The notes under the pieces: model-generated | Databases searched by the model: none | What the model saw: only the letters and a program-made list of their open reading frames with translations | What the model was told of the DNA's origin: nothing | Part shown: one piece after another, positions 1 to 64,000 of the stretch | Layout of the letters: every line of letters begins with the position of its first letter | Position numbering within the stretch: position 1 is the first letter of the stretch | Assembly: GCA_045537905.1 (NCBI GenBank) | Contig: JAZSQJ010000053.1 | Location: forward strand, 36,295 to 100,294 | Reading direction: 5' to 3' | Source of the DNA: Eubacteriales bacterium | Lineage (GTDB): Bacteria; Bacillota; Clostridia; Oscillospirales; CAG-382 | DNA length: 64,000 nt | Made by a program: the position numbers and the translations under genes

Positions 1-2
1 CA

Positions 3-887
3 GGCGTTGATATACTTCTTATGTGCACCAGCCTTCGTTCCCTTAAGGACGAGCCTAAGCTTGTTGCCCTTATAGATAACCTTGTTAAAGCGGTTGAGGA
101 CGGCAGAATACCTATGTCCAGAATAGACCAGTCCGTTATGCGTGTGCTTACTCTTAAGAAGGAGCTTGGCTTGTTCGACGAGGAGAAGGTAGACGTGGAC
201 ACTGCAGTAAAAGCTGCTCTTGAGGCTGTTGGCTGCGAGGAAAACCGTGCGGCAGAAAGACTTATTGCCGCAGAGGGCGTAACCGTTCTTAACAATAAGG
301 GCGTTCTTCCTATCACTACCGAGGGTAAAAAGACCGCTTTGTTCGTAGGCTACGCAAATAAGCTTAACGCCTTTAACCTTGCTCTTAACCGTCTTAAGGC
401 AGAGGGTAAGATAGGTGAAGTGGACTACAGCTCTATCATCTACGCCAACAAAAAGGAGCTGGATGCAGAGGCAAAGGCTGCTATTGATAACAGCGACAAC
501 GTTATCGTTCTTACCGAGACCGAGCCTAATATGGCACACAGCAATTGGTATATAGCATATCCCAAGGCGGTTTGCGACTACGCAAAGTCCATCGGCAAAA
601 AGGTTATCGTTATCAGTGCGTTTATGCCCTACGATGCCGTTCTTTACCGTGACGTGGACGGACTTCTTCTTTGCTACTGCTCCAAGGGTGTTGCAGGTGC
701 GGTGGTTAAGGATATCCACTCCACCCTTGCGTACGGCGTAAACATCCCTGCAGCCTTTGAGGTTGTTCTGGGCAAGGCACACTGCGGCGGCAGACTTACG
801 ATAGACCTACCCGAGATGGACGAAAACGGCAAGTTTGATACCTCTAAGGTTGTTTATCCTATGGGCAGCGGTATGGATTTGAACTAG
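3..887 (+). CDS. Glycoside hydrolase family 3 protein, C-terminal part (5' end upstream of window)
   Basis: Frame is open from the window edge (GVDILLMCTS...) to TAG at 885-887. RIDQSVMRVLTLKKELGLFDEE resembles the end of the GH3 catalytic domain and is followed by a GH3 C-terminal-type domain (GVTVLNNKGVLPI). Confidence 0.7.
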   Translation, partial: GVDILLMCTSLRSLKDEPKLVALIDNLVKAVEDGRIPMSRIDQSVMRVLTLKKELGLFDEEKVDVDTAVKAALEAVGCEENRAAERLIAAEGVTVLNNKGVLPITTEGKKTALFVGYANKLNAFNLALNRLKAEGKIGEVDYSSIIYANKKELDAEAKAAIDNSDNVIVLTETEPNMAHSNWYIAYPKAVCDYAKSIGKKVIVISAFMPYDAVLYRDVDGLLLCYCSKGVAGAVVKDIHSTLAYGVNIPAAFEVVLGKAHCGGRLTIDLPEMDENGKFDTSKVVYPMGSGMDLN

Positions 888-922
888 CCGAAAAATAAAA
901 AGAAAATTAACGCAAAAAAGTA

Positions 923-951
923 TTGACAAAGCAGGTATAAAGTGGTATAAT
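923..951 (+). promoter_or_regulatory. Sigma-A type promoter for tRNA-Pro
   Basis: TTGACA (923-928), 17-nt spacer, TGgTATAAT extended -10 (TATAAT 946-951), about 28 nt upstream of the tRNA 5' end. Confidence 0.75.
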
Positions 952-979
952 ACCCCTCGCAGTCAACGGACTGCGATTT

Positions 980-1056
980 CTGGGTGTGGCGCAGTTTGGT
1001 AGCGCGCTACCTTGGGGTGGTAGAGGCCGTGGGTTCAAGTCCCGCCACTCAGACCA
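980..1056 (+). tRNA. tRNA-Pro, anticodon GGG, CCA encoded
   Basis: 77-nt cloverleaf folded by hand. Acceptor CTGGGTG/CACTCAG (one G-T pair), D stem GCGC/GCGC, anticodon stem CTACC/GGTAG with loop TTGGGGT, T stem GTGGG/CCCGC with TTCAAGT loop, discriminator A plus CCA. The C1:G72 pair is typical of bacterial tRNA-Pro. Confidence 0.9.
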
Positions 1057-1062
1057 AATAAA

Positions 1063-1089
1063 GGAGATTCGTTTTGAATCTCCTTTTTT
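1063..1089 (+). terminator. Rho-independent terminator of tRNA-Pro
   Basis: GGAGATTC-gtttt-GAATCTCC hairpin followed by TTTTTT. Confidence 0.85.
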
Positions 1090-1204
1090 GTTTATATTTC
1101 AAGTGAAAAGTGTGAAAAAACACGTCGCTAGCTCTTATAAATACTGAAGCGACCGATGCTTAACGGGTTTTCGGTCAGTAAAAGCTGTAAAAAGGAAGAT
1201 AACA

Positions 1205-1921
1205 ATGCTTTGGTTTTTCAGAAAAAAGAAGCCCTATATAGACAGATTTTTGGAAAAGGCAAGAAATTTTGACCCCTTTGAGATACGTAAGTACGAAGAG
1301 GCTCTTCCCCATATAAAGGAAAACGCCGTGCAAACGGTACAAAAGAAGCTGGGCATTAAGCTGGTAGTGATATCCGACACCCACGGCTATCTTGTGTTTG
1401 GCGAAAACAGGCTTGCTAAGTTTTTGGACGGCGTAGGGGATTTTGACCTGTGCGTGCTGTTGGGCGACCACCATACGGGTGATTTAAGGGAGATACTGGA
1501 CTGCATTCCCGTCGAAAAAATTATAGCCATAAAGGGCAACCACGACAGCTTTTCTCAGTACCGTGAGCATGGAATAAGAGATATATCGGGCAGCAGCTAT
1601 ATTTATAAGGGAATCCGCTTTGCGGGTATAGACGGCAGCTTCAGGTATAAAAACGAGTCTTTTCCGTCCTACACCCAATACCAAAGCCTGGCACTGGGAC
1701 ACAGACTGCCCTCGGCAGAGGTGTTGCTCAGCCACGACGTAGCGTTTGAGTCACCCGTCAGGGACAACGCCCATCTGGGCTTGATAGGTATAACCCACTA
1801 TATATACAAAAACAGCCCCCGGTGGCATATTCACGGCCATATACACCAATCCTACGAAAAGGAGTACGATAACGGCACGAAGGAAAAAAGCGTATACCTT
1901 TGTGAGTGTGTGGAGCTGTAG
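1205..1921 (+). CDS. Metallophosphoesterase (calcineurin-like phosphoesterase family)
   Basis: RBS AAAGGAAG lies 8 nt upstream of the ATG. Motifs VVISDTHGY, LLGDHH, GNHD and GHIH are seen in order. Confidence 0.75.
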   Translation: MLWFFRKKKPYIDRFLEKARNFDPFEIRKYEEALPHIKENAVQTVQKKLGIKLVVISDTHGYLVFGENRLAKFLDGVGDFDLCVLLGDHHTGDLREILDCIPVEKIIAIKGNHDSFSQYREHGIRDISGSSYIYKGIRFAGIDGSFRYKNESFPSYTQYQSLALGHRLPSAEVLLSHDVAFESPVRDNAHLGLIGITHYIYKNSPRWHIHGHIHQSYEKEYDNGTKEKSVYLCECVEL

Positions 1922-1974
1922 CTAAAGCCTGAATGTATAAACTGCACGCAAAATACATTATGCCGATATATGTA

Positions 1975-2004
1975 TTGACAAGTCTATAGGGCTTGTGTTA
2001 ATAT
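1975..2004 (+). promoter_or_regulatory. Sigma-A type promoter upstream of 2061..3317
   Basis: TTGACA (1975-1980), 18-nt spacer, TGtTAATAT (-10 at 1999-2004). Confidence 0.6.
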
Positions 2005-2060
2005 TCATAATGTGTTTTAACTTGTTTTTGATATTTTATTAACGGAAAGGGCGTGGGAGT

Positions 2061-2867
2061 TTGTACATCAAAGCAGAGAGATTTGACGAGATTGTTTTCA
2101 GGTTGATTGATGAAGACAGGGTTAGCTGTGACGAGGCTTATCTTGTAGCCTATGACTATTTGAAAAGCTATGTATACGATAGCTGGCAGGCTAAAATAAC
2201 ACCTAAACCGTCTATAGACGATCTGGATGACGTAATGCAGGAAATTTGCATCGTCATCGCAATGATAACAAAAAAGAAGTTTTTGCTCCCCACCAACGAG
2301 GACGGCAGCCTTAAGTATCCCCGCGCAGTCGGCGTATACTGCGAGTGGATGCACACGGTAGGTCGCAACTATTTTTTGAACTATTTCAAAAAGCTATACG
2401 ACATAGTACCCACGGACCTTGACGACAACGTACCCGATACGGAAAACGGCTTTGATGCGGATGAGGAAATCGAGAAGATGAGCGGTCTTGTAACCGCCCT
2501 CGGCGATCTTCTGGAGTCCAGAACCAGCGTGTATCTCAAGCTTACCTTTCTTGCGTTTAATCTGTGTGTGGTAAACGAGGATATCGGGATTATAGAGGCA
2601 AACCATTATCTGGAAGAAAAGTTTTGCAAAATGACCTTGTACCAGATGTTTGAGCATATAACCCTGGCTTCCCAGAGCATAATATGGCTGAGGCTTACGG
2701 ACGAACAGTTTGACGGCATAATGGAAGAGCTGGACCGGATGTTTGACCGCAACACCTGCTACGGCGATATGAGGTATGAGGAGTTTTTCTACGATAATCT
2801 GGAGGGGCATCTCAGCATAAGCAAATGGCTAAGCCGTGTTATCGCCAGAATAAACGGTAAAAAATAA
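2061..2867 (+). CDS. Hypothetical cytoplasmic protein with weak by-eye resemblance to ECF-type sigma-70 regions 2 and 4
   Basis: TTG start 3 nt after GGGAG; 268 aa; no signal peptide or TM segment. DDLDDVMQEICIVIAMI and EWMHTVGRNYFLNYF resemble sigma regions 2.2 and 2.3/2.4. SISKWLSRVIARI resembles a region-4 helix. About 120 aa of unassigned insert lies between them. Confidence 0.4.
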   Translation: MYIKAERFDEIVFRLIDEDRVSCDEAYLVAYDYLKSYVYDSWQAKITPKPSIDDLDDVMQEICIVIAMITKKKFLLPTNEDGSLKYPRAVGVYCEWMHTVGRNYFLNYFKKLYDIVPTDLDDNVPDTENGFDADEEIEKMSGLVTALGDLLESRTSVYLKLTFLAFNLCVVNEDIGIIEANHYLEEKFCKMTLYQMFEHITLASQSIIWLRLTDEQFDGIMEELDRMFDRNTCYGDMRYEEFFYDNLEGHLSISKWLSRVIARINGKK

Positions 2868-2915
2868 CTGCATAATAAACTAAATAACAACTGAAAGGGG
2901 TATGGGCAAACACTG

Positions 2916-3317
2916 ATGGTAAAACCGCTTCTGCGTAAAAACGCAGCCGCCCATACCTATCAAAGAAAGCGAGGCAAAATTACAATGGATCATTTGAGTT
3001 TTGACGATATACGACAGTTATTGGCACTTGACGAGTGCTATGCTAATAAAAAAACTTCAAAGGACTTTGTAGCACCACCCTGCGTACCAAGCTGTGCAAA
3101 AGAGGGCACGGACAGCGGCAGACAACAGGCGGAGCGGGACAGTCGGCTTATAGAACTGCTTTGCTCTGTAGACACCTTGCAAAAAGAGTTTTTGGATATG
3201 AAAAACAGCGGCGACTGTAAGGGCGTTACGGAAAAGGAAATAACCGACCCCGTAATCAAAAGCCGCCTTGAAAGAATAAGAGCAAAAAGCAACAAAATGA
3301 ATTTTGATATTGATTAA
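2916..3317 (+). CDS. Small hypothetical protein (possible partner of 2061..2867)
   Basis: ORF on the same strand 48 nt downstream. An alternative start is ATG 2985 (MDHLSFDD...). Acidic, Cys-containing, with no TM segment or recognisable domain. Confidence 0.45.
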   Translation: MVKPLLRKNAAAHTYQRKRGKITMDHLSFDDIRQLLALDECYANKKTSKDFVAPPCVPSCAKEGTDSGRQQAERDSRLIELLCSVDTLQKEFLDMKNSGDCKGVTEKEITDPVIKSRLERIRAKSNKMNFDID

Positions 3318-3334
3318 TAAAAAACAACGGATAT

Positions 3335-3377
3335 AAAAATGCACCCCAAAAGCAATTTGCTTTTGAAGTGCATTTTT
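3335..3377. terminator. Bidirectional terminator between convergent genes
   Basis: AAAAATGCAC...GTGCATTTTT outer stem with an inner CAAAAGCA-attt-GCTTTTG stem. An A-run lies on one side and a T-run on the other. Confidence 0.75.
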
Positions 3378-3382
3378 GTATT

Positions 3383-5173
3383 TTAAGAAAACTGTGAGTT
3401 ATACAGCGTGCTGTAGAAGCCGCCTTCCTTAAGGAGCTTTTCGTGGTTGCCCTGCTCGATAATAGTGCCGTCCTTTACAACGAGAATGGTATCGGCGTTT
3501 TGTATGGTGGAAAGCCTGTGAGCGATAACGAAGCAGGTGCGGTTTTTCATCAGCTCGTTCATAGCCTTTTGTATCTTGATCTCCGTGCGTGAGTCTACGT
3601 TGGAGGTAGCCTCGTCCAGTATCAGCAGAGGCGCATCGGAAAGGAAGGCTCTTGCTATGGTGATAAGCTGACGCTGTCCCTTGGATATGTTTATACCCTC
3701 ATCGGAAAGAACCGTTTGGTATCCTTCGGGCAGGCTTTCGATATAGGCGTGTATTTTAGCCGCCTTTGCCGCCTCTACAACCTCATCGTAGGAGGCGTTT
3801 TCCTTGCCGTAGACGATGTTTTCGTAAATGGTGCCGTGGAACAGCCAGGTATCCTGCAGTACCATAGTATAGGCACGGCGTAAGTCCGCACGCTTAAGCT
3901 TAAGGGCGGGGATACCGTCCATCCTTATCTCACCCTTGTCCGGGTCATAAAACCGCATAAGCAGGTTGATAACCGTGGTTTTACCTGCCCCCGTAGGGCC
4001 AACTATAGCAATAGTCTGCCCCTTGGCTGCGGTAACGGATACGTTCTTAAGTATAGGCTTTTCCTTTACGTAGCTGAAGGAAACGTCCTCAAGCTCTACC
4101 TTGCCGTCCACGTCCTTGTATTCCACGGCGTCGGAAGCATCTGCCTTTTCAGGCTCCTCGTCAAGGATGCGAAAAACACGCTCAGCGGCGGAAAAAGCAG
4201 ACTGAAACTCGTGCAGGATGTTTGAAAACTCGTTAATAGGGCCCGCAAACTTGCGGGAGTACTGTACAAACTGGGCAACACCTCCAAGGCTCATAAACAA
4301 AAGGGAGCCTTCTGCCACGTTGCCGCCCTCCGTAAGCATATACAGTATACCGCCGAATACCGCCACGAGAGTAAGGGATATATTGTTTATAAGGTTTATG
4401 GTAGGAAACAGCATAGCTGCCTGATATTCCGCCTTGTAAAAGGCATCCATAGCGGCGTCGTTATGACCGTTAAAACGCTCCGATATAACCTCCTCACGGC
4501 CGTAGGCGCTTATGCTTCTGGAGCCTGACAGCATCTCCTCCGCAAAGCCGTTAAGCTCGCCGTAGCGTTTGGAACGGGCACTGAATAAGGGGCGTACCTT
4601 TTTGGAGCGATAGCGTGTAAACAAAATAGAAACAGGCACCGTAAGGGCAAAAATCAGAATAAGGGGCTTTGATATCTGCCACATAAATATAAGAGAGCCT
4701 AAAACCGTATAAACGCTGGTCATAACCTGTATAAGGTCATGGGAGAGGGTGCTGTTTATGGTGTCGATATCGTAGGTAAGGTGGCTGATTATGTCACCCG
4801 TAGCGTGGGTATCAAAGAAGCCGACGGGCAGGGTGTTAAGCTTTTCAAAAAGCTGTTTACGCATCTTGTATATAATGCGTTGACTAAGCCTTATCATTAT
4901 AACCGCCAGTACGTATGCCAGCAACGCCGAGGCAACGTAGCAAAAAATCATACTTAACACGTTTTTCCATACGGCAGGGAAGTCAACACCCCCTACCGTC
5001 TCTATGGCGTCTATAGCCTTGCCCGAAAACCGTGGTCCCAACAGGGATAGCTGGTTAGACAGCAGTGTCAGCGCCAGAGCGGGGATAAACAGGGGCCATT
5101 GCTCAAGAACGTATTTGCTAAGCCGTATAAACATACGGTTGTTTCTGCTTTTAGCTTTAGTCAAGGAAAGCAC
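3383..5173 (-). CDS. ABC transporter ATP-binding/permease fusion (type I exporter, half of a heterodimer)
   Basis: 596 aa with an N-terminal 6-TM region. Walker A GPTGAGKTT, signature ISKGQRQ, Walker B LLILDEATS and H-loop IAHRL are present. Confidence 0.9.
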   Translation of the reverse strand: MLSLTKAKSRNNRMFIRLSKYVLEQWPLFIPALALTLLSNQLSLLGPRFSGKAIDAIETVGGVDFPAVWKNVLSMIFCYVASALLAYVLAVIMIRLSQRIIYKMRKQLFEKLNTLPVGFFDTHATGDIISHLTYDIDTINSTLSHDLIQVMTSVYTVLGSLIFMWQISKPLILIFALTVPVSILFTRYRSKKVRPLFSARSKRYGELNGFAEEMLSGSRSISAYGREEVISERFNGHNDAAMDAFYKAEYQAAMLFPTINLINNISLTLVAVFGGILYMLTEGGNVAEGSLLFMSLGGVAQFVQYSRKFAGPINEFSNILHEFQSAFSAAERVFRILDEEPEKADASDAVEYKDVDGKVELEDVSFSYVKEKPILKNVSVTAAKGQTIAIVGPTGAGKTTVINLLMRFYDPDKGEIRMDGIPALKLKRADLRRAYTMVLQDTWLFHGTIYENIVYGKENASYDEVVEAAKAAKIHAYIESLPEGYQTVLSDEGINISKGQRQLITIARAFLSDAPLLILDEATSNVDSRTEIKIQKAMNELMKNRTCFVIAHRLSTIQNADTILVVKDGTIIEQGNHEKLLKEGGFYSTLYNSQFS

Positions 5174-6875
5174 CTCCCATCTGGGATTCGCTTATCTCTC
5201 TGTATTCGTCGCATTTTTCAAGCAACTCCTCGTGCTTACCCATCCCTATAACCTTGCCCTCCTCCAAAACGATAATAAGGTCACATCCCTTTACCGAGCT
5301 TACCCTTTGGGCAACGGTTATAACGGTAGAGTCCTTCATGCTCTCCTCCAGGGCAAGCCTTAAGCTTGCATCGGTCTTGTAGTCCAGGGCAGAGGAGGAG
5401 TCGTCAAGTATAAGTATCTCAGGCATAGCCGCTATCGCTCTGGCAATAAGCACTCTTTGCCTCTGTCCGCCGGACAGATTGGTGCCCTTTGCGGAAAGCA
5501 TATGAGCGTACCCGTCGGCAGTCTCTGTGATAAATCCGTCAGCCTGGGCAATCCTTGCGGCTTTAACTATGTCCTCGGCGGGTATATCTCTGCCAAACCT
5601 AATGTTTTCCTCAACGGTGTCCGCATACAAAAAGCCGTTCTGTAAAGACACGCCAAACATATCCGTAAGAGTCTTTTTGTCATAGGAGCGTATATCCTTG
5701 CCCTTTATACGGATAACGCCGCTGTCCACGTCATAAAATCTCATAAGCAGCTTGATAACCGTGGATTTACCGCTGCCCGTAGCACCGATAATGCCCAGCC
5801 TGTCACCCTTCTTAAGGCTGAAGGATAGCTTGTCTACGTTGTTTTTCTTGCCGAAGTAGGAAAAGCAAACGTTCTCAAAGGAGATATGCCGGCTTTCGTC
5901 ACCCTTGCCGTCGTCTTGGGTAACAACAAGCTCCTCGGGAGTTTGCACCACCTCCGCAATACGCCGTGCAGATGCGGCGCATTTTGTGTACATAACAAAC
6001 ATACGGGACAGGGACATCATCGCCATGGAAATCAAGGTAAAATACTGCATAAAGGCAATAACGGTAGCGGGTGAGGATATATCCTTTGCCACCAGATAGG
6101 CACTGACGGCAACCACTGCCACGATACCCAGGTTCATAAGCATAGTCATAACTGGGTTTACCACCCCCATTATGGTACCTGCCCTCGTTTCCTTGCTCTT
6201 AAGCTCCCTGTTGACTATGTCGTATCTTTTGTTTTCGTACTCGTTTTTGGAAAGAGCCTTTATCACCCTTACCCCCTGGGTATCCTCACGGACAACGCGA
6301 ACCATATTGTCTACAGACCTTTGCACCTCGGTGTAAAGGGGCACGCCCTTTTTGGATATGCCGTAAACCACGATAAATATAAAAGGCAGCGTTGCTAGCA
6401 TTACAAGGGCAAGAATTTTGTCCATAATAAGGGTAATAACCGCACCGCCCAACAGCAGTATAGGTGCCCTTACACCCATCCTCTGCATCATCCCCACAAA
6501 GTTTTGCACGTTGTAGGTGTCGGTGGTAATGCGTGACTCCAGTGAGGGAATAGTGTAGCGGTCAGTTGCCCTTGCCGACAAAAGCAAGGTTTTGTTAAAC
6601 AGCACCTTACGCATATCGGTAGAAAACATCATAGTCGTTTTTGCCGCCATACGGTTGGCAATAACGTTACCAAGACAGGCAACCAGGGCACAAAACGCCA
6701 TAACAAGCCCGTACAGCACTATACCCGTAACACTCTTTGTCCCGATAACGTTTTCCAGTATGTGGGTAAGAATATAGGGTATAAAAAGCTCTGCCACGGT
6801 ACCCGTTATTTTAATGACAAGCCCAACGGTAAGCCTTTTTTTAAGAGGCTTTAATAACGAAAAAATCCATCTCAT
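5157..6875 (-). CDS. ABC transporter ATP-binding/permease fusion (type I exporter, partner subunit)
   Basis: Walker A GATGSGKST, signature LSGGQRQR, Walker B ILILDDSSS. The 3' end overlaps the downstream ABC gene by 17 nt. Start moved to ATG 6875 (MRWIFSLL), which has GGGAGC about 7 nt upstream; the track ORF extends to 6935. Confidence 0.88.
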   Translation of the reverse strand: MRWIFSLLKPLKKRLTVGLVIKITGTVAELFIPYILTHILENVIGTKSVTGIVLYGLVMAFCALVACLGNVIANRMAAKTTMMFSTDMRKVLFNKTLLLSARATDRYTIPSLESRITTDTYNVQNFVGMMQRMGVRAPILLLGGAVITLIMDKILALVMLATLPFIFIVVYGISKKGVPLYTEVQRSVDNMVRVVREDTQGVRVIKALSKNEYENKRYDIVNRELKSKETRAGTIMGVVNPVMTMLMNLGIVAVVAVSAYLVAKDISSPATVIAFMQYFTLISMAMMSLSRMFVMYTKCAASARRIAEVVQTPEELVVTQDDGKGDESRHISFENVCFSYFGKKNNVDKLSFSLKKGDRLGIIGATGSGKSTVIKLLMRFYDVDSGVIRIKGKDIRSYDKKTLTDMFGVSLQNGFLYADTVEENIRFGRDIPAEDIVKAARIAQADGFITETADGYAHMLSAKGTNLSGGQRQRVLIARAIAAMPEILILDDSSSALDYKTDASLRLALEESMKDSTVITVAQRVSSVKGCDLIIVLEEGKVIGMGKHEELLEKCDEYREISESQMGGAFLD

Positions 6876-7053
6876 AGTTTTGCTCCCGTAAAAATCCAAA
6901 CAAGTATCTGAAACTGAATAACCATTATAACACAAAACCGTTAGTTTTTCAAACTTTTTTGAGCTTTAGTGTAAAAATGTTTACAAAATGCGAAAACAGT
7001 CAAAAAACACACTTATTGGCAATATAACGAATAACGTTAGGAGGAAAAGTTAA

Positions 7054-7752
7054 ATGATATACGTATCTTCTGACTGGCACGGCTGCTCTCCGGATAAAAT
7101 CAAGGAGCTGCTGGAGCAGGCAGGCTTTAATGACGGCGATTATCTTTTTGTGCTGGGCGACGTTATAGACCGTGGCGAGCATTCCGTAGAGCTGCTTAAA
7201 TATCTGATGGAAGCTCCTAATATGGAGCTTATTTTAGGCAATCACGAGGCACTTATGCTGGCAAACGATTGGCTCTTTGAGGAAATAAGAGAGGATAACC
7301 TTGACAACGTAAACGCCTACAGGCTGTCCGTGTACGAGGACTGGATGCTAAACGGAGGCGGTACTACCCTTGAAGCCCTTCGCAAGGAAAGCGACGAAAC
7401 AAGAAAGGCAATACTGGAGTTTTTAAGGGAATGCCCCCTTTACGATGCTGTAAGCGTTGGCGGCAGGGACTTTGTGCTGGTGCACGGAGGTTTGGGCGGA
7501 TACCGCCCCGACAAGAAAATGGAGGAGTATTTACCGGCAGAGCTTCTGGAGGAAAGGCCCTTCGGCGACACCGAGTATTCTACGGAGTTTACCACTATAA
7601 TCGGACACACTCCCAGTCATTACTTCGGCAAAAAGTACTATAACCAAATAGTAAAAACCCCTACTTGGATAGACGTAGATACAGGTGCCGCCGGCGGCAG
7701 AAACCCCTGTTTACTACGCCTTGACGATATGAAGGAGTTTTATATCTGGTAA
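7054..7752 (+). CDS. PPP-family serine/threonine phosphatase-like metallophosphoesterase
   Basis: RBS AGGAGG is present. Motifs SDWHG, GDVIDRG, GNHE, VHGG and GHTP are seen. Confidence 0.8.
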   Translation: MIYVSSDWHGCSPDKIKELLEQAGFNDGDYLFVLGDVIDRGEHSVELLKYLMEAPNMELILGNHEALMLANDWLFEEIREDNLDNVNAYRLSVYEDWMLNGGGTTLEALRKESDETRKAILEFLRECPLYDAVSVGGRDFVLVHGGLGGYRPDKKMEEYLPAELLEERPFGDTEYSTEFTTIIGHTPSHYFGKKYYNQIVKTPTWIDVDTGAAGGRNPCLLRLDDMKEFYIW

Positions 7753-7753
7753 C

Positions 7754-7781
7754 AAAAAAACCGCCGTCGGCGGTTTTTTTG
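7754..7781. terminator. Bidirectional rho-independent terminator
   Basis: AAAAAAACCGCC-gtc-GGCGGTTTTTTT between convergent genes. Confidence 0.9.
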
Positions 7782-7820
7782 TTAAGAAATATCAAGTAAA
7801 TTTGTAACTTTCTCCTTAAA

Positions 7821-9089
7821 CTATATAAGTCCTGCATCGTATTTAAGTATAGCAGCAGCATCAAGGTTATTAACAGCTCCGTCGCCGTTGTAGTCACCGT
7901 TGTCTACCTCCGCAATAATTCCCGCGTCGTATTTAAGCACCACAGCCGCATCAAGGTTGCCTAAAGCAAGGTCACCGTTTGCATCACCTTTGGGCTGTAC
8001 AAAATTAAAGGTTACAGGACTGTCTTTTAGCGATGAATTACCATATTCGGCTATTTTAACACCGTTCCATTTTTCCGCTGAGCCCGTGTAGTATACGTTT
8101 ATCTTTGGACACTCGAAGAAAGCATAGGAGCCGATTATCTCAACACTCTCCGGAATAACTACTTGTTCAAGCTTTACGCACTTGAAGAATACCCCGTCGC
8201 CAAGGCTGGTTAAGGCAGAATTTATAATTACCTGCTCCAGATTGTAGCAGCTGTCAAACACCCGGTTGCCAATTTCGGTCACAGAAGAAGGCATAACTAC
8301 TTTTTTAAGGCTGTAGCAGTCGTAGAACGCATGATGACCGATGGTGGTTACGGTAGAGGGTATAATTGCTTCACTAAAATTCAATAAACCGCTGAAGGCA
8401 TATTCCGAAATAGCTTCTACCCCCTCGGGAATAACGCTTTTTCTGCATCCTGCAATTACTGTTTTGCTTGCTGTTTCTATGAGACAGTTGCCCTCGCTAC
8501 GGTAAAAAGGGTTATCCTTATCAACGGTTATTTCCACAATGTGCCTTCCCGAAAATGCTCTGGAAGCGATAGATTTAACGTTTTTAGGTATGGTTAATCT
8601 AAGCAAACTGCACCCCGAAAAAGCCGCTTCGCCTATGGTTTCTACACTTTCGGGGAGGTTAATAGGCCCTAAATCCTCGCACCAAAAAAAAGCATATTCT
8701 TCTATAACCGTTAATGCATCGGGTAAAACAATCTCTTTCAACGAAGCGCATTTATAAAACGCCTCTTTGCCTATGCGTGTAACAGAATCAGGAAGTATTA
8801 CTTTTGTTAAAACCATATGGGTTCTGAAAACACCATCCCCAACAGAAGTAACGCCTTCTTCGATTATCACCGTTTTAACTTTTTCCTTATCCCATTTAGG
8901 GTCAGGCTCAGGATAAGAATAGTACGTATCCATCTCGCCTTCGCCGCTTATGGTAAGGGTGCCTTCTTCGTCCAGCACCCAGTCAAGCTGACCCCATTTA
9001 CCGCTTGTTGCTTCTTCTGCTGAAGCAAAGAATACGCCTACGTTAACGGTCAACAGCCAGCATAAAAGTATCGCAATAATTCTTTTCAT
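7821..9089 (-). CDS. Secreted BspA-type leucine-rich-repeat protein with C-terminal dockerin
   Basis: Signal peptide MKRIIAILLCWLLTVNVGVFFASA. It has repeated IP.SV..IG..AF..C..L units. The C-terminus GDANGDLALGNLDAAVVLKYDAGII...NGDGAVNNLDAAAILKYDAGLI is a duplicated F-hand dockerin. Confidence 0.85.
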   Translation of the reverse strand: MKRIIAILLCWLLTVNVGVFFASAEEATSGKWGQLDWVLDEEGTLTISGEGEMDTYYSYPEPDPKWDKEKVKTVIIEEGVTSVGDGVFRTHMVLTKVILPDSVTRIGKEAFYKCASLKEIVLPDALTVIEEYAFFWCEDLGPINLPESVETIGEAAFSGCSLLRLTIPKNVKSIASRAFSGRHIVEITVDKDNPFYRSEGNCLIETASKTVIAGCRKSVIPEGVEAISEYAFSGLLNFSEAIIPSTVTTIGHHAFYDCYSLKKVVMPSSVTEIGNRVFDSCYNLEQVIINSALTSLGDGVFFKCVKLEQVVIPESVEIIGSYAFFECPKINVYYTGSAEKWNGVKIAEYGNSSLKDSPVTFNFVQPKGDANGDLALGNLDAAVVLKYDAGIIAEVDNGDYNGDGAVNNLDAAAILKYDAGLI

Positions 9090-9342
9090 AATACTTTCTC
9101 CTTTTCAAAATTCATATCAGTCCTGCCTCTATGCTTAATACAATTGAAAACGCATTATTCCTAAATATTTTTTAGTGATGCTGTTGCGGCTCCTCTGCCG
9201 GGGCTTCATCAAAACAATCCCTTTTTCACTTTTGCCTTCCATTTACATAACGTCTAAAAGGGTAAAACCGTCCGGAAATAATTTAAGGTGTTTACAATTT
9301 GTTTACAGCTTCAGGGGGGAATAATATTCGTTTATAAAGGCT

Positions 9343-10842
9343 TTAGGATTTAAGCAGTATTCTTATTATGATATAGTCGGTGGTGGTAATTACGCCGTCG
9401 CCGCTTACGTCTGCTCTGGCAGCCATATCCTCACTCAGCTCTGTCTGTACGTTGCAGTACATTTTTATCAGAATATAGTCGTTGGCAGACAAGGAACCGT
9501 CATCGTCAATGTCACCTTCGATAACGGGTATGCTAAAGGCGTATTCCACCGTTACTCTCTGCATTAAATCGTTGGTAAAGTTAGGGGTGTTGTTTACGTC
9601 AAGGGTAAAGCTACCTTTTTCATACTTCATACCGTAAATGTAAAAATAGTCCCCCATAGATAAATCGGGCTCGTAGGCTTTGTAGCTTCTGCCCTTGGCA
9701 GGACTGTAGGCGTAAACCGCCTCGGGTACGGAGTAAAACAGCACCTCGCCGTCAGAGGCAAGACAGCTCATATTTCCGCTCCAGTAGGAGCTTTCTCCTG
9801 CCATCCATTTATCGTCTATGGTAACAAGAGTGTCACCCCCGTAGGTCTTAAGCTCGCCTACAGAGCTGTCGATGTAGTATACGGTACCGTCCAAAAGCTG
9901 AAAGGAGGCAGCAGAGCTTTGCCAGAAATAGCTGTCAAAGCTTTTGTCTGCAGGGGTAGTGTCGTAATCGTTGGCGTTATGTCCGTTTGCCATCATATAC
10001 TCGGTAGAAACCAAAAAATAGTTATGTCCCACCTTGCCTGCCACGTCCCATTCCGTACCGCTCCATATAGGGTCGTCGTAGGTTACGTCCACGTGGTAGT
10101 AGTTGCCGTTTACGTAAACGATGTTCCAGGCGTGGTTAAGGGCAGTGGAAACACAGATATAGGAGGGAATATCCAGCTTCTCCAGCATATAAGTGTATGC
10201 CGCCGCATAGCCCTGGCAAACCGCATCGCCTATAACCATAGCACCGTAAATACTGTGGGAGGTCAAAAATGCGGGGTCAGCGGTGTCCTCGATGAGGGTG
10301 TACTCGCAAAAATATGCAAGCCTGTCGTGAACAAGCAAAGCCTTTTGCACGTCGTCCAGAGCATTGTTGCCCTTCAAATCGCTGACCATTGCCTCGGCGC
10401 CCTGGTCAATCTCTGCCAGCATAGAGGCATAGGTATCGGCATCGTAATGATACTGGGGTGTAATGTAGCCTATGGTGCCGGAGTAAACAGGCCCGTAGCT
10501 AAAGGTATTAACGTGGAAAATCAAAGGCATCTTGCTAAAAATCAAGCTGGCAAGGGCGTTTATATTCTCGGTGTTTCTGGGGATTTTGAAGCTGCTCAGC
10601 GATATGTATGAAGCAAAGGAGCTAAGCTGTTCTTCCAGATAATCCGTCAAAGCGTCAACGTCAACACTTGAGGAAAAGGCAAGGGGAGCCAGATCGCCGC
10701 TTAACACAGCCCTTGCGCTAAGGGTCATATCCAAGGCGTCGGGTGAGATGGCTGCACCTACAGCCACAGGTGAAGCACCAAGCAGCAACACGGTGGCAAG
10801 TAATACTCCCAAAAGTCTGATGCTATGCAATTTCCGTTTCAT
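9343..10842 (-). CDS. Secreted transglutaminase-like cysteine peptidase-fold protein with C-terminal dockerin
   Basis: Start set at ATG 10842 (MKRKLHSIRLLGVLL, GGGAGGG RBS). Cys-His-Asp core CQGYAAAY...NHAWNIVY...HVDVTYDD. C-terminus GDIDDDGSLSANDYILIK...DVSGDGVITTTDYIIIRILL. Confidence 0.8.
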   Translation of the reverse strand: MKRKLHSIRLLGVLLATVLLLGASPVAVGAAISPDALDMTLSARAVLSGDLAPLAFSSSVDVDALTDYLEEQLSSFASYISLSSFKIPRNTENINALASLIFSKMPLIFHVNTFSYGPVYSGTIGYITPQYHYDADTYASMLAEIDQGAEAMVSDLKGNNALDDVQKALLVHDRLAYFCEYTLIEDTADPAFLTSHSIYGAMVIGDAVCQGYAAAYTYMLEKLDIPSYICVSTALNHAWNIVYVNGNYYHVDVTYDDPIWSGTEWDVAGKVGHNYFLVSTEYMMANGHNANDYDTTPADKSFDSYFWQSSAASFQLLDGTVYYIDSSVGELKTYGGDTLVTIDDKWMAGESSYWSGNMSCLASDGEVLFYSVPEAVYAYSPAKGRSYKAYEPDLSMGDYFYIYGMKYEKGSFTLDVNNTPNFTNDLMQRVTVEYAFSIPVIEGDIDDDGSLSANDYILIKMYCNVQTELSEDMAARADVSGDGVITTTDYIIIRILLKS

Positions 10843-10897
10843 AATAAACCCTCCCGTAAATTTCAAACCGTAAAACAAAGCACGGAAAAACTACAGC

Positions 10898-10953
10898 TTA
10901 TACAATTATATATTATCAAATAGATTTATACAATTATATATTATCAAATAGAT
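10898..10953. repeat. Perfect 28-bp tandem direct repeat (2 units) in a divergent promoter region
   Basis: TTATACAATTATATATTATCAAATAGAT at 10898-10925 and again at 10926-10953, with no mismatch. Confidence 0.95.
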
Positions 10954-10966
10954 GGTTTTTTGTCAA
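10938..10966 (-). promoter_or_regulatory. Sigma-A type promoter of 9343..10842, with its -10 inside the 28-bp repeat
   Basis: Minus strand reads TTGACA (10966-10961), 17-nt spacer, TGaTAATAT (-10 at 10943-10938). The second repeat unit repeats the TGaTAATAT / TATAAT element 28 bp downstream. Confidence 0.65.
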
Positions 10967-11037
10967 TGATAAACATAAAATTAATTAATCGTCCTTGTTT
11001 TTTAGCTTAAATAATTAAAATACTGCCCTTTTTGCCC

Positions 11038-11066
11038 TTGACTAAAAAGGAAAGTGATGTTATACT
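11038..11066 (+). promoter_or_regulatory. Sigma-A type promoter of 11130..13076
   Basis: TTGACT (11038-11043), 17-nt spacer, TGtTATACT (-10 at 11061-11066). Confidence 0.65.
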
Positions 11067-11129
11067 GCTATTGTGTATGAAAATAATTCGATTTGCCTTT
11101 ATATGGCATTTCGGTAAAGGAGTTATACT

Positions 11130-13076
11130 ATGCGTATCATCAAAAAGTCCCTGTCGATGTTGCTTGCACTGTGTATGCTTGTTTCTATGTGTACGTTTTT
11201 TGCGACAGAAGCAGCTGCGGTTACCCCTCTTGGGTGCCTGGTGCAAACAGAGGCTCAGTGGAAAAACTATTATTACGGTACAGGCAACCTGTACTATACA
11301 GGCTGCGGTATCTTTTCTCTTGTAAACGCCGTTGGTTACCTTACCGGTAAGCGTATGAGCGTTACTTCAACCGCCCAGTGGTTCCACGATATAGGCGGCT
11401 ACAACGTTACAGGCGGCGAGGGTACGTACCGCACCGTCGTATATCCCAAGGTACAGGCAAAATACGGCAGTACATACGGCTTTACCGTGGACTGCGGCAG
11501 CGGCAATTCGGGCTATTGGTCCACCTCTGCCAGCACGGTTCTTAAAAACCACCTTGCAAAGGGTGGCGTTGCGGTAGGCCACGTACCCGGTCACTTTATT
11601 GCTTTGGTAGGCTACAATTCCAGCACCAACAAGTTCCACGTGTACGACAGTGCTCCTTCCAGTGCCCGCGGTACTCTCAGCGGCTACGGTAACGCCTGGT
11701 TAACACAAGCGCAGCTGGCAACGGGTAAAATGGACCTGGACTGGTTCTGCCTCCTTTCCGCTACCTCTACCGAGCCTGAGGTTGTGTGGACGACGGGTGA
11801 GTACACTATGCTTGGTGCAAAGCACCTGCGTGACAGCGCCTCCGCTACCTACAACACCTTGGTGACTGTTCCCGTGGGCGAGGTTATGTCTGTAACTAAG
11901 ATAGTAAACAAAACCTACGGCTACACCCAGTACGGTGACTTTGTGGGCTACATCTATCTTGATGAGGACGTAAAACGCACGGGCAACCTTAATACCGACC
12001 GTCTTACCAGCTTTACCTGCTCTGACGTAAGATATATTGATAACGATTACACTGCCTCTTGGAGTGACGTGGTAGGCGCATCGGGCTACCGCTACAAGGT
12101 AATCCAGCTTGAGGGTGAGCCTAATCCCGGTGATAGTAACGAGTCTGCTAATGCAACCGTTTTGGTAGACAGCACCAAATACATTACCCAAACTCTTTCC
12201 ACCACCATTCCTGCCGCAAAGATGAGCAAGGGCAAGTACCTTAAGATAGCGGTAGAAACCGTATTCCCCGACGGCAGTATGTGGAACACTATGTACGTTA
12301 CCCCTGCAGGCGTTCCCTTTACCGATATCAGCATCAGTTCCTGGATGTATGACCCCGTAGTATACTGCTACGAAACGGGTCTTCTTACGGGCGTTAGCTC
12401 CACAACCTTCGACCCTAACTCCGGTGTAAATATGGCAATGCTGGCAACGGTCGTTCACCGTGCCGCAGGCTCTCCCGAGCCTTCTGCCGATACGGTTATG
12501 CCTTACGCCAACGTTACGAGCGACAAATGGTATTACAAGTCCGTTCTTTGGTGCGTAGAGCAGGGCGTTCTCCGCGTGGACGAAATTCCCGCCTTTGACT
12601 ATGCGGCTCTTGCCAACCGTGAAACTGCTATTAAGTTCTTCTACCGCATGGCAGACCGCATCCGCAAAAACGATAAGGAGCTTGACGACACTACCCTTAG
12701 CGTGTTTACAGACGCAAGTGAGATAAGCGACGACTGCCGTGTTGCCGTTACCTGGGCAGTTACCAAGGGCGTTATCACAGGCAGCAGCGGCAAACTCAAC
12801 CCTGCAGACAACAGTACGAGAGTACAGCTTGCGGCTATGCTTCAGAAGTTTGATATGTTCCTTGCCGACGTAGATGCTGTATACAATCCCATAACCAAGG
12901 GCGACGTAAACAACAACGGTAATATCGACACCGCTGACTATATTTCCTTGAGAGCGCACCTTGCCGAGATATCAAAAATCTCTGCCGCCTTTGAGGAGGC
13001 TGCCGACTACGACGGTGACAAAGTTATAAGCTCCAGCGACTATATTATGCTAAAGTTGGCAATGATGGGCAAATAA
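11130..13076 (+). CDS. Secreted multidomain protein: C39/papain-like peptidase domain, SH3b-like, Fn3-like, three SLH-like repeats, C-terminal dockerin
   Basis: A signal peptide is present. Candidate catalytic residues are Cys in YYTGCGIFSL, His in GHFIALVGY and Asp in VYDS. SLH-like units are FTDISISSWMY...GLLTG...FDP, YANVTSDKWYY and FTDASEI...AVTWAVTKGVITG...LNPADNSTRVQLAAML. C-terminus GDVNNNGNIDTADYISLR...DYDGDKVISSSDYIMLKL. Confidence 0.75.
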   Translation: MRIIKKSLSMLLALCMLVSMCTFFATEAAAVTPLGCLVQTEAQWKNYYYGTGNLYYTGCGIFSLVNAVGYLTGKRMSVTSTAQWFHDIGGYNVTGGEGTYRTVVYPKVQAKYGSTYGFTVDCGSGNSGYWSTSASTVLKNHLAKGGVAVGHVPGHFIALVGYNSSTNKFHVYDSAPSSARGTLSGYGNAWLTQAQLATGKMDLDWFCLLSATSTEPEVVWTTGEYTMLGAKHLRDSASATYNTLVTVPVGEVMSVTKIVNKTYGYTQYGDFVGYIYLDEDVKRTGNLNTDRLTSFTCSDVRYIDNDYTASWSDVVGASGYRYKVIQLEGEPNPGDSNESANATVLVDSTKYITQTLSTTIPAAKMSKGKYLKIAVETVFPDGSMWNTMYVTPAGVPFTDISISSWMYDPVVYCYETGLLTGVSSTTFDPNSGVNMAMLATVVHRAAGSPEPSADTVMPYANVTSDKWYYKSVLWCVEQGVLRVDEIPAFDYAALANRETAIKFFYRMADRIRKNDKELDDTTLSVFTDASEISDDCRVAVTWAVTKGVITGSSGKLNPADNSTRVQLAAMLQKFDMFLADVDAVYNPITKGDVNNNGNIDTADYISLRAHLAEISKISAAFEEAADYDGDKVISSSDYIMLKLAMMGK

Positions 13077-13103
13077 GCTCCGAAACATAGGTCGACGATA
13101 ATA

Positions 13104-13138
13104 TATGCCTCTCGTAGCAACGGGAGGCATAGTTTTTG
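13104..13138 (+). terminator. Rho-independent terminator
   Basis: TATGCCTC-12 nt-GAGGCATA followed by gTTTTTg. Confidence 0.75.
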
Positions 13139-13150
13139 TGATTAGCTGTT

Positions 13151-14485
13151 ATGGAAAAACAAATAAAAGACAAAATATTTACATACCGTATAGCAGGCGG
13201 CAACTATGTAATAATTACGGGTATTTGCGGGACAGAGGGCTTGATAGAGTTCAACCCGGACGGAGACGGGTGCTTCAAGCACCGTATAGAGATACCGGAG
13301 CTTATAGAAAACCTGCCTGTGATGGGTGTACTTTGCAAGGGGATAGATATAGCCTTAGAGGGGGATAGCCGCTACCGTCACGACGGCAGTAGCGTAATAG
13401 ACCTGCACCTGCCTCAGTATACGTATTTTGGCGGCTTTGGCAGGGTGCAAACCAAGGTAGGCTATCTGTACCCAAATTACAATCTGCACTACTATCAACG
13501 AAGCATCTGTTATCTGCATTGCAAAAACGGCACCGCTTCCTTTTACGCCAAGCCCTCGGAGGGCAACACTTGCCGTATAGTCTGTATCACCGCAGAGGAT
13601 GGGAGCACAGCCTTGGAAATCCCTGCTGCTATCTGCGGCTACGTTCCCACGGCAATCGCCGAGGGCAGTACCTGTCTCCTTCCCGATAGCCTTACGGAGC
13701 TAAGGCTTGGCTCTGCTATAGAGCGTATAGGAAAGGATTGCTTTACGGGTCTGCCACGCCTTGGCAAGGTATACCTTGGCGAAAAAACCGTGCATATATC
13801 GGAGGGTGCCTTTTCCTATTACGGGGAAAGCTACAAAAACTCCCTCATAAAGGTTCCAACGCTGAGGGTGTATTATCAAGGGTTGCCCATAGTGGAGGAT
13901 GGTGCGTTTCGCCGTGTAGCCAACGTCTGGGTAGAGGACGAGGGCTTTGTCGGTAACTACATCCGCTACAAAATCCAAGGCGTCAACTACAGCGTAGACC
14001 TTGCTCCTCTTGTGAAGGAGGAGCTTAACGTGGAGGGTGGCGTCCTTAAAAGATGCACGGGCTTCCCGCGCCACGTCAAGCTGCCGGAAGGCGTTGTAAG
14101 CATTGCTTCTTATGCTTTTGCAGGTAATGCCTGTATGGAAACGGCAGAGCTTCCGCAGGGGCTTAAGGAAATAGGAGAGGCAGCTTTTAAGGGATGCACC
14201 GCCCTAAGGGAGATAAGCATACCCGAGGGGGTAGAGAAGATAGGCAGGTCTGCCTTTGAGGATTGCTGTAGCTTGGAAAAAGTAATTCTGCCCAAGGGGC
14301 TGAAAACCGTGGCAGAGCGTAGCTTCAAGGGTAGCGCCATCAGGGAAATAAAGCTGCCCGACGGCTTGCGAAGTATAAGGTGCCAAGCCTTTGCAAATTG
14401 CAAAAATCTAAAGATGCCCAGGCTTCCCAAGGGTGCCGTGGCAGACGTCTACGCCTTTGATAATTATATGGAGGCTAATAAGTAA
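13151..14485 (+). CDS. BspA-type leucine-rich-repeat protein without signal peptide
   Basis: 444 aa. The C-terminal half has repeats such as LPEGVVSIASYAFAGNACMETAELPQGLKEIGEAAFKGCTALREISIPEGVEKIGRSAFEDCCSLEKVILP. The ATG lies 13 nt after the terminator T-run with no obvious SD, so the start is uncertain. Confidence 0.7.
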   Translation: MEKQIKDKIFTYRIAGGNYVIITGICGTEGLIEFNPDGDGCFKHRIEIPELIENLPVMGVLCKGIDIALEGDSRYRHDGSSVIDLHLPQYTYFGGFGRVQTKVGYLYPNYNLHYYQRSICYLHCKNGTASFYAKPSEGNTCRIVCITAEDGSTALEIPAAICGYVPTAIAEGSTCLLPDSLTELRLGSAIERIGKDCFTGLPRLGKVYLGEKTVHISEGAFSYYGESYKNSLIKVPTLRVYYQGLPIVEDGAFRRVANVWVEDEGFVGNYIRYKIQGVNYSVDLAPLVKEELNVEGGVLKRCTGFPRHVKLPEGVVSIASYAFAGNACMETAELPQGLKEIGEAAFKGCTALREISIPEGVEKIGRSAFEDCCSLEKVILPKGLKTVAERSFKGSAIREIKLPDGLRSIRCQAFANCKNLKMPRLPKGAVADVYAFDNYMEANK

Positions 14486-14491
14486 ACGGTA

Positions 14492-14520
14492 TTTACAAGA
14501 GCGCTTAAATGTGATAAAAT
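14492..14520 (+). promoter_or_regulatory. Sigma-A type promoter of 14552..18212 operon
   Basis: TTTACA (14492-14497), 17-nt spacer, TGaTAAAAT (-10 at 14515-14520). Confidence 0.65.
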
Positions 14521-14551
14521 AAGAAGAAATCAAAAACTAAGGAGAAAAAAC

Positions 14552-14851
14552 ATGGCAGAGATTTTAGAGATAATGATGATACTTAGCTTTGGTGCCTCCT
14601 GGCCCCTTAACGTTATTAAGTCCTATAAGGCAAGGACAACCAAGGGTAAAAGTCTTGGCTTTTTACTGCTTATATTCTTTGGCTACGTGGCAGGCATCGC
14701 CTCCAAGTTTGCCAATGCGGAATATATGGCGGCGTTCAGCCAGAAATGGTACGTGCTTTTCTTCTACTTCCTCAACATAATTATGGTTGGCGCAGACCTT
14801 GTGCTTTACGCAAGAAACTATAAGCTGGACAAAAAGCAGGGCAACAAATAG
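14552..14851 (+). CDS. Small 3-TM membrane protein, PQ-loop/SemiSWEET-like
   Basis: RBS AAGGAG; 99 aa; three hydrophobic segments. SWPLNVIKSYKARTTKGKSLGFLLL matches the PQ-loop pattern P(Q)..K.yK.kst.G.S..fl.l, with PL in place of PQ. Confidence 0.5.
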   Translation: MAEILEIMMILSFGASWPLNVIKSYKARTTKGKSLGFLLLIFFGYVAGIASKFANAEYMAAFSQKWYVLFFYFLNIIMVGADLVLYARNYKLDKKQGNK

Positions 14852-14860
14852 GATAAAGCT

Positions 14861-15595
14861 ATGGAAAAAATTATAAATATTGATAACCTGTCCGGCTTTG
14901 CCTACTGTAACCATAAAATATGCAATAAGCCGATAAAGGGGATAGCCATATCCTTTTTCGGACTGGGCGGCTGTACTATGTTTGCAGAGGAAACCGAGGA
15001 CGGTAAAAAGTATGCGGAAAAGGGCATTCTTCTCCTCGTCCCTTACCAAAATCCCTGGGCGTGGATGAACAGGCAAACGGTGGATTACACGGACGAGCTG
15101 GTAGACGTGCTTTTTGATGCCTACAACCTGCCCGAGGATACGCCGATTGTATCTACGGGCGGCAGTATGGGCGGTCTGTCTGCCCTTGTTTACACCTATT
15201 ACGCCAAGCGTACACCCGTGGCGTGCGTTGCAAACTGCCCTGTGTGTGACTTACCCTACCATTATACCGAGCGTGTGGATCTGCCCCGCACCCTGTACAG
15301 TGCCTTCGGCAGCTACGAGGGTACGATGGAGCAGGCGCTACGCAGTGCCTCTCCCTTGCACCTTGTTGACATAATGCCTAAAGCTACTGCCTATTACGTT
15401 TTCCATTGCGAGGAGGACAAGGCGGTAAACAAGGCGATGCACAGCGACCGTTTTGTTAAGGAGCTGCAAAAAGAACATTTCGTAAAGTACTACGCCGTAC
15501 CCGAAAGAGGGCATTGCGACCTGACGGAGGAAATGCGTTTACTTTATACAAGCCACGTTGTTAATTCAATAATAGGGGACAAAGACAATGCTTAA
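14861..15595 (+). CDS. Alpha/beta hydrolase (esterase / S9-like)
   Basis: Nucleophile elbow GGSMGG. Candidate acid is in CEEDKAV and candidate His in ERGHCD. No signal peptide. Confidence 0.7.
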   Translation: MEKIINIDNLSGFAYCNHKICNKPIKGIAISFFGLGGCTMFAEETEDGKKYAEKGILLLVPYQNPWAWMNRQTVDYTDELVDVLFDAYNLPEDTPIVSTGGSMGGLSALVYTYYAKRTPVACVANCPVCDLPYHYTERVDLPRTLYSAFGSYEGTMEQALRSASPLHLVDIMPKATAYYVFHCEEDKAVNKAMHSDRFVKELQKEHFVKYYAVPERGHCDLTEEMRLLYTSHVVNSIIGDKDNA

Positions 15596-18212
15596 AAAAC
15601 TGCTAAGCTATTTACTTATATTTGCGTCACTTGTGGGTATGGCGTCCTGCTCGGGCAGTCCTTGGGAGGAGGGTCAGATTGGTGACGGCACGGGGGTAAT
15701 GGCAACGACTGCCCAGCGTGACAGCTTTGAGTACGAGGACGAATATACGGCACAGCACCTGGAGTTTATCGGGGGCGAGACCTACGAAAAAATATGTAAA
15801 GACGGCGGCGGACTGGCGGCAGACGTTGCCAAAAACTACGAGGATGCCAAGCTTAACTACGTAAACGGCACCTGGAAGGTAATCTCCCAGGCAAGCGCCT
15901 TTATGGATAAGGGCAAGCTGGAGCTTGAAAACGAGTACGAGGTTCTTGTAACCGAGCTTATGCAAAACACCTCTGCGGAGGAAAGCTTTACCGGCAGCTT
16001 CCAAAACAGCTATTACACCGCTATAGTCAGTATGCTAAGCGGTATCAAGTCTCAGCTTGACGATGCAAAAAAGGCGGCAAACATTTTCACGGGTGCCGAT
16101 ATAGAAAAAGCAGAAAAGCTTGCCGCCAAGCTGGACGAAACAATCAAAAAGCTGGAAAAGCTGGAGGGTGTTTCCGATGAGGAGGCAACAGGGCTTTTCG
16201 GCGATGCGGTTAAACAGGTAAAGACCTCCTTTGAGGAGGACTTTATAAAGGGCAACGAAAAGTTTTTGGATGGGGTAAAGGGCTTCCTCGGCAAGGCGGC
16301 AGACGTAAGCGGCTTTGTTTCTGATAAAGCCTCTGCCCTTATTGACGAGTACGTTATGTATCAGGCGATGTCTTCCTCCAGCAAGGAGTGGGAGCGTATC
16401 TGGACTGATATATCCTCAGGTGCAAAAGCATCCGCTATGTCAAGCTCGGACAAAAAGCTTAAGGAGTCCTACGAGAAGATAGCGGTTTGTATAGACAAGA
16501 TACTTGTAAAAACCGCCGCCTATCAGTCAAGCAACGCCGCAGGTATATTCCTCAGCGTTGCCGATGAGGGGCTTGAGACCGTGGCAGACCTTAGTGTTTC
16601 TGCGGCTAAGGAGCTTTGGGACGGTATGATGAAAAGCTGGCCTGTAGGCAAGGCAGTGCGTGAGGGGCTTGTAAAGGGCGTAAGCCTTGCAAATATGCTT
16701 GTAAACTGTGACGATATAGCCTACTACGGTCAGATGCTTATAGGCTACGGCAGACTGGGCGAGTGTGCCTATAAAACGATGTCGTCAGCGGCAAGTGCCC
16801 TTAAAAGCCAAAAGAATTACAGCAGTGCGCTGCTGTTTGACAAGGCGTTTAATATCTATAAAAGCATACAAATGTCTGCGGCGGACTGTACTATAAACTA
16901 CTGTATGGCAATAGTAAAAAATCCCGTAGGCTATATATTTAAGTACACCACCGATGACGAAATTGCCGAAACTTTTATAATACAGGTATATAAGGCGGAC
17001 TGGATGCCTATCCGTTGTCACGGCGTACAAAACGTAATCAACAACGGCGGTAACGTGGTAGGCTACGGCGGCAACGTGTACTATTTTAAGCTTAGCGCAA
17101 GCACCCTTGACGAAACGGGCACCTACGGCAACTTTACCGTGGACAACAACGTAAAAAACAGCCTTATCTGCCGTAAACCCTCGGGGGAGGAAAGCGTTAT
17201 CACCCAAACCAACGCTACGGGCAGAATATATATCTGTGCCGACAGACTGTATTACAGAAAGCAGGACTTTGATTGGTACAGCGTAGGCTTTGACGGCAAG
17301 GACGAAAGGGTAGCAACTACAGGCAGTATAATAGGCGCAGTTGACAGCCGGGGTATGCTTATCGTACAAACTGAGGGTAACGATATATACGCTACCGATT
17401 TCAGCGGCAACCAGATAAACCTGTTACCCAAGGACTACAAGGGTATTACCGAAAAGCATGAATGCTACTATAACTACACCTCTGACGATAAGGGCTATAC
17501 CTTCTATCGCTACAATTTTGCCACCAATCAAAACGAGCTGCTGTGCAGTGCGTCTGTGCCTCAGGGAGACGGGTCCTGGCGTAGCCTTGATGAGATTTGT
17601 GTCAGCGACGAGGGGATATACTTCCTCGTAGGCTATTACGCAGGTACGGGTCAGTTTTTCCAGGAAGGTCGGATATACTTCCTGTCCTTCGAGACCAATA
17701 AGGTAAACCTTTTGGTTGACGAGGATATAAGCTATTCCGAAATGTATCTGGCAAACGAGGACGGCAAAAAATACCTGTATTATTACAACACAGGCGGAGT
17801 TTTGGGCGTAGGACTGTTTACAGGCTGTATGGAAAGCCAGGTAAGACGTCTTGACCTTACAACGGGCGAGACCGTTACGGTAAGCTTTCCCTTATGCGGA
17901 GAGGGCGTTCCCTTTATAAACGGCACAAGCCTGCAGATATTGCAGGGAGGTAAAAACTCGCCTACTACCATAATCAACGACACTATGCTTAAGGCGATGG
18001 GCTACACCGCATCTCTTGGCTTTGCCGAGGACGGCAGTGCAGTTTACCACGAGTGGGTGGAGCAAATAGACGGCACCTACTACGTAAGCCTTATGCAGGT
18101 GGTCGAGGATGAAGGAACCACTCTCGGCTGGCGACAGGGCTACCGCAGAATAACGACTAAGCTCTTCAGCATCTCCGAGGATGGGGAAGTAACACTTATA
18201 AATTCTTTTTAA
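15588..18212 (+). CDS. Large lipoprotein: helical N-terminal half plus beta-propeller-like (DUF5050-like) C-terminal half
   Basis: ATG overlaps the upstream stop by 8 nt. Lipobox-like LVGMASC. Residues about 50-450 are Ala/Lys/Glu-rich and helical. The C-terminal half has repeated YY..g..iY..d..G strands (LYYRKQDFDWYSVGFDGKDE, IYATDFSGNQINLL). Confidence 0.6.
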   Translation: MLKKLLSYLLIFASLVGMASCSGSPWEEGQIGDGTGVMATTAQRDSFEYEDEYTAQHLEFIGGETYEKICKDGGGLAADVAKNYEDAKLNYVNGTWKVISQASAFMDKGKLELENEYEVLVTELMQNTSAEESFTGSFQNSYYTAIVSMLSGIKSQLDDAKKAANIFTGADIEKAEKLAAKLDETIKKLEKLEGVSDEEATGLFGDAVKQVKTSFEEDFIKGNEKFLDGVKGFLGKAADVSGFVSDKASALIDEYVMYQAMSSSSKEWERIWTDISSGAKASAMSSSDKKLKESYEKIAVCIDKILVKTAAYQSSNAAGIFLSVADEGLETVADLSVSAAKELWDGMMKSWPVGKAVREGLVKGVSLANMLVNCDDIAYYGQMLIGYGRLGECAYKTMSSAASALKSQKNYSSALLFDKAFNIYKSIQMSAADCTINYCMAIVKNPVGYIFKYTTDDEIAETFIIQVYKADWMPIRCHGVQNVINNGGNVVGYGGNVYYFKLSASTLDETGTYGNFTVDNNVKNSLICRKPSGEESVITQTNATGRIYICADRLYYRKQDFDWYSVGFDGKDERVATTGSIIGAVDSRGMLIVQTEGNDIYATDFSGNQINLLPKDYKGITEKHECYYNYTSDDKGYTFYRYNFATNQNELLCSASVPQGDGSWRSLDEICVSDEGIYFLVGYYAGTGQFFQEGRIYFLSFETNKVNLLVDEDISYSEMYLANEDGKKYLYYYNTGGVLGVGLFTGCMESQVRRLDLTTGETVTVSFPLCGEGVPFINGTSLQILQGGKNSPTTIINDTMLKAMGYTASLGFAEDGSAVYHEWVEQIDGTYYVSLMQVVEDEGTTLGWRQGYRRITTKLFSISEDGEVTLINSF

Positions 18213-18227
18213 TCCTAAAAATAATAT

Positions 18228-18260
18228 GCCCCGAAGAATGAAGTCTTCTTCGGGGCGTTT
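18228..18260. terminator. Terminator hairpin between convergent genes
   Basis: GCCCCGAAGAA-7 nt-TTCTTCGGGGC is a perfect 11-bp stem; the flanking T/A runs are weak. Confidence 0.7.
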
Positions 18261-18271
18261 ATAGTTGGGTT

Positions 18272-18517
18272 TTACTTAGAAAGCTTACCTATCTCCTTAG
18301 CGCATTCGTTACAAATCAATGCACCGCCAAAGCTGATAGAATGTTCCTTGCCGCAAAAAGTGCAGGAGCCGGAAAACTTACGCAACACAATAGCGTCTTC
18401 GTTTACGGAAAGTATAACCTCGTCCTTTATCTCCAAGCCAAGCATCTCTCTGAAAGGCTTAGGCAAAACTATACGTCCCGTTTCGTCTATCTGTCTTATA
18501 ATCTGTTTTCTCATCAA
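18272..18517 (-). CDS. AbrB/MazE/SpoVT-type DNA-binding protein with C-terminal CxxC...CxxC zinc ribbon
   Basis: IDETGRIVLPKPFREMLGLEIKDEVILSVNEDAIVLRKF is a swapped-hairpin AbrB-type N-domain. It is followed by CTFCGKEHSISFGGALICNEC. RBS AAGGAGGA. Confidence 0.8.
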   Translation of the reverse strand: MMRKQIIRQIDETGRIVLPKPFREMLGLEIKDEVILSVNEDAIVLRKFSGSCTFCGKEHSISFGGALICNECAKEIGKLSK

Positions 18518-18539
18518 TATTCCTCCTTAGCTTGTTTCT

Positions 18540-18590
18540 TTGCCAAAATATTACCACATTTGCCAAAAAATGTCAATACCTATATTGCCA
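18540..18590. promoter_or_regulatory. Three TGGCAA (plus-strand TTGCCA) repeats flanking or overlapping the promoter; candidate operator
   Basis: TTGCCA at 18540-18545, 18560-18565 and 18585-18590. The first two sit in an identical 10-mer TTTGCCAAAA. Their positions are just downstream of the -10, inside the spacer, and upstream of the -35. Confidence 0.4.
18548..18576 (-). promoter_or_regulatory. Sigma-A type promoter of the AbrB-like gene
   Basis: Minus strand reads TTGACA (18576-18571), 17-nt spacer, TGgTAATAT (-10 at 18553-18548). Confidence 0.75.
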
Positions 18591-18608
18591 TTTTTTGTAA
18601 ATTAACTG

Positions 18609-19400
18609 TTAAATATGCCTGCAAATGTCATAAACTCTGTCAAAAACCAGGTCCGGAGCGTTTTCGGCGTTAATATCTTTCGCCTTGGTTTCGCCGCTGA
18701 GAACCAACAGGGAAAGCATACCGCTGTTTTTGCCAAGGGCAATATCGGTATAAAGCCTGTCGCCGATACAGGCGCTGTCGCGGGCACAAATACCCGTAAT
18801 ACGTTCAATAGCCTCTGCCGTTTCAGCGTAAGGCTTGCCCAGATATTTAGGGCTTTTGCCTGTGGCAGCACTTATCATTGCGGCAATTGCACCGCTATCG
18901 GGCAGCCATCCGCCTCCCTGCAGGGGGCAGTTAAGATCCGGGTGGGTGCTCAGATAAACAGCTCCGCCGTGGAGTGCATCGCAGGCAAGGTTAACCTTCT
19001 CGTAGGTAAGCTCAGTATCAAAGCTGGACACAACGACGTCGGCGTTTTTGTCGTAAACAAGCTTTATCCCCGCCTTAAGCATCTCTGCTTCCAGCGCCTT
19101 TGTGCCGACCAAAAACACCCGCTTGCCCTTATAATAGGTGTTAAGATAGCTTATAGTCACGTCCCCTGCGGTAACAACCTCACACTCACCAAACCCAAGC
19201 CTCAAAAGCTTTTCCTTATAGAAATCTGCTGTGCGGGAGGCGTTGTTGGTAAAAAACAACAGCCTCTTATCCTTTTCCTTAAGGTGTCTGACAAAATCCC
19301 GGGCGCCCTCTATAGGAGTATCACCTAAATATATGGTACCGTCCATATCGCAAACAAACAGCTTTGTTTCCTTAAGCCTTGCCAGTGCTGTTTCCTTCAA
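18609..19400 (-). CDS. HAD-superfamily subfamily IIA hydrolase (NagD-like sugar phosphatase)
   Basis: TTG start with GAGGTG RBS. Motif I is FVCDMDGTIY. FFTNNASR and a GD...D motif near the C-terminus are also present. Confidence 0.8.
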   Translation of the reverse strand: MKETALARLKETKLFVCDMDGTIYLGDTPIEGARDFVRHLKEKDKRLLFFTNNASRTADFYKEKLLRLGFGECEVVTAGDVTISYLNTYYKGKRVFLVGTKALEAEMLKAGIKLVYDKNADVVVSSFDTELTYEKVNLACDALHGGAVYLSTHPDLNCPLQGGGWLPDSGAIAAMISAATGKSPKYLGKPYAETAEAIERITGICARDSACIGDRLYTDIALGKNSGMLSLLVLSGETKAKDINAENAPDLVFDRVYDICRHI

Positions 19401-19521
19401 AGTAAATCACCTCACCGCTATTGTAGTACAAACAAGAACAATTTGCAATATAAAGTTTTTATTGCAATTATTAGTTAAATGCTGTATAATTTAAGCGAAT
19501 AGCAGGGAGGAGGTTCGTCCT

Positions 19522-20550
19522 ATGATACGCACGGAGGGTGTAAGGCTTACAAAAAAGGATAAACAGCGTATGCGCTTGGATGCAGAACGCCCTATAAGAG
19601 TAATAGAAAACCTTGATTTCAGCAGGATATACGAGGGGGTTCCCGTTGAGGTAATCGAGGGGTATACTATTACGGATAGTGACACCTCGGAGTGTTTTGC
19701 GGTGTTCAAAATTCAAAACACGGGTGAAAAGGATATAAAGGCGTTGGATGTACGCCTGCTTTTGTACGAGGGTACTGCAAATATCCCCACCAAGCGTCTG
19801 GACTTTACCTATACAGCCGCCGACCACAAATGGGGCAGGCGTAGCTTTGAGGGCGACGGGGAACCAAGCCTTTTGCAAAAGCTTGGTATTAAGGATATAG
19901 TTCTTCCTGCCAACATCCGCCACGGTGAAAGCTTTGGCGAGGGCGTTTTTATCCCTATCCCAAAAAACTATTGCCGTAAGCTGGAGTTTGAGATACGCAC
20001 TATCCATTTTGCTGACAACAGCTCTATGACCGTAAACATAATAAGCGGCAAAAAGTATACCTTCTTCCGTGAGCTGGACGAGGATATGCGCTACGCCTAC
20101 AGGAAGATGAACGTTTTTGCCAGAGCAGAGGAGGAGCATCCCATCAAGCTTATACCTCAGGCAACGGACAAGGTATGGCTGTGCTGCTGCGGCAGAAAAA
20201 ACCTTGTAAGTGCCCCTACCTGTGCCGACTGCGGCAGGGAAAAGGATTGGCAGCTTCAGAATATAACGGAAAAGTCTTTGGAAAGAGAGCTGGACGGTAT
20301 CCGTGCCTCCGGCGACCCCGAGTTTATCCACCGTCACCGTGTACAGGCAGGTAAACAGCTTGTTATTGAAAGCGACGAGGAGCGTAAGAAGAAGGCAAAG
20401 GCCTTTGAAGAAACTCTGGAAAAGCTGGCAGAGCAGGAGCGTATAAAACGCCACAACCAAAAGATGATACTGCCCAAAATACTGCTGTGGGTAGCCAGCA
20501 TCTACGGACTTATTTACCTGTTCCAAAGCTTTCTTGACAGCCAGATGTAA
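19522..20550 (+). CDS. Hypothetical tail-anchored protein with internal zinc ribbon
   Basis: RBS GGGAGGAGG lies about 10 nt upstream. CCCGRKNLVSAPTCADCG is a zinc-ribbon motif, followed by a coiled Lys/Glu-rich segment and a single C-terminal TM (ILPKILLWVASIYGLIYLF). Confidence 0.65.
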   Translation: MIRTEGVRLTKKDKQRMRLDAERPIRVIENLDFSRIYEGVPVEVIEGYTITDSDTSECFAVFKIQNTGEKDIKALDVRLLLYEGTANIPTKRLDFTYTAADHKWGRRSFEGDGEPSLLQKLGIKDIVLPANIRHGESFGEGVFIPIPKNYCRKLEFEIRTIHFADNSSMTVNIISGKKYTFFRELDEDMRYAYRKMNVFARAEEEHPIKLIPQATDKVWLCCCGRKNLVSAPTCADCGREKDWQLQNITEKSLERELDGIRASGDPEFIHRHRVQAGKQLVIESDEERKKKAKAFEETLEKLAEQERIKRHNQKMILPKILLWVASIYGLIYLFQSFLDSQM

Positions 20551-20638
20551 AAAAGTTTTTAGTTTTTCATAGGAAAATCCCTTTTTCAGTTGTATAAAGG
20601 ACAGATGTAGGCAATGCATCAATAAGGAGGTGCGAAAA

Positions 20639-22378
20639 ATGAAAAGACTGTTTACTATATTAGTGGCACTTGTTATGTGCCTTGGCACGTTTTCCGTATC
20701 AGCATCGGAGGAGACGCCGTGGAACGCCGAAAACAGTATACTTGTAACCGTAAGCACGGCTACCGATAAGGAGTTTTTGGAGACAGACTTTCCTGAGGTT
20801 GACTGTAAAGAGGTAACCGTGGCAAGCAAAAAGACAGAAAACGGCGCCTTTATCTATCAGCTTATACTGGAAGTAGGCGCAAGCAAAAGTCTTAAACAGT
20901 ATATTGAGGCGGTAAAAGAAAATCCTGTAGTAACAGAGGCGGAAAGAAACAGCTATTGTTATCTGCAGCCCATACTTACCCTTGACAAGCAAAGCATTAC
21001 CTTATTTGTAGGGGAAACGGCTGAAGTAAACATCGAAAGCTTTGAGACCTATAACCCCAGCTTTCTTTACCACGGCGTTGTATTCAGCGTAGACCCTGCG
21101 GCTTTTGACATCGGTGCACAAAACTTTGGTATTGACGTTTATCCTTTGATAAGAGAGCCCGAATACTATGGCGATATTTGTGACGAGCTGTACGAAGGAA
21201 TCGATAACGGTATCCTTGGCGAAAAGCTTGGTACAAGTCCTATAAACAAATATTTTGCCTACGTAAGCGAAAGAGGACTAAGCGGCAATGAATGCGACAC
21301 GGTTATTTATGAGGTAAACGCCATCCTCGGTATCGACGGTGTCCTTACGGCAGAGCCCTGCGGTAACGCCGTTCCCGGTGCAATGATGCCCGTGGAGCAG
21401 TGGTCTGTAGCAGATACAAGCATTGCAGGCTTAATCCTTACCGGCGGGGAAGTGATAGAAACCATAACAGGCGGCAAGGTAGACCAAACCGCCCGTATAA
21501 CAGGCTTGTCCAAGGGTACAACCACCCTTACCCTTTATAAAAGGGACTATGCGCAGGATGCCACTGTAAGCTGCGATATCACCGTAGTTGAAGGCGGCGA
21601 CGCCAACGGCGACGGCAAAACGGACAACCTTGATGCTTCTATGGTATTGAAATACGATGCAGCCATAATCGAGCTTGATGCAGAGGCTCTTGAGAGATGC
21701 GATGTAAACAGCGACGGTGCTGTTAATAACCTTGACGCTACCGTTATCCTTAAGTACGATGCGGGTATAATCGGCAACTTACCCGATAACGGATCAAGTA
21801 ACTATGCCTTGGGTAAAACCTATATCCTTGTAAAGGACGGTAGCCTGACAAACCCCAACAGTCTTTACCTTGATTATGCCACGGGGGACGATAAGTGGTC
21901 AGACCTAAGCCTTACAAAAATGACCGACGGTATCGTTGGCGATATTACCCTGCCGGAGTACAGCGGCTCTCGTTGCGGTTTTCCCGATACTACCGTAATG
22001 CTTGTAGGCACTAACAATATTTTCGAGTATATCATTGACCTTGAGGCGTATCGCAACGATATAAAGTCTTTGGTTTTCCGCCATGTTCGTAACAGTATTC
22101 CCGGCGGAGGCAACCGTGGCTTTAGGCTTCGTCTTGCTTATGTGTCCGATGACTGCGTTAATTGGAACAGACTATCCTACGATTTAACCAAAACCGAGGT
22201 CGAGGGTGCCCCCGAGATAATGAGCAACCTTGACGGAAATATTCGCAATGTGGAGCATTTTGATTATACCTATACTCTCAGTGATGCCGCAAGCGGCAGG
22301 TATATAAGACTTCTTATCACGTCTGACGGCGGTTATGTTACCCAGCTTGAGGAGATTGAAGTTTATGGTGTTCAGTAA
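20639..22378 (+). CDS. Secreted protein: unknown N-domain, Ig-like (Big_2-like) domain, internal dockerin, C-terminal F5/8 type C (discoidin)-like domain
   Basis: Start set at ATG 20639 (AAGGAGG 8 nt upstream). A signal peptide is present. Dockerin GDANGDGKTDNLDASMVLKYDAAII...DVNSDGAVNNLDATVILKYDAGII is encoded at about 21594-21777. The C-terminus ...GRYIRLLITSDGGYVTQLEEIEVYGVQ is typical of discoidin domains. Confidence 0.75.
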   Translation: MKRLFTILVALVMCLGTFSVSASEETPWNAENSILVTVSTATDKEFLETDFPEVDCKEVTVASKKTENGAFIYQLILEVGASKSLKQYIEAVKENPVVTEAERNSYCYLQPILTLDKQSITLFVGETAEVNIESFETYNPSFLYHGVVFSVDPAAFDIGAQNFGIDVYPLIREPEYYGDICDELYEGIDNGILGEKLGTSPINKYFAYVSERGLSGNECDTVIYEVNAILGIDGVLTAEPCGNAVPGAMMPVEQWSVADTSIAGLILTGGEVIETITGGKVDQTARITGLSKGTTTLTLYKRDYAQDATVSCDITVVEGGDANGDGKTDNLDASMVLKYDAAIIELDAEALERCDVNSDGAVNNLDATVILKYDAGIIGNLPDNGSSNYALGKTYILVKDGSLTNPNSLYLDYATGDDKWSDLSLTKMTDGIVGDITLPEYSGSRCGFPDTTVMLVGTNNIFEYIIDLEAYRNDIKSLVFRHVRNSIPGGGNRGFRLRLAYVSDDCVNWNRLSYDLTKTEVEGAPEIMSNLDGNIRNVEHFDYTYTLSDAASGRYIRLLITSDGGYVTQLEEIEVYGVQ

Positions 22379-22387
22379 AAATAATTA

Positions 22388-22426
22388 AAACAGGGGCGAC
22401 GCATTTTCGGCGTCGCCCTGTTTTTT
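22388..22426 (+). terminator. Rho-independent terminator
   Basis: AAACAGGGGCGACGC-loop-GGCGTCGCCCTGTTT followed by TTTTTT. Confidence 0.9.
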
Positions 22427-22470
22427 ATCACCAAAAATGTAAATTTTTTATAAGCCAACGGGTTTTTTTC

Positions 22471-22499
22471 TTGAAAAAGCTTTTCGCATCCTGTATAAT
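22471..22499 (+). promoter_or_regulatory. Sigma-A type promoter of 22536..23675
   Basis: TTGAAA (22471-22476), 17-nt spacer, TATAAT (22494-22499). Confidence 0.7.
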
Positions 22500-22535
22500 G
22501 TAGGCGTAAACAAACACCAAAAGGAGGACTTAGTA

Positions 22536-23675
22536 ATGAAAAGACTGCTTGCGTGCTTTATAGCGCTTATAATGACGGCTTGTTCCTTTTCCGTAGCCGC
22601 TGATGACGGCGTTTCCTGGAACGGGCAGAACAGCATACTTGTAACCGTAAGCACCGCTACCGACAAGGTTTTTACTCCCGAGGATTTTCCCGAGTTGGAC
22701 TGTGTGGCAGTAACGGTAGCGAGCAAATGGGTGGAGACCGACGGATTTAGCTATGAGCTGATACTTCAGCTTGACAACGCAGAGGGCAACCTTAAGGACG
22801 AGATGGATAAGGCGCTAAAAAACGCAAACGTAACTGCGGTAAGAAGAAATCTGTACGATTATCTGGACCCCGTTCTGATTCTTGACAAAAGCTCTGTCAC
22901 CATCCGCGTGGGTGAGTCTGCCGATGTTAATATCGACTATTTCAACACCTACAACAGCGGTCATTTTTATTACGGAGTTATCTTTTCTATTGACGAAAGC
23001 GTGGATATCAGCGCTGCAAACACCGATACCTTTGGCTTTGATTTCCGTCCCATAAACGGCGTAACCGACGTGCATAACCTCTACGACGCTTTGTATAACG
23101 AGTATTATGAGGGTGACCTGGTTGGCGAAACGTTTGAGGAAAGCACCATCAACAGGTACTACGTTTCCGTAGAGCAATACGGTATCGGCGGTGAGGATGC
23201 TTATAAGATTATAGAGGCGGTTAACAACGTGCTGTCCAAGGACGGTGTTATTGCCGCAGAGCCCTTCAGCATAGAGTATCCCTGTGCAAGGATGCCCAGC
23301 GAGCAGTGGACTGTTGCCGACAACATTATCTCCCTCAGCCTTTCCGGCGGTAATCCCGTGGGCATACCCGAAAACCTTATAGGACAGACCGCTACCGTAA
23401 CAGGGGTGTATACGGGCATAACCACTCTTGATCTTTCCTGTAACGATAACAGCCAGGGCGCCGCGGCAAGCTGTGTTGTGACCGTAATCAACAGCGGCGA
23501 CGCCAACTCCGACGGTAAGCTTAACAATATGGATGCTACCGAGGTGTTAAAGTACGATGCTGGCATAAAGGATATGTCTGCCGAAACCCTTGAAAAATGC
23601 GATATGAATAACGACGGCTACGTAAACAACCTGGATGCAACGGTGATGCTGAAATACGACGCAGGTTTGCTTTAA
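22536..23675 (+). CDS. Secreted paralogue of 20639..22378 ending in a dockerin (no discoidin domain)
   Basis: The N-terminus ...WNGQNSILVTVSTATDKVFTPEDFPELDCVAVTVASK aligns by eye with ...WNAENSILVTVSTATDKEFLETDFPEVDCKEVTVASK of the upstream gene. C-terminus GDANSDGKLNNMDATEVLKYDAGI...DMNNDGYVNNLDATVMLKYDAGLL. Confidence 0.8.
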   Translation: MKRLLACFIALIMTACSFSVAADDGVSWNGQNSILVTVSTATDKVFTPEDFPELDCVAVTVASKWVETDGFSYELILQLDNAEGNLKDEMDKALKNANVTAVRRNLYDYLDPVLILDKSSVTIRVGESADVNIDYFNTYNSGHFYYGVIFSIDESVDISAANTDTFGFDFRPINGVTDVHNLYDALYNEYYEGDLVGETFEESTINRYYVSVEQYGIGGEDAYKIIEAVNNVLSKDGVIAAEPFSIEYPCARMPSEQWTVADNIISLSLSGGNPVGIPENLIGQTATVTGVYTGITTLDLSCNDNSQGAAASCVVTVINSGDANSDGKLNNMDATEVLKYDAGIKDMSAETLEKCDMNNDGYVNNLDATVMLKYDAGLL

Positions 23676-23687
23676 GTGGGGGTTAAG

Positions 23688-23737
23688 GGCGTTATTTCCG
23701 TCCGTGCTGAGGCGTAACGGAAGGCGTCCTTCACGGT
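23688..23737 (+). repeat. GC-rich intergenic module M2 (related copies at 31437..31544)
   Basis: GGCGTTATTTCCGTCCGTGCTGAGGCGT (23688-23715) plus GGCGTCCTTCACGGT (23723-23737). Compare GGCGTTGCCGTCTGTGCTGTGGCGT and GGCGTCCTCGACGGT in the 31.4-kb region. Confidence 0.7.
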
Positions 23738-23788
23738 TTGGCGCCTTGCTGCGTAAGACTTCCGATGACAAACTAAAAGGAAAACAAA

Positions 23789-23821
23789 AGGGCGTAACGC
23801 TTTTGATTAGCGTTACGCCCT
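23789..23821. repeat. 33-nt hairpin H, copy 1
   Basis: AGGGCGTAACGC-TTTTGATTA-GCGTTACGCCCT is identical to 24046..24078. On the minus strand it is followed by TTTTGTTTTCCTTTT, which looks like a terminator. Confidence 0.9.
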
Positions 23822-23880
23822 CAGACCGCTGACAAAGGCACAGAGCACGAAAAAGAATAAAATATACTCATTCTAAAGTG

Positions 23881-23911
23881 GAAAATTCAGGGAAATTTTC
23901 CCTGAATTTTC
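23881..23911. repeat. 31-nt perfect palindrome (module M3)
   Basis: GAAAATTCAGGGAAA-T-TTTCCCTGAATTTTC. A half-site AAAATTCCAGGG recurs at 31579-31590. Confidence 0.9.
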
Positions 23912-23934
23912 TGCATTATATTTGTTTTTTCGTT

Positions 23935-23989
23935 CAAGACGAACCTCGGCTCGCAGTACTTAGTACAGTTTTCGCCTCGGTTCGTCTTG
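23935..23989 (+). repeat. Stem-loop module M1 with apical GCAGTACTTAGTACAG (related copy 31226..31272)
   Basis: CAAGACGAACC (23935-23945) pairs with GGTTCGTCTTG (23979-23989). The apical region contains GCAGTACTTAGTACAG (23953-23968). Confidence 0.8.
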
Positions 23990-24014
23990 TCTGTACTCTT
24001 TCTCAGCACTCTGC

Positions 24015-24045
24015 CAGCTTGATGACAAGGTTTGTCATCAAGCTG
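24015..24045. repeat. Perfect 14-bp-stem hairpin adjacent to hairpin H copy 2
   Basis: CAGCTTGATGACAA-ggt-TTGTCATCAAGCTG. Confidence 0.9.
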
Positions 24046-24078
24046 AGGGCGTAACGCTTTTGATTAGCGTTACGCCCT
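24046..24078. repeat. 33-nt hairpin H, copy 2 (probable cysK terminator stem)
   Basis: Identical to 23789..23821. It lies 20 nt downstream of the cysK stop on the minus strand and is followed on the plus strand by TATTATTTT. Confidence 0.9.
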
Positions 24079-24098
24079 TATTATTTTCAACGTTAAAT

Positions 24099-25028
24099 CT
24101 ACATTTCAAACAGTGCGGTACTGAAATACCTTTCACCCGTATCGGGGAGCACCGTAACGACACGCTTGCCCTCGCCCAGCTTCTTTGCCAGCTCGATTGC
24201 CGCAGATACGTTGGTACCCGAGGAAATACCGCAAAGTATGCCCTCTTTTCTGGCAAGCTGTTGGGCGGTGTCAATAGCTTCACGGTCCTTAACGATGTGA
24301 ATGTGACTGTATATATTTGTATTAAGGTTTTCGGGTACGATGCCGTCGCCTATGCCCATCTGCAAATGGGTGCCTATGCTGCCGCCTGAAAGGATAGCCG
24401 CATCCTCAGGCTCAACAGCCCAGATCTCAATATCGGGGTTAGCCGCCTTGAGTGCACCGCCTATGCCGGACAGGGTACCGCCCGTGCCCACGCCTGAGCA
24501 AAAGCCGTGGATGGGTCCCTCTACCTGCTCAAGTATCTCCTTGGCGGTGTAGTCCAGGTGTACCTGAGGGTTAGCAGGGTTAACAAACTGCTGGGGAATA
24601 TAAACCTTGGGGTTTTTAGCCGCCAGCTTCATCGCCGTATCAAGACATTCTTCAATACACTCACCTATATTGCCGTTATCGTGTATCTTTATAACCTTAG
24701 CACCGTAAGCGGTGATAATTTTAGTACGCTCCTCGCTAACGCTGTCGGGCAGAATGATGATAACCTCAAGCCCCAAAACAGCGCCTGCAAGCGCCAAACC
24801 TATGCCCTGGTTACCGCTGGTAGGCTCAACGATAACAGTGTCCTCTTTAACGATACCGTCTGCCATAGCCTTTTTTATCATATTAAGGGCGGTACGGGTT
24901 TTGATAGAGCCGCCAACGTTAAGTCCCTCAAATTTAACAAGAATTTCAGCCGCACCCTTGGGCACTATTTTATTAAGGCGAATAATCGGGGTATTACCAA
25001 CCGCATCAAGTATGGTGTTGTGTATCAT
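24099..25028 (-). CDS. cysK: Cysteine synthase A (O-acetylserine sulfhydrylase)
   Basis: 309 aa. GNTPIIRLNKI, PLP-lysine context NVGGSIKTR, SGNQGIGLA and GVGTGGT are seen. RBS GGAGGG. Confidence 0.9.
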   Translation of the reverse strand: MIHNTILDAVGNTPIIRLNKIVPKGAAEILVKFEGLNVGGSIKTRTALNMIKKAMADGIVKEDTVIVEPTSGNQGIGLALAGAVLGLEVIIILPDSVSEERTKIITAYGAKVIKIHDNGNIGECIEECLDTAMKLAAKNPKVYIPQQFVNPANPQVHLDYTAKEILEQVEGPIHGFCSGVGTGGTLSGIGGALKAANPDIEIWAVEPEDAAILSGGSIGTHLQMGIGDGIVPENLNTNIYSHIHIVKDREAIDTAQQLARKEGILCGISSGTNVSAAIELAKKLGEGKRVVTVLPDTGERYFSTALFEM

Positions 25029-25076
25029 GTATAGCCCTCCGAATAAATGGTTACATATATAGTTTATGTAAGACTT

Positions 25077-25113
25077 TGTAAAACGCCCCGCTTAAAGTTA
25101 GCGAGGCGTTTTA
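25077..25113 (-). terminator. Rho-independent terminator of pfp
   Basis: Minus strand reads AAAACGCCTCGC-taactttaa-GCGGGGCGTTTT. Confidence 0.8.
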
Positions 25114-25126
25114 TCAGTCGTTCAAA

Positions 25127-26359
25127 TTACTCCGCTTTGATTTTCTTAAGCTTAACAAATCTGGGCAGGCTGTCTTCCTTGGTCATCTGGGTCTCACCCT
25201 GAATGAGGGGAAGAGCGTAGGCGATAAACTTATCGTTAAGACCGTCCTTGGTAGCGTTCATCCAGCTCTTGGGAACCTTCTTTTCGGTGTTAGCAACAAC
25301 GGAAAGGTCAAACAGCTCGATTTCGCACTTGTAGCCGCTCTTGGACTTCTTTCTCTTAAAGCCAACCATCTTATCGGTAATGCCGGAAACTGCATATTCA
25401 ACAGCGGCCTTACCGGCAGAGAAGCTCTCGTCGATGTCGGTCTGAGAAGCGCAGTGAGCAGCGCAACGCTGGAGGAGAGAAAGCTCAATGCCTCTAACCT
25501 TAGCGCCGGTAGCCTTTTCAAGCTTCTTAGCAAGGATGGTAGCAAGACCGCCAAGCTGAGCGTGACCGAAGGAGTCGCGCTTACCCGTATCGGAGATAAG
25601 ACGGCCCATTCTGTTACGGATGCCTTCAGAAACAGCAATAATGCACTTGCCGTTCTTAGCGTAGATTTCCTTAACCTTTTCGATAAAGTTATTGGTATTG
25701 AAGGGAACCTCAGGGAGATAGATAAGGTCGGGACCGCAGCCCTTGTAGCTGGCAAGAGCAGCAGCAGCGGTAAGCCAACCTGCGTTTCTGCCCATGATTT
25801 CAACAACGGTAATCATACCCTTGTCGTAAACGCGAGCGTCGTGATATATCTCCATAAGAGAGGTAGCGATATACTTAGCAGCGGAAGCGTAGCCGGGGCA
25901 GTGGTCAGTACCTGCAAGGTCGTTATCGATGGTCTTGGGAATACCCATTACACGGCACTCATAGTTATGCTCAAGCATAAACTTGGATATCTTGTTACAG
26001 GTATCCATACTGTCGTTACCGCCGTTGTAGAAGAAATAACGAACGTCGTACTTCTTGAATATCTCAAGAATACGGTGATAGTCAGTTTCATCCTCAGAAG
26101 CGTCCTTAAGCTTGTAGCGGCAGCTGCCGAGAGCAGAGGAAGGAGTATACTTCATATGCTCAAGCTCAGCAGGGTCTTCCTTACCCATATCAATAAGGTT
26201 GTCGTTAAGCACGCCCATAATACCGTTAAGTGCGCCGTAAACCTTAGTGATGTTCTCGTTTGCCAAAGCGGTCTTTATACAACCGTAAGCAGAAGCGTTG
26301 ATAACCGATGTGGGACCACCGGATTGCCCGATAATGCAGGCACCTTTTAATGCGCTCAT
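25127..26359 (-). CDS. pfp: Pyrophosphate-dependent 6-phosphofructokinase (PPi-PFK)
   Basis: 410 aa of the PFK family (QSGGPTSVINAS, MGRNAGWL). Specificity positions read GGNDS (Asp at the E. coli Gly104 position) and PKTIDND (Lys at the Gly124 position), which is the PPi-type signature. Confidence 0.8.
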   Translation of the reverse strand: MSALKGACIIGQSGGPTSVINASAYGCIKTALANENITKVYGALNGIMGVLNDNLIDMGKEDPAELEHMKYTPSSALGSCRYKLKDASEDETDYHRILEIFKKYDVRYFFYNGGNDSMDTCNKISKFMLEHNYECRVMGIPKTIDNDLAGTDHCPGYASAAKYIATSLMEIYHDARVYDKGMITVVEIMGRNAGWLTAAAALASYKGCGPDLIYLPEVPFNTNNFIEKVKEIYAKNGKCIIAVSEGIRNRMGRLISDTGKRDSFGHAQLGGLATILAKKLEKATGAKVRGIELSLLQRCAAHCASQTDIDESFSAGKAAVEYAVSGITDKMVGFKRKKSKSGYKCEIELFDLSVVANTEKKVPKSWMNATKDGLNDKFIAYALPLIQGETQMTKEDSLPRFVKLKKIKAE

Positions 26360-26396
26360 TGTAGTGTCATCCTTTCAAAACAAATGATTTCACATA

Positions 26397-26425
26397 ACTA
26401 TAGCATACTTTTCAGCGTAAATCAA
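26397..26425 (-). promoter_or_regulatory. Sigma-A type promoter of pfp
   Basis: Minus strand reads TTGATT (26425-26420), 17-nt spacer, TGcTATAGT (-10 at 26402-26397). Confidence 0.65.
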
Positions 26426-26467
26426 TTATTTTTTCACAGTTTTAGTCAATATTTTCAATATTTTTCC

Positions 26468-26496
26468 TTGACAAGTTCCTTAAATGCTGTTAAACT
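26468..26496 (+). promoter_or_regulatory. Sigma-A type promoter of fba
   Basis: TTGACA (26468-26473), 17-nt spacer, TGtTAAACT (-10 at 26491-26496). Confidence 0.65.
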
Positions 26497-26535
26497 TAAG
26501 TGTAAAATAATTTTTTCAAAGGAGATTTGGTTGTT

Positions 26536-27474
26536 ATGGCTTTAGTAACTTCTACCGAAATGTTCAAAAAAGCATACGAAGGCGGCTACGCTATAGGCGC
26601 TTTCAATGTAAATAATATGGAGATCGTTCAGGGTATCACTGAGGCGTGCAAGGAAGAAAAGGCTCCCGTTATTCTTCAGGTTTCCAAGGGCGCTCGCGCT
26701 TACGCTAACCACACCTACCTCGTAAAGCTTGTTGAGGCTGCTATTATCGAATGCCCCGAGATTCCCGTTGTTCTTCACCTTGACCACGGTCCCGATTTTG
26801 AGACCTGTAAGTCCTGTATCGACGGTGGCTTTACCTCCGTTATGATCGACGGTTCTTCCCACTCCTTCAAGGAAAACATTGAGCTTACCAAGAAGGTTGT
26901 TGAATATGCACACGCTCACGGCGTAGTAGTTGAGGGTGAGCTTGGTACTCTCGCAGGTATCGAGGATGACGTACAGGTTTCCGCTGAGGATTCTTCTTAC
27001 ACCCGTCCCGAAGAGGTTGAAGAGTTTGTTGAAAAGACCGGCGTTGACTCTCTTGCTATCGCTATCGGCACCAGCCACGGCGCATACAAGTTCAAGCCCG
27101 GCACAAAGCCTCAGCTCCGCTTCGACATTCTTGAGGACATCTCCAGAAGACTTCCCGGCTTCCCCATCGTTCTTCACGGTTCTTCCTCCGTTCCTCAGGA
27201 CTACGTTACCATGATTAACGAAAACGGCGGTAAGATGCCCGGCGCTATCGGCGTTCCCGAAGATCAGCTCCGTCAGGCTGCTTCTCTTGCAGTTTGTAAG
27301 ATCAATATCGACTCCGAGCTCCGTCTTGCTATGACGGGTACTGTTCGTAAGTTCTTCAACGAGCATCCCGATAAGTTTGACCCCAGAGAATATCTTAAGC
27401 CTGCAAGAGCTAACATTAAGGAGCTTGTTCGTCATAAGCTCGTTAACGTTCTCGGCTGCAACGGCAAAGCGTAA
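26536..27474 (+). CDS. fba: Class II fructose-1,6-bisphosphate aldolase
   Basis: Start set at ATG 26536 (MALVTSTEMFKKAYEGGYAIGAFN), with AAAGGAG upstream. HLDHG and GTSHGAYKF motifs are present. Confidence 0.9.
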   Translation: MALVTSTEMFKKAYEGGYAIGAFNVNNMEIVQGITEACKEEKAPVILQVSKGARAYANHTYLVKLVEAAIIECPEIPVVLHLDHGPDFETCKSCIDGGFTSVMIDGSSHSFKENIELTKKVVEYAHAHGVVVEGELGTLAGIEDDVQVSAEDSSYTRPEEVEEFVEKTGVDSLAIAIGTSHGAYKFKPGTKPQLRFDILEDISRRLPGFPIVLHGSSSVPQDYVTMINENGGKMPGAIGVPEDQLRQAASLAVCKINIDSELRLAMTGTVRKFFNEHPDKFDPREYLKPARANIKELVRHKLVNVLGCNGKA

Positions 27475-27491
27475 ATACAGTTTTTCAAATC

Positions 27492-27534
27492 AGTCCTGTT
27501 TTTCCTTTTTTGGAGAAACAGGACTTTTTTATTT
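27492..27534 (+). terminator. Rho-independent terminator of fba
   Basis: AGTCCTGTTT-14 nt-AAACAGGACT followed by TTTTTTATTT. Confidence 0.9.
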
Positions 27535-27662
27535 CTGTCGCTATCAGCAAATAAAATCCCAAAATAAGTAAAAATTATAAGTCATATGCGATAAAAGTAA
27601 ATAAATATACATGCGTATTTTTGTATGCCTTGTCATTTTTAACGTGTGCTTAACGATTTGTG

Positions 27663-27691
27663 TTGACAATTGTCATGTTTTTTGATATATT
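27663..27691 (+). promoter_or_regulatory. Sigma-A type promoter of adhE
   Basis: TTGACA (27663-27668), 17-nt spacer, TGaTATATT (-10 at 27686-27691). Confidence 0.7.
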
Positions 27692-27728
27692 AATAGAGCA
27701 TAACTGTATAATAGAGGAGTATTTTTTT

Positions 27729-30347
27729 ATGAGCGACAGAACTTATCCGATTACAGACAGTGTAGAGAAGCTGACGGAGCTTATTGCAAGCGTTCGTGCA
27801 GCACAGGCAAAGTTTGCCACCTACACTCAGGAGCAGGTAGATAAAATCTTTCTTGCGGCTGCAGTAGCGGCTGACAAGGCGCGCATCCCCTTGGCAAAGC
27901 TTGCCGCAGAGGAAACGGGTATGGGCGTTGTCGAGGATAAGGTTATCAAAAACCACTACGCTGCCGAATATATATATAATGCATATAAGGATACCAAGAC
28001 CTGCGGCGTTATTTATAACGACCCTTCCTACGGTATCACCAAGATAGCAGAGCCTTTGGGTGTTCTTGCGGCGGTTATTCCTACCACCAACCCCACCTCT
28101 ACCGCTATCTTCAAAACTCTTATTTCTCTTAAAACCCGTAACGGTATTATCATCAGCCCCCATCCCAGAGCAAAGATGTCCACGATAGCCGCAGCAAAGG
28201 TTGTGCTTGAGGCTGCAGTTGCCGCAGGTGCTCCCGAGGGTATTATCGGTTGGATCGATATTCCTACCCTTGAGATGACCACTATGGTTATGAAGGAGTC
28301 TGATACCATCCTTGCAACAGGCGGTCCCGGTATGGTTAAGTCCGCATATTCCAGCGGCAAGCCTGCCATCGGCGTTGGTGCGGGTAACACCCCTGCGATC
28401 ATCCACAGCAGTGCGGACGTTGTTGTTGCGGTTAACTCCATCATCCATTCCAAAACCTTTGATAACGGTATGATATGCGCTTCCGAGCAGTCTACTATAG
28501 TATTTGACGATATATACGATGCAGTTAAGGCAGAGTTCGAGGCAAGAGGCGCATACTTCCTCAAGGGTGATGAGGTTGATATGGTAAGAAAGGCTATGAT
28601 AATCAACGGTGCGCTTAATGCAAAAATCGTTGGTCAAAGTGCTTGCCGTATCGCAGAGATAGCAGGCTTTACAGCCCCTGCAGGCACCAAGGTGCTTATC
28701 GGTGAGGTTGAGAGCGTTGACATCTCCGAGGCATTTGCCCACGAAAAGCTTTCTCCCGTTCTTGCTATGTACAGGGCAACTGACGTAGAGGATGCCTTTG
28801 CCAAGGCTGAGCGTCTTATTGCAGACGGCGGCTTCGGTCACACCTCTTCTATCTATATAGATACCATCAAGTGCAAGGATATCCTTGATGCCTTTGCTCT
28901 CCGTATGAAAACCTGCCGTATAGTTGTAAACACCCCCTCTTCCCACGGCGGCATCGGTGATCTTTACAACTTTGCAATGCGTCCCTCCCTTACCCTCGGT
29001 TGCGGTAGCTGGGGCGGCAACAGCGTTTCCGAAAACGTAGGTATTGAACATCTGCTTAACATCAAGAACGTGGCAGAGAGGAGAGAAAATATGCTTTGGT
29101 TCCGTGCACCTGAAAAGGTTTATATAAAGAAAGGTTGTCTGCCTGTAGCTCTCTCTGAGCTTGGTCAGATAAGCAAAACTAAAAAAGCGTTTATCGTTAC
29201 CGATAGCTTCCTTTACAAAAACGGCTATACAAAGCCTGTTGAGGCAAAGCTTGACGAGCTTGGCATAACCCACGCAACCTTCTTTGAGGTTGAGCCTGAT
29301 CCTACCCTTGCCTGCGCAAAGGCAGGTGCAAAGCAGATGGCGGCATTCCAGCCCGACGTTATTATCGCGCTGGGCGGCGGCTCTGCAATGGACGCCGGTA
29401 AGATCATGTGGGTTCTCTACGAGCATCCGGAGGCAGACTTCCTTGATATGGCAATGCGTTTTATGGATATCCGTAAGCGTGTTTACACCTTCCCCAAGAT
29501 GGGTGAAAAGGCATACTTTATAGCTATTCCTACCTCTGCAGGTACAGGCTCCGAGGTTACTCCCTTTGCGGTTATAACCGACGAAAGCAGCGGCGTTAAG
29601 TATCCTCTTGCAGACTATGAGCTTATGCCCGATATGGCAATAGTTGATGCAGACTTTATGATGAACGCCCCCAAGGGTCTTACCTCTGCTTCCGGTATCG
29701 ATGCTGTTACCCACGCTCTTGAGGCTTACGCTTCCATAATGGCAACCGACTTTACCGACGGTCTTGCTCTACGTTCTCTCAAAATGGTATTCGAGTACCT
29801 TCCCAGGGCTTACGATAACGGCCCCAACGACCCTGTTGCAAGAGAGAAGATGGCAAATGCGGCTACTATGGCAGGTATGTCCTTTGCTAACGCCTTCCTT
29901 GGTATCTGCCACTCTATGGCGCACAAGCTGGGTGCTTTCCATCACCTGCCTCACGGTGTTGCCAACGCTCTCCTCATTAACGAGGTTATCCGTTTCAACG
30001 CAGTAGAAGTACCTCCTAAGATGGGTACCTTCTCTCAGTACACCCATCCTCATACCCTTGCAAGATATGCAGAGGTTGCTGACTATCTGGGTATAAAGGG
30101 CAACGACGATACCGAAAAGCTGGAGGGTCTTATTGCCGCTATCGACGAGCTTAAGGCTAAGATAGGCATAAAGGCTACCATCAAGGACTACGGTATTGAC
30201 GAGGCGGACTTCCTTGCACGCCTTGACGATATGGTAGAGCAGGCCTTTGACGACCAGTGTACGGGTGCCAATCCCCGTTATCCTCTTATGAGCGAGCTTA
30301 AGCAGATGTATCTTAACGCATACTACGGAACCAGGGAGGACGTATAA
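27729..30347 (+). CDS. adhE: Bifunctional acetaldehyde-CoA/alcohol dehydrogenase
   Basis: Start set at ATG 27729 (MSDRTYPI, AGAGGAG RBS). N-terminal ALDH domain, then an iron-ADH domain (GGGSAMDAGK, His-rich HSMAHKLGAFHHLPHG); 872 aa. Confidence 0.92.
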   Translation: MSDRTYPITDSVEKLTELIASVRAAQAKFATYTQEQVDKIFLAAAVAADKARIPLAKLAAEETGMGVVEDKVIKNHYAAEYIYNAYKDTKTCGVIYNDPSYGITKIAEPLGVLAAVIPTTNPTSTAIFKTLISLKTRNGIIISPHPRAKMSTIAAAKVVLEAAVAAGAPEGIIGWIDIPTLEMTTMVMKESDTILATGGPGMVKSAYSSGKPAIGVGAGNTPAIIHSSADVVVAVNSIIHSKTFDNGMICASEQSTIVFDDIYDAVKAEFEARGAYFLKGDEVDMVRKAMIINGALNAKIVGQSACRIAEIAGFTAPAGTKVLIGEVESVDISEAFAHEKLSPVLAMYRATDVEDAFAKAERLIADGGFGHTSSIYIDTIKCKDILDAFALRMKTCRIVVNTPSSHGGIGDLYNFAMRPSLTLGCGSWGGNSVSENVGIEHLLNIKNVAERRENMLWFRAPEKVYIKKGCLPVALSELGQISKTKKAFIVTDSFLYKNGYTKPVEAKLDELGITHATFFEVEPDPTLACAKAGAKQMAAFQPDVIIALGGGSAMDAGKIMWVLYEHPEADFLDMAMRFMDIRKRVYTFPKMGEKAYFIAIPTSAGTGSEVTPFAVITDESSGVKYPLADYELMPDMAIVDADFMMNAPKGLTSASGIDAVTHALEAYASIMATDFTDGLALRSLKMVFEYLPRAYDNGPNDPVAREKMANAATMAGMSFANAFLGICHSMAHKLGAFHHLPHGVANALLINEVIRFNAVEVPPKMGTFSQYTHPHTLARYAEVADYLGIKGNDDTEKLEGLIAAIDELKAKIGIKATIKDYGIDEADFLARLDDMVEQAFDDQCTGANPRYPLMSELKQMYLNAYYGTREDV

Positions 30348-31102
30348 TGAAAATAAATAAGGATCAGGTTCTTGCCGAAAGACCTACAAAGTCTATATTC
30401 CGTGACGGTACGACCGTTGTTAAGCTTTTTGACAAAAGCTTTTCCAAGGCAAACGTACTCAACGAGGCGTTGAACCAGGCACGCGTTGAGGAAACGGGTC
30501 TTAACATCCCCAAGATACTTGAGGTTATGACTATCGACGGCTGCTGGGCGTTCCGTGCAGAGTATATCCCCGGCAGAACGCTCCAACAGCTTATGGACGA
30601 AAACCCCGACAAGCTGGATGAGTATTTTGAGATGTTCGTTGACCTTCAGATAGAGATGCACGGTTGCACCTGCCCTTTGCTTAATAAGTTAAGAGATAAA
30701 ATGCATGACAAGGTAGAGCTTACCGGTCTTGACGCTACCACCCGTTATGAGCTTCATACAAGACTTTATTCTCTTCCCAAGCGTACCTCAGTTCTCCACG
30801 GTGACTTCGACCCCTCCAACATCATCATAAGTGACGAGGGCAAGCCTTATATTCTTGACTGGTCCCACGCAGTACAGGGCGACCCTGCCGCTGACGTTGC
30901 CCGTACCTACCTTATGTTCTGGCTTGCAAAGAGAGAAGATCTGGGCGAAAAGTATCTCAGACTTTACTGCAAAAAGACCGATACCGCAATGCAGCACGTC
31001 CAGAAATGGATGCCCATTATTGCGGCTTCCCAGTCCATCAAGCGTAAGGACGAGGAGAAAGAGCTTCTTCATAGATGGATTAATGTAGTCGAATACGAAT
31101 AA
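30347..31102 (+). CDS. Aminoglycoside phosphotransferase / choline-kinase fold kinase (APH family), translationally coupled to adhE
   Basis: The ATG overlaps the adhE TAA (TAATG) and GGGAGGA lies 7 nt upstream. Brenner motif HGDFDPSNIII, metal-binding ILDWSHA and Lys in TTVVKLF are present. Confidence 0.75.
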   Translation: MKINKDQVLAERPTKSIFRDGTTVVKLFDKSFSKANVLNEALNQARVEETGLNIPKILEVMTIDGCWAFRAEYIPGRTLQQLMDENPDKLDEYFEMFVDLQIEMHGCTCPLLNKLRDKMHDKVELTGLDATTRYELHTRLYSLPKRTSVLHGDFDPSNIIISDEGKPYILDWSHAVQGDPAADVARTYLMFWLAKREDLGEKYLRLYCKKTDTAMQHVQKWMPIIAASQSIKRKDEEKELLHRWINVVEYE

Positions 31103-31163
31103 CCCATCAAGGGATGTAAAAATAGTCCCGAACGCAAGAAAACAATGAATTGAGTTAATAAGT

Positions 31164-31205
31164 AGTTAAGAGTGACACAGCAGTGCCACTCTTAACTTTT
31201 TATAT
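31164..31205 (+). terminator. Rho-independent terminator of adhE operon
   Basis: AGTTAAGAGTG-12 nt-CACTCTTAACT followed by TTTTTATATTTT. Confidence 0.9.
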
Positions 31206-31225
31206 TTTGTTTTTCTTGCTATGGA

Positions 31226-31272
31226 CGAAAACCGCCCTTGCAGTACTAAGTACAGCTGGCGGACGGTTTTCG
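31226..31272 (+). repeat. Stem-loop module M1, second copy, apical GCAGTACTAAGTACAG
   Basis: CGAAAACCG (31226-31234) pairs with CGGTTTTCG (31264-31272). The apical region contains GCAGTACTAAGTACAG (31240-31255). Confidence 0.8.
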
Positions 31273-31436
31273 CCCATTCGGAACAATTTTTCCTATCCCT
31301 TGAACTTGGTGCTAATCGAGGTACAAAAACGGTGTGTTCGTGCTTGGGCGTAAGGCAGGGCGGCGGTTTCGGAGTCCCCGTCACGAACGAAGAGGGTGGT
31401 GGGGTAACTTCTGCCGCCATGTTTGCGGTTAAATAC

Positions 31437-31544
31437 GGCGTTGCCGTCTGTGCTGTGGCGTGGCGGTTAATTTGTAGGGAACGGCGTCCTCGACGGTCCT
31501 GAACGCTGCGGCTATCGTAGGCGTTGCCGTCTGTGCTATGGCGT
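31437..31544 (+). repeat. GC-rich module M2: two 25-nt direct repeats flanking GGCGTCCTCGACGGT
   Basis: GGCGTTGCCGTCTGTGCTGTGGCGT (31437-31461) and GGCGTTGCCGTCTGTGCTATGGCGT (31520-31544) differ at one position. GGCGTCCTCGACGGT lies at 31483-31497. Confidence 0.85.
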
Positions 31545-31631
31545 AAGGGTTAGGAGATGGGGTTTTCCGTTCCATAACAAAATTCCAGGGGGAGCGGTAT
31601 TCCTTACCGTGTTCGGGATAATATATTTGTA

Positions 31632-31660
31632 TTGACAAAATCACAGATTTGTGAGATAAT
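31632..31660 (+). promoter_or_regulatory. Sigma-A type promoter of the LRR lipoprotein pair
   Basis: TTGACA (31632-31637), 17-nt spacer, TGaGATAAT (-10 at 31655-31660). Confidence 0.7.
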
Positions 31661-31713
31661 ATAATCTGAATAATAATTAGCTTTCTATATGGTTTTGCGA
31701 AAGGATAAAGCAG

Positions 31714-33378
31714 ATGCTTAAAAACGATAAACTACAGCATACGTTAAAATATATGGCTATCATCCTATGCCTGGCTGTAATGATGATGGGTATGGGGTCC
31801 TGCGGCACCTTGGATGGAATGCTTGGTTTTCTGGACGGTGACAACAACGCCAGCCGTGATATAAGCCACGACAGTAATATCAGCGATGAGGGTGACGTCA
31901 GTGTAGAGCTGCCCGACACAGCGGCTGAGCTTTTTACAAGCACCCCCTACGGTGAGGGACTGATGATAACGGGCTACACAGGTACCGATCCCTTGGTTAA
32001 AATTCCCGCCCAAATCGAAGGCAAGGCGGTGCTGGCGATCGGTGAAAAATCCATTAATGATATCGGTGACGAAAATGGCGAGGGGCTGTTTGTTACCACG
32101 GTAATAGTACCCTCTTCAGTAAACCAGATAGCCTTTTCTGCCTTTTCCGGCTGTAAAAGGCTGGAGAATTTGACGGTGCCCTTTGTTGGCGGCAGGGCGG
32201 ACAACCATAGCTATCTTGGATACGTTTTCGGCTCCTACAGTGCGGGCGGTAACAAGAACGCCGTACCTGAGAGCCTTAAGGAGGTAACGGCGGGGGGAAA
32301 CAGCCTTGCAGATGACGCCTTCAGAGGCTGCGAAAACATAAAAAGCATCACCCTTAAGGATATCGGCTCTATAGGTGCATCTGCCTTTAAGGAATGTACA
32401 GGCTTAAGCACGCTTATCATACCCGATTCGGTTACTTCTATAGGCGCTTCGGCTTTTGAGGGGTGCCGGTCTTTGGTCAATATCAGCTTGCCTTTCCTTG
32501 GCAACGGTAGCGACAGGCTGTTTTTCGGTGCGGTTTTCGGTGCGGAGGATTACAGTCAAAACCAAAGCTATGTTCCCGACACTCTCCGTAACGTAAGCAT
32601 CAGCCACACGGGGGACGTTCCCGAGGGTGCGTTCTACGAGTGCAACAATATAAGAAGCATTGTTATAAAGGGCGACGTAAGCTCCGTGGGAGAAAAGGCG
32701 TTTTACCGTTGCAGAAAGCTTAAAAACCTGGAAATGAGCCCTGTAAGCAGTGTAGCACCTTACGCCTTTGGATACTGTGCGGCTTTGGGTGAGGTAAGGC
32801 TGACCGAGGACGTAGCAAGCATTCCAGAGGGGGCGTTTTACGCTTGCTCTGCCCTGCGTAGCGTGCTTTTTGGCGAGGCGGTTAACGCTATGCCCTCCAC
32901 CGTGACCGAGCTGGGTAAGGGTGCCTTTGCCTATTGTGAAAGCCTTACGGCTATGGAGCTGTCTCCAAGCCTTACTCATATTGAGGAGCAGACCTTTTAC
33001 GGCTGTGCCTACCTTCTTTCCCTAAGCCTTTCCGATAATATAACCACCGTTGGTGACGATGCCTTTAAGGGCTGTAATAACCTTAAAACGCTTAGTCTCG
33101 GCAAGGGGATTACCGACGTGGGCGACGGTGCCTTCTCCTACTGCAGCGCCCTTAAGACCCTTGTAATTCCCAAAAACGTTACCACTCTTGGCGACTACGC
33201 CTTTGCCTATTGCAAGTACCTCACCGAGGTATCCGTTGACAACGGCAATATGGAGCTGGGCGAGGCTGTGTTTAACGGTTGTGAGGATATAGTTATTACC
33301 GTTGACCCCGACAGCAACACCTATCAGGCTCTTATCAACTCGGGTCTTGGTAACAGTAATCTTAAAGCTCCCGACTAA
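31714..33378 (+). CDS. BspA-type leucine-rich-repeat lipoprotein
   Basis: Signal peptide ending MGMGSCG (lipobox-like). It has more than 10 repeats of IP.SVT.IG..AF..C..L (for example IIPDSVTSIGASAFEGCRSLVNISLP). Confidence 0.8.
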   Translation: MLKNDKLQHTLKYMAIILCLAVMMMGMGSCGTLDGMLGFLDGDNNASRDISHDSNISDEGDVSVELPDTAAELFTSTPYGEGLMITGYTGTDPLVKIPAQIEGKAVLAIGEKSINDIGDENGEGLFVTTVIVPSSVNQIAFSAFSGCKRLENLTVPFVGGRADNHSYLGYVFGSYSAGGNKNAVPESLKEVTAGGNSLADDAFRGCENIKSITLKDIGSIGASAFKECTGLSTLIIPDSVTSIGASAFEGCRSLVNISLPFLGNGSDRLFFGAVFGAEDYSQNQSYVPDTLRNVSISHTGDVPEGAFYECNNIRSIVIKGDVSSVGEKAFYRCRKLKNLEMSPVSSVAPYAFGYCAALGEVRLTEDVASIPEGAFYACSALRSVLFGEAVNAMPSTVTELGKGAFAYCESLTAMELSPSLTHIEEQTFYGCAYLLSLSLSDNITTVGDDAFKGCNNLKTLSLGKGITDVGDGAFSYCSALKTLVIPKNVTTLGDYAFAYCKYLTEVSVDNGNMELGEAVFNGCEDIVITVDPDSNTYQALINSGLGNSNLKAPD

Positions 33379-33392
33379 CAGAAAGTGCAAGT

Positions 33393-34448
33393 ATGAAAAA
33401 ACTGATATTAATTATAACGGCTCTTGCGGTGTTGGCATTCAGTGCCTGCGGTGCTGATACGGAAAACTCTGTGAGCAAGGACTTGGTTTCGGCAGACAGC
33501 CATTCTTCTGCCGTGGTAGAGGAAAGCAGTACCGCTCCAAGCTTCTCTGCGGATAACAGCGAGGAAACCACGTCTACCGATAGCACCGAGGACAGCAGTG
33601 CTGACAGCTCTGAGGATACGGATCCCACTCTGTACAGCGGCAACTTCGGTTATAAGCTGGTAAACACGGTGGCAATGCTTTGCGACTACAAGGGCAGTGA
33701 GACCGAGCTGGAGCTTCCCTCCGAGCTGGACGGCTATACCCTTACAGCCGTAACGGACGGAGCCTTTGCAAACGATACCAAGCTGAAAAAGCTAAGCTTG
33801 TCCGATACGGTAGTTAACGTAAGCGACGGTGCCTTTAATAACTGCACTTCCCTGGAGTACGTGTATATTGGCAGCAGCGTTGCGGCGTTGAGCATTACCG
33901 CCTTCGAGGGCTGCAGCACCTTGAAGGAGATAGAGGTGTCGGGCGCAAACAAAAACTATTCCTCCCTGGACGGCATACTGTATAATGGGGACAAAACGGA
34001 GCTTGTTCGCTGTCCTGCCGCTATCGAGGAAGAAGAAATTACGGTACCCGACACCGTTGCATCGGTAGGGGAGTACGCCTTTGAAAACTGCAAGGGCGTA
34101 AAAAAGGTTATCCTGCCCGATGCCTGTGGGCTAAAGGAAGGCTCCTTCTTCTACTGTATGGATCTGGAGGAGACGGTGTTTGGCAGTGATTTGACCGAAA
34201 TTCCTGCAAAATGCTTTTTCGGCTGCGTTATGCTGAAGGAGATTAAGGTACCAAGCGGTGTAACAGCCATAGGCGACTACGCCTTTTTCGGTTGCATCAG
34301 CGCAAAAGCCGCCACCCTGCCCGAAAGCGTTACCCAAATGGGTGAAAACGTGTTCAAGTCCTGCTCTGCCCTTAAAAAGATAAGCGTAGAGGGAGAGTAT
34401 CTTAAGGAATGGTATAACGAAAAGGGCAAAGATTTTATAAATTCTTGA
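33393..34448 (+). CDS. BspA-type leucine-rich-repeat lipoprotein
   Basis: Signal peptide with lipobox LAFSAC, a Ser/Asp/Glu-rich linker, then LRR units (VPDTVASVGEYAFENCKGVKKVILP...). Confidence 0.8.
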   Translation: MKKLILIITALAVLAFSACGADTENSVSKDLVSADSHSSAVVEESSTAPSFSADNSEETTSTDSTEDSSADSSEDTDPTLYSGNFGYKLVNTVAMLCDYKGSETELELPSELDGYTLTAVTDGAFANDTKLKKLSLSDTVVNVSDGAFNNCTSLEYVYIGSSVAALSITAFEGCSTLKEIEVSGANKNYSSLDGILYNGDKTELVRCPAAIEEEEITVPDTVASVGEYAFENCKGVKKVILPDACGLKEGSFFYCMDLEETVFGSDLTEIPAKCFFGCVMLKEIKVPSGVTAIGDYAFFGCISAKAATLPESVTQMGENVFKSCSALKKISVEGEYLKEWYNEKGKDFINS

Positions 34449-34505
34449 TTAATGGGATAGTTTGTGTTACAATAAACTGTTAAGAACGAAGAAAAGAGGG
34501 ATAAT

Positions 34506-35267
34506 ATGTTGAAGGTAGAGATAATAGCGCACACCCCCCAACCCGAAAAGATAATTGCAGCGGCGGCAAAGCTTTGCTATTCCCAATCAGGCGTTGACGG
34601 AATATTGGAAGGTCTGACTGAGGAGAAAACGGAAAGCTTTATCAATATGCTTGTGTCCCTCGGTCACGAAAGTCCCTTTGAGCACGTAAGCTTTACTTTC
34701 GGTATAGAGGGTGTATCCCGTGCGGTTCTTGCCCAGATAACAAGGCACCGTATTGCCTCCTTCAGCGTACAAAGCCAACGCTACGTAAATAAGGAGAGCT
34801 TTACCTATATAATGCCTCCCGAGATAGAGGCGCTTCCCGAGGCAAAGGAGGTCTTTCTGCAGGCGATGGAGGAGGACAGAAAGCACTATATGCGTCTTGC
34901 CGCTTTGCTTAAGGAAAAGCATACCAAAACCTTGATAGATGGCGGTATGGAGGAAGCCGCCGCCGCAAAGGCTGCGGAGAAAATGGCGTTTGAGGATGCC
35001 CGCAGTGTGTTGCCCAACGCTTGCGACACGAAGATAGTTATGACTATGAACGTACGCTCCCTGTACAACTTCTTTAATCTGCGTTGCTGCACCCGTGCCC
35101 AGTGGGAGATAAGAGCCCTGGCAGAGGAAATGCTGCGTAAGGTAAAGCAGATAGCGCCCACCCTGTTCAAAAAGGCAGGCCCACCTTGCGTATCGGGTCC
35201 CTGTCCCGAGGGGAAAATGAGCTGTGGCAAGGCTCTTGAAATGCGAGAAAAATATCAAAATATGTAA
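34506..35267 (+). CDS. thyX: FAD-dependent thymidylate synthase
   Basis: ThyX signature [16 protein letters not shown] (RHR...S.RY). RBS AGAGGG. Confidence 0.9.
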
Positions 35268-35285
35268 ATTTGTGGGGTGCAGTCT

Positions 35286-35981
35286 ATGTCAAAAGGCATA
35301 TTGATAGCAGTAGACGGTCTGGATGGCTCCGGTAAGGAGACCCAAAGCAAGCTCCTTTGTGCTTATCTGGACAAAATGGGTATAAATAATAAGCTCGTAT
35401 CCTTTCCTACATACAAGGAGGATAGCAGTGCCTTGATAAAAATGTATCTGCGTGGAGATTTCGGCACCGACCCCGAGGCGGTAAACCCCTTTGCCGCATC
35501 CTCCTTCTACGCTATGGACAGATACTGCGCCTATATGCTGGACTGGAAAAAGGACTACGACGAGGGCGCGGTTATAATCGCAAACCGTTATACTACCGCC
35601 AATCTGGTGCATCAGATGTCCAAGCTTCCAAAGGAGCAGTGGGACAGCTTTGGCAAATGGCTTCTTGACTATGAGTTTTCTTTGTTGGGGCTTCCTGCTC
35701 CCGACGGAGTAATATATCTGTGTCTGCCTCCCAAAGCCTCCTCCTCTCTTGTGCAAAAGCGTTGCGAGGATACGGGTGCGGTAAAGGACATCCACGAAAA
35801 CAATGCAAAGCACCTGGAGGACAGCTACAGGGCGGCGTTGTACGCATCGGACAAATACGGCTGGAACAGAGTAGACTGCGTAAAGGATGAGGTTCTACGC
35901 AGTATCGACGATATACACGGACAGGTCTGCCATATAGTAAACGGCATTCTGGCAGACGGTGGTATTTTCAAAGGAGAATAG
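35286..35981 (+). CDS. tmk: Thymidylate kinase family protein
   Basis: P-loop VDGLDGSGKETQ. Start set at ATG 35286; the track ORF begins at GTG 35277. Confidence 0.75.
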   Translation: MSKGILIAVDGLDGSGKETQSKLLCAYLDKMGINNKLVSFPTYKEDSSALIKMYLRGDFGTDPEAVNPFAASSFYAMDRYCAYMLDWKKDYDEGAVIIANRYTTANLVHQMSKLPKEQWDSFGKWLLDYEFSLLGLPAPDGVIYLCLPPKASSSLVQKRCEDTGAVKDIHENNAKHLEDSYRAALYASDKYGWNRVDCVKDEVLRSIDDIHGQVCHIVNGILADGGIFKGE

Positions 35982-35985
35982 ATGG

Positions 35986-36531
35986 ATGAAAGCGTTAATT
36001 TTACTTGCAAACGGCTTTGAGGAATGTGAGGCGCTTACTCCCGCCGACGTGCTGAGAAGGGCAGGGGTAGACGTAAGCCTTGTTTCTATAGGTAACGAGC
36101 TTAAGGTGACGGGTGCCCATAATATAAGCGTGATGGCAGACGTGCTGCTGAGTGATATTGATACGTCTGCTCCCGATGTGCTTATTCTTCCGGGTGGACT
36201 TAAGGGTACCGAGGCTCTTGGTGAGTCCTATCAGGTAAAAGCCCTTATAGAAAACAGTGTTTCTGCAGGCAGCTACGTTGCGGCAATCTGTGCGGCACCC
36301 TCCATTCTGGGCAAGATGGGTTATCTTGACGGCAGGGATATAGCCTGCTATCCCGGCTTTGAAAAAAATATGGAGCAGGCAAACCGTACGGGTGAAAAGG
36401 TAGAGGTAGACGATATATTCATTACCGCAGAGGGTATGGGTGTATCGCTGGAGTTTGCCCTTAAGATTACGGAGCTTTTGTTTGGCACGGCAGTGGCAGG
36501 CGATATAGCAGAGCAGATAAGAAAGGCGTAG
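35986..36531 (+). CDS. DJ-1/PfpI family protein
   Basis: Start set at ATG 35986 (MKALILLANGFEECE, AAAGGAG 9 nt upstream). Nucleophile-elbow Cys in AAICAAPS. Confidence 0.8.
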   Translation: MKALILLANGFEECEALTPADVLRRAGVDVSLVSIGNELKVTGAHNISVMADVLLSDIDTSAPDVLILPGGLKGTEALGESYQVKALIENSVSAGSYVAAICAAPSILGKMGYLDGRDIACYPGFEKNMEQANRTGEKVEVDDIFITAEGMGVSLEFALKITELLFGTAVAGDIAEQIRKA

Positions 36532-36546
36532 CCAAAAGGCGAAGGT

Positions 36547-37443
36547 ATGCTAAAGTTTTTGAAATCGGCTCCCTTCAGCGTCCCCTTACTGACGGCGGCA
36601 GTGTATATTTTGCTGTCGCTGTGCGGTCATTACATAACGGCGGACAGCGTGGGTGAGGACAGTGTTTTTCTGGTAATAATCATAATACAGCTTGTAATTT
36701 TTGCCGCACCCTGTTTTTTGTATTACGGCATAAAGGGCGGCAAGCTTAACTACCCTATGCTGTCGTGGAAAATGAACGGCAACACCGTGATTTACTTCTT
36801 TGCTTCCTTCGGTGTTATGCTGTGCGGCAGCCTGCTGTTACAGCTTTTACTGTACAGCGGCGGTAACGGACTTGCCTTTGACAAAGGATATATGGATACT
36901 TTGTTTATGGGAGAGGACAGCGGCGTAGGTCTGTTTTTGGCATACTGCCTTGTGCCCGCCCTTTGCGAGGAGCTGTTTTTCCGCGGTATAGTAATAGGTG
37001 AGTATAAAAAGTACGGCAGCTTTAATGCGGTAGCTATAAGCACCTTGTATTTTACCCTTGTACATTTCTCAGCAGAGGGATTTGTAATATATATGTTTGC
37101 GGGTATGATACTTGGTATAAGTGCCGTGGTCTGCAGGTCGGTGTACCCTTCAATGGCACTCCACCTTGCCTTTAATATGTACGGCTTATACGGCAATTCG
37201 GCATTCGTAAGCAAAACCGTGTTTAACACCAGTGCATTGTTCGTAGGCTTTGTGTTACTTGTGGTTATGCTTTTGTGTCTGGCGCTTATGTTTTCCAGAA
37301 TGGAAAATATGTTTTCGGCGTATGCTAAAAACGAGGAGGGTGCCCCCGTACCCGAAAAAAGCACAAACAATCTGTACATCTATATAACGCCTGCACTTAT
37401 ATTACCGATAGCAGTATTTATTATTATAAACGCCTTGCTGTAG
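36547..37443 (+). CDS. CPBP family intramembrane glutamic endopeptidase (CAAX protease-like)
   Basis: Polytopic membrane protein with EELFFRG and the downstream LVHF...H motifs. Confidence 0.8.
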   Translation: MLKFLKSAPFSVPLLTAAVYILLSLCGHYITADSVGEDSVFLVIIIIQLVIFAAPCFLYYGIKGGKLNYPMLSWKMNGNTVIYFFASFGVMLCGSLLLQLLLYSGGNGLAFDKGYMDTLFMGEDSGVGLFLAYCLVPALCEELFFRGIVIGEYKKYGSFNAVAISTLYFTLVHFSAEGFVIYMFAGMILGISAVVCRSVYPSMALHLAFNMYGLYGNSAFVSKTVFNTSALFVGFVLLVVMLLCLALMFSRMENMFSAYAKNEEGAPVPEKSTNNLYIYITPALILPIAVFIIINALL

Positions 37444-37471
37444 ACTACAGCAAACGGAGGTTTTTTTAACA

Positions 37472-39166
37472 GTGGATGAAAATAAAAGCGTAAAAGAAAA
37501 TTCCGACCAGCTTCTGGAAATGCTGAGCAAGTATCAGCAGGAAACCGACGAAGCTCGTAGCACCGTCACAGAAAACGGCGTGCAGTCGGATGCTCCCGCA
37601 GAAACGGCGGAGGCAGACGTCGCCAACGTGGCAGATGAGGCGGAAAAGGCAGAAACCGACTCTGACCATTACAGCGACGAGCTTGTTCCTGACGATGTTA
37701 TACGCCCCACCCCCGAGGGAGGGCATTTGACCGACGATGCGGGCAACAGTGTGGAGCTGGGTGACAGCGGTGATAGGACGCACGATATACATTTTACGGG
37801 CTCAGAGGCGGCAAAAGCCAAGGCACGCAAGGCGTACAAGCGTGCAAAACGCCGCAACCGCAAGAAAAAGGGCAGAGGCAGTGTTACAATCGGCGTAATA
37901 AAGGCGTTGCTTTACACCTTTGTGGTAGGCACCCTGGCGTTTTTCACGGTGTTCGGCTTCCTTGACTTCTGGCCGGGTATTATCCCTATGGCAAACGACG
38001 TGTTTGCCTTTACCAAAAGCGGCGGCGACGTGGTTGTGGAGCTGGACGGCGGTATGACCACCGAGGAGGTGGCAGAACGTCTTAAGGAAAAGGGCATCAT
38101 CGAGGAAGAAAAAGTATTTAAGTTTTATGTAAAATATAAGTTTGATGAAAGTGTAGAGCTGGATAAAGAAAACCTTGTAGGCTCTCTGTTCCATCTGGGG
38201 AGCGAGTTTGTTAAAACTATGTTCTTCGGCGGGGACATAGACCCTCAGTATGAGCTGGACTATCTCTCCGGCAGTCACACGCTGTCAGCGGATATGAACT
38301 ATGACCAGATAATACAGACCCTTACCAGCACCGTGTATACCAGAGAAGAAATTACCGTTACCGTCCCCGAGGGCTATACGGCAGACCAGATAATAAACCT
38401 TCTTGTCAGCAACGGAATAGGCACGAGGGAAGGCTACGTCTACGCTATAAACGAGTACCCCTATAAGCACGAGTTTGTACAGCTTCTTAATGAGCAGGGC
38501 TGGAAAGAGGGTCGTTACTACAGGCTGGAGGGTTATCTGTATCCCGATACCTACCTGTTTTACAAGGATGCGGACGAGGTAGAGGTTATTAACAAGATGC
38601 TTAACGGCTTCTCCTCCCGTGTGTGGACCGAGTATTACGGCACCTACAAGCCCGCTTGTGAAAAGCTAGGCTTTACCTTTGACCAGATGATAGGCTTTGC
38701 CTCCATCGTACAGGCGGAGGGTAAAAGCTTTACGGATTTTGAAAACGTTTCCCAGGTATTCCATAACCGTTTTGCTTCCGACTCCTTTGATAAGCTGGAG
38801 TCCTGTGCTACCATCCAGTACGCTATGGATTGCGACAATATCAAAAACGGTTTGCCTGTGAACAGAAAGCCCGTTTTAAGCGACGAGGATACCAGGTATC
38901 CCACTCCTTACAACACCTATCAATACGAAGGACTTCCTCCCGGGGCTATCTGCAATCCGGGTCTTGACGCTATCGAGGCGGCGCTGTACCCCGATATGTC
39001 CGACGAAATAAAGGAAAAGTTCCAGATAACCACCGCCTACTATTTCAACTCTGATATGGCAGGCAATATGTACTATGCTCAAACCCCTTATCAGCATAGC
39101 GTAAATAAACAAAAGGCAGATGCCGTAAACAAGCAGATAGAAGACGGCACCTACACAGGTAACTGA
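37472..39166 (+). CDS. mltG: Endolytic murein transglycosylase MltG (YceG family) with long acidic N-terminal extension
   Basis: GTG start with GGAGG about 10 nt upstream. A single TM is followed by a YceG domain with SIVQAEG and YNTYQYEGLPPGAICNPG. Confidence 0.85.
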   Translation: MDENKSVKENSDQLLEMLSKYQQETDEARSTVTENGVQSDAPAETAEADVANVADEAEKAETDSDHYSDELVPDDVIRPTPEGGHLTDDAGNSVELGDSGDRTHDIHFTGSEAAKAKARKAYKRAKRRNRKKKGRGSVTIGVIKALLYTFVVGTLAFFTVFGFLDFWPGIIPMANDVFAFTKSGGDVVVELDGGMTTEEVAERLKEKGIIEEEKVFKFYVKYKFDESVELDKENLVGSLFHLGSEFVKTMFFGGDIDPQYELDYLSGSHTLSADMNYDQIIQTLTSTVYTREEITVTVPEGYTADQIINLLVSNGIGTREGYVYAINEYPYKHEFVQLLNEQGWKEGRYYRLEGYLYPDTYLFYKDADEVEVINKMLNGFSSRVWTEYYGTYKPACEKLGFTFDQMIGFASIVQAEGKSFTDFENVSQVFHNRFASDSFDKLESCATIQYAMDCDNIKNGLPVNRKPVLSDEDTRYPTPYNTYQYEGLPPGAICNPGLDAIEAALYPDMSDEIKEKFQITTAYYFNSDMAGNMYYAQTPYQHSVNKQKADAVNKQIEDGTYTGN

Positions 39167-39168
39167 TT

Positions 39169-40404
39169 ATGAAACGCTGTGAGATACTTTCCCCCGCAGG
39201 GGATTTGGAAAAGCTTCAGTTTGCCGTGTCCTACGGGGCAGACGCAGTTTATATGGCTATGAAAAGCTACGGTATGCGTGCCTCGGCAGGCAACTTTGAT
39301 ATGGCAGAGCTGGAACAGGGGCTGGACTTTGCCCACGCAAGGGGCGCAAGGGTGTACTGCACTCTTAACACTATGCCAAGGGACAGGGAATTTGCAGGAC
39401 TGTCCCGTATGCTTGAGGGCTTTGGCAGTGTACGTCCCGACGCCTTTATAGTAACAGACCCCGGTGTTATAAGCCTGGTTAAGGAAAAGCTTCCTAATGC
39501 AGAGCTGCATCTTTCCACCCAATGCTCTACGGTAAACAGCCGTTCCTGCCGTTTTTGGTACGATAATTTCGGCATAAAGCGTGTGGTGCTGGCAAGGGAG
39601 CTGACACTGGAGGAGATAAGGGAGATAAGGCGGAATATACCCGAGGATATGGAAATAGAGTGCTTTGTCCACGGGGCAATGTGCGTGTCCTATTCGGGCA
39701 GGTGCTTGCTTTCCAACTATGCCACGGGTAGAGACGCCAACCGTGGAATGTGTGCCCAGCCTTGCCGTTGGCAGTACAATATGTCCGACGTAAGGGACGG
39801 ACTGCCCCTTTACAGTGCAGAGCAGACCGAGGAGGGTACCTATGCCTTTTCCTCCAAGGATTTGTGTATGGTAGAGCATATACCCGAGCTGGTTGAGGCA
39901 GGCATAAACAGCTTTAAGATAGAGGGCAGGATGAAAAGCGCCTACTACACGGCGGCGGTTACAAACGCCTACCGTATGGCATACGATAGCTATGTCAAGG
40001 ACCCCGCAGGCTTTGTTACCGACCCAAGCTGGAAAAAGGAGACGGAGAGCGTAAGCCACAGAGAGTACGATACGGGCTTCTATTTCACCCCTCCCCATCA
40101 GGCGGCACAGGTTTGCAAGGAAAACGTGTACTTAAACGATAGGGCGTATCTTGCCACTGTCAGCGAGTACGACGAGGAAACGGGTCTTGCCAGGTGCATC
40201 CAGCGTAACAAGTTCTGCGTAGGCGACAGGGTACAGCTTCTCAGTCCCTCCACCTGCGGCAGGGACGTGCTTATAGAAAAGCTGTACGATGAAAATATGC
40301 AAGAGATAGAAAGTGTCCCCCACGCCAAGCAGGTGTTTTACGTACCCCTTAAGGGTGCAAAAAAGTGGGACATAATAAGATGCGGTGATACAAATGTTAA
40401 ATAA
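39169..40404 (+). CDS. Peptidase U32 family protein
   Basis: EILSPAGDLEKLQFAVSYGADAVYMA at the N-terminus, Cys-rich CVSYSGRCLLSN...CAQPCR. It follows mltG, as in the yrrL-yrrNO arrangement of Bacillus. Confidence 0.85.
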   Translation: MKRCEILSPAGDLEKLQFAVSYGADAVYMAMKSYGMRASAGNFDMAELEQGLDFAHARGARVYCTLNTMPRDREFAGLSRMLEGFGSVRPDAFIVTDPGVISLVKEKLPNAELHLSTQCSTVNSRSCRFWYDNFGIKRVVLARELTLEEIREIRRNIPEDMEIECFVHGAMCVSYSGRCLLSNYATGRDANRGMCAQPCRWQYNMSDVRDGLPLYSAEQTEEGTYAFSSKDLCMVEHIPELVEAGINSFKIEGRMKSAYYTAAVTNAYRMAYDSYVKDPAGFVTDPSWKKETESVSHREYDTGFYFTPPHQAAQVCKENVYLNDRAYLATVSEYDEETGLARCIQRNKFCVGDRVQLLSPSTCGRDVLIEKLYDENMQEIESVPHAKQVFYVPLKGAKKWDIIRCGDTNVK

Positions 40405-41050
40405 ACTCAATCACAGAATATGCGTTATCTGCGGCCACTACGGTGCAGGTAAAACAAACGTGGCGGTAAACCTGGCAAAGGAAGGGGCAAAACAAGGCAA
40501 AAAGGTCTGCATAGCAGATTTTGACGTGGTAAACCCCTACTTCCGCACTGCCGATAATAAGGCAGAGCTGGAGGGTCTGGGCATCCGCTGCATAATTCCT
40601 CAGTACGCCAATACCAACGTGGATATCCCCTCCATACCGGCAGAGTTTCAGTCTGTATTCGTAAGTGACGAGCTTTGCATAATAGACGTGGGTGGAGATG
40701 ACGGAGCCATAGCGCTCTCCACCTATAAGGAACGCTTTAAGGACTGCGGCTACGATATGCTTTACGTCTACAACAAAAGCCGTCCTCTTATCTCTGAGAT
40801 AGAGGAGGCGGTGGAGTCCGTAGGGTATATACAGGCAATGTCGGGTATGGAGATAAGCTGGCTGGTAAACAACACCAACCTGGGTGAGGAAACCACGGAA
40901 AAAACGGTTAAGGACGGGTACAACGCCTGTCTGGAGCTGTCAAAGCGTACAGGCATCCCCTTAATGGGCAGTACGGTCTTCAAGGGCGTGGCTTGCCGTG
41001 ACGTGGGCGATGTACTGTATATGGAAAACGCTACCAAGCAATTATTTTAA
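40394..41050 (+). CDS. P-loop NTPase (MinD/ParA/CobQ-like fold), function unknown
   Basis: Start set at ATG 40394. Walker A CGHYGAGKTN, Walker B-like LCIIDVGGDD. Confidence 0.6.
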   Translation: MLNKLNHRICVICGHYGAGKTNVAVNLAKEGAKQGKKVCIADFDVVNPYFRTADNKAELEGLGIRCIIPQYANTNVDIPSIPAEFQSVFVSDELCIIDVGGDDGAIALSTYKERFKDCGYDMLYVYNKSRPLISEIEEAVESVGYIQAMSGMEISWLVNNTNLGEETTEKTVKDGYNACLELSKRTGIPLMGSTVFKGVACRDVGDVLYMENATKQLF

Positions 41051-41085
41051 TAAAAAATTTTTTTAATAAAGAAAGGAAGCTTAAA

Positions 41086-41304
41086 ATGAACAGGGTAAGC
41101 TTTAACACAGACCTTTGTAAGGGCTGTGGACTTTGCGTAGGTGCCTGTCCCAGACACATTATCGCACTTGACACCTCTGCTCTCAATGCAAAGGGTTATC
41201 ATCCCGCACAGGTAACCGATATGGCACAGTGCATCGCTTGTGCTATGTGTGCTACTATGTGTCCCGATGTAGTAATTACAGTAGAGAAAGGAAGTGAGAA
41301 ATAA
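41086..41304 (+). CDS. 2-oxoacid:ferredoxin oxidoreductase delta subunit (2x[4Fe-4S] ferredoxin)
   Basis: 72 aa with CKGCGLCVGACP and CIACAMCATMCP. RBS AAAGGAAG. Confidence 0.85.
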   Translation: MNRVSFNTDLCKGCGLCVGACPRHIIALDTSALNAKGYHPAQVTDMAQCIACAMCATMCPDVVITVEKGSEK

Positions 41305-42236
41305 TGGCTGAAAAAATGCTTATGAAGGGTAACGAGGTTATAGGCGAGGCTGCTATCCGTGCAGGCTGCCGTTATTTCTTCGGTTATCCCATCACCCCTC
41401 AGACCGAGCTGTCTGAGTATCTTGCTAAGAAAATGCCCAAGGTTGGCGGTCTTTGCCTTCAGGCAGAAAGTGAAGTTTCTGCTATCAATATGGTTCTTGG
41501 CTGTACCGCTTCCGGCGAGCGTGCCTTTACCTCTTCCTCTTCCCCCGGGGTAAGCCTTAAGAGCGAGGGCGTTTCCTACATAATCGGCTCCGACCTTCCC
41601 TGCGTTATCGTTAACGTACAGCGCGGCGGTCCCGGTCTTGGCGGCATCCAGCCTGCCCAGTCCGATTATCTTCAGGCAACCAAGGCTTTAGGTCACGGCG
41701 ACCAGCACTTTGTTGTGCTTGCTCCTGCTTACGTACAGGAAATAGCTACCCTTATGGGTGAGGCTTTTGATATAGCAGACATCTACCGTACCCCCGTTAT
41801 GCTTCTTGCAGACGGTGCTTTGGGTCAGATGATGGAGCCCGTTGACTTTGAGGCAAAGCGTGAGCGTGCTCTTCCCGAAAAGACCTGGGCGGCCTGCGGT
41901 CACGGCAACAAGCGTAAGCACAACATCGTAAACTCCTTGTATATCGACCCCGAAACTCTTGAGAACACCGTTCTTGCCCGTTACGAAAGATATAAGGCAA
42001 TAGAGGAAAACGAGGTTCAGTACGACGAGTATATGACCGAGGATGCGGAGATTTGCGTAGTAGCCTACGGCATCACTGCAAGAATAGTAAAGACTGCAGT
42101 TAAAGCGGCAAGAGCTATGGGTATCAAGGTTGGCTTGTTCCGTCCCATCACCCTTTGGCCCTACCCCAAGAAGCAGCTTGCAGAACTTGCCGACAAGGTT
42201 GACAAGTTCCTCGTTGTTGAGATGAATATGGGATAG
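41304..42236 (+). CDS. 2-oxoacid:ferredoxin oxidoreductase alpha subunit, N-terminal 310 codons, ended by an in-frame TAG
   Basis: The ATG overlaps the delta stop (TAATG). GNEVIGEAAIRAGCRYFFGYPITPQTE is typical of the alpha subunit. It ends ...LVVEMNMG-TAG, where the family normally continues with Gln. Confidence 0.8.
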   Translation: MAEKMLMKGNEVIGEAAIRAGCRYFFGYPITPQTELSEYLAKKMPKVGGLCLQAESEVSAINMVLGCTASGERAFTSSSSPGVSLKSEGVSYIIGSDLPCVIVNVQRGGPGLGGIQPAQSDYLQATKALGHGDQHFVVLAPAYVQEIATLMGEAFDIADIYRTPVMLLADGALGQMMEPVDFEAKRERALPEKTWAACGHGNKRKHNIVNSLYIDPETLENTVLARYERYKAIEENEVQYDEYMTEDAEICVVAYGITARIVKTAVKAARAMGIKVGLFRPITLWPYPKKQLAELADKVDKFLVVEMNMG

Positions 42237-42368
42237 ATGGTAGACGACGTTAAGGTTGCTACGGACTGCAAGCGTCCCGTAGAGTTCTTTGGCAGAACAG
42301 GCGGCGTTATCCCTACTCCCGACGAAATCCTTGCAAAGATAGTAGAAATGAACGGAGGTGCCAAGTAA
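42237..42368 (+). CDS. C-terminal 43-codon segment of the oxidoreductase alpha subunit (same frame, starts with the ATG directly after the TAG)
   Basis: MVDDVKVATDCKRPVEFFGRTGGVIPTPDEILAKIVEMNGGAK-TAA matches the usual alpha-subunit C-terminus. It is below the ORF-track size cutoff. Confidence 0.6.
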   Translation: MVDDVKVATDCKRPVEFFGRTGGVIPTPDEILAKIVEMNGGAK

Positions 42369-42369
42369 T

Positions 42370-43125
42370 ATGGTAGTATTTGAAAAGCCTAAGGCGCTTA
42401 CAGACGTACCCTTCCACTATTGTCCCGGCTGTACCCACGGTATAGTACACAGACTTGTGGCAGAGGTTATTGACGAAATGGGTATCGAGGGCGAAACCGT
42501 AGGTGTCGCATCGGTAGGCTGTTCCGTTTTCTCCTACAACTATTTCGGCTGTGATATGGTACAGGCTCCCCACGGCCGTGCTCCTGCCGTTGCAACGGGT
42601 ATTAAGCGCAGCCATCCCGATAACTTTGTATTCACCTACCAGGGCGACGGCGACCTTGCCGCAATCGGCACGGCGGAAACCGTTCACGTTGGTGCAAGAG
42701 GCGAAAATATAACGATAATCTTCATCAATAACGCAATCTACGGTATGACAGGCGGTCAGATGGCTCCTACAACTCTGCTTGGTCAGGTAACAACCACCTC
42801 TCCCTACGGCAGAAAGAAGGAGATACAGGGCAACCCCATCCGTGTTGCAGAGATGATATCCACTCTTGACGGTGCCGCTTACGTTGAGCGTGTAGCCGTT
42901 GACTGTGTAAAGAACGTTCGCAACGCTAAAAAGGCAATAAGAAAAGCCTTCGAGGCACAGAAAAACAAAAAAGGTCTTAGCCTTATAGAGGTTCTGTCCA
43001 CCTGTCCCACCAACTGGGGTATGTCTCCCGAGAAGTCTCTTGAGTGGCTTCGCGAGAATATGATGGCACACTATCCTCTTGGCGTATATAAGGATATAAC
43101 AGAGGAGGCTGGCGATAATGAGTAA
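42370..43125 (+). CDS. 2-oxoacid:ferredoxin oxidoreductase beta subunit (TPP-binding)
   Basis: Start set at ATG 42370 (GGAGGTG RBS). CPGCTHG and GDGD...IGT.E TPP motifs are present. Confidence 0.88.
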   Translation: MVVFEKPKALTDVPFHYCPGCTHGIVHRLVAEVIDEMGIEGETVGVASVGCSVFSYNYFGCDMVQAPHGRAPAVATGIKRSHPDNFVFTYQGDGDLAAIGTAETVHVGARGENITIIFINNAIYGMTGGQMAPTTLLGQVTTTSPYGRKKEIQGNPIRVAEMISTLDGAAYVERVAVDCVKNVRNAKKAIRKAFEAQKNKKGLSLIEVLSTCPTNWGMSPEKSLEWLRENMMAHYPLGVYKDITEEAGDNE

Positions 43126-43651
43126 TATTTTGCTTGCAGGCTTCGGCGGTCAGGGTATACTTTTTGCAGGTAAACAGATAGTTTTGGCAGGTATGAACAG
43201 CGGCAAATACGTTAGCTGGCTGCCTTCCTACGGTCCCGAAATGCGTGGTGGTACCTGTAACTGCAGCGTTATTGTTGAGGACGAGCCTATCGGCAGCCCT
43301 CTCGTAACCAAGCCCGACATCCTTCTGGCGTTCAACACCCCCTCCTTTGATAAGTTTGAGAGCAAGGTAGTTAAGGGCGGTATGATTTTCGTAGACAGCT
43401 CTCTCGTTGCCAAAAAGTCTGAAAGAGACGATATACAGGCTTTCTATATCCCCGCAACCGAGCTTGCTAACGAAAACGGTCTTACCGGTATGGCTAACGT
43501 AATTATGCTTGGCTATATCATTAAAAAGAGCGGTCTGTTTGCAGAGGACTACTTCAAGCAGTCCCTCTCCTCGGGTATCCCTGCCCACAAGGCACACCTT
43601 GCCGAGGTAAACAACAAGGCGTTGGATATAGGCTTTAATTATGAAGGCTAA
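43118..43651 (+). CDS. 2-oxoacid:ferredoxin oxidoreductase gamma subunit
   Basis: ILLAGFGGQGILFAGK at the N-terminus and SYGPEMRGG. Overlaps the beta subunit by 8 nt. Confidence 0.88.
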   Translation: MSNILLAGFGGQGILFAGKQIVLAGMNSGKYVSWLPSYGPEMRGGTCNCSVIVEDEPIGSPLVTKPDILLAFNTPSFDKFESKVVKGGMIFVDSSLVAKKSERDDIQAFYIPATELANENGLTGMANVIMLGYIIKKSGLFAEDYFKQSLSSGIPAHKAHLAEVNNKALDIGFNYEG

Positions 43652-44339
43652 AAGGCCTTTTGTCACCGCTGTTATTGTGGGTGCCGGTAGCGGCACCCGC
43701 ATGGGCGGTGTTAATAAAGCGCTTATAAAAATAGGCGACAAAACAGCCTTCCGTATGGTGCTTGATGCCTTTGGTGAGGCAGAGTGTATAGACGAGATAG
43801 TCGTTGTATGCCGTGATACCGAGGAAATGGCGGCGGCAAGCGAGGGCTTTGACAAAAAGCCCGTAAGCTATGCTCTTGGGGGTAAAAGCCGTACCCAGTC
43901 CGTGTTTAACGGCGTAGCGGCGGCAAGCCGCAAGGCAGAGTTTTACTGTATACACGACTGTGCCAGACCCCTTGTTACCGCCGACATAATAAACGAGGTA
44001 ACGGCGGCGGCAATAAAAACAGGGGCGGCAACAGCCTGCACCCCCGTTACGGATACCGTAAAGTACGTGGATAAGGAAAAGGGCACCGTATACACCCCCA
44101 ACCGCAGTAACCTGTTGGCGCTTCAAACCCCTCAGGTATTTGAGGCAAGGCTGTACACGGCAGCGGCGGCAATGGCTAAAAAGGACGGCTTTGCGGCAAC
44201 GGACGACACCGCTATAGCAGAGCACGCAGGCTTTAAGGTGGAGTACGTTATCACCGACAAAAGCAACCTTAAGCTGACAAGCGCCGAGGACGTTTTGATT
44301 GCCCGTTATATAGAACAAAAGCGAAGGAAGACAGAGTAA
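43641..44339 (+). CDS. ispD: 2-C-methyl-D-erythritol 4-phosphate cytidylyltransferase
   Basis: [13 protein letters not shown]-loop-like motif; 232 aa. Overlaps the gamma subunit by 11 nt. Confidence 0.88.
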
Positions 44340-44812
44340 TGAGAATAGGACACGGCTACGATGTGCACAGGTTAACAGAGGACAGGGCGTTGATACTGGG
44401 CGGTGTGAATATCCCGTGGGAAAAGGGTCTTATGGGGCACTCCGATGCGGACGTGCTCGTCCACGCCGTGTGCGACGCTTTGCTGGGTGCGGCGGCGTTG
44501 GGTGACATTGGCTATCACTTTCCCGACAGGGACCCTAAGTATAAGGGCATTTCCAGCATCAAGCTGTTATCTCACGTCTCCCTTTTGCTTAAAGAAAAAG
44601 GCTATGGTGTTGTTAATATAGACAGCACCCTTATTGCCCAGGCTCCTAAGCTTGCTCCCTATATCCTTGATATGAGAAGCAATATTGCGGCGGCAATCGG
44701 AATAGATACCGACGCTGTCAGCGTAAAGGCTACCACTGAGGAGCATCTGGGCTTCACAGGGCAGGGGCAGGGGATTGCCGCCCACGCCGTATGTATAATA
44801 GAAAAACTGTAA
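44339..44812 (+). CDS. ispF: 2-C-methyl-D-erythritol 2,4-cyclodiphosphate synthase
   Basis: [21 protein letters not shown]; 157 aa. TAATG overlap with ispD. Confidence 0.92.
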
Positions 44813-44823
44813 AGGAAAATTAA

Positions 44824-46098
44824 ATGGTACTACAAAGCCGCCCCATCTCCGAGGGTATAAATCTTACGGTGTTACCCACCGATAAATTCAAATCCAATCT
44901 TATGATAGTAGAACTGCGTTGCCCTCTTAAGGCAGAAACAGCTACCCACTACTCCTTGCTGACCAACGTGCTAAGCCGTTGTTGCAGGGAGTATCCAAGT
45001 CTGCGTAGCTTTAACGTTGCCCTGGAGGAGCTGTATGCGGCAGATGTAGACTCCTACGTTTCCAAAACGGGTGAGGTACAGCGTGTTCGCTTCAAGCTGT
45101 CCTGTATAGAAAACAACTACACCTACGATAAAAGCGATGTGCTGGCAGGTGCAATGCGTCTCCTGGGTGCAATGATATTTGACCCACTGCTGGAGGATGG
45201 AGCGTTTCCCGACTATGTGGTGGAGTCTGAAAAGAAAAACCTTAAAGAAGAAATCCAATCCTTAAAGGACGATAAGGGCCGCTATGCCATAACCCGCTGT
45301 GTACGCAATATGTGTGCAGAGGAGGCGTATTCCGTCTCTGCGGCAGGGGATGAAAAGGTTCTTGAGGGTATAACGGGCAGTGAGCTTAAGGCTCATTACG
45401 ATACCCTTATAAAAACCGCTCCCGTTGATATATATTTTGTGGGCAATACGGATGCCGAAACAGTGGAGGAGTATTGCAAAAGGTACCTCCCCTTCGGACC
45501 CCGTCCCTTTGCTATCTACCGGACGGAGGTTAAAGAGGGAAGCGGTGAGATAAAATACGTCACCGAGTCTGCCGATGCGGTGCAAAGCAGACTTTGTATG
45601 GGCTACCGCACGGGGATTAGCCTCTGTGACGATGAGTACGCCGCCTTGCTTCTTGCTTGCGACGTTCTTGGCTCCCCTTCAGGTAAGCTCTTTGTCAACG
45701 TGAGGGAAAAAATGGGTCTTTGCTACTATTGCAGTCCCCATCTGGACGGGGTAAAGGGTCTGCTTCTGATAAGTGCAGGCATATACGCCAAGGACAGGGA
45801 AAGGGCAGAAAAGGCAATAGAAGCGCAGATCGAACAGCTTAAGCTTGGAAACATCAGCGATAGCGAGCTTACGGCAGCCAAGGTTGCCGCCGCTACCGCT
45901 TATAAAGAGATATATGACAGTGCAGGTGCAATGATAAACTGGTTTGCCACTCGAAAGGGCATAGGTCTTGACGTTACACCTGAGATAATGGCGGAAAAAA
46001 TTGCCGCCACCACCGCCGGGGATATTGCGGCGGTTGCCCGCCGTCTCAGGGCAGATACGTTTTTTATGCTAAAGGGAGAGGGCGGTGACGAGGAATGA
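44824..46098 (+). CDS. M16 family peptidase-like protein (no HxxEH; probable non-catalytic partner)
   Basis: 424 aa with the same length and architecture as the next gene but lacking the zinc motif. ATGA overlap with the next gene. Confidence 0.7.
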   Translation: MVLQSRPISEGINLTVLPTDKFKSNLMIVELRCPLKAETATHYSLLTNVLSRCCREYPSLRSFNVALEELYAADVDSYVSKTGEVQRVRFKLSCIENNYTYDKSDVLAGAMRLLGAMIFDPLLEDGAFPDYVVESEKKNLKEEIQSLKDDKGRYAITRCVRNMCAEEAYSVSAAGDEKVLEGITGSELKAHYDTLIKTAPVDIYFVGNTDAETVEEYCKRYLPFGPRPFAIYRTEVKEGSGEIKYVTESADAVQSRLCMGYRTGISLCDDEYAALLLACDVLGSPSGKLFVNVREKMGLCYYCSPHLDGVKGLLLISAGIYAKDRERAEKAIEAQIEQLKLGNISDSELTAAKVAAATAYKEIYDSAGAMINWFATRKGIGLDVTPEIMAEKIAATTAGDIAAVARRLRADTFFMLKGEGGDEE

Positions 46099-47369
46099 GC
46101 TACAGCGTTAAGCGTAACGACGGTATAGGTGAGCAGTATACAAAATTCAGCGTACAGGGGCTGGACGTATACGTTATCCCCAAAAAGCTAAGCACCACCT
46201 ACGCAATTTTGGGCGTGGACTTTGGCTCGGCAGACACAGCCTTTGAGTGTGACGGCAAGCCTTGGTCGGTCCCTGCGGGCATTGCTCATTTTTTGGAGCA
46301 TAAGATGTTTGAAAACGAGGACGGAACCGACGCCTTTGAGCAGTTTTCCGTTCTTGGTGCCAACGCCAACGCATATACAGCCGCATCAAAAACCTGCTAT
46401 ATGTTTTCCTGTACGGACAACTTTGAGCAGTCTCTTAAACTGCTTTTGCAGGTAGTGACACGCCCCCATTTTACAGAGGACTCTGTTAAAAAGGAGCGTT
46501 CAATAATCAACCAAGAGATAAGAATGTATATGGACGACCCTTATTGGAAAATGTACTTCGGTCTACTTGATGCTATGTATCACAATGCAAGCATTCGCAC
46601 CGACCCTGCAGGCACCGAGGAGTCTATTGCCGGTATAAGTCCAAAAATGCTTTACGACTGCCACCGTATGTTTTACAAGGGCGATAATATGGCGCTTTGC
46701 GTTTGCGGTGACGTGGACGTGGATACCGTTAAGGAAATCGCAGAAAGCACTCTAGAGGCTTTGCCCTTGGGCGTTGCAAAACGCCTCCGGGAGGAGGAGC
46801 CTGAGGAGGTAAGGCTGGGCAGGGCAGAGGCGTATATGGATATAGCAGTACCCCTGTTTTCCATCGGTATAAAATGCCCTACGGTACCTATGGGTAAGGA
46901 GCGTTTACTGGCTGCTGCGGAAAACGAGATACTGCTTCAGATGGTCTTTGGAAAAAGCGGCGGCTTTTATAACGGATGTTATGAAAGCGGCTTGCTGGGT
47001 GACCGTTTTTCAGCAGGCTACAGCTGTGAAAGAGGCACGTCCTTTATTATGATAAGCGGCTCGTCTCCCCAGCCTGACAGGGTACAGACCCTTGCAATGG
47101 AGGAGATAGAGCGTCAAAGAAAAAGCTTTTGCAGTGAGGCGGAGTTTGAGCGTGCAAAAAAGGTGTGCTACTCCACAGCCTTGGACGTGTACAACAGCAC
47201 GGACGAAATTGCAAACGCCTTCCTTGGCTTTGTGTTCGACGGTTGCGATTTGCTGGATTATACCGAGGCTCTGCGTAATGCCGACTACCAAAGTGTAAGG
47301 GCACGTTTTATGCAGGACTATCGCACAGACCGCACAGCCTTTTCAGTAGTATATCCAAAGGAGGATTAA
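46095..47369 (+). CDS. M16 family zinc peptidase (pitrilysin/insulinase-like)
   Basis: Inverted zinc motif HFLEHKMF (HxxEH) near the N-terminus; 424 aa. Confidence 0.8.
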   Translation: MSYSVKRNDGIGEQYTKFSVQGLDVYVIPKKLSTTYAILGVDFGSADTAFECDGKPWSVPAGIAHFLEHKMFENEDGTDAFEQFSVLGANANAYTAASKTCYMFSCTDNFEQSLKLLLQVVTRPHFTEDSVKKERSIINQEIRMYMDDPYWKMYFGLLDAMYHNASIRTDPAGTEESIAGISPKMLYDCHRMFYKGDNMALCVCGDVDVDTVKEIAESTLEALPLGVAKRLREEEPEEVRLGRAEAYMDIAVPLFSIGIKCPTVPMGKERLLAAAENEILLQMVFGKSGGFYNGCYESGLLGDRFSAGYSCERGTSFIMISGSSPQPDRVQTLAMEEIERQRKSFCSEAEFERAKKVCYSTALDVYNSTDEIANAFLGFVFDGCDLLDYTEALRNADYQSVRARFMQDYRTDRTAFSVVYPKED

Positions 47370-47370
47370 A

Positions 47371-48282
47371 ATGTCTGACGGTGTAATGATATCCTTTCCG
47401 GGACTTGGGATAGGTGAATTTAAGATTGACTCCATAGCCTTTTCGCCCTTTGGCATCGACATACGATGGTATGCTATAATAATATGCACGGGGATAATAC
47501 TGGCATTCCTTTACTTTTTCAACCGTGCCAAGCGTACGGAAAAGCTTCTTGAGGACGACGTTCTTAACGTTACCCTTCTTGCCGTTCCCTTGGCGATAGT
47601 GGGCGCAAGGTTTTTGTACGTTATAACCAACCTTGAGGACTACGACAGCTTTTTTGAGATGATAAATATGCGTGAGGGCGGCATTGCCATCTACGGCGCA
47701 ATAATATTCGGCGCACTGGCGCTTCTTGGTTATACAAGAATCAAAAAGCTGCCCACCCTTAAGTTCTTTGATGCAATCTGTCCTGCAGTGCTTATCGGTC
47801 AGATAATCGGCAGATGGGGCAATTTTATGAACGGTGAGGCCTTTGGTCTTGGTTATGGTGCTGAAAACCTGCCTTGGCGTATGACCGTGCAACGCTTTGT
47901 TTACGGTAAGGGCGGGGTGATAGATACCACAGGCTACGGCTATTACGTAGCCCATCCTACCTTCCTTTACGAGTCTATATGGAACCTTTTGGGCTTTGTT
48001 ATTATCAACCTTGTGTACAAAAAGAAGAGGTTTGACGGACAGATATTCCTTTTGTACGTGGCGTGGTATGGCTTCGGCAGAGGCCTTATAGAGATACTTC
48101 GCAGTGACAGCCTTATGGTTTTCGGACAGAAGCTTATGGTTTATCTCGGCCTTATCACTTGTGCAGTTGCGATTGCATTTTACGTTATTATGCTTCGCCG
48201 CAGTAAGACAAAGCCTGACGAGGTAGCGGAGTTTGTAAAGGCAAAAAAGCAAGAGGCGGATGCAGAAACGGAGGAACAGTAA
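47371..48282 (+). CDS. lgt: Prolipoprotein diacylglyceryl transferase
   Basis: GRWGNFMNGEAFG signature in a polytopic membrane protein. RBS AAGGAGG. Confidence 0.9.
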   Translation: MSDGVMISFPGLGIGEFKIDSIAFSPFGIDIRWYAIIICTGIILAFLYFFNRAKRTEKLLEDDVLNVTLLAVPLAIVGARFLYVITNLEDYDSFFEMINMREGGIAIYGAIIFGALALLGYTRIKKLPTLKFFDAICPAVLIGQIIGRWGNFMNGEAFGLGYGAENLPWRMTVQRFVYGKGGVIDTTGYGYYVAHPTFLYESIWNLLGFVIINLVYKKKRFDGQIFLLYVAWYGFGRGLIEILRSDSLMVFGQKLMVYLGLITCAVAIAFYVIMLRRSKTKPDEVAEFVKAKKQEADAETEEQ

Positions 48283-49127
48283 TGGTATTACTTGACGGAA
48301 AGGCTCTGGCAGCCAAGATAAGAGAAAACGTTGCAAGGGAGACTGCGGCCTTTGCCGCAGAGGGCAAAAGGCAGCCCTGTCTTGCAGTGATATTGGTAGG
48401 CGAGGACCCTGCCTCTCAGATATATGTGCGTAACAAGCATAACGACTGCGTTACCACGGGTATAAAGAGCCTTATGCACACTCTCCCTGCCGATACCACA
48501 GAGGAGGAGCTTATAGGGCTTATAGACAGCCTTAACGGGGACGACAGCGTTGACGGCATACTGGTTCAGTTGCCTCTACCAAAGCATCTTAACGAAACCG
48601 TTGTTACCGAGCGTATCCGTGCTGATAAGGACGTAGACGCCTTCAGCGCTTACAACGTAGGCAATATCACCTTGGGCAGAGAAGCCTTCCGGCCCTGTAC
48701 CCCTTCAGGCGTAATGCGTCTTTTGGAGGAATATAACGTTGACATCAAGGGTAAGGAATGTGTGGTAGTTGGCAGAAGCAATATCGTAGGTAAGCCCATG
48801 GCACTGCTTTTGCTGGCTGCAGGCGGTACGGTTACTGTTTGCCACACCAAAACCGCAGACCTTGCCTTCCATACCCGACGTGCGGATATAATCGTTGCCG
48901 CCGCAGGCAGGGCAAAGCTTATAACGGGGGATATGGTAAAGGATGGAGCGGTAGTAGTTGACGTAGGTATGAACCGTGCTGACGGAGCTTTGTGCGGCGA
49001 CGTGGACTTTGAAGCCTGTGCGGCAAAGGCGTCCTACATAACACCTGTTCCCGGCGGTGTAGGTCCTATGACAAGAGCAATGCTGCTTGAGAATACGTTA
49101 ACAGCCTACAGATTACACACTAAATAA
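48282..49127 (+). CDS. folD: Bifunctional methylenetetrahydrofolate dehydrogenase/cyclohydrolase
   Basis: LDGKALAAKIRE, ILVGEDPASQIYVRNK, GILVQLPLP, VVVGRSNIVGKP. Confidence 0.92.
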   Translation: MVLLDGKALAAKIRENVARETAAFAAEGKRQPCLAVILVGEDPASQIYVRNKHNDCVTTGIKSLMHTLPADTTEEELIGLIDSLNGDDSVDGILVQLPLPKHLNETVVTERIRADKDVDAFSAYNVGNITLGREAFRPCTPSGVMRLLEEYNVDIKGKECVVVGRSNIVGKPMALLLLAAGGTVTVCHTKTADLAFHTRRADIIVAAAGRAKLITGDMVKDGAVVVDVGMNRADGALCGDVDFEACAAKASYITPVPGGVGPMTRAMLLENTLTAYRLHTK

Positions 49128-49140
49128 CAGTAGCTATACT

Positions 49141-49181
49141 AAGCTGTCTCAAAGAAAAACTGGGACAGCTTTTATTCTTTT
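49141..49181 (+). terminator. Rho-independent terminator of the long housekeeping operon
   Basis: AAGCTGTC-14 nt-GACAGCTT followed by TTATTCTTTT. Confidence 0.75.
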
Positions 49182-49196
49182 ATAAGCTGTAAACCA

Positions 49197-49225
49197 TTGA
49201 CAAAAGGGACGGTATGTTGTATTAT
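49197..49225 (+). promoter_or_regulatory. Sigma-A type promoter of the YfhO-like gene
   Basis: TTGACA (49197-49202), 17-nt spacer, TATTAT (49220-49225). Confidence 0.65.
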
Positions 49226-49325
49226 ATAATAGATTAATTATGTTTGGCATTTTTATGTAAAAGCGTATACAATGTCACTTTTATACGTTACCCTGCGGGG
49301 CAGGGTGGAAGGCGGTGTACTTTAT

Positions 49326-52010
49326 ATGAGCGGCACAAAGCTATCGTACCACGAGGGTACAGGCTACTCTAAATATTACTACTATAAATTGGTTTTTGGC
49401 TTGGGGCTTTTCCTGGCGGCAATGATATTCCTGCCCTTCGTTCTCAAGGACCAGGGCTACTTTATCTATTACGGCGACTATAACGTTCAGCAGATCCCCT
49501 TTCACCGTCACGGTGTAGATATGGTGCGTAACGGTAACTTCGGTTGGGACTGGTGTACGGACCTTGGCTCCAATTTTTCGGGCGACTACTCTTTTTATAT
49601 GACCACAAGCCCCTTCTTCTGGATAATGTGTCTGTTCCCTGCGGCGTGGGCACCCTATCTTATGGCTCCTATGTATACCCTTAAGTTTGCGGTGGCGGCA
49701 GTTTGTGCCTACGCTTACCTTAAACGTTTTGTAAGAAAGCCTATGCTTGCCGTAAGCGGTGCCTTGATGTACGCTTTCAGCGGCTTCCAGATATACAACG
49801 TATTCTTCAACCATTTTCACGACTCCGTTGCCTTTTTTCCTCTCCTGCTGCTTGGTATAGAGGAGCTTATACAAAACAACCGCCGCGGCCTTTTTGCCTT
49901 TTCCGTGTTCATCTGCGGTAGTGTAAACTACTTCTTCTTTATTGGTGAGGTAGTGTTCTGCGTGTTCTACTTCCTGTTCAGATGTGCGTCTCTCGGCTTC
50001 AGGATAACGGTGCGTAAGTTCTTTACCCTTGCCTTTGAGGCAATGACGGGTGTCCTTATGTCCTTAGTATTCCTGTTCCCCTCCATACTTTCCATTATGG
50101 GCAACAACCGTCTTGACAGGGAGTTTACCTCTATCAAGGGTGCGTTCTTGTGGAACACCAAGGGCGAGCTGTTTACAAAACGCTACGGACATATATTCCA
50201 AAGCTTTTTCTTCCCCCCCGATATCCCCTCAAGGCCTGAGTTTTTCGGCGGCAAGGACTTGAACGACGCTTTGCAGACCCACACTACCCGCTGGGCGTCC
50301 AATGCGGCGTGGGTGCCTCTTTTCGGTATGACGGGTGCCCTCACTTATATCTGGAACAGGCGTAAAAGCTGGCTTTCACGCTTTATCGTGTTCCTGTTCA
50401 TCTGCTCCATCGTGCCTGTGCTTAATTCTCTGTTCTTTGCGGGTAACACCTCTTACTATGCAAGATGGCTGTTTATGATGGTTATGATGCTGGTGCTTGC
50501 CACCATTATCTGTCTTGACCGCAGTCATATCCGTTGGACGGTAGGTATAGTTTCCAGTGCCGTATTCTCCTTTATGATACTGGTACCCAGCTTTATCAGC
50601 TGGAAGGAAGTGGAGGACGTCTGGTCTACCACCCGCTCCTCCTATCCCGAAAGGATAGCTATATCCACCCTTATAGTGCTTGTATGTCTGGCTCTGACCT
50701 ATATTCTTGTTACCTATGTACGCGGTAAAAAGATATTTGAAAAGGCTGTGCTTTATTCCCTTTGCGTTGTGATACTGGTATACGGCATCACCCATATATA
50801 CACCGGTAAACAGCACTGCTCCGACAGCTCTGTACGCTATCTTATCAATAACTGTATAGAGACCAGCGTTACCATGAAGGAGTCTAACAGTGAGCCTGAC
50901 AGCAAGGAGATCGGCGGCAGACCTATAGACAACGTGTACGAGCAGTTTTATAGAATGGACCAGTACAACAAGAAGGACAGCAGCCGTTCCCACCTGGATA
51001 ACTACGGCATTTTCTGGAATATGCCTTCCATCCAGTGCTTTAACTCCACTGTTCCCGCTTCTATTCTTGAGTTTTATCCCAAGGTTAACGTAACGAGGAA
51101 CGTGGCGTCCCGTCCCAACAACGGTCTGTACGGACTTCGTGCCTTCCTGTCTGTAAAATACTGCTTTGTAGAGCAGGATGATATAAGCAAGTACTCTATG
51201 GAAGGCTTTACTGAAGAGCCTGTTTCCCAGCAGAATATCAAGCCTGACGGCAAGTACCGCTTTAATATCTACGAAAACGAGTATTATCTACCTATGGGCT
51301 TCACCTACAAGGGCTTTATTACCGAGTCGGAGTTTGAAAAGGTAGCCAAGGCGCAAAGACACATTTACCTGTGCAGCTATCTTGTCGTTCCCAACGACGA
51401 GGCTGATTATTACAGGACCATCCTGCCCGAGGTTAAAAAGGCTGACCTTGGCGAGGCGGATTTCAACACCTACAGCAACTCCGTTAAGGAAAGACTTAAG
51501 GGCGATATATGCGAGAGCTTCGAGTGGGACTCCTACGGCTTCAGGGCGGTAATAGACGCCTCTGAAAAGAATATGGTGTTCTTCTCCGTGCCCTACGACA
51601 GGGGAGAGCTTGCAGGTATCTCCACCGGCGGCTGGAGCGCAAAGGTAAACGGCGTCGATGCAGAAATCCGCAAGGTGTTCTACGGCTTTATGGCTGTAGA
51701 GGTACCCGAGGGTGAGGATGTTGTAATAGAGTTTGAGTATAACACCCCCGGCAGAACTATCGGTATAATAGCAAGCCTTATCGGCTTTGCGCTGTTTGCC
51801 TGCTACCTCCTTTATTACAAGAAGGTTAAGAAGGAAGCCGCTACCTACAGCTTCTTTGACGGCAACTATATAGACGACCTTGGTTATCCCGGTGATACCG
51901 TAGACAAGGGCAACCTTGCTTTGCTGAAGGAGTTTTTCACTAAGAAAAAGGACGATGCCGTAAACGTCGAAGAGGAGGAACAGTCCTCCAACGACCAAGC
52001 GGATAATTAA
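49326..52010 (+). CDS. YfhO family polytopic membrane protein (putative glycosyltransferase)
   Basis: Start set at ATG 49326 (GGAAGG upstream; the track ORF starts at 49272). YYGDYNVQQIPF...WDWCTDLGSNFSGDYSFYMTTSPFFW is typical of YfhO. It has many TM segments and a large extracytoplasmic C-terminal region. Confidence 0.8.
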   Translation: MSGTKLSYHEGTGYSKYYYYKLVFGLGLFLAAMIFLPFVLKDQGYFIYYGDYNVQQIPFHRHGVDMVRNGNFGWDWCTDLGSNFSGDYSFYMTTSPFFWIMCLFPAAWAPYLMAPMYTLKFAVAAVCAYAYLKRFVRKPMLAVSGALMYAFSGFQIYNVFFNHFHDSVAFFPLLLLGIEELIQNNRRGLFAFSVFICGSVNYFFFIGEVVFCVFYFLFRCASLGFRITVRKFFTLAFEAMTGVLMSLVFLFPSILSIMGNNRLDREFTSIKGAFLWNTKGELFTKRYGHIFQSFFFPPDIPSRPEFFGGKDLNDALQTHTTRWASNAAWVPLFGMTGALTYIWNRRKSWLSRFIVFLFICSIVPVLNSLFFAGNTSYYARWLFMMVMMLVLATIICLDRSHIRWTVGIVSSAVFSFMILVPSFISWKEVEDVWSTTRSSYPERIAISTLIVLVCLALTYILVTYVRGKKIFEKAVLYSLCVVILVYGITHIYTGKQHCSDSSVRYLINNCIETSVTMKESNSEPDSKEIGGRPIDNVYEQFYRMDQYNKKDSSRSHLDNYGIFWNMPSIQCFNSTVPASILEFYPKVNVTRNVASRPNNGLYGLRAFLSVKYCFVEQDDISKYSMEGFTEEPVSQQNIKPDGKYRFNIYENEYYLPMGFTYKGFITESEFEKVAKAQRHIYLCSYLVVPNDEADYYRTILPEVKKADLGEADFNTYSNSVKERLKGDICESFEWDSYGFRAVIDASEKNMVFFSVPYDRGELAGISTGGWSAKVNGVDAEIRKVFYGFMAVEVPEGEDVVIEFEYNTPGRTIGIIASLIGFALFACYLLYYKKVKKEAATYSFFDGNYIDDLGYPGDTVDKGNLALLKEFFTKKKDDAVNVEEEEQSSNDQADN

Positions 52011-52026
52011 TACGCTTTTACAAAAC

Positions 52027-52068
52027 GGACCGTATTAGATGCGCAAGCGTTTGATACGGTTCTTTTTT
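52027..52068 (+). terminator. Rho-independent terminator
   Basis: GGACCGTAT-18 nt-ATACGGTTC followed by TTTTTT. Confidence 0.75.
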
Positions 52069-52360
52069 GCACACAAAACACCTTGCAAGCTGTTAATAAA
52101 TACAAGCCTTTCCTACCTGTTAATAAATATATATAATAAACAGGTAGAAAAAAGCATTGTTCACAAAAAAGTAAAGAAACGGTAAAGATTTATTAATTGC
52201 AATATTTCGCTTTTTATATATACTATAATGGGCATTGATGGGGCATATGTAGTATACCGTCCAAGAGCAAAACCACAATTGCCTATAATTACCGCTTCCG
52301 TTCGGTGTTTATACCGAATTGCAATATAAAATAATATTGAAATTTGAGAGAGGTATTTTT

Positions 52361-54634
52361 ATGGAATTATTCTTAATTCTTGTCCTTTTTGCGGCAGTCC
52401 TCGCTATCTCTTATGCAGCCTTTAGCTTTGCTAAGGTTAAGAAGATGGACGAAGGCACTGACAGAATGAAGGAGATTGCAGGCGCAATCAGAACAGGTGC
52501 AAACGCATTCCTTAACTACGAGATGAAGATAATCGTTATCGTAGCAGTAGCAGTTGCATTCCTTCTTGCACTTCTCATATCCTGGCAGGCAGGCGTTGCA
52601 TTCATTCTCGGCGCTACTATGAGTGAGTCTGCAGGATTTATCGGTATGAAGATAGCTACATATGCAAACGTTCGCGTTGCCAACAAGGCTCGCAACACCA
52701 AAAACCTTGGCGAGACTCTTAAGGTTGCTTTCCGTGGCGGCTCCGTAATGGGTCTTTGCGTAGGCGGCTTTGCTCTTCTCGGTATCGTTATAGTTTACTT
52801 TGTTTTCGGTATCCTTGGCGACCAGCTTGGTCTCATCATCGGCAACTCTGCTGATTTTGAGCTTCAGAACAGCTTGCTCAGCATGTTTGTTCCCGGCTAC
52901 AATATGCCTACCACCTTTACTATGACTCTTTCCGGCTACGCTCTCGGCTGCTCTGTAATCGCTATATTCAACCGTATCGGCGGCGGTATCTACACCAAGG
53001 CTGCTGATATGGGTGCTGACCTGGTTGGTAAGACCGAGGCTCACATTCCCGAGGACGACCCCCGTAACCCCGCTACCATCGCAGACAACGTTGGTGACAA
53101 CGTTGGTGACGTTGCAGGTTTGGGCTCCGACCTTCTTGAAAGCTACGTTAGCTCCATCCTCGCATCCGTTATCCTCGCTATCGAGCTCTTTACCAAAAAG
53201 GCGTTCAACAATGCAGGTATTGAAGCTGCTTTCGGTACAAACGTTATAGAAAAGCTTGCATATTTCCCCATAGCCCTTGCAGGTGTTGGTCTTATCGCTT
53301 GCGTGCTCGGCGTTGCTTCCTTGCTTATCAAGAAGAAGCTTTCCGACAACCCTCATAAAGAGCTTAACCTTGCTACCTGGATTTCTGCAGGTATCGCAAT
53401 AGTTGGCGCATTCGGCCTCAGCTACTTCTTCTTCGGTGACATTGTTGCTAATGCAGAGGATGCTGTTAACGCCTTTAAGCAGATCGAGTTCTCTCTTGGT
53501 TGGATTTCTCCCGCCATCGCAGCAGTATGCGGTATCGCATCCGGCATTATAGTTGGTATCATCGCAGAAAGATATACCAGCGCAGATTATAAGCACACCA
53601 AGCGTGTTTCCGCAGCTTCCGTTGAAGGTCCTGCTCTTAACATCACTCAGGGTCTCGCACTGGGTATGCGTTCTTGCGTTGCTCCCTGTATAGTTCTCGG
53701 CGTTGCAATTTACGCTTCTTACATGGTTTGCGGTATGTACGGCGTTGCTCTTGCAGCTCTCGGTATGCTCTCCTTCGTTGCTACCACCGTTTCCGTTGAC
53801 ACCTACGGTCCTATCTCCGACAATGCCGGCGGTATCGCTGAAATGAGCGGTCTTGACAAGGACGTTAGAAAGATTACCGACCATCTCGACTCTGTTGGTA
53901 ACACCACCGCAGCTATCGGTAAGGGCTTTGCTATAGGCTCCGCTGCTCTTGCAGCTCTCTCTATGATGTCCTCTTACCTCTTCGCATCTAATCCCGAACC
54001 TTATGAAAGCTTCCTTGCAAACGTTGTAGACAAGATATCTCTTAACATAATCGATCCTCTTACCCTTGCAGGTGCTATCGCCGGTGCGGCGCTTCCTTTC
54101 CTCTTCTCCGGTATGCTTATCGACGCAGTTGCTAAGGCTGCAAGAAAGATGGTTGAAGAGGTTCGCCGTCAGTTCAGAGAAATCAAGGGTCTCCTTCAGG
54201 GTGAGGTTCTTCCCGACTACAAGACTTGTATCGAAATCTCCTCCAAGGGTGCTCTTAAGGAAATGCGTGTTCCCGCAGTTCTTGCTATCGCAGTTCCCGT
54301 AGTTTGCGGCTTTATCTTCGGCGCAAGCTTTGTTGCAGGTCTTCTTATCGGCTCCACCCTTTCCGCTATAATGCTGGCTATCTTCACCGGCAACGCAGGC
54401 GGCGCTTGGGATAACGCTAAGAAGTATATTGAAACCGGTGCTATTGAAGGCCACGGCAAGGGCTCTCCCGCACACGACGCCGCAGTAGTTGGCGACACCG
54501 TTGGTGACCCTCTTAAGGACACCGTTGGTCCTTGTCTTGATATATTCATCAAGATAATGTCTACCATCGCTCTCGTAACCGTTGTTGTATTCCGTGACAA
54601 CAACCTTCTCAGCTGGATAAGCGGTCTGTTTTAA
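52361..54634 (+). CDS. hppA: Membrane-bound ion-translocating pyrophosphatase, K+-dependent subfamily
   Basis: Start set at ATG 52361 (GAGAGG RBS; the track ORF starts at TTG 52319). It has about 16 TM segments. DNVGDNVGD and GDTVGDP motifs are present, and GNTTAAIGKG carries Ala at the K+-dependence position. Confidence 0.9.
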   Translation: MELFLILVLFAAVLAISYAAFSFAKVKKMDEGTDRMKEIAGAIRTGANAFLNYEMKIIVIVAVAVAFLLALLISWQAGVAFILGATMSESAGFIGMKIATYANVRVANKARNTKNLGETLKVAFRGGSVMGLCVGGFALLGIVIVYFVFGILGDQLGLIIGNSADFELQNSLLSMFVPGYNMPTTFTMTLSGYALGCSVIAIFNRIGGGIYTKAADMGADLVGKTEAHIPEDDPRNPATIADNVGDNVGDVAGLGSDLLESYVSSILASVILAIELFTKKAFNNAGIEAAFGTNVIEKLAYFPIALAGVGLIACVLGVASLLIKKKLSDNPHKELNLATWISAGIAIVGAFGLSYFFFGDIVANAEDAVNAFKQIEFSLGWISPAIAAVCGIASGIIVGIIAERYTSADYKHTKRVSAASVEGPALNITQGLALGMRSCVAPCIVLGVAIYASYMVCGMYGVALAALGMLSFVATTVSVDTYGPISDNAGGIAEMSGLDKDVRKITDHLDSVGNTTAAIGKGFAIGSAALAALSMMSSYLFASNPEPYESFLANVVDKISLNIIDPLTLAGAIAGAALPFLFSGMLIDAVAKAARKMVEEVRRQFREIKGLLQGEVLPDYKTCIEISSKGALKEMRVPAVLAIAVPVVCGFIFGASFVAGLLIGSTLSAIMLAIFTGNAGGAWDNAKKYIETGAIEGHGKGSPAHDAAVVGDTVGDPLKDTVGPCLDIFIKIMSTIALVTVVVFRDNNLLSWISGLF

Positions 54635-54647
54635 CGATTAAAATAAA

Positions 54648-54676
54648 GGGGCGTGTTATTACGACACGCTCCTTTT
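54648..54676 (+). terminator. Rho-independent terminator of hppA
   Basis: GGGGCGTGT-7 nt-ACACGCTCC (one G-T pair) followed by TTTT. Confidence 0.75.
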
Positions 54677-54679
54677 ATC

Positions 54680-54708
54680 TTGACATTAATCCCTTTTAGT
54701 TGTATACT
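54680..54708 (+). promoter_or_regulatory. Sigma-A type promoter
   Basis: TTGACA (54680-54685), 17-nt spacer, TATACT (54703-54708). Confidence 0.65.
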
Positions 54709-54737
54709 TAATTGAAAACAAAAAAGAGGTGTTTGTT

Positions 54738-55124
54738 ATGCTTGAAACAGGTACAAAAATAGAAAACAGCGTTACGGTAACAGAGTCCAATACGGCGGCG
54801 GCGGTAGGCAGCGGCAGTCTGCCCGTGTTTGCCACCCCGGCTCTGGCGGCTTTGGCGGAGGAAAGCTCCTGCTTGCTTCTTGAGGGCAAGCTGGAGGAGG
54901 GAAGTACAACCGTTGGCAGTATGCTTGCCATCAAGCATCTGGCTCCCACCCCCGTGGGTATGGCCGTTAAGTGCATCTGCACCTTGACCGAGGTGGACGG
55001 ACGCCGTCTTGTCTTTTCTATGGAGCTGTTTGATGATGCAGGCAAGATAGGCGAGGTACAGCACGAAAGGTTTATAGTCCGCATCAAGTCCTTTATGGAA
55101 AGGGCATACGCAAAGCTGGGGTAA
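54738..55124 (+). CDS. Hotdog-fold thioesterase (FlK-like family)
   Basis: Start set at ATG 54738. VTVTESNTAAAVGSGSLPVFATPALAALAEE is typical of this thioesterase family. Confidence 0.7.
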   Translation: MLETGTKIENSVTVTESNTAAAVGSGSLPVFATPALAALAEESSCLLLEGKLEEGSTTVGSMLAIKHLAPTPVGMAVKCICTLTEVDGRRLVFSMELFDDAGKIGEVQHERFIVRIKSFMERAYAKLG

Positions 55125-55130
55125 AGAAGT

Positions 55131-55748
55131 ATGGACGATAAGGTAATAACCAAGGAAATGGATGTAGTAGACAACAGCGCCACCAAAAGCTTTGACAAGG
55201 TTAGTAACGACTCTGCATCCCTCTACGAGTTTGCAGGTGGGGAAGAGTGCCTTTGTGAATTTGTACGCGCTCCTTCTTACTACTGTACTCAGAAAATGTG
55301 CCGCATCAAATGGCTAAGCCTTAAAAATACCAGATTTGTAGTATATGCAACGTTTGCTGTTATATTGGGAGTTTTTGCAGTTTATTATTCTGTCACAGGT
55401 CCTTATTATGTAGCGGCAATGACAGGCGTTGTATGTTTGTTTATGCTATATATTCTGTTTTTCGGTCAAAGCTATTTTGTAAACGGTATGGAATTTGACG
55501 AGCGTGCTGAGAAAAATGCTACACTTTCCGTAAAGCTTTGTAAAAACAATATGTATATATACGACTCTAAAGCCTTGACCGTTGCAGATTACTCTCAGAT
55601 AACGGAATATAGAATAACAAAAAAATACGTATATCTTCGCTTGAAAAATGCAAAACCTTATACAGAGGGTTTGATTGTTTTAATACCTGAAAGCAAAGAT
55701 AACGACTTTTATTTACAGGCTAAAGAATTGATTGAACGTAATAAATAA
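55131..55748 (+). CDS. Hypothetical membrane protein (two central TM segments)
   Basis: 205 aa. FVVYATFAVILGVFAVYYSV and YVAAMTGVVCLFMLYILFF are hydrophobic segments. No motif recognised. Confidence 0.55.
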   Translation: MDDKVITKEMDVVDNSATKSFDKVSNDSASLYEFAGGEECLCEFVRAPSYYCTQKMCRIKWLSLKNTRFVVYATFAVILGVFAVYYSVTGPYYVAAMTGVVCLFMLYILFFGQSYFVNGMEFDERAEKNATLSVKLCKNNMYIYDSKALTVADYSQITEYRITKKYVYLRLKNAKPYTEGLIVLIPESKDNDFYLQAKELIERNK

Positions 55749-55788
55749 AAAATGCTGTTTGCAAAGCAAGATTGCAAACAGCATTTTT
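55749..55788. terminator. Bidirectional rho-independent terminator
   Basis: AAAAATGCTGTTTGCAA-loop-TTGCAAACAGCATTTTT between convergent genes. Confidence 0.9.
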
Positions 55789-55795
55789 GTGTTCC

Positions 55796-56158
55796 TTACT
55801 TCTTTTTGAGAATCATCTTATCTCCGCTATCGTCGGCAACGATAGTAAGAAGGTCGCCTTCGATGGTGTAGGTGTATGTACGTCTTACAGGTGGATCGTC
55901 TACGAAAACGTCAACGTAAAGCTTGCTTTCGTCGTAGGTATATCTAATTTCGTTTACCAAGTCAAGGACGATCCTGATTCCGGTGCCGTCACCTCTGAAT
56001 TCATAGGTTGTGGCAAAGCCGTCGTCTCTGGTCTCCATCCATTCGCCCGTAAAAGGGTCGTTAGGGTCGATCTTGGGCTTGTCCTCACCTCCGCAAGAGG
56101 CAAAGCTCAAAAGGGTAACGATTGCCATAACAAGCATCAAAATTCTTTTACAGGTCAT
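55796..56158 (-). CDS. Small lipoprotein (lipocalin-like)
   Basis: Start set at ATG 56158 (MTCKRILMLVMAIVTLLSFASCGG; GGAGGA RBS). Lipobox FASC. The mature part, FTGEWME...TYEFRGDGTG...YTIEGDLLTIV, resembles small beta-barrel lipoproteins. Confidence 0.65.
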   Translation of the reverse strand: MTCKRILMLVMAIVTLLSFASCGGEDKPKIDPNDPFTGEWMETRDDGFATTYEFRGDGTGIRIVLDLVNEIRYTYDESKLYVDVFVDDPPVRRTYTYTIEGDLLTIVADDSGDKMILKKK

Positions 56159-56187
56159 ATCCGTCCTCCAAAACATTTGTTATTAAT

Positions 56188-56216
56188 ATTATAAAGATAA
56201 TGTTTCAACTTGTCAA
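56188..56216 (-). promoter_or_regulatory. Consensus sigma-A promoter of the lipoprotein gene
   Basis: Minus strand reads TTGACA (56216-56211), 17-nt spacer, TATAAT (56193-56188). Confidence 0.8.
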
Positions 56217-56227
56217 GACCTTGTCTA

Positions 56228-56256
56228 TTGACAAATTGAACATAAAGTTGTAAGAT
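56228..56256 (+). promoter_or_regulatory. Sigma-A type promoter of the pfkB-ddl-murI operon
   Basis: TTGACA (56228-56233), 17-nt spacer, TAAGAT (56251-56256). Confidence 0.6.
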
Positions 56257-56316
56257 ATAATAGTATTAATGTAACTTGGTGTATTGTGCGATAATAACGC
56301 CAACGGAGGTCAGTGT

Positions 56317-57231
56317 ATGAATAATATAATACTTACAGCAGGTTCCGCCACGATGGACGTATTGCTTAACGTACCCTTTGCTCCTCATGAGGGACGTACT
56401 GTTCTTTCAAAGGACAGGTATATGTTCACACCGGGAGGCAGCGGTGCATATACTGCTGTTGCGGCAAAGCGTGCAGGTGCAGACTCTATACTTGCTGCCC
56501 GTGTTGGTGCAGATGAAACGGGCACAAGGTTTATTGAGCATATTAAGGAAGCAGGCGTTGACCCCACCTGCATAAACAGCGATAGCAAAGGGCAGACGGG
56601 GCTGGAGGTGTATCTCCTTGAGGAGTACGGCCTTGGGGGCAGAATAAGCTATGCAGGTGCTAATACCGAGCTTTGTCCTGAGGATATAGAGCTGGCTTTC
56701 AGCCGTTATCCCGACCTGTTTACCGCTAATATGACCGTTAATATAAAAACTCTCCAGTGTGCGGCAGACTATTCAAGGGAGCAGGGCATTCCCTTTGTGT
56801 TGGATGCTACGGGCGCCACCAGGCTTTCCGGCATAAACAAGCTTAAGGGTGTAGATATTCTTATAGCGGACGAGGACGTTACCGAGCAGCTTACGGGTAT
56901 CCGTCCCTCCGACCCCGACAACTGTCTCCGTGCCTGTATTGCTTTGTGCGATATGTTGCCCCTTAGCTTTGTCGTGCTTAAGCTGGGCTACAGAGGAGCC
57001 TATCTTTATGATGGCACTTATTGCGAGCTGCTTATGTCACCTGACTGTAACGTGGTGGATGTAACCGCCCAGCATGAGTGCTTTGTGGGTGCCTTCTGTG
57101 CCTATTTTATAGAGCATAAAGACGTTTACGATGCAACGAGGTACGCCTTGGCGGCATCGGCTCTCTGCGTGTCCCGGGTGGGCGGCTTCAGCTCTATCCC
57201 CTGCGATGAGGAAATTCGTAAATTATTATAA
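56317..57231 (+). CDS. PfkB/ribokinase-family protein with non-canonical active-site motif
   Basis: Start set at ATG 56317 (GGAGG RBS). The N-terminal GG motif is PGGSGAYTAVAAKRAG. The position of DT.GAGD reads VDVTAQHECFVGAF (AQHE instead of GAGD). Confidence 0.7.
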   Translation: MNNIILTAGSATMDVLLNVPFAPHEGRTVLSKDRYMFTPGGSGAYTAVAAKRAGADSILAARVGADETGTRFIEHIKEAGVDPTCINSDSKGQTGLEVYLLEEYGLGGRISYAGANTELCPEDIELAFSRYPDLFTANMTVNIKTLQCAADYSREQGIPFVLDATGATRLSGINKLKGVDILIADEDVTEQLTGIRPSDPDNCLRACIALCDMLPLSFVVLKLGYRGAYLYDGTYCELLMSPDCNVVDVTAQHECFVGAFCAYFIEHKDVYDATRYALAASALCVSRVGGFSSIPCDEEIRKLL

Positions 57232-57245
57232 ATTTGGAGGCTGTA

Positions 57246-58322
57246 ATGGCTGCAAAAAAGGTTTTTGCCGTAGTATTCGGCGGTGCTTCTTCCGAGCACG
57301 AGGTTTCTTCGGTTTCAGCGGCTTGGGTTGTTGATAATATAGACAAAAGCCGCTATGACGTTATAAAAATAGGCATAACCAAAAAAGGTGTATGGTTTTT
57401 ATACAATGGCGATACGGACGGTATGCGTAACAATACGTGGAGCGAGGACGGTGCAAACCTTGTTCCCTGCGTTATCTCTCCCTGTACGGTACAGCACGGC
57501 ATATTTGTTTTTGACAAAGCCGCAGGCACCTTCAAGAGCCTTTACATAGACGTAGTTTTTCCTGTGCTCCACGGCAAAAACGGCGAGGACGGCACTATAC
57601 AGGGCTTGTTTTCCATAGCAGGCATCCCTTTCGTTGGGGCAGACACCTATTCATCTTCCGTGTGTATGAACAAGCACGCCGCAAAAACGCTGGTTAAAAG
57701 TGCAGATATTGCAAGACTTGCCGACTGGATAGCCATAAACAGGCACAGTGCGTATCTTCCCAAGGTTAAGGCGTGGGCGGCTAAAAAGGGCTACCCTCTC
57801 TTTGTTAAGCCTGCCTGTGCAGGCTCCTCCGTGGGCGTATCCAAGGTCCGTAGTGAGGCACAGCTTCTGTCTGCTATCACCTTAGCTTTTGAGCACGACG
57901 ATACGGTGCTTATCGAGGAGGCAATAGTGGGCAAGGAGATAGAGGTGGCGGTGCTTAGCTGTCCCGACGGCATTACCGTATCCCGTTGCGGTGAGATAGA
58001 GTCGGGGGCAGACTTCTATGACTACGAGGCAAAATATAAAAGCAACAGCTCTACCCACTATATTCCCGCCCGTATTCCCGACGGGGTTGCAAACAAGGTG
58101 CGTATAGCGGCACAAAGCATATTTACCGAGCTTGGCTGTAAAGGGCTTTCCAGGGTGGACTTTTTTGTCTGTGAAGACGGCACCATAATCTTCAACGAGA
58201 TAAATACCATCCCGGGTATGACCGGAATCAGCCTGTATCCAATGCTTATGGCAGATGCAGGCATCGACGGCAGTACCCTTATGGATAAGCTGTTTGACAG
58301 TGCCCTTGGAGGTAAGCAATGA
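57246..58322 (+). CDS. ddl: D-alanine--D-alanine ligase
   Basis: Start set at ATG 57246 (GGAGG RBS). FPVLHGKNGEDGTIQGLF, an ATP-grasp region and NEINTIPG are present. Confidence 0.9.
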   Translation: MAAKKVFAVVFGGASSEHEVSSVSAAWVVDNIDKSRYDVIKIGITKKGVWFLYNGDTDGMRNNTWSEDGANLVPCVISPCTVQHGIFVFDKAAGTFKSLYIDVVFPVLHGKNGEDGTIQGLFSIAGIPFVGADTYSSSVCMNKHAAKTLVKSADIARLADWIAINRHSAYLPKVKAWAAKKGYPLFVKPACAGSSVGVSKVRSEAQLLSAITLAFEHDDTVLIEEAIVGKEIEVAVLSCPDGITVSRCGEIESGADFYDYEAKYKSNSSTHYIPARIPDGVANKVRIAAQSIFTELGCKGLSRVDFFVCEDGTIIFNEINTIPGMTGISLYPMLMADAGIDGSTLMDKLFDSALGGKQ

Positions 58323-59113
58323 AGAAAACCGTAGGAATATTTGACTCGGGTCTCGGAGGTCTTACGGCGGCGTATGAATTTGAGCGTTTGTTTGGCGGCA
58401 AAAAATATATCTATTTCGGTGACACCGCCCGTGTACCCTACGGCTCTAAATCCGCAAGCACGATCCGCCGTTACGCAGTACAGGATACAGGCTTTCTTCT
58501 GTCCAAGGGGGCGTCTCTTATCATTGCCGCCTGCGGCACGGTCAGCACCAACGCTATCGAGACCTTAAGACAGCGTTTTTCTATCCCCGTAATCGGGGTA
58601 GTAGAGCCGGCGGCGGAAAAAGCGGCAAAAATTGCCTCTGCAGGCAAGGGCAAGGTGCTTGTTCTGGGTACCGAGGCGACGGTAAAAAGCGGTGCCTACG
58701 AGCGTGCAATTGCAAGCGTAGACGGCAAGCTGCAGGTACGCTCCGTAGCCTGTCCAATGTTTGTTCCCCTGGTAGAAAACGGCTACACCAAGGGTGAAGC
58801 GGCAGAGCTTTTCGTAAAGGAATACCTGTCACCCTATTTGTCCTATGAGGCGGATGCGGTTATCCTCGGCTGTACCCACTATCCTCATTTGTCGGAGACT
58901 ATAGCTGCCTTTCTGAAGGGCAGTCAGCTTGTCAATTCGGGCAGGGAAGCGGCAGAGGCAGTATCAAGGCTTATTTCCGTAGAGGAGGCGTCAGAGGGCG
59001 AGGCAGAGTTTTACGTCAGCGACGCACCGGAAAGCTTTGCAAAGCTGGCAAGCGTATTTTTGAAAAGAGACGCCAAAGAGGGCGTAGAATGTATTGATAT
59101 AGAAAGCTACTGA
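58319..59113 (+). CDS. murI: Glutamate racemase
   Basis: IFDSGLGGLT and the catalytic Cys contexts IAACGT and LGCTHYP. ATGA overlap with ddl. Confidence 0.88.
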   Translation: MKKTVGIFDSGLGGLTAAYEFERLFGGKKYIYFGDTARVPYGSKSASTIRRYAVQDTGFLLSKGASLIIAACGTVSTNAIETLRQRFSIPVIGVVEPAAEKAAKIASAGKGKVLVLGTEATVKSGAYERAIASVDGKLQVRSVACPMFVPLVENGYTKGEAAELFVKEYLSPYLSYEADAVILGCTHYPHLSETIAAFLKGSQLVNSGREAAEAVSRLISVEEASEGEAEFYVSDAPESFAKLASVFLKRDAKEGVECIDIESY

Positions 59114-59115
59114 TT

Positions 59116-59571
59116 ATGAAAATTCCTGTTGAGATAATGGTAAGCAACAAAAGGCTTGATTATAGAGAGCTGTCAGGGGTAAGCGATATTCCTGCCCCCA
59201 AGGAGAGCGTTGACAGCTATATAGGATATTTAAGGCTCACGTCAAGGGGCTTCGTGCTGGAATACGTCGAGGAAAACGACGGCTTTGACACCTTGGAGAC
59301 CAGCGTGATATATAAAAACGGCACCGTGCTTCTCAGCCGCAGGGGAGAGATAGATACCAACCTTGTGTTTATACAGGGCGTCTCCTGCGACTGTGTGTAC
59401 TACAGCGGCTACAGGCAGTTCAGCCTTCGTGTCAACACAAGCAAGCTGGGTACGGATATTACTGCCTTGGGCGGTAAGCTCAGCATAGACTACACGGTGG
59501 ATATAATGGGCAACACGGCAGAAAAAAACACCCTTTGCCTGTCCGTGTGCCCCATAGAAAGCATAAGTTAA
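59116..59571 (+). CDS. DUF1934 (YwiB-like) beta-barrel protein
   Basis: 151 aa. The pattern ...LEYVEE...TSVIYKNGTVLLSRRGEIDTNLVFIQG...YYSGYRQFSLRV... fits the family by eye. Confidence 0.5.
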   Translation: MKIPVEIMVSNKRLDYRELSGVSDIPAPKESVDSYIGYLRLTSRGFVLEYVEENDGFDTLETSVIYKNGTVLLSRRGEIDTNLVFIQGVSCDCVYYSGYRQFSLRVNTSKLGTDITALGGKLSIDYTVDIMGNTAEKNTLCLSVCPIESIS

Positions 59572-59587
59572 AAAGGGCGGATATTAT

Positions 59588-60520
59588 ATGACTGTAAAAA
59601 GAACGATAAAGCTGCTTTCCTCTGTGGACAACTATTTTATAATGCCCAAAATGAGTGCAGAGCAGTTAAGACAGCTAAGCCTTTCAGAGCTTAGGGTGCT
59701 GTTATACACAGCCTCAGGCGGTACGGCTTCTATAAACGCTATGGCAGAGTCACTGGAGATAAGTGCAGACGAGGCGGACGGAGCACTGACTAAGCTGGAG
59801 ACCTTGGGTATCGTAGAGGTCAAGGAGGAAAAGGCAAAGAAAACAAAGTCCACCCCAAGCTCTCAATACGACAGTGAGGAGATTGCAGACGCAGTGGAAA
59901 AGGACAGCAGCTTCCGTGCCGTTGTAAGCTTTTCCTCGGACAAGTTGGGCAAACAGCTTAACCGTAACGACCTTAACACCCTTTATGCCCTGTATGATTA
60001 TTACGGAATGTCTGCCGATTTGGTATGCGGTATAGTGGAGTATTGCGTTTCCTTGGATAAGCGTAACCTGTCTTACGTATTCAACACGGCTCTTGCAATG
60101 CAGGCAGACGGTATAAGCGACTACGAAGCTCTGGAGGGTTACATAAAGGCAAAGCGTACGGCAGACGGCAAGGCAAGCCGTTTCCGCAAGCTGTGCGGTA
60201 TCGGCAACAGAGAGCTTACCGCAAAGGAACGCAGTTATACCGACCGTTGGTTCGGTGAGATGCGTCTTAGCTTTGACCTGGTAAAGCTGGCATACGAAAT
60301 CACGGTAAACAACACGGGGGAGATAGCCTTGCCCTATATGTCCAAGATACTGGAAAAATGGCACGCCAAGGGTATAAGGACTGCCGAGGATGCGGAGAAG
60401 CACGAGGCAAGCAAGCCAAAGAAGGCTGAAAGCCACAGCGGAGACAAGGAGCTGGAGGAGCTTATGCTGGCGGCGGCAAACAAAGGCTTTTTGAAGCCTG
60501 AGGAGGACGGCGATGATTGA
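59588..60520 (+). CDS. DnaD/DnaB_2 domain replication initiation protein
   Basis: N-terminal winged-helix-like region. Two DnaD-type repeats are present (LNTLYALYDYYGMSADLVCGIVEYC and ALPYMSKILEKWHAKGIRTAEDAE). Confidence 0.7.
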   Translation: MTVKRTIKLLSSVDNYFIMPKMSAEQLRQLSLSELRVLLYTASGGTASINAMAESLEISADEADGALTKLETLGIVEVKEEKAKKTKSTPSSQYDSEEIADAVEKDSSFRAVVSFSSDKLGKQLNRNDLNTLYALYDYYGMSADLVCGIVEYCVSLDKRNLSYVFNTALAMQADGISDYEALEGYIKAKRTADGKASRFRKLCGIGNRELTAKERSYTDRWFGEMRLSFDLVKLAYEITVNNTGEIALPYMSKILEKWHAKGIRTAEDAEKHEASKPKKAESHSGDKELEELMLAAANKGFLKPEEDGDD

Positions 60521-61484
60521 TAATACAGGGCTTAGCATACAGGCAGAGATAAACGAAAAACGCAAAAAAGCCATAGCAGAGGCTGACCGCCGTCAAAGGG
60601 AGACCGAGGCGGCAATACCTGCCCTGGCTGATATAAACCGCCGTATAAACGGCATAGGTCCCAGACTTCTGGCACTGGGAATAGAGGGTGCCAAGGACTT
60701 TGAGGAACGCTCTGCGGCTCTCTACCGTGAGCACGAGGCTTTAATAGCGGAAAAGGGTGCATTGCTTAAGGCAAAGGGCTATGCAGAGGACTATGATATG
60801 CCCGTGTTTGAGTGTAAGGAGTGTAACGATACAGGCTTCGTGGGTAAAACGCTTTGCTCCTGCTTCAAAAAAATAAGGGCAAAAAGGGCGTACTACGCCT
60901 CAGGTCTTGGCAAGGCATTGGCGGGTCAGACCTTCGAGAGTATAGATATGCGTTACTACGGCGGCACCACTCCCGGCGGACTGCCTGTAAAGACTATAAT
61001 GACCAACAATATCGAGTACTGTAAGGCGTATGCCAACAGCTTTAAGGCAGGGGCAGAAAACCTGCTTATCATAGGCGGAGCAGGGCTTGGCAAAACCCAC
61101 GTCAGCTCTGCAATAGGTCACGTAGTAATAAACAAAGGCTATAACGTGGTATACGAAAGTGCACAGAATATAGTGGGTGCCTTTGAGGACGAGCATTTTG
61201 GCAGAAGCCACGAGGACAAAACCGGCCGTTTTCTGGACTGCGACCTTCTTATAATGGATGACCTGGGCACCGAGTTTGGCACCGCCTTTACCCTGTCGGC
61301 GCTGTTCAGCCTTATCAACCACCGTATAATAAACGGACTGTCCACGGTGATAACCACCAACCTTAACTTTACCGAGATAGAGGCAAACTATAAGGAGAGG
61401 ATATGCTCCCGTCTCAGGGGCGAGTACACCACTCTTGTGTTCTGCGGTAACGATATAAGGCGTATCAAAAAGGAGAATAAATGA
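60513..61484 (+). CDS. dnaI: DnaC/DnaI-type helicase loader ATPase
   Basis: N-terminal zinc motif CKECNDTGFVGKTLCSC, Walker A GGAGLGKTH, Walker B LLIMDDLGTE. Confidence 0.75.
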   Translation: MIDNTGLSIQAEINEKRKKAIAEADRRQRETEAAIPALADINRRINGIGPRLLALGIEGAKDFEERSAALYREHEALIAEKGALLKAKGYAEDYDMPVFECKECNDTGFVGKTLCSCFKKIRAKRAYYASGLGKALAGQTFESIDMRYYGGTTPGGLPVKTIMTNNIEYCKAYANSFKAGAENLLIIGGAGLGKTHVSSAIGHVVINKGYNVVYESAQNIVGAFEDEHFGRSHEDKTGRFLDCDLLIMDDLGTEFGTAFTLSALFSLINHRIINGLSTVITTNLNFTEIEANYKERICSRLRGEYTTLVFCGNDIRRIKKENK

Positions 61485-61963
61485 AAGCGGTAAATATATA
61501 CACCGACGGTGCTTGCCGTGGCAACCCCGGTAAGGGCGGCTACGGCGTAGTGCTTGAATACAAGGGCAAGGAGAAGGAGCTGTCTGCAGGCTACCGTTGC
61601 ACTACCAACAACCGTATGGAGCTGTTGGCGGCGATAAGGGGTCTGGAGGAGCTTAAGGAGCCCTGTCAGGTTACCCTCTACAGCGACTCCAAGTATCTGG
61701 TGGATGCCATAAGCCAGGGCTGGGCGGTAAAGTGGCGTGCCAAGGGCTGGAAGCGGGCAGACGGTAAAAAAGCTCTTAACCCCGACCTGTGGGCAAGACT
61801 GCTGGCACTGCTTGAAAAGCACCAAACCACCCTCGTATGGGTAAAGGGACATAACGGTCACCCCTATAACGAGCGTTGCGACGTGCTGGCAACCACTGCG
61901 GCTGATGGCGACGGCTTGCTTGAGGACGAGGAATACATCAGTCAGGAGGGCGGTAATTTATGA
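61481..61963 (+). CDS. rnhA: Ribonuclease HI
   Basis: IYTDGACRGNPGKGGYG, TNNRMEL, DSKY and VKGHNGHPYNERCD motifs; 160 aa. Confidence 0.9.
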   Translation: MKAVNIYTDGACRGNPGKGGYGVVLEYKGKEKELSAGYRCTTNNRMELLAAIRGLEELKEPCQVTLYSDSKYLVDAISQGWAVKWRAKGWKRADGKKALNPDLWARLLALLEKHQTTLVWVKGHNGHPYNERCDVLATTAADGDGLLEDEEYISQEGGNL

Positions 61964-62160
61964 AACAGCTGGTGGGGGACACCCCAATGGAGCAGGGTCA
62001 AAGGGTAGAGATTATCTTTTCCAACGGCGACAGGGAAAAGGGAACCTATCAGTATTCCTTTGGCTACAACCATAGCTTTGATTTGGATAAAGGCAGTACC
62101 GTGGTGCTTAGCAACCACTTTATGCGTCTTAAGGGCATAAGAGTAAAGATAATTGATTAA
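61960..62160 (+). CDS. Small hypothetical protein
   Basis: 66 aa. ATGA overlap with rnhA and GGAGGG RBS. No recognisable motif. Confidence 0.45.
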   Translation: MKQLVGDTPMEQGQRVEIIFSNGDREKGTYQYSFGYNHSFDLDKGSTVVLSNHFMRLKGIRVKIID

Positions 62161-62182
62161 TTAAAAAGGAGAATACACGGCT

Positions 62183-64000
62183 ATGAAAAGAAGTTTGGTT
62201 TTCGTTCTCACAGCGCTGCTTTTGGCGGTAAGTATGATGCTTCCTGCCAATGCCTTGCCCATTATAAGCGGCGAGACTGACGGTAGCACAACCACCATTG
62301 CCAAGGGCGTAAGCTTTACCAAGGCGGCTGTTGAGGGCAGTCCCTACGGCAAGCAGAAGTTTAATATTATAGAGTTTGACCTGGCAGAGCGTAGCCTGGA
62401 CCTTGCTATTCTTAAAAACGAGTACATTGTTAAAAAGTCCACGGTAGGCGGCTTTGTAAACGCCTACAACACCGCCCACGCCGAGGAGGGCAAGGAGGTT
62501 ATTGCCGCTGTAAACGGCGACCTTTGGATGACAGAAATCCACAGTAACGCCAATATGAGTAAAAGCGTTCTTACGGTACCTCGCGGTATGCTTATGTCTG
62601 ACGGGATAATCTACTGTTCCTCCCAGACCGTTAACGAGTCTGCCCATACCACCAACGGTGAGGGACCCGTTACCTTCTGGGCCTTTGGCATCACGGAGGA
62701 TTACGTTCCTATGCTTGGACAGCCTATCGTTAATCTGGACGTAAAAAATACCACCCAAGGTCTTAGCACCGACACTCAGGCGTATAACCGTCTTCCCGCT
62801 CCCAACACCCTGGTTATTTACGACGGCAACTGCAATTACACCAACTTTGCCCTTGACGATGCCTACGAGGTTGTACTTACCGATATAGAGGGTCAGTTCA
62901 CCTGCGGCGGCACCGTAAGCGGCACTGTTTCTGCAATATACCCCTCCAATGATGAAGCCAGCCCTGCACTGGATAATACCAGTATCGTTCTCACTGCCCG
63001 CGGGGACAAGGTGGCAACGATAAGCGGCTACCAGGTAGGCGACAAGGTTACGATAGACGTAAGCATCAGCGATGCATCGGGCAGACCTAACGATTGGTCT
63101 AAGGCTGTCCTTTCCATCGGCGGTCATATGCCCCTGGTTCTGGACGGCGTTTCTACTAACCCCTCCGGCGTTGGCAACTACCCCTCCACGATTATAGGCT
63201 ACAAAAACGACGGTAAGATAGTGTTCATACAAAACGACGGCAGACAGTCTAACTGGAGCCTTGGTCTTAATTACAATTATATGGACGACCTCGTAATGCA
63301 GCTTGGTGTAAACACCTGTATCCACCTTGACGGCGGCGGCTCCTCCACTATGATAGTAGGGGACGAGCTGGTAAATAAGCCCAGTGACGGAACCGCCCGT
63401 GCCTGCATCAACGGCATTGCCCTTGTTTCCTGTAACGAGGAGAGGGCGGCTCAGGGTGAGTTTAAGCCTAAGCTCCCCTATAGGTTTAACGCCCGTTATC
63501 TCTCCTTTGCAGAGGAAGGTGCGGCAAACGTAATCTCCTCAGGCTACGGCAACACCACCACGGTCACAGCCGTAGAGGGTGCGGTTCGTCTTAGTGCTTC
63601 CACCGACACCATCGACCCATACCAGTACTATGCAGTGTCCTCTGCTTTCAATACCCTCAGTGCCGGTCAGTACAAATACATAGTTATGAAGTATAAAACC
63701 GGCGAAAACGTAACCACTCCTTCAACCGAGCTGTTCCTCTGTGCAGGTAACATAGGCAGTCCCACCGGGGGCTACTCTGTACGCTTCCAGCACGAAACGG
63801 CAGGCCAGTGGAACACACAGATAATTGACCTTAACGGCGTTTCCTACTGGACGGGCACCATCCACGGCATCCGTCTGGACTACTTTGGCGGTAACGCCAA
63901 GGCTGGGGAATATATGGATATCGCATATATAGCCTTTGCAAAAACAGAGGCAGACGCTCTTGCTTACGCTAACGGCACGGCAGAGCTGCCTACTATCCCG
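62183..64000 (+). CDS. Secreted phosphodiester glycosidase (NAGPA/DUF2233) domain protein, 3'-truncated by the window edge
   Basis: Not in the ORF track because there is no stop in the window. I read ATG 62183 (AAAGGAG RBS) through 64000 without a stop (606 codons). Signal peptide MKRSLVFVLTALLLAVSMMLPANA. NGDLWM...IGGHMPLVLDG...CIHLDGGGSSTM is typical of the family. Confidence 0.75.
   Translation, partial: MKRSLVFVLTALLLAVSMMLPANALPIISGETDGSTTTIAKGVSFTKAAVEGSPYGKQKFNIIEFDLAERSLDLAILKNEYIVKKSTVGGFVNAYNTAHAEEGKEVIAAVNGDLWMTEIHSNANMSKSVLTVPRGMLMSDGIIYCSSQTVNESAHTTNGEGPVTFWAFGITEDYVPMLGQPIVNLDVKNTTQGLSTDTQAYNRLPAPNTLVIYDGNCNYTNFALDDAYEVVLTDIEGQFTCGGTVSGTVSAIYPSNDEASPALDNTSIVLTARGDKVATISGYQVGDKVTIDVSISDASGRPNDWSKAVLSIGGHMPLVLDGVSTNPSGVGNYPSTIIGYKNDGKIVFIQNDGRQSNWSLGLNYNYMDDLVMQLGVNTCIHLDGGGSSTMIVGDELVNKPSDGTARACINGIALVSCNEERAAQGEFKPKLPYRFNARYLSFAEEGAANVISSGYGNTTTVTAVEGAVRLSASTDTIDPYQYYAVSSAFNTLSAGQYKYIVMKYKTGENVTTPSTELFLCAGNIGSPTGGYSVRFQHETAGQWNTQIIDLNGVSYWTGTIHGIRLDYFGGNAKAGEYMDIAYIAFAKTEADALAYANGTAELPTIP

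Follow-up and report, generated by a model that had tools for sequence, protein, structure and literature searches.

An in-frame TAG at an invariant glutamine codon in the alpha subunit gene of a 2-oxoacid:ferredoxin oxidoreductase operon from an uncultured Clostridia-type bacterium

Organization of the locus

The window (the whole 64-kb stretch of DNA that was analysed) contains four adjacent genes in the order delta-alpha-beta-gamma that overlap or abut one another, and relatives have the same synteny (Table 1). The delta TAA and the alpha ATG overlap by 1 nt, an identical copy of the delta protein is present in syntenic loci of related species, and the length of the beta protein equals that in relatives. 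An earlier reading made from the letters alone (the sequence-only reading) had described the delta, beta and gamma genes as intact, and their Pfam and NCBIfam matches agree with this; the beta and gamma subunits score below every NCBIfam equivalog cut-off. The beta gene has its own GGAGG motif 11 nt upstream, so its translation can presumably start independently of alpha.

Table 1. Features of the oxidoreductase operon, in coordinates of the window
Feature	Coordinates	Strand	Basis
Delta subunit gene, 72 aa, two [4Fe-4S] ferredoxin motifs	41086..41304	+	Pfam Fer4 / Fer4_7
Alpha subunit gene, first 310 codons: domain I and ~60% of domain II	41304..42233	+	PF01855, PF17147, NF005507
In-frame TAG at the conserved Gln311 codon (closest relatives CAG)	42234..42236	+	Sequence, 167 related loci
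Alpha tail, Met312-Lys354 and TAA: remainder of domain II	42237..42368	+	PFOR_II completion, homologue alignment
GGAGG Shine-Dalgarno of the beta gene, 11 nt before the beta ATG	42354..42358	+	Read from sequence
Beta subunit gene, 251 aa, TPP-binding, intact	42370..43125	+	PF02775 (TPP_enzyme_C)
Gamma subunit gene, 177 aa, intact	43118..43651	+	PF01558 POR, profile 1-172 of 173

The alpha subunit gene is interrupted by an in-frame TAG. The upstream ORF (41304–42236) gives a 310-aa product, and an ATG abuts the stop at 42237–42239, the letters at the site being ...GAG ATG AAT ATG GGA TAG ATG GTA GAC GAC.... Beyond the TAG the same frame has 43 open codons (MVDDVK...NGGAK) followed by a TAA at 42366–42368, exactly as the sequence-only reading had it. 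The codons sum to 354 (310 + 1 + 43), which that reading had called a normal length; the closest homologues are also 354 aa, and the tail aligns with homologues without gaps.

Outside the operon, the window consists of unremarkable chromosomal housekeeping genes of an uncultured fibre degrader of Clostridia type. The proteins encoded there include dockerin, SLH and BspA-LRR proteins, glycolytic enzymes, IspD/IspF, a D-Ala-D-Ala ligase and an H+-pyrophosphatase. Among named relatives, the nearest are MAGs recovered from guts such as those of sheep, yak and rabbit.

Domain content of the alpha subunit and position of the stop

The 310-aa piece contains a complete POR_N domain (PF01855; E = 3.5e-47) but matches PFOR_II (PF17147) over profile positions 1–62 of 102 only; bridging the stop extends the match to positions 1–102, an outcome that accords with the sequence-only view of one divided alpha subunit. 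A complete domain I and a complete domain II are present in one chain only if the TAG is bridged. The bridged protein scores 531.8 bits against NCBIfam NF005507 (cut-off 399; profile positions 2–349 of 352), and the 310-aa piece alone scores 476 bits (positions 2–309 of 352). This family is named '3-methyl-2-oxobutanoate dehydrogenase subunit VorB', a name that serves here as a subfamily label and not as evidence of the substrate, which may be 2-oxoisovalerate, 2-oxoglutarate or another. The operon is annotated from its sequence as a four-subunit 2-oxoacid:ferredoxin oxidoreductase (OFOR) with a VorB-type alpha subunit, again with VorB as a subfamily label. It shares with the four-subunit OFOR family the domain order, the 354-codon length once bridged and a tightly coupled delta-alpha-beta-gamma operon, and the alpha subunit has 98% protein identity to the intact VorB-type orthologues of sister species. 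Unlike the other VorB-type OFOR alpha subunits, the window copy alone has a TAG in place of the Gln311 codon.

The place of the cut was located on an AlphaFold model of a homologue (P0002) that is 93.5% identical and of equal length with no gaps (pTM 0.81; pLDDT ~85–97 through domain II). In this model a strand at 301–305 (FLVVE) is followed by a loop (MNMG), a helix at 311–319, a strand at 326–329 and a helix at 339–349, such that the stop is predicted to remove a helix-strand-helix from the folded alpha/beta domain II. In OFORs, domains I, II and VI jointly make up the dimer and inter-subunit interface (PMC5020499), and normal assembly of the 310-aa chain by itself is unlikely.

Codon 311 in related loci

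The aligned codon was extracted from all 167 fetched loci covering the region, which range from 61 to 99% in protein identity. Gln311 is invariant among them (156 CAG and 11 CAA) and is followed by ATG in 167/167, with the preceding Gly codon being GGT in 96, GGC in 39, GGA in 24 and GGG in 8. The motif in relatives is E-M/L-N-M-G-Q-M, the closest cluster representatives (354 aa) reading ...VVEMNMGQMVDDVK..., and it is kept in solved archaeal and bacterial homologues, as EMNLGQL in 1yd7 (the alpha subunit of a Pyrococcus 2-keto acid:ferredoxin oxidoreductase) and as ELNKGQY in 8ys5 (the alpha subunit of a 2-oxoglutarate synthase). The E(L/M)N.GQ motif given in the sequence-only reading is therefore right, Gln being present in all 167 loci and in both structures.

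Protein-guided locus searches returned other species only, the best being L091, L001 and L005. L001 and L005 are 91% identical to the window copy in alpha nucleotide sequence and 98% in amino acid sequence, with flanks at ~85–87% nucleotide identity; L091 is 90% and 99% identical in alpha, with flanks at ~82%. All three read GGT CAG ATG. Since Gln and ATG are found throughout the relatives, the TAG is a C-to-T change of CAG at 42234, the single-base origin that the sequence-only reading had suggested and that the CAG of the closest relatives bears out. The ATG at 42237 is likewise the conserved Met312 codon of the G-Q-M motif and not an evolved restart codon, and the significance given earlier to ATG as the next codon falls away, as this Met is invariant in 167/167 stop-free relatives. 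No alpha subunit among the 167 loci ends at EMNMG with a separate small ORF behind it, an arrangement which, had it been common, would by the earlier reading have made the split ordinary.

Immediately ahead of the TAG there is a further departure from the nearest relatives, which have GGT where the window has GGA. As GGA is found in 24/167 loci, this change may be an ordinary silent substitution; as a sign of a two-base event it is weak at best.

Decoding of TAG in the window

TAG closes ~10 of the 55 ORFs in the window, and ~9 genes other than alpha end in it normally. The four TAG stops cited in the sequence-only reading (885–887, 1919–1921, 35979–35981 and 36529–36531) are real ORF ends, and a DJ-1/PfpI gene, a PALP enzyme gene and an Rce1-like gene end in TAG at C-termini backed by Pfam profiles or by orthologues of equal length. 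One genuine gene end is also TAG-ATG (35979–35984), and three further genuine TAG stops also have A as the next base. A six-frame scan for stops with at least 35 open codons of coding-type codon usage on both sides returned three, of which one is the 42234 site and the other two (14849 and 55122) mark normal boundaries of neighbouring, unrelated genes. The TAG at 42234 is the only gene-interrupting stop among the ~54 genes of the window, the others of which look full length; no frameshift or other interrupting stop is present elsewhere in the 64 kb.

TAG-to-Gln reassignment of the genetic code 15 type is known from some gut phages. The locus resembles such systems in that the TAG is at a position that must be Gln. 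Code 15-type genomes, however, have many in-frame TAGs and avoid TAG as a terminator, whereas the chromosomal housekeeping genes of these 64 kb include one with an in-frame TAG and ~9 that end normally in TAG. Global reassignment was rejected because the in-frame TAG is single and TAG is used as a normal terminator, and the argument against it in the sequence-only reading holds.

Local suppression or recoding, with UAG read as Gln often enough to matter, is a separate proposal; the agents could be a tRNA(CUA), a phage-borne TAG-to-Gln system, pyrrolysine machinery or a context-favoured near-cognate tRNA-Gln. In its favour, the residue expected is Gln, so that readthrough inserting Gln would give back an unaltered wild-type protein; Q is among the residues, with Y, K and W, that near-cognate decoding places at UAG in E. 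coli (PMC4333366); and the tail is intact. The match to Gln is of little weight because CAG is one of eight codons one step from TAG and C-to-T is a common transition. Moreover, the ~9 genes that end in TAG at normal C-termini include one with the same TAG-ATG hexamer, the alpha TAG is the only one in frame among ~54 genes, no suppressor tRNA was found in the 64-kb window (the sole tRNA is Pro(GGG)), and predicted RNA structure around and after the stop is no better than in shuffled controls (z = 0.06), so offering no stimulatory element. Suppression at a level that matters, by any of these agents, is most improbable.

The stop-start junction

The TAG and the ATG are separated by 0 nt. Termination-reinitiation in bacteria is confined to overlaps or very short distances (PMC6728339; PMC10666635), with losses of 5–70% at +2 nt and 80–100% at +38 nt in E. 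coli and Haloferax (PMC10666635); a dependence on distance is also described in PMC6728339. The 0-nt distance is thus mechanistically permissive for reinitiation, but permissive is not the same as evolved. The beta ATG lies 133 nt downstream of 42236, and given the steep distance dependence, ribosomes stopping there would no longer couple into beta.

Genuine genes in the window have AGGAG, GGAGG or AAGGA ~7–12 nt before the start. No Shine-Dalgarno is present at a working distance before Met312, where there is only a GGGA ending 3 nt from the ATG. This GGGA, to which the sequence-only reading had pointed in connection with reinitiation, was rejected as a Shine-Dalgarno; it corresponds to the conserved Met-Gly codons (ATG GGN) common to all relatives, and its spacing is not that of the genuine genes. 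The junction differs from the ancestral coding sequence by the one base. Because the ATG behind the stop is simply that of Met312, the apparent 'stop-start' arrangement is a coincidence, and the UAG-AUG junction is an accident of the G-Q-M motif and not a designed termination-reinitiation site.

Naturally coupled gene pairs (Huber et al. 2019, PMC6728339; 2023, PMC10666635) provide the closest comparison. The locus is like them in its abutting stop and start and in being part of an operon for a heteromeric complex, the subunit genes of which are often translationally coupled (PMC10666635). Natural coupled pairs, though, are conserved, mostly have 4-nt or 1-nt overlaps and separate whole proteins, whereas this junction occurs in a single sequence and falls inside a folded domain. 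For want of conservation at the junction, the locus does not class as an evolved split gene.

These observations bear directly on a functional split, in which translation terminates at UAG and restarts at AUG and the 310-aa and 43-aa chains join non-covalently. Such an arrangement could draw on the 0-nt distance, on the frequent coupling of subunit genes in heteromeric complexes (PMC10666635), on the position of the break in the loop just before model helix 311–319 and on the undamaged tail, although a recent lesion predicts an intact tail equally well. It is opposed by a junction that is conserved nowhere (0/167) and an ATG that is simply Met312, by a GGGA only 3 nt from the ATG as against the 7–12 nt of genuine window genes, and by the want of precedent for a split internal to domain II, the inspected short alpha fragments on long contigs being assembly errors. 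A functional split is highly improbable.

TAG at codon 311 in other sequences

No TAG is present at the site in any of the 167 related loci (0/167). A degenerate TAG-at-site pattern, covering close to moderately close relatives, had no match in a metagenome contig collection, and the exact window-type pattern had none in 185,579 one-per-species GTDB genomes, a set which is thus without the source genome. The 310-aa product occurs once among ~15 billion proteins, on one NCBI contig of 100,913 bp that is evidently the origin of the window, and the Gln-bridged 354-aa protein is absent from the same collection.

Exact-protein look-ups for the same species, using the 310-aa and 43-aa pieces, beta, gamma, IspD and the CbiA-like protein, found none on record. 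The sole same-species sequence found was a 1,024-bp Logan contig (L171, SRR24653778), matched via IspF, which is 99.9% identical to 43890–44913 and ends 1.6 kb short of the TAG site. In a search for same-species fragments with the C-terminal 114 residues the best match was 79% identical. Two short alpha matches on long contigs (L172 and L173) are in frameshift-shattered operons of long-read assemblies; as candidates for natural splits they were rejected, the damage being of the frameshift type caused by assembly.

The T may be present only in the deposited consensus, the cells carrying CAG, as the product of an assembly or base-calling artefact. This is a tentative possibility, somewhat short of an even chance. 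In its favour, the TAG is a singleton that no other public sequence has, assembly errors have visibly damaged homologous operons elsewhere in public assemblies, the neighbouring base also departs from the closest relatives (GGT CAG to GGA TAG), and, as described below, selection on alpha is unrelaxed on the branch and the operon looks essential-like. Conversely, the 64-kb window is without any other lesion, from which it follows that the assembly is good and substitution errors should be rare, and the damage in L172 and L173 is frameshift shattering and not a lone substitution.

Selection and age of the lesion

Codon changes in the four genes were assigned to branches, taking L001 or L005 for the sister lineage and L091 or L092 for the outgroup. 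The window branch has 86 synonymous and 8 non-synonymous changes, compared with 87 and 6 on the sister branch; alpha alone has 35:1 on the window branch and the 43-codon tail 3:0 (synonymous:non-synonymous). Neither relaxed selection nor a second lesion was detected in the operon on the window branch. With selection unrelaxed and no decay, the lesion would be very recent or not real. Stated in full, the sequence comparison suggests that the stop is very young relative to a branch of ~3–5% nucleotide divergence, is absent from cells, or does not abolish function, the first two being by far the simplest readings.

The TAG is a premature stop relative to intact orthologues and removes part of a domain, and the locus shares with ordinary nonsense pseudogenes (annotated as 'internal stop') a lone premature stop set against intact orthologues, its singleton status and the lack of recoding signals. 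It differs from them in having no secondary decay and normal purifying selection on the branch. If real, the lesion would be extremely young, or kept only as a minor or transient allele.

Interpretation

The TAG is very probably an unprogrammed lesion of one base, which arose either as a fresh nonsense allele or as an error in the consensus. Of the explanations listed in the sequence-only reading, the evidence favours the first, an error of sequencing or a nonsense mutation of recent date; sister genomes have CAG, which that reading had named as a sign of a simple error. Between these two we lean towards a recent nonsense allele, with an erroneous consensus base in the assembly somewhat the lesser part. 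In either case the kind of event is already known, as an internal-stop pseudogene or an assembly error.

In the proposed course of events a C-to-T change at 42234 would turn CAG into TAG at Gln311 of the alpha gene. If the TAG is real, the main product would be a 310-aa alpha subunit without the last helix-strand-helix of domain II, and the enzyme would probably be largely inactive because part of the subunit and dimer contacts of OFORs is made by domain II. Residual activity could arise in two ways: near-cognate insertion of Gln at UAG would yield the wild-type protein at a low level, and reinitiation at the adjacent AUG would yield the 43-aa tail. Neither route would need selection in order to occur.

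A TAG that is both real and tolerated, through near-cognate readthrough with Gln or through restart at the AUG with the 43-residue peptide completing domain II in trans, is improbable. Were it true, the locus would show a naturally occurring split within a domain at its very beginning. A functional split or readthrough product would be a small natural example of a tolerated domain-internal split or of a leaky amber codon, of relevance to studies of translational coupling and of protein fragment complementation.

For an unprogrammed lesion, the matter as it stands is one of annotation: the gene merits the flag 'internal stop, possible pseudogene or error', and without a check of the reads the oxidoreductase of this MAG should be counted neither as functional nor as lost. 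If the stop is real and fixed, a fibre-degrading gut member of the Clostridia would have just lost, or would barely retain, a strongly conserved ferredoxin-linked 2-oxoacid oxidoreductase.

The intact tail and the unrelaxed selection are equally expected from a very recent lesion and from an error. Strong purifying selection should make a real knockout costly and is mildly uncomfortable for a real mutation, and the otherwise clean window is mildly uncomfortable for an error.

TAG-ATG and apparently split subunits of the ferredoxin oxidoreductase

The TAG-ATG hexamer within the 2-oxoacid:ferredoxin oxidoreductase (OFOR) alpha subunit gene is not special in this genome, because a genuine gene end, that of a thymidylate-kinase-like gene (window 35979–35984), has the same TAG followed by ATG.

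Many small ORFs replace whole OFOR genes in two public assemblies with long contigs (L172 and L173). The alpha subunit is represented by pieces of 230 and 110 or 182 and 194 amino acids, with the beta subunit in pieces of 127 and 124 and the gamma subunit in pieces of 79 and 99. This breakage fits frameshift errors of long-read assembly rather than biology, and the two loci are a warning when 'split' OFOR subunits are tallied across metagenomes.

Loci in and related to the window
Feature	Source	Coordinates	Strand or remark
CbiA/ParA-like P-loop ATPase, 218 aa	window	40394–41050	+
L171, same-species contig	Logan SRR24653778_60311	equivalent to window 43890–44913	
L172, homologous OFOR operon, broken	ENA ERZ21831019 ctg32678l	1771–4122	long contig
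L173, homologous OFOR operon, broken	ENA ERZ28759501 contig_26477	2005–4377	long contig

Gene neighbourhood and same-species sequence

A CbiA/ParA-like ATPase gene lies directly 5′ of the OFOR operon in all syntenic relatives examined (L001–L010, L172 and L173), with U32 peptidase and YceG genes further upstream. This conserved gene order could have a functional basis, such as the loading of Fe-S clusters or cofactors, or could reflect nothing more than synteny. IspD and IspF are encoded by two abutting but separate genes in the window (43641–44812) and in close relatives; the more distant L173 encodes a single fused IspDF protein of 395 aa (4367–5554). L171, with one mismatch in 1,024 nt (99.9% identity), is the sole sequence of the window's species that turned up in public data.

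Other open reading frames

Two ORFs, one of 874 aa (window 15588–18212, +) and one of 398 aa (62129–63325, −), are without a Pfam family at E ≤ 1e-5. Two long ORFs on opposite strands overlap almost completely (452 aa, 19471–20829, −; 342 aa, 19522–20550, +) and both are candidate genes; the Pfam scan covered the plus-strand member of this pair and gave no match. Several large secreted-type proteins (7821–14485, 20630–23675 and 31714–34448) contain dockerin type I, SLH and BspA-type LRR_5 repeats, features suggesting that the host lives attached to fibre in a cellulosome-like manner.
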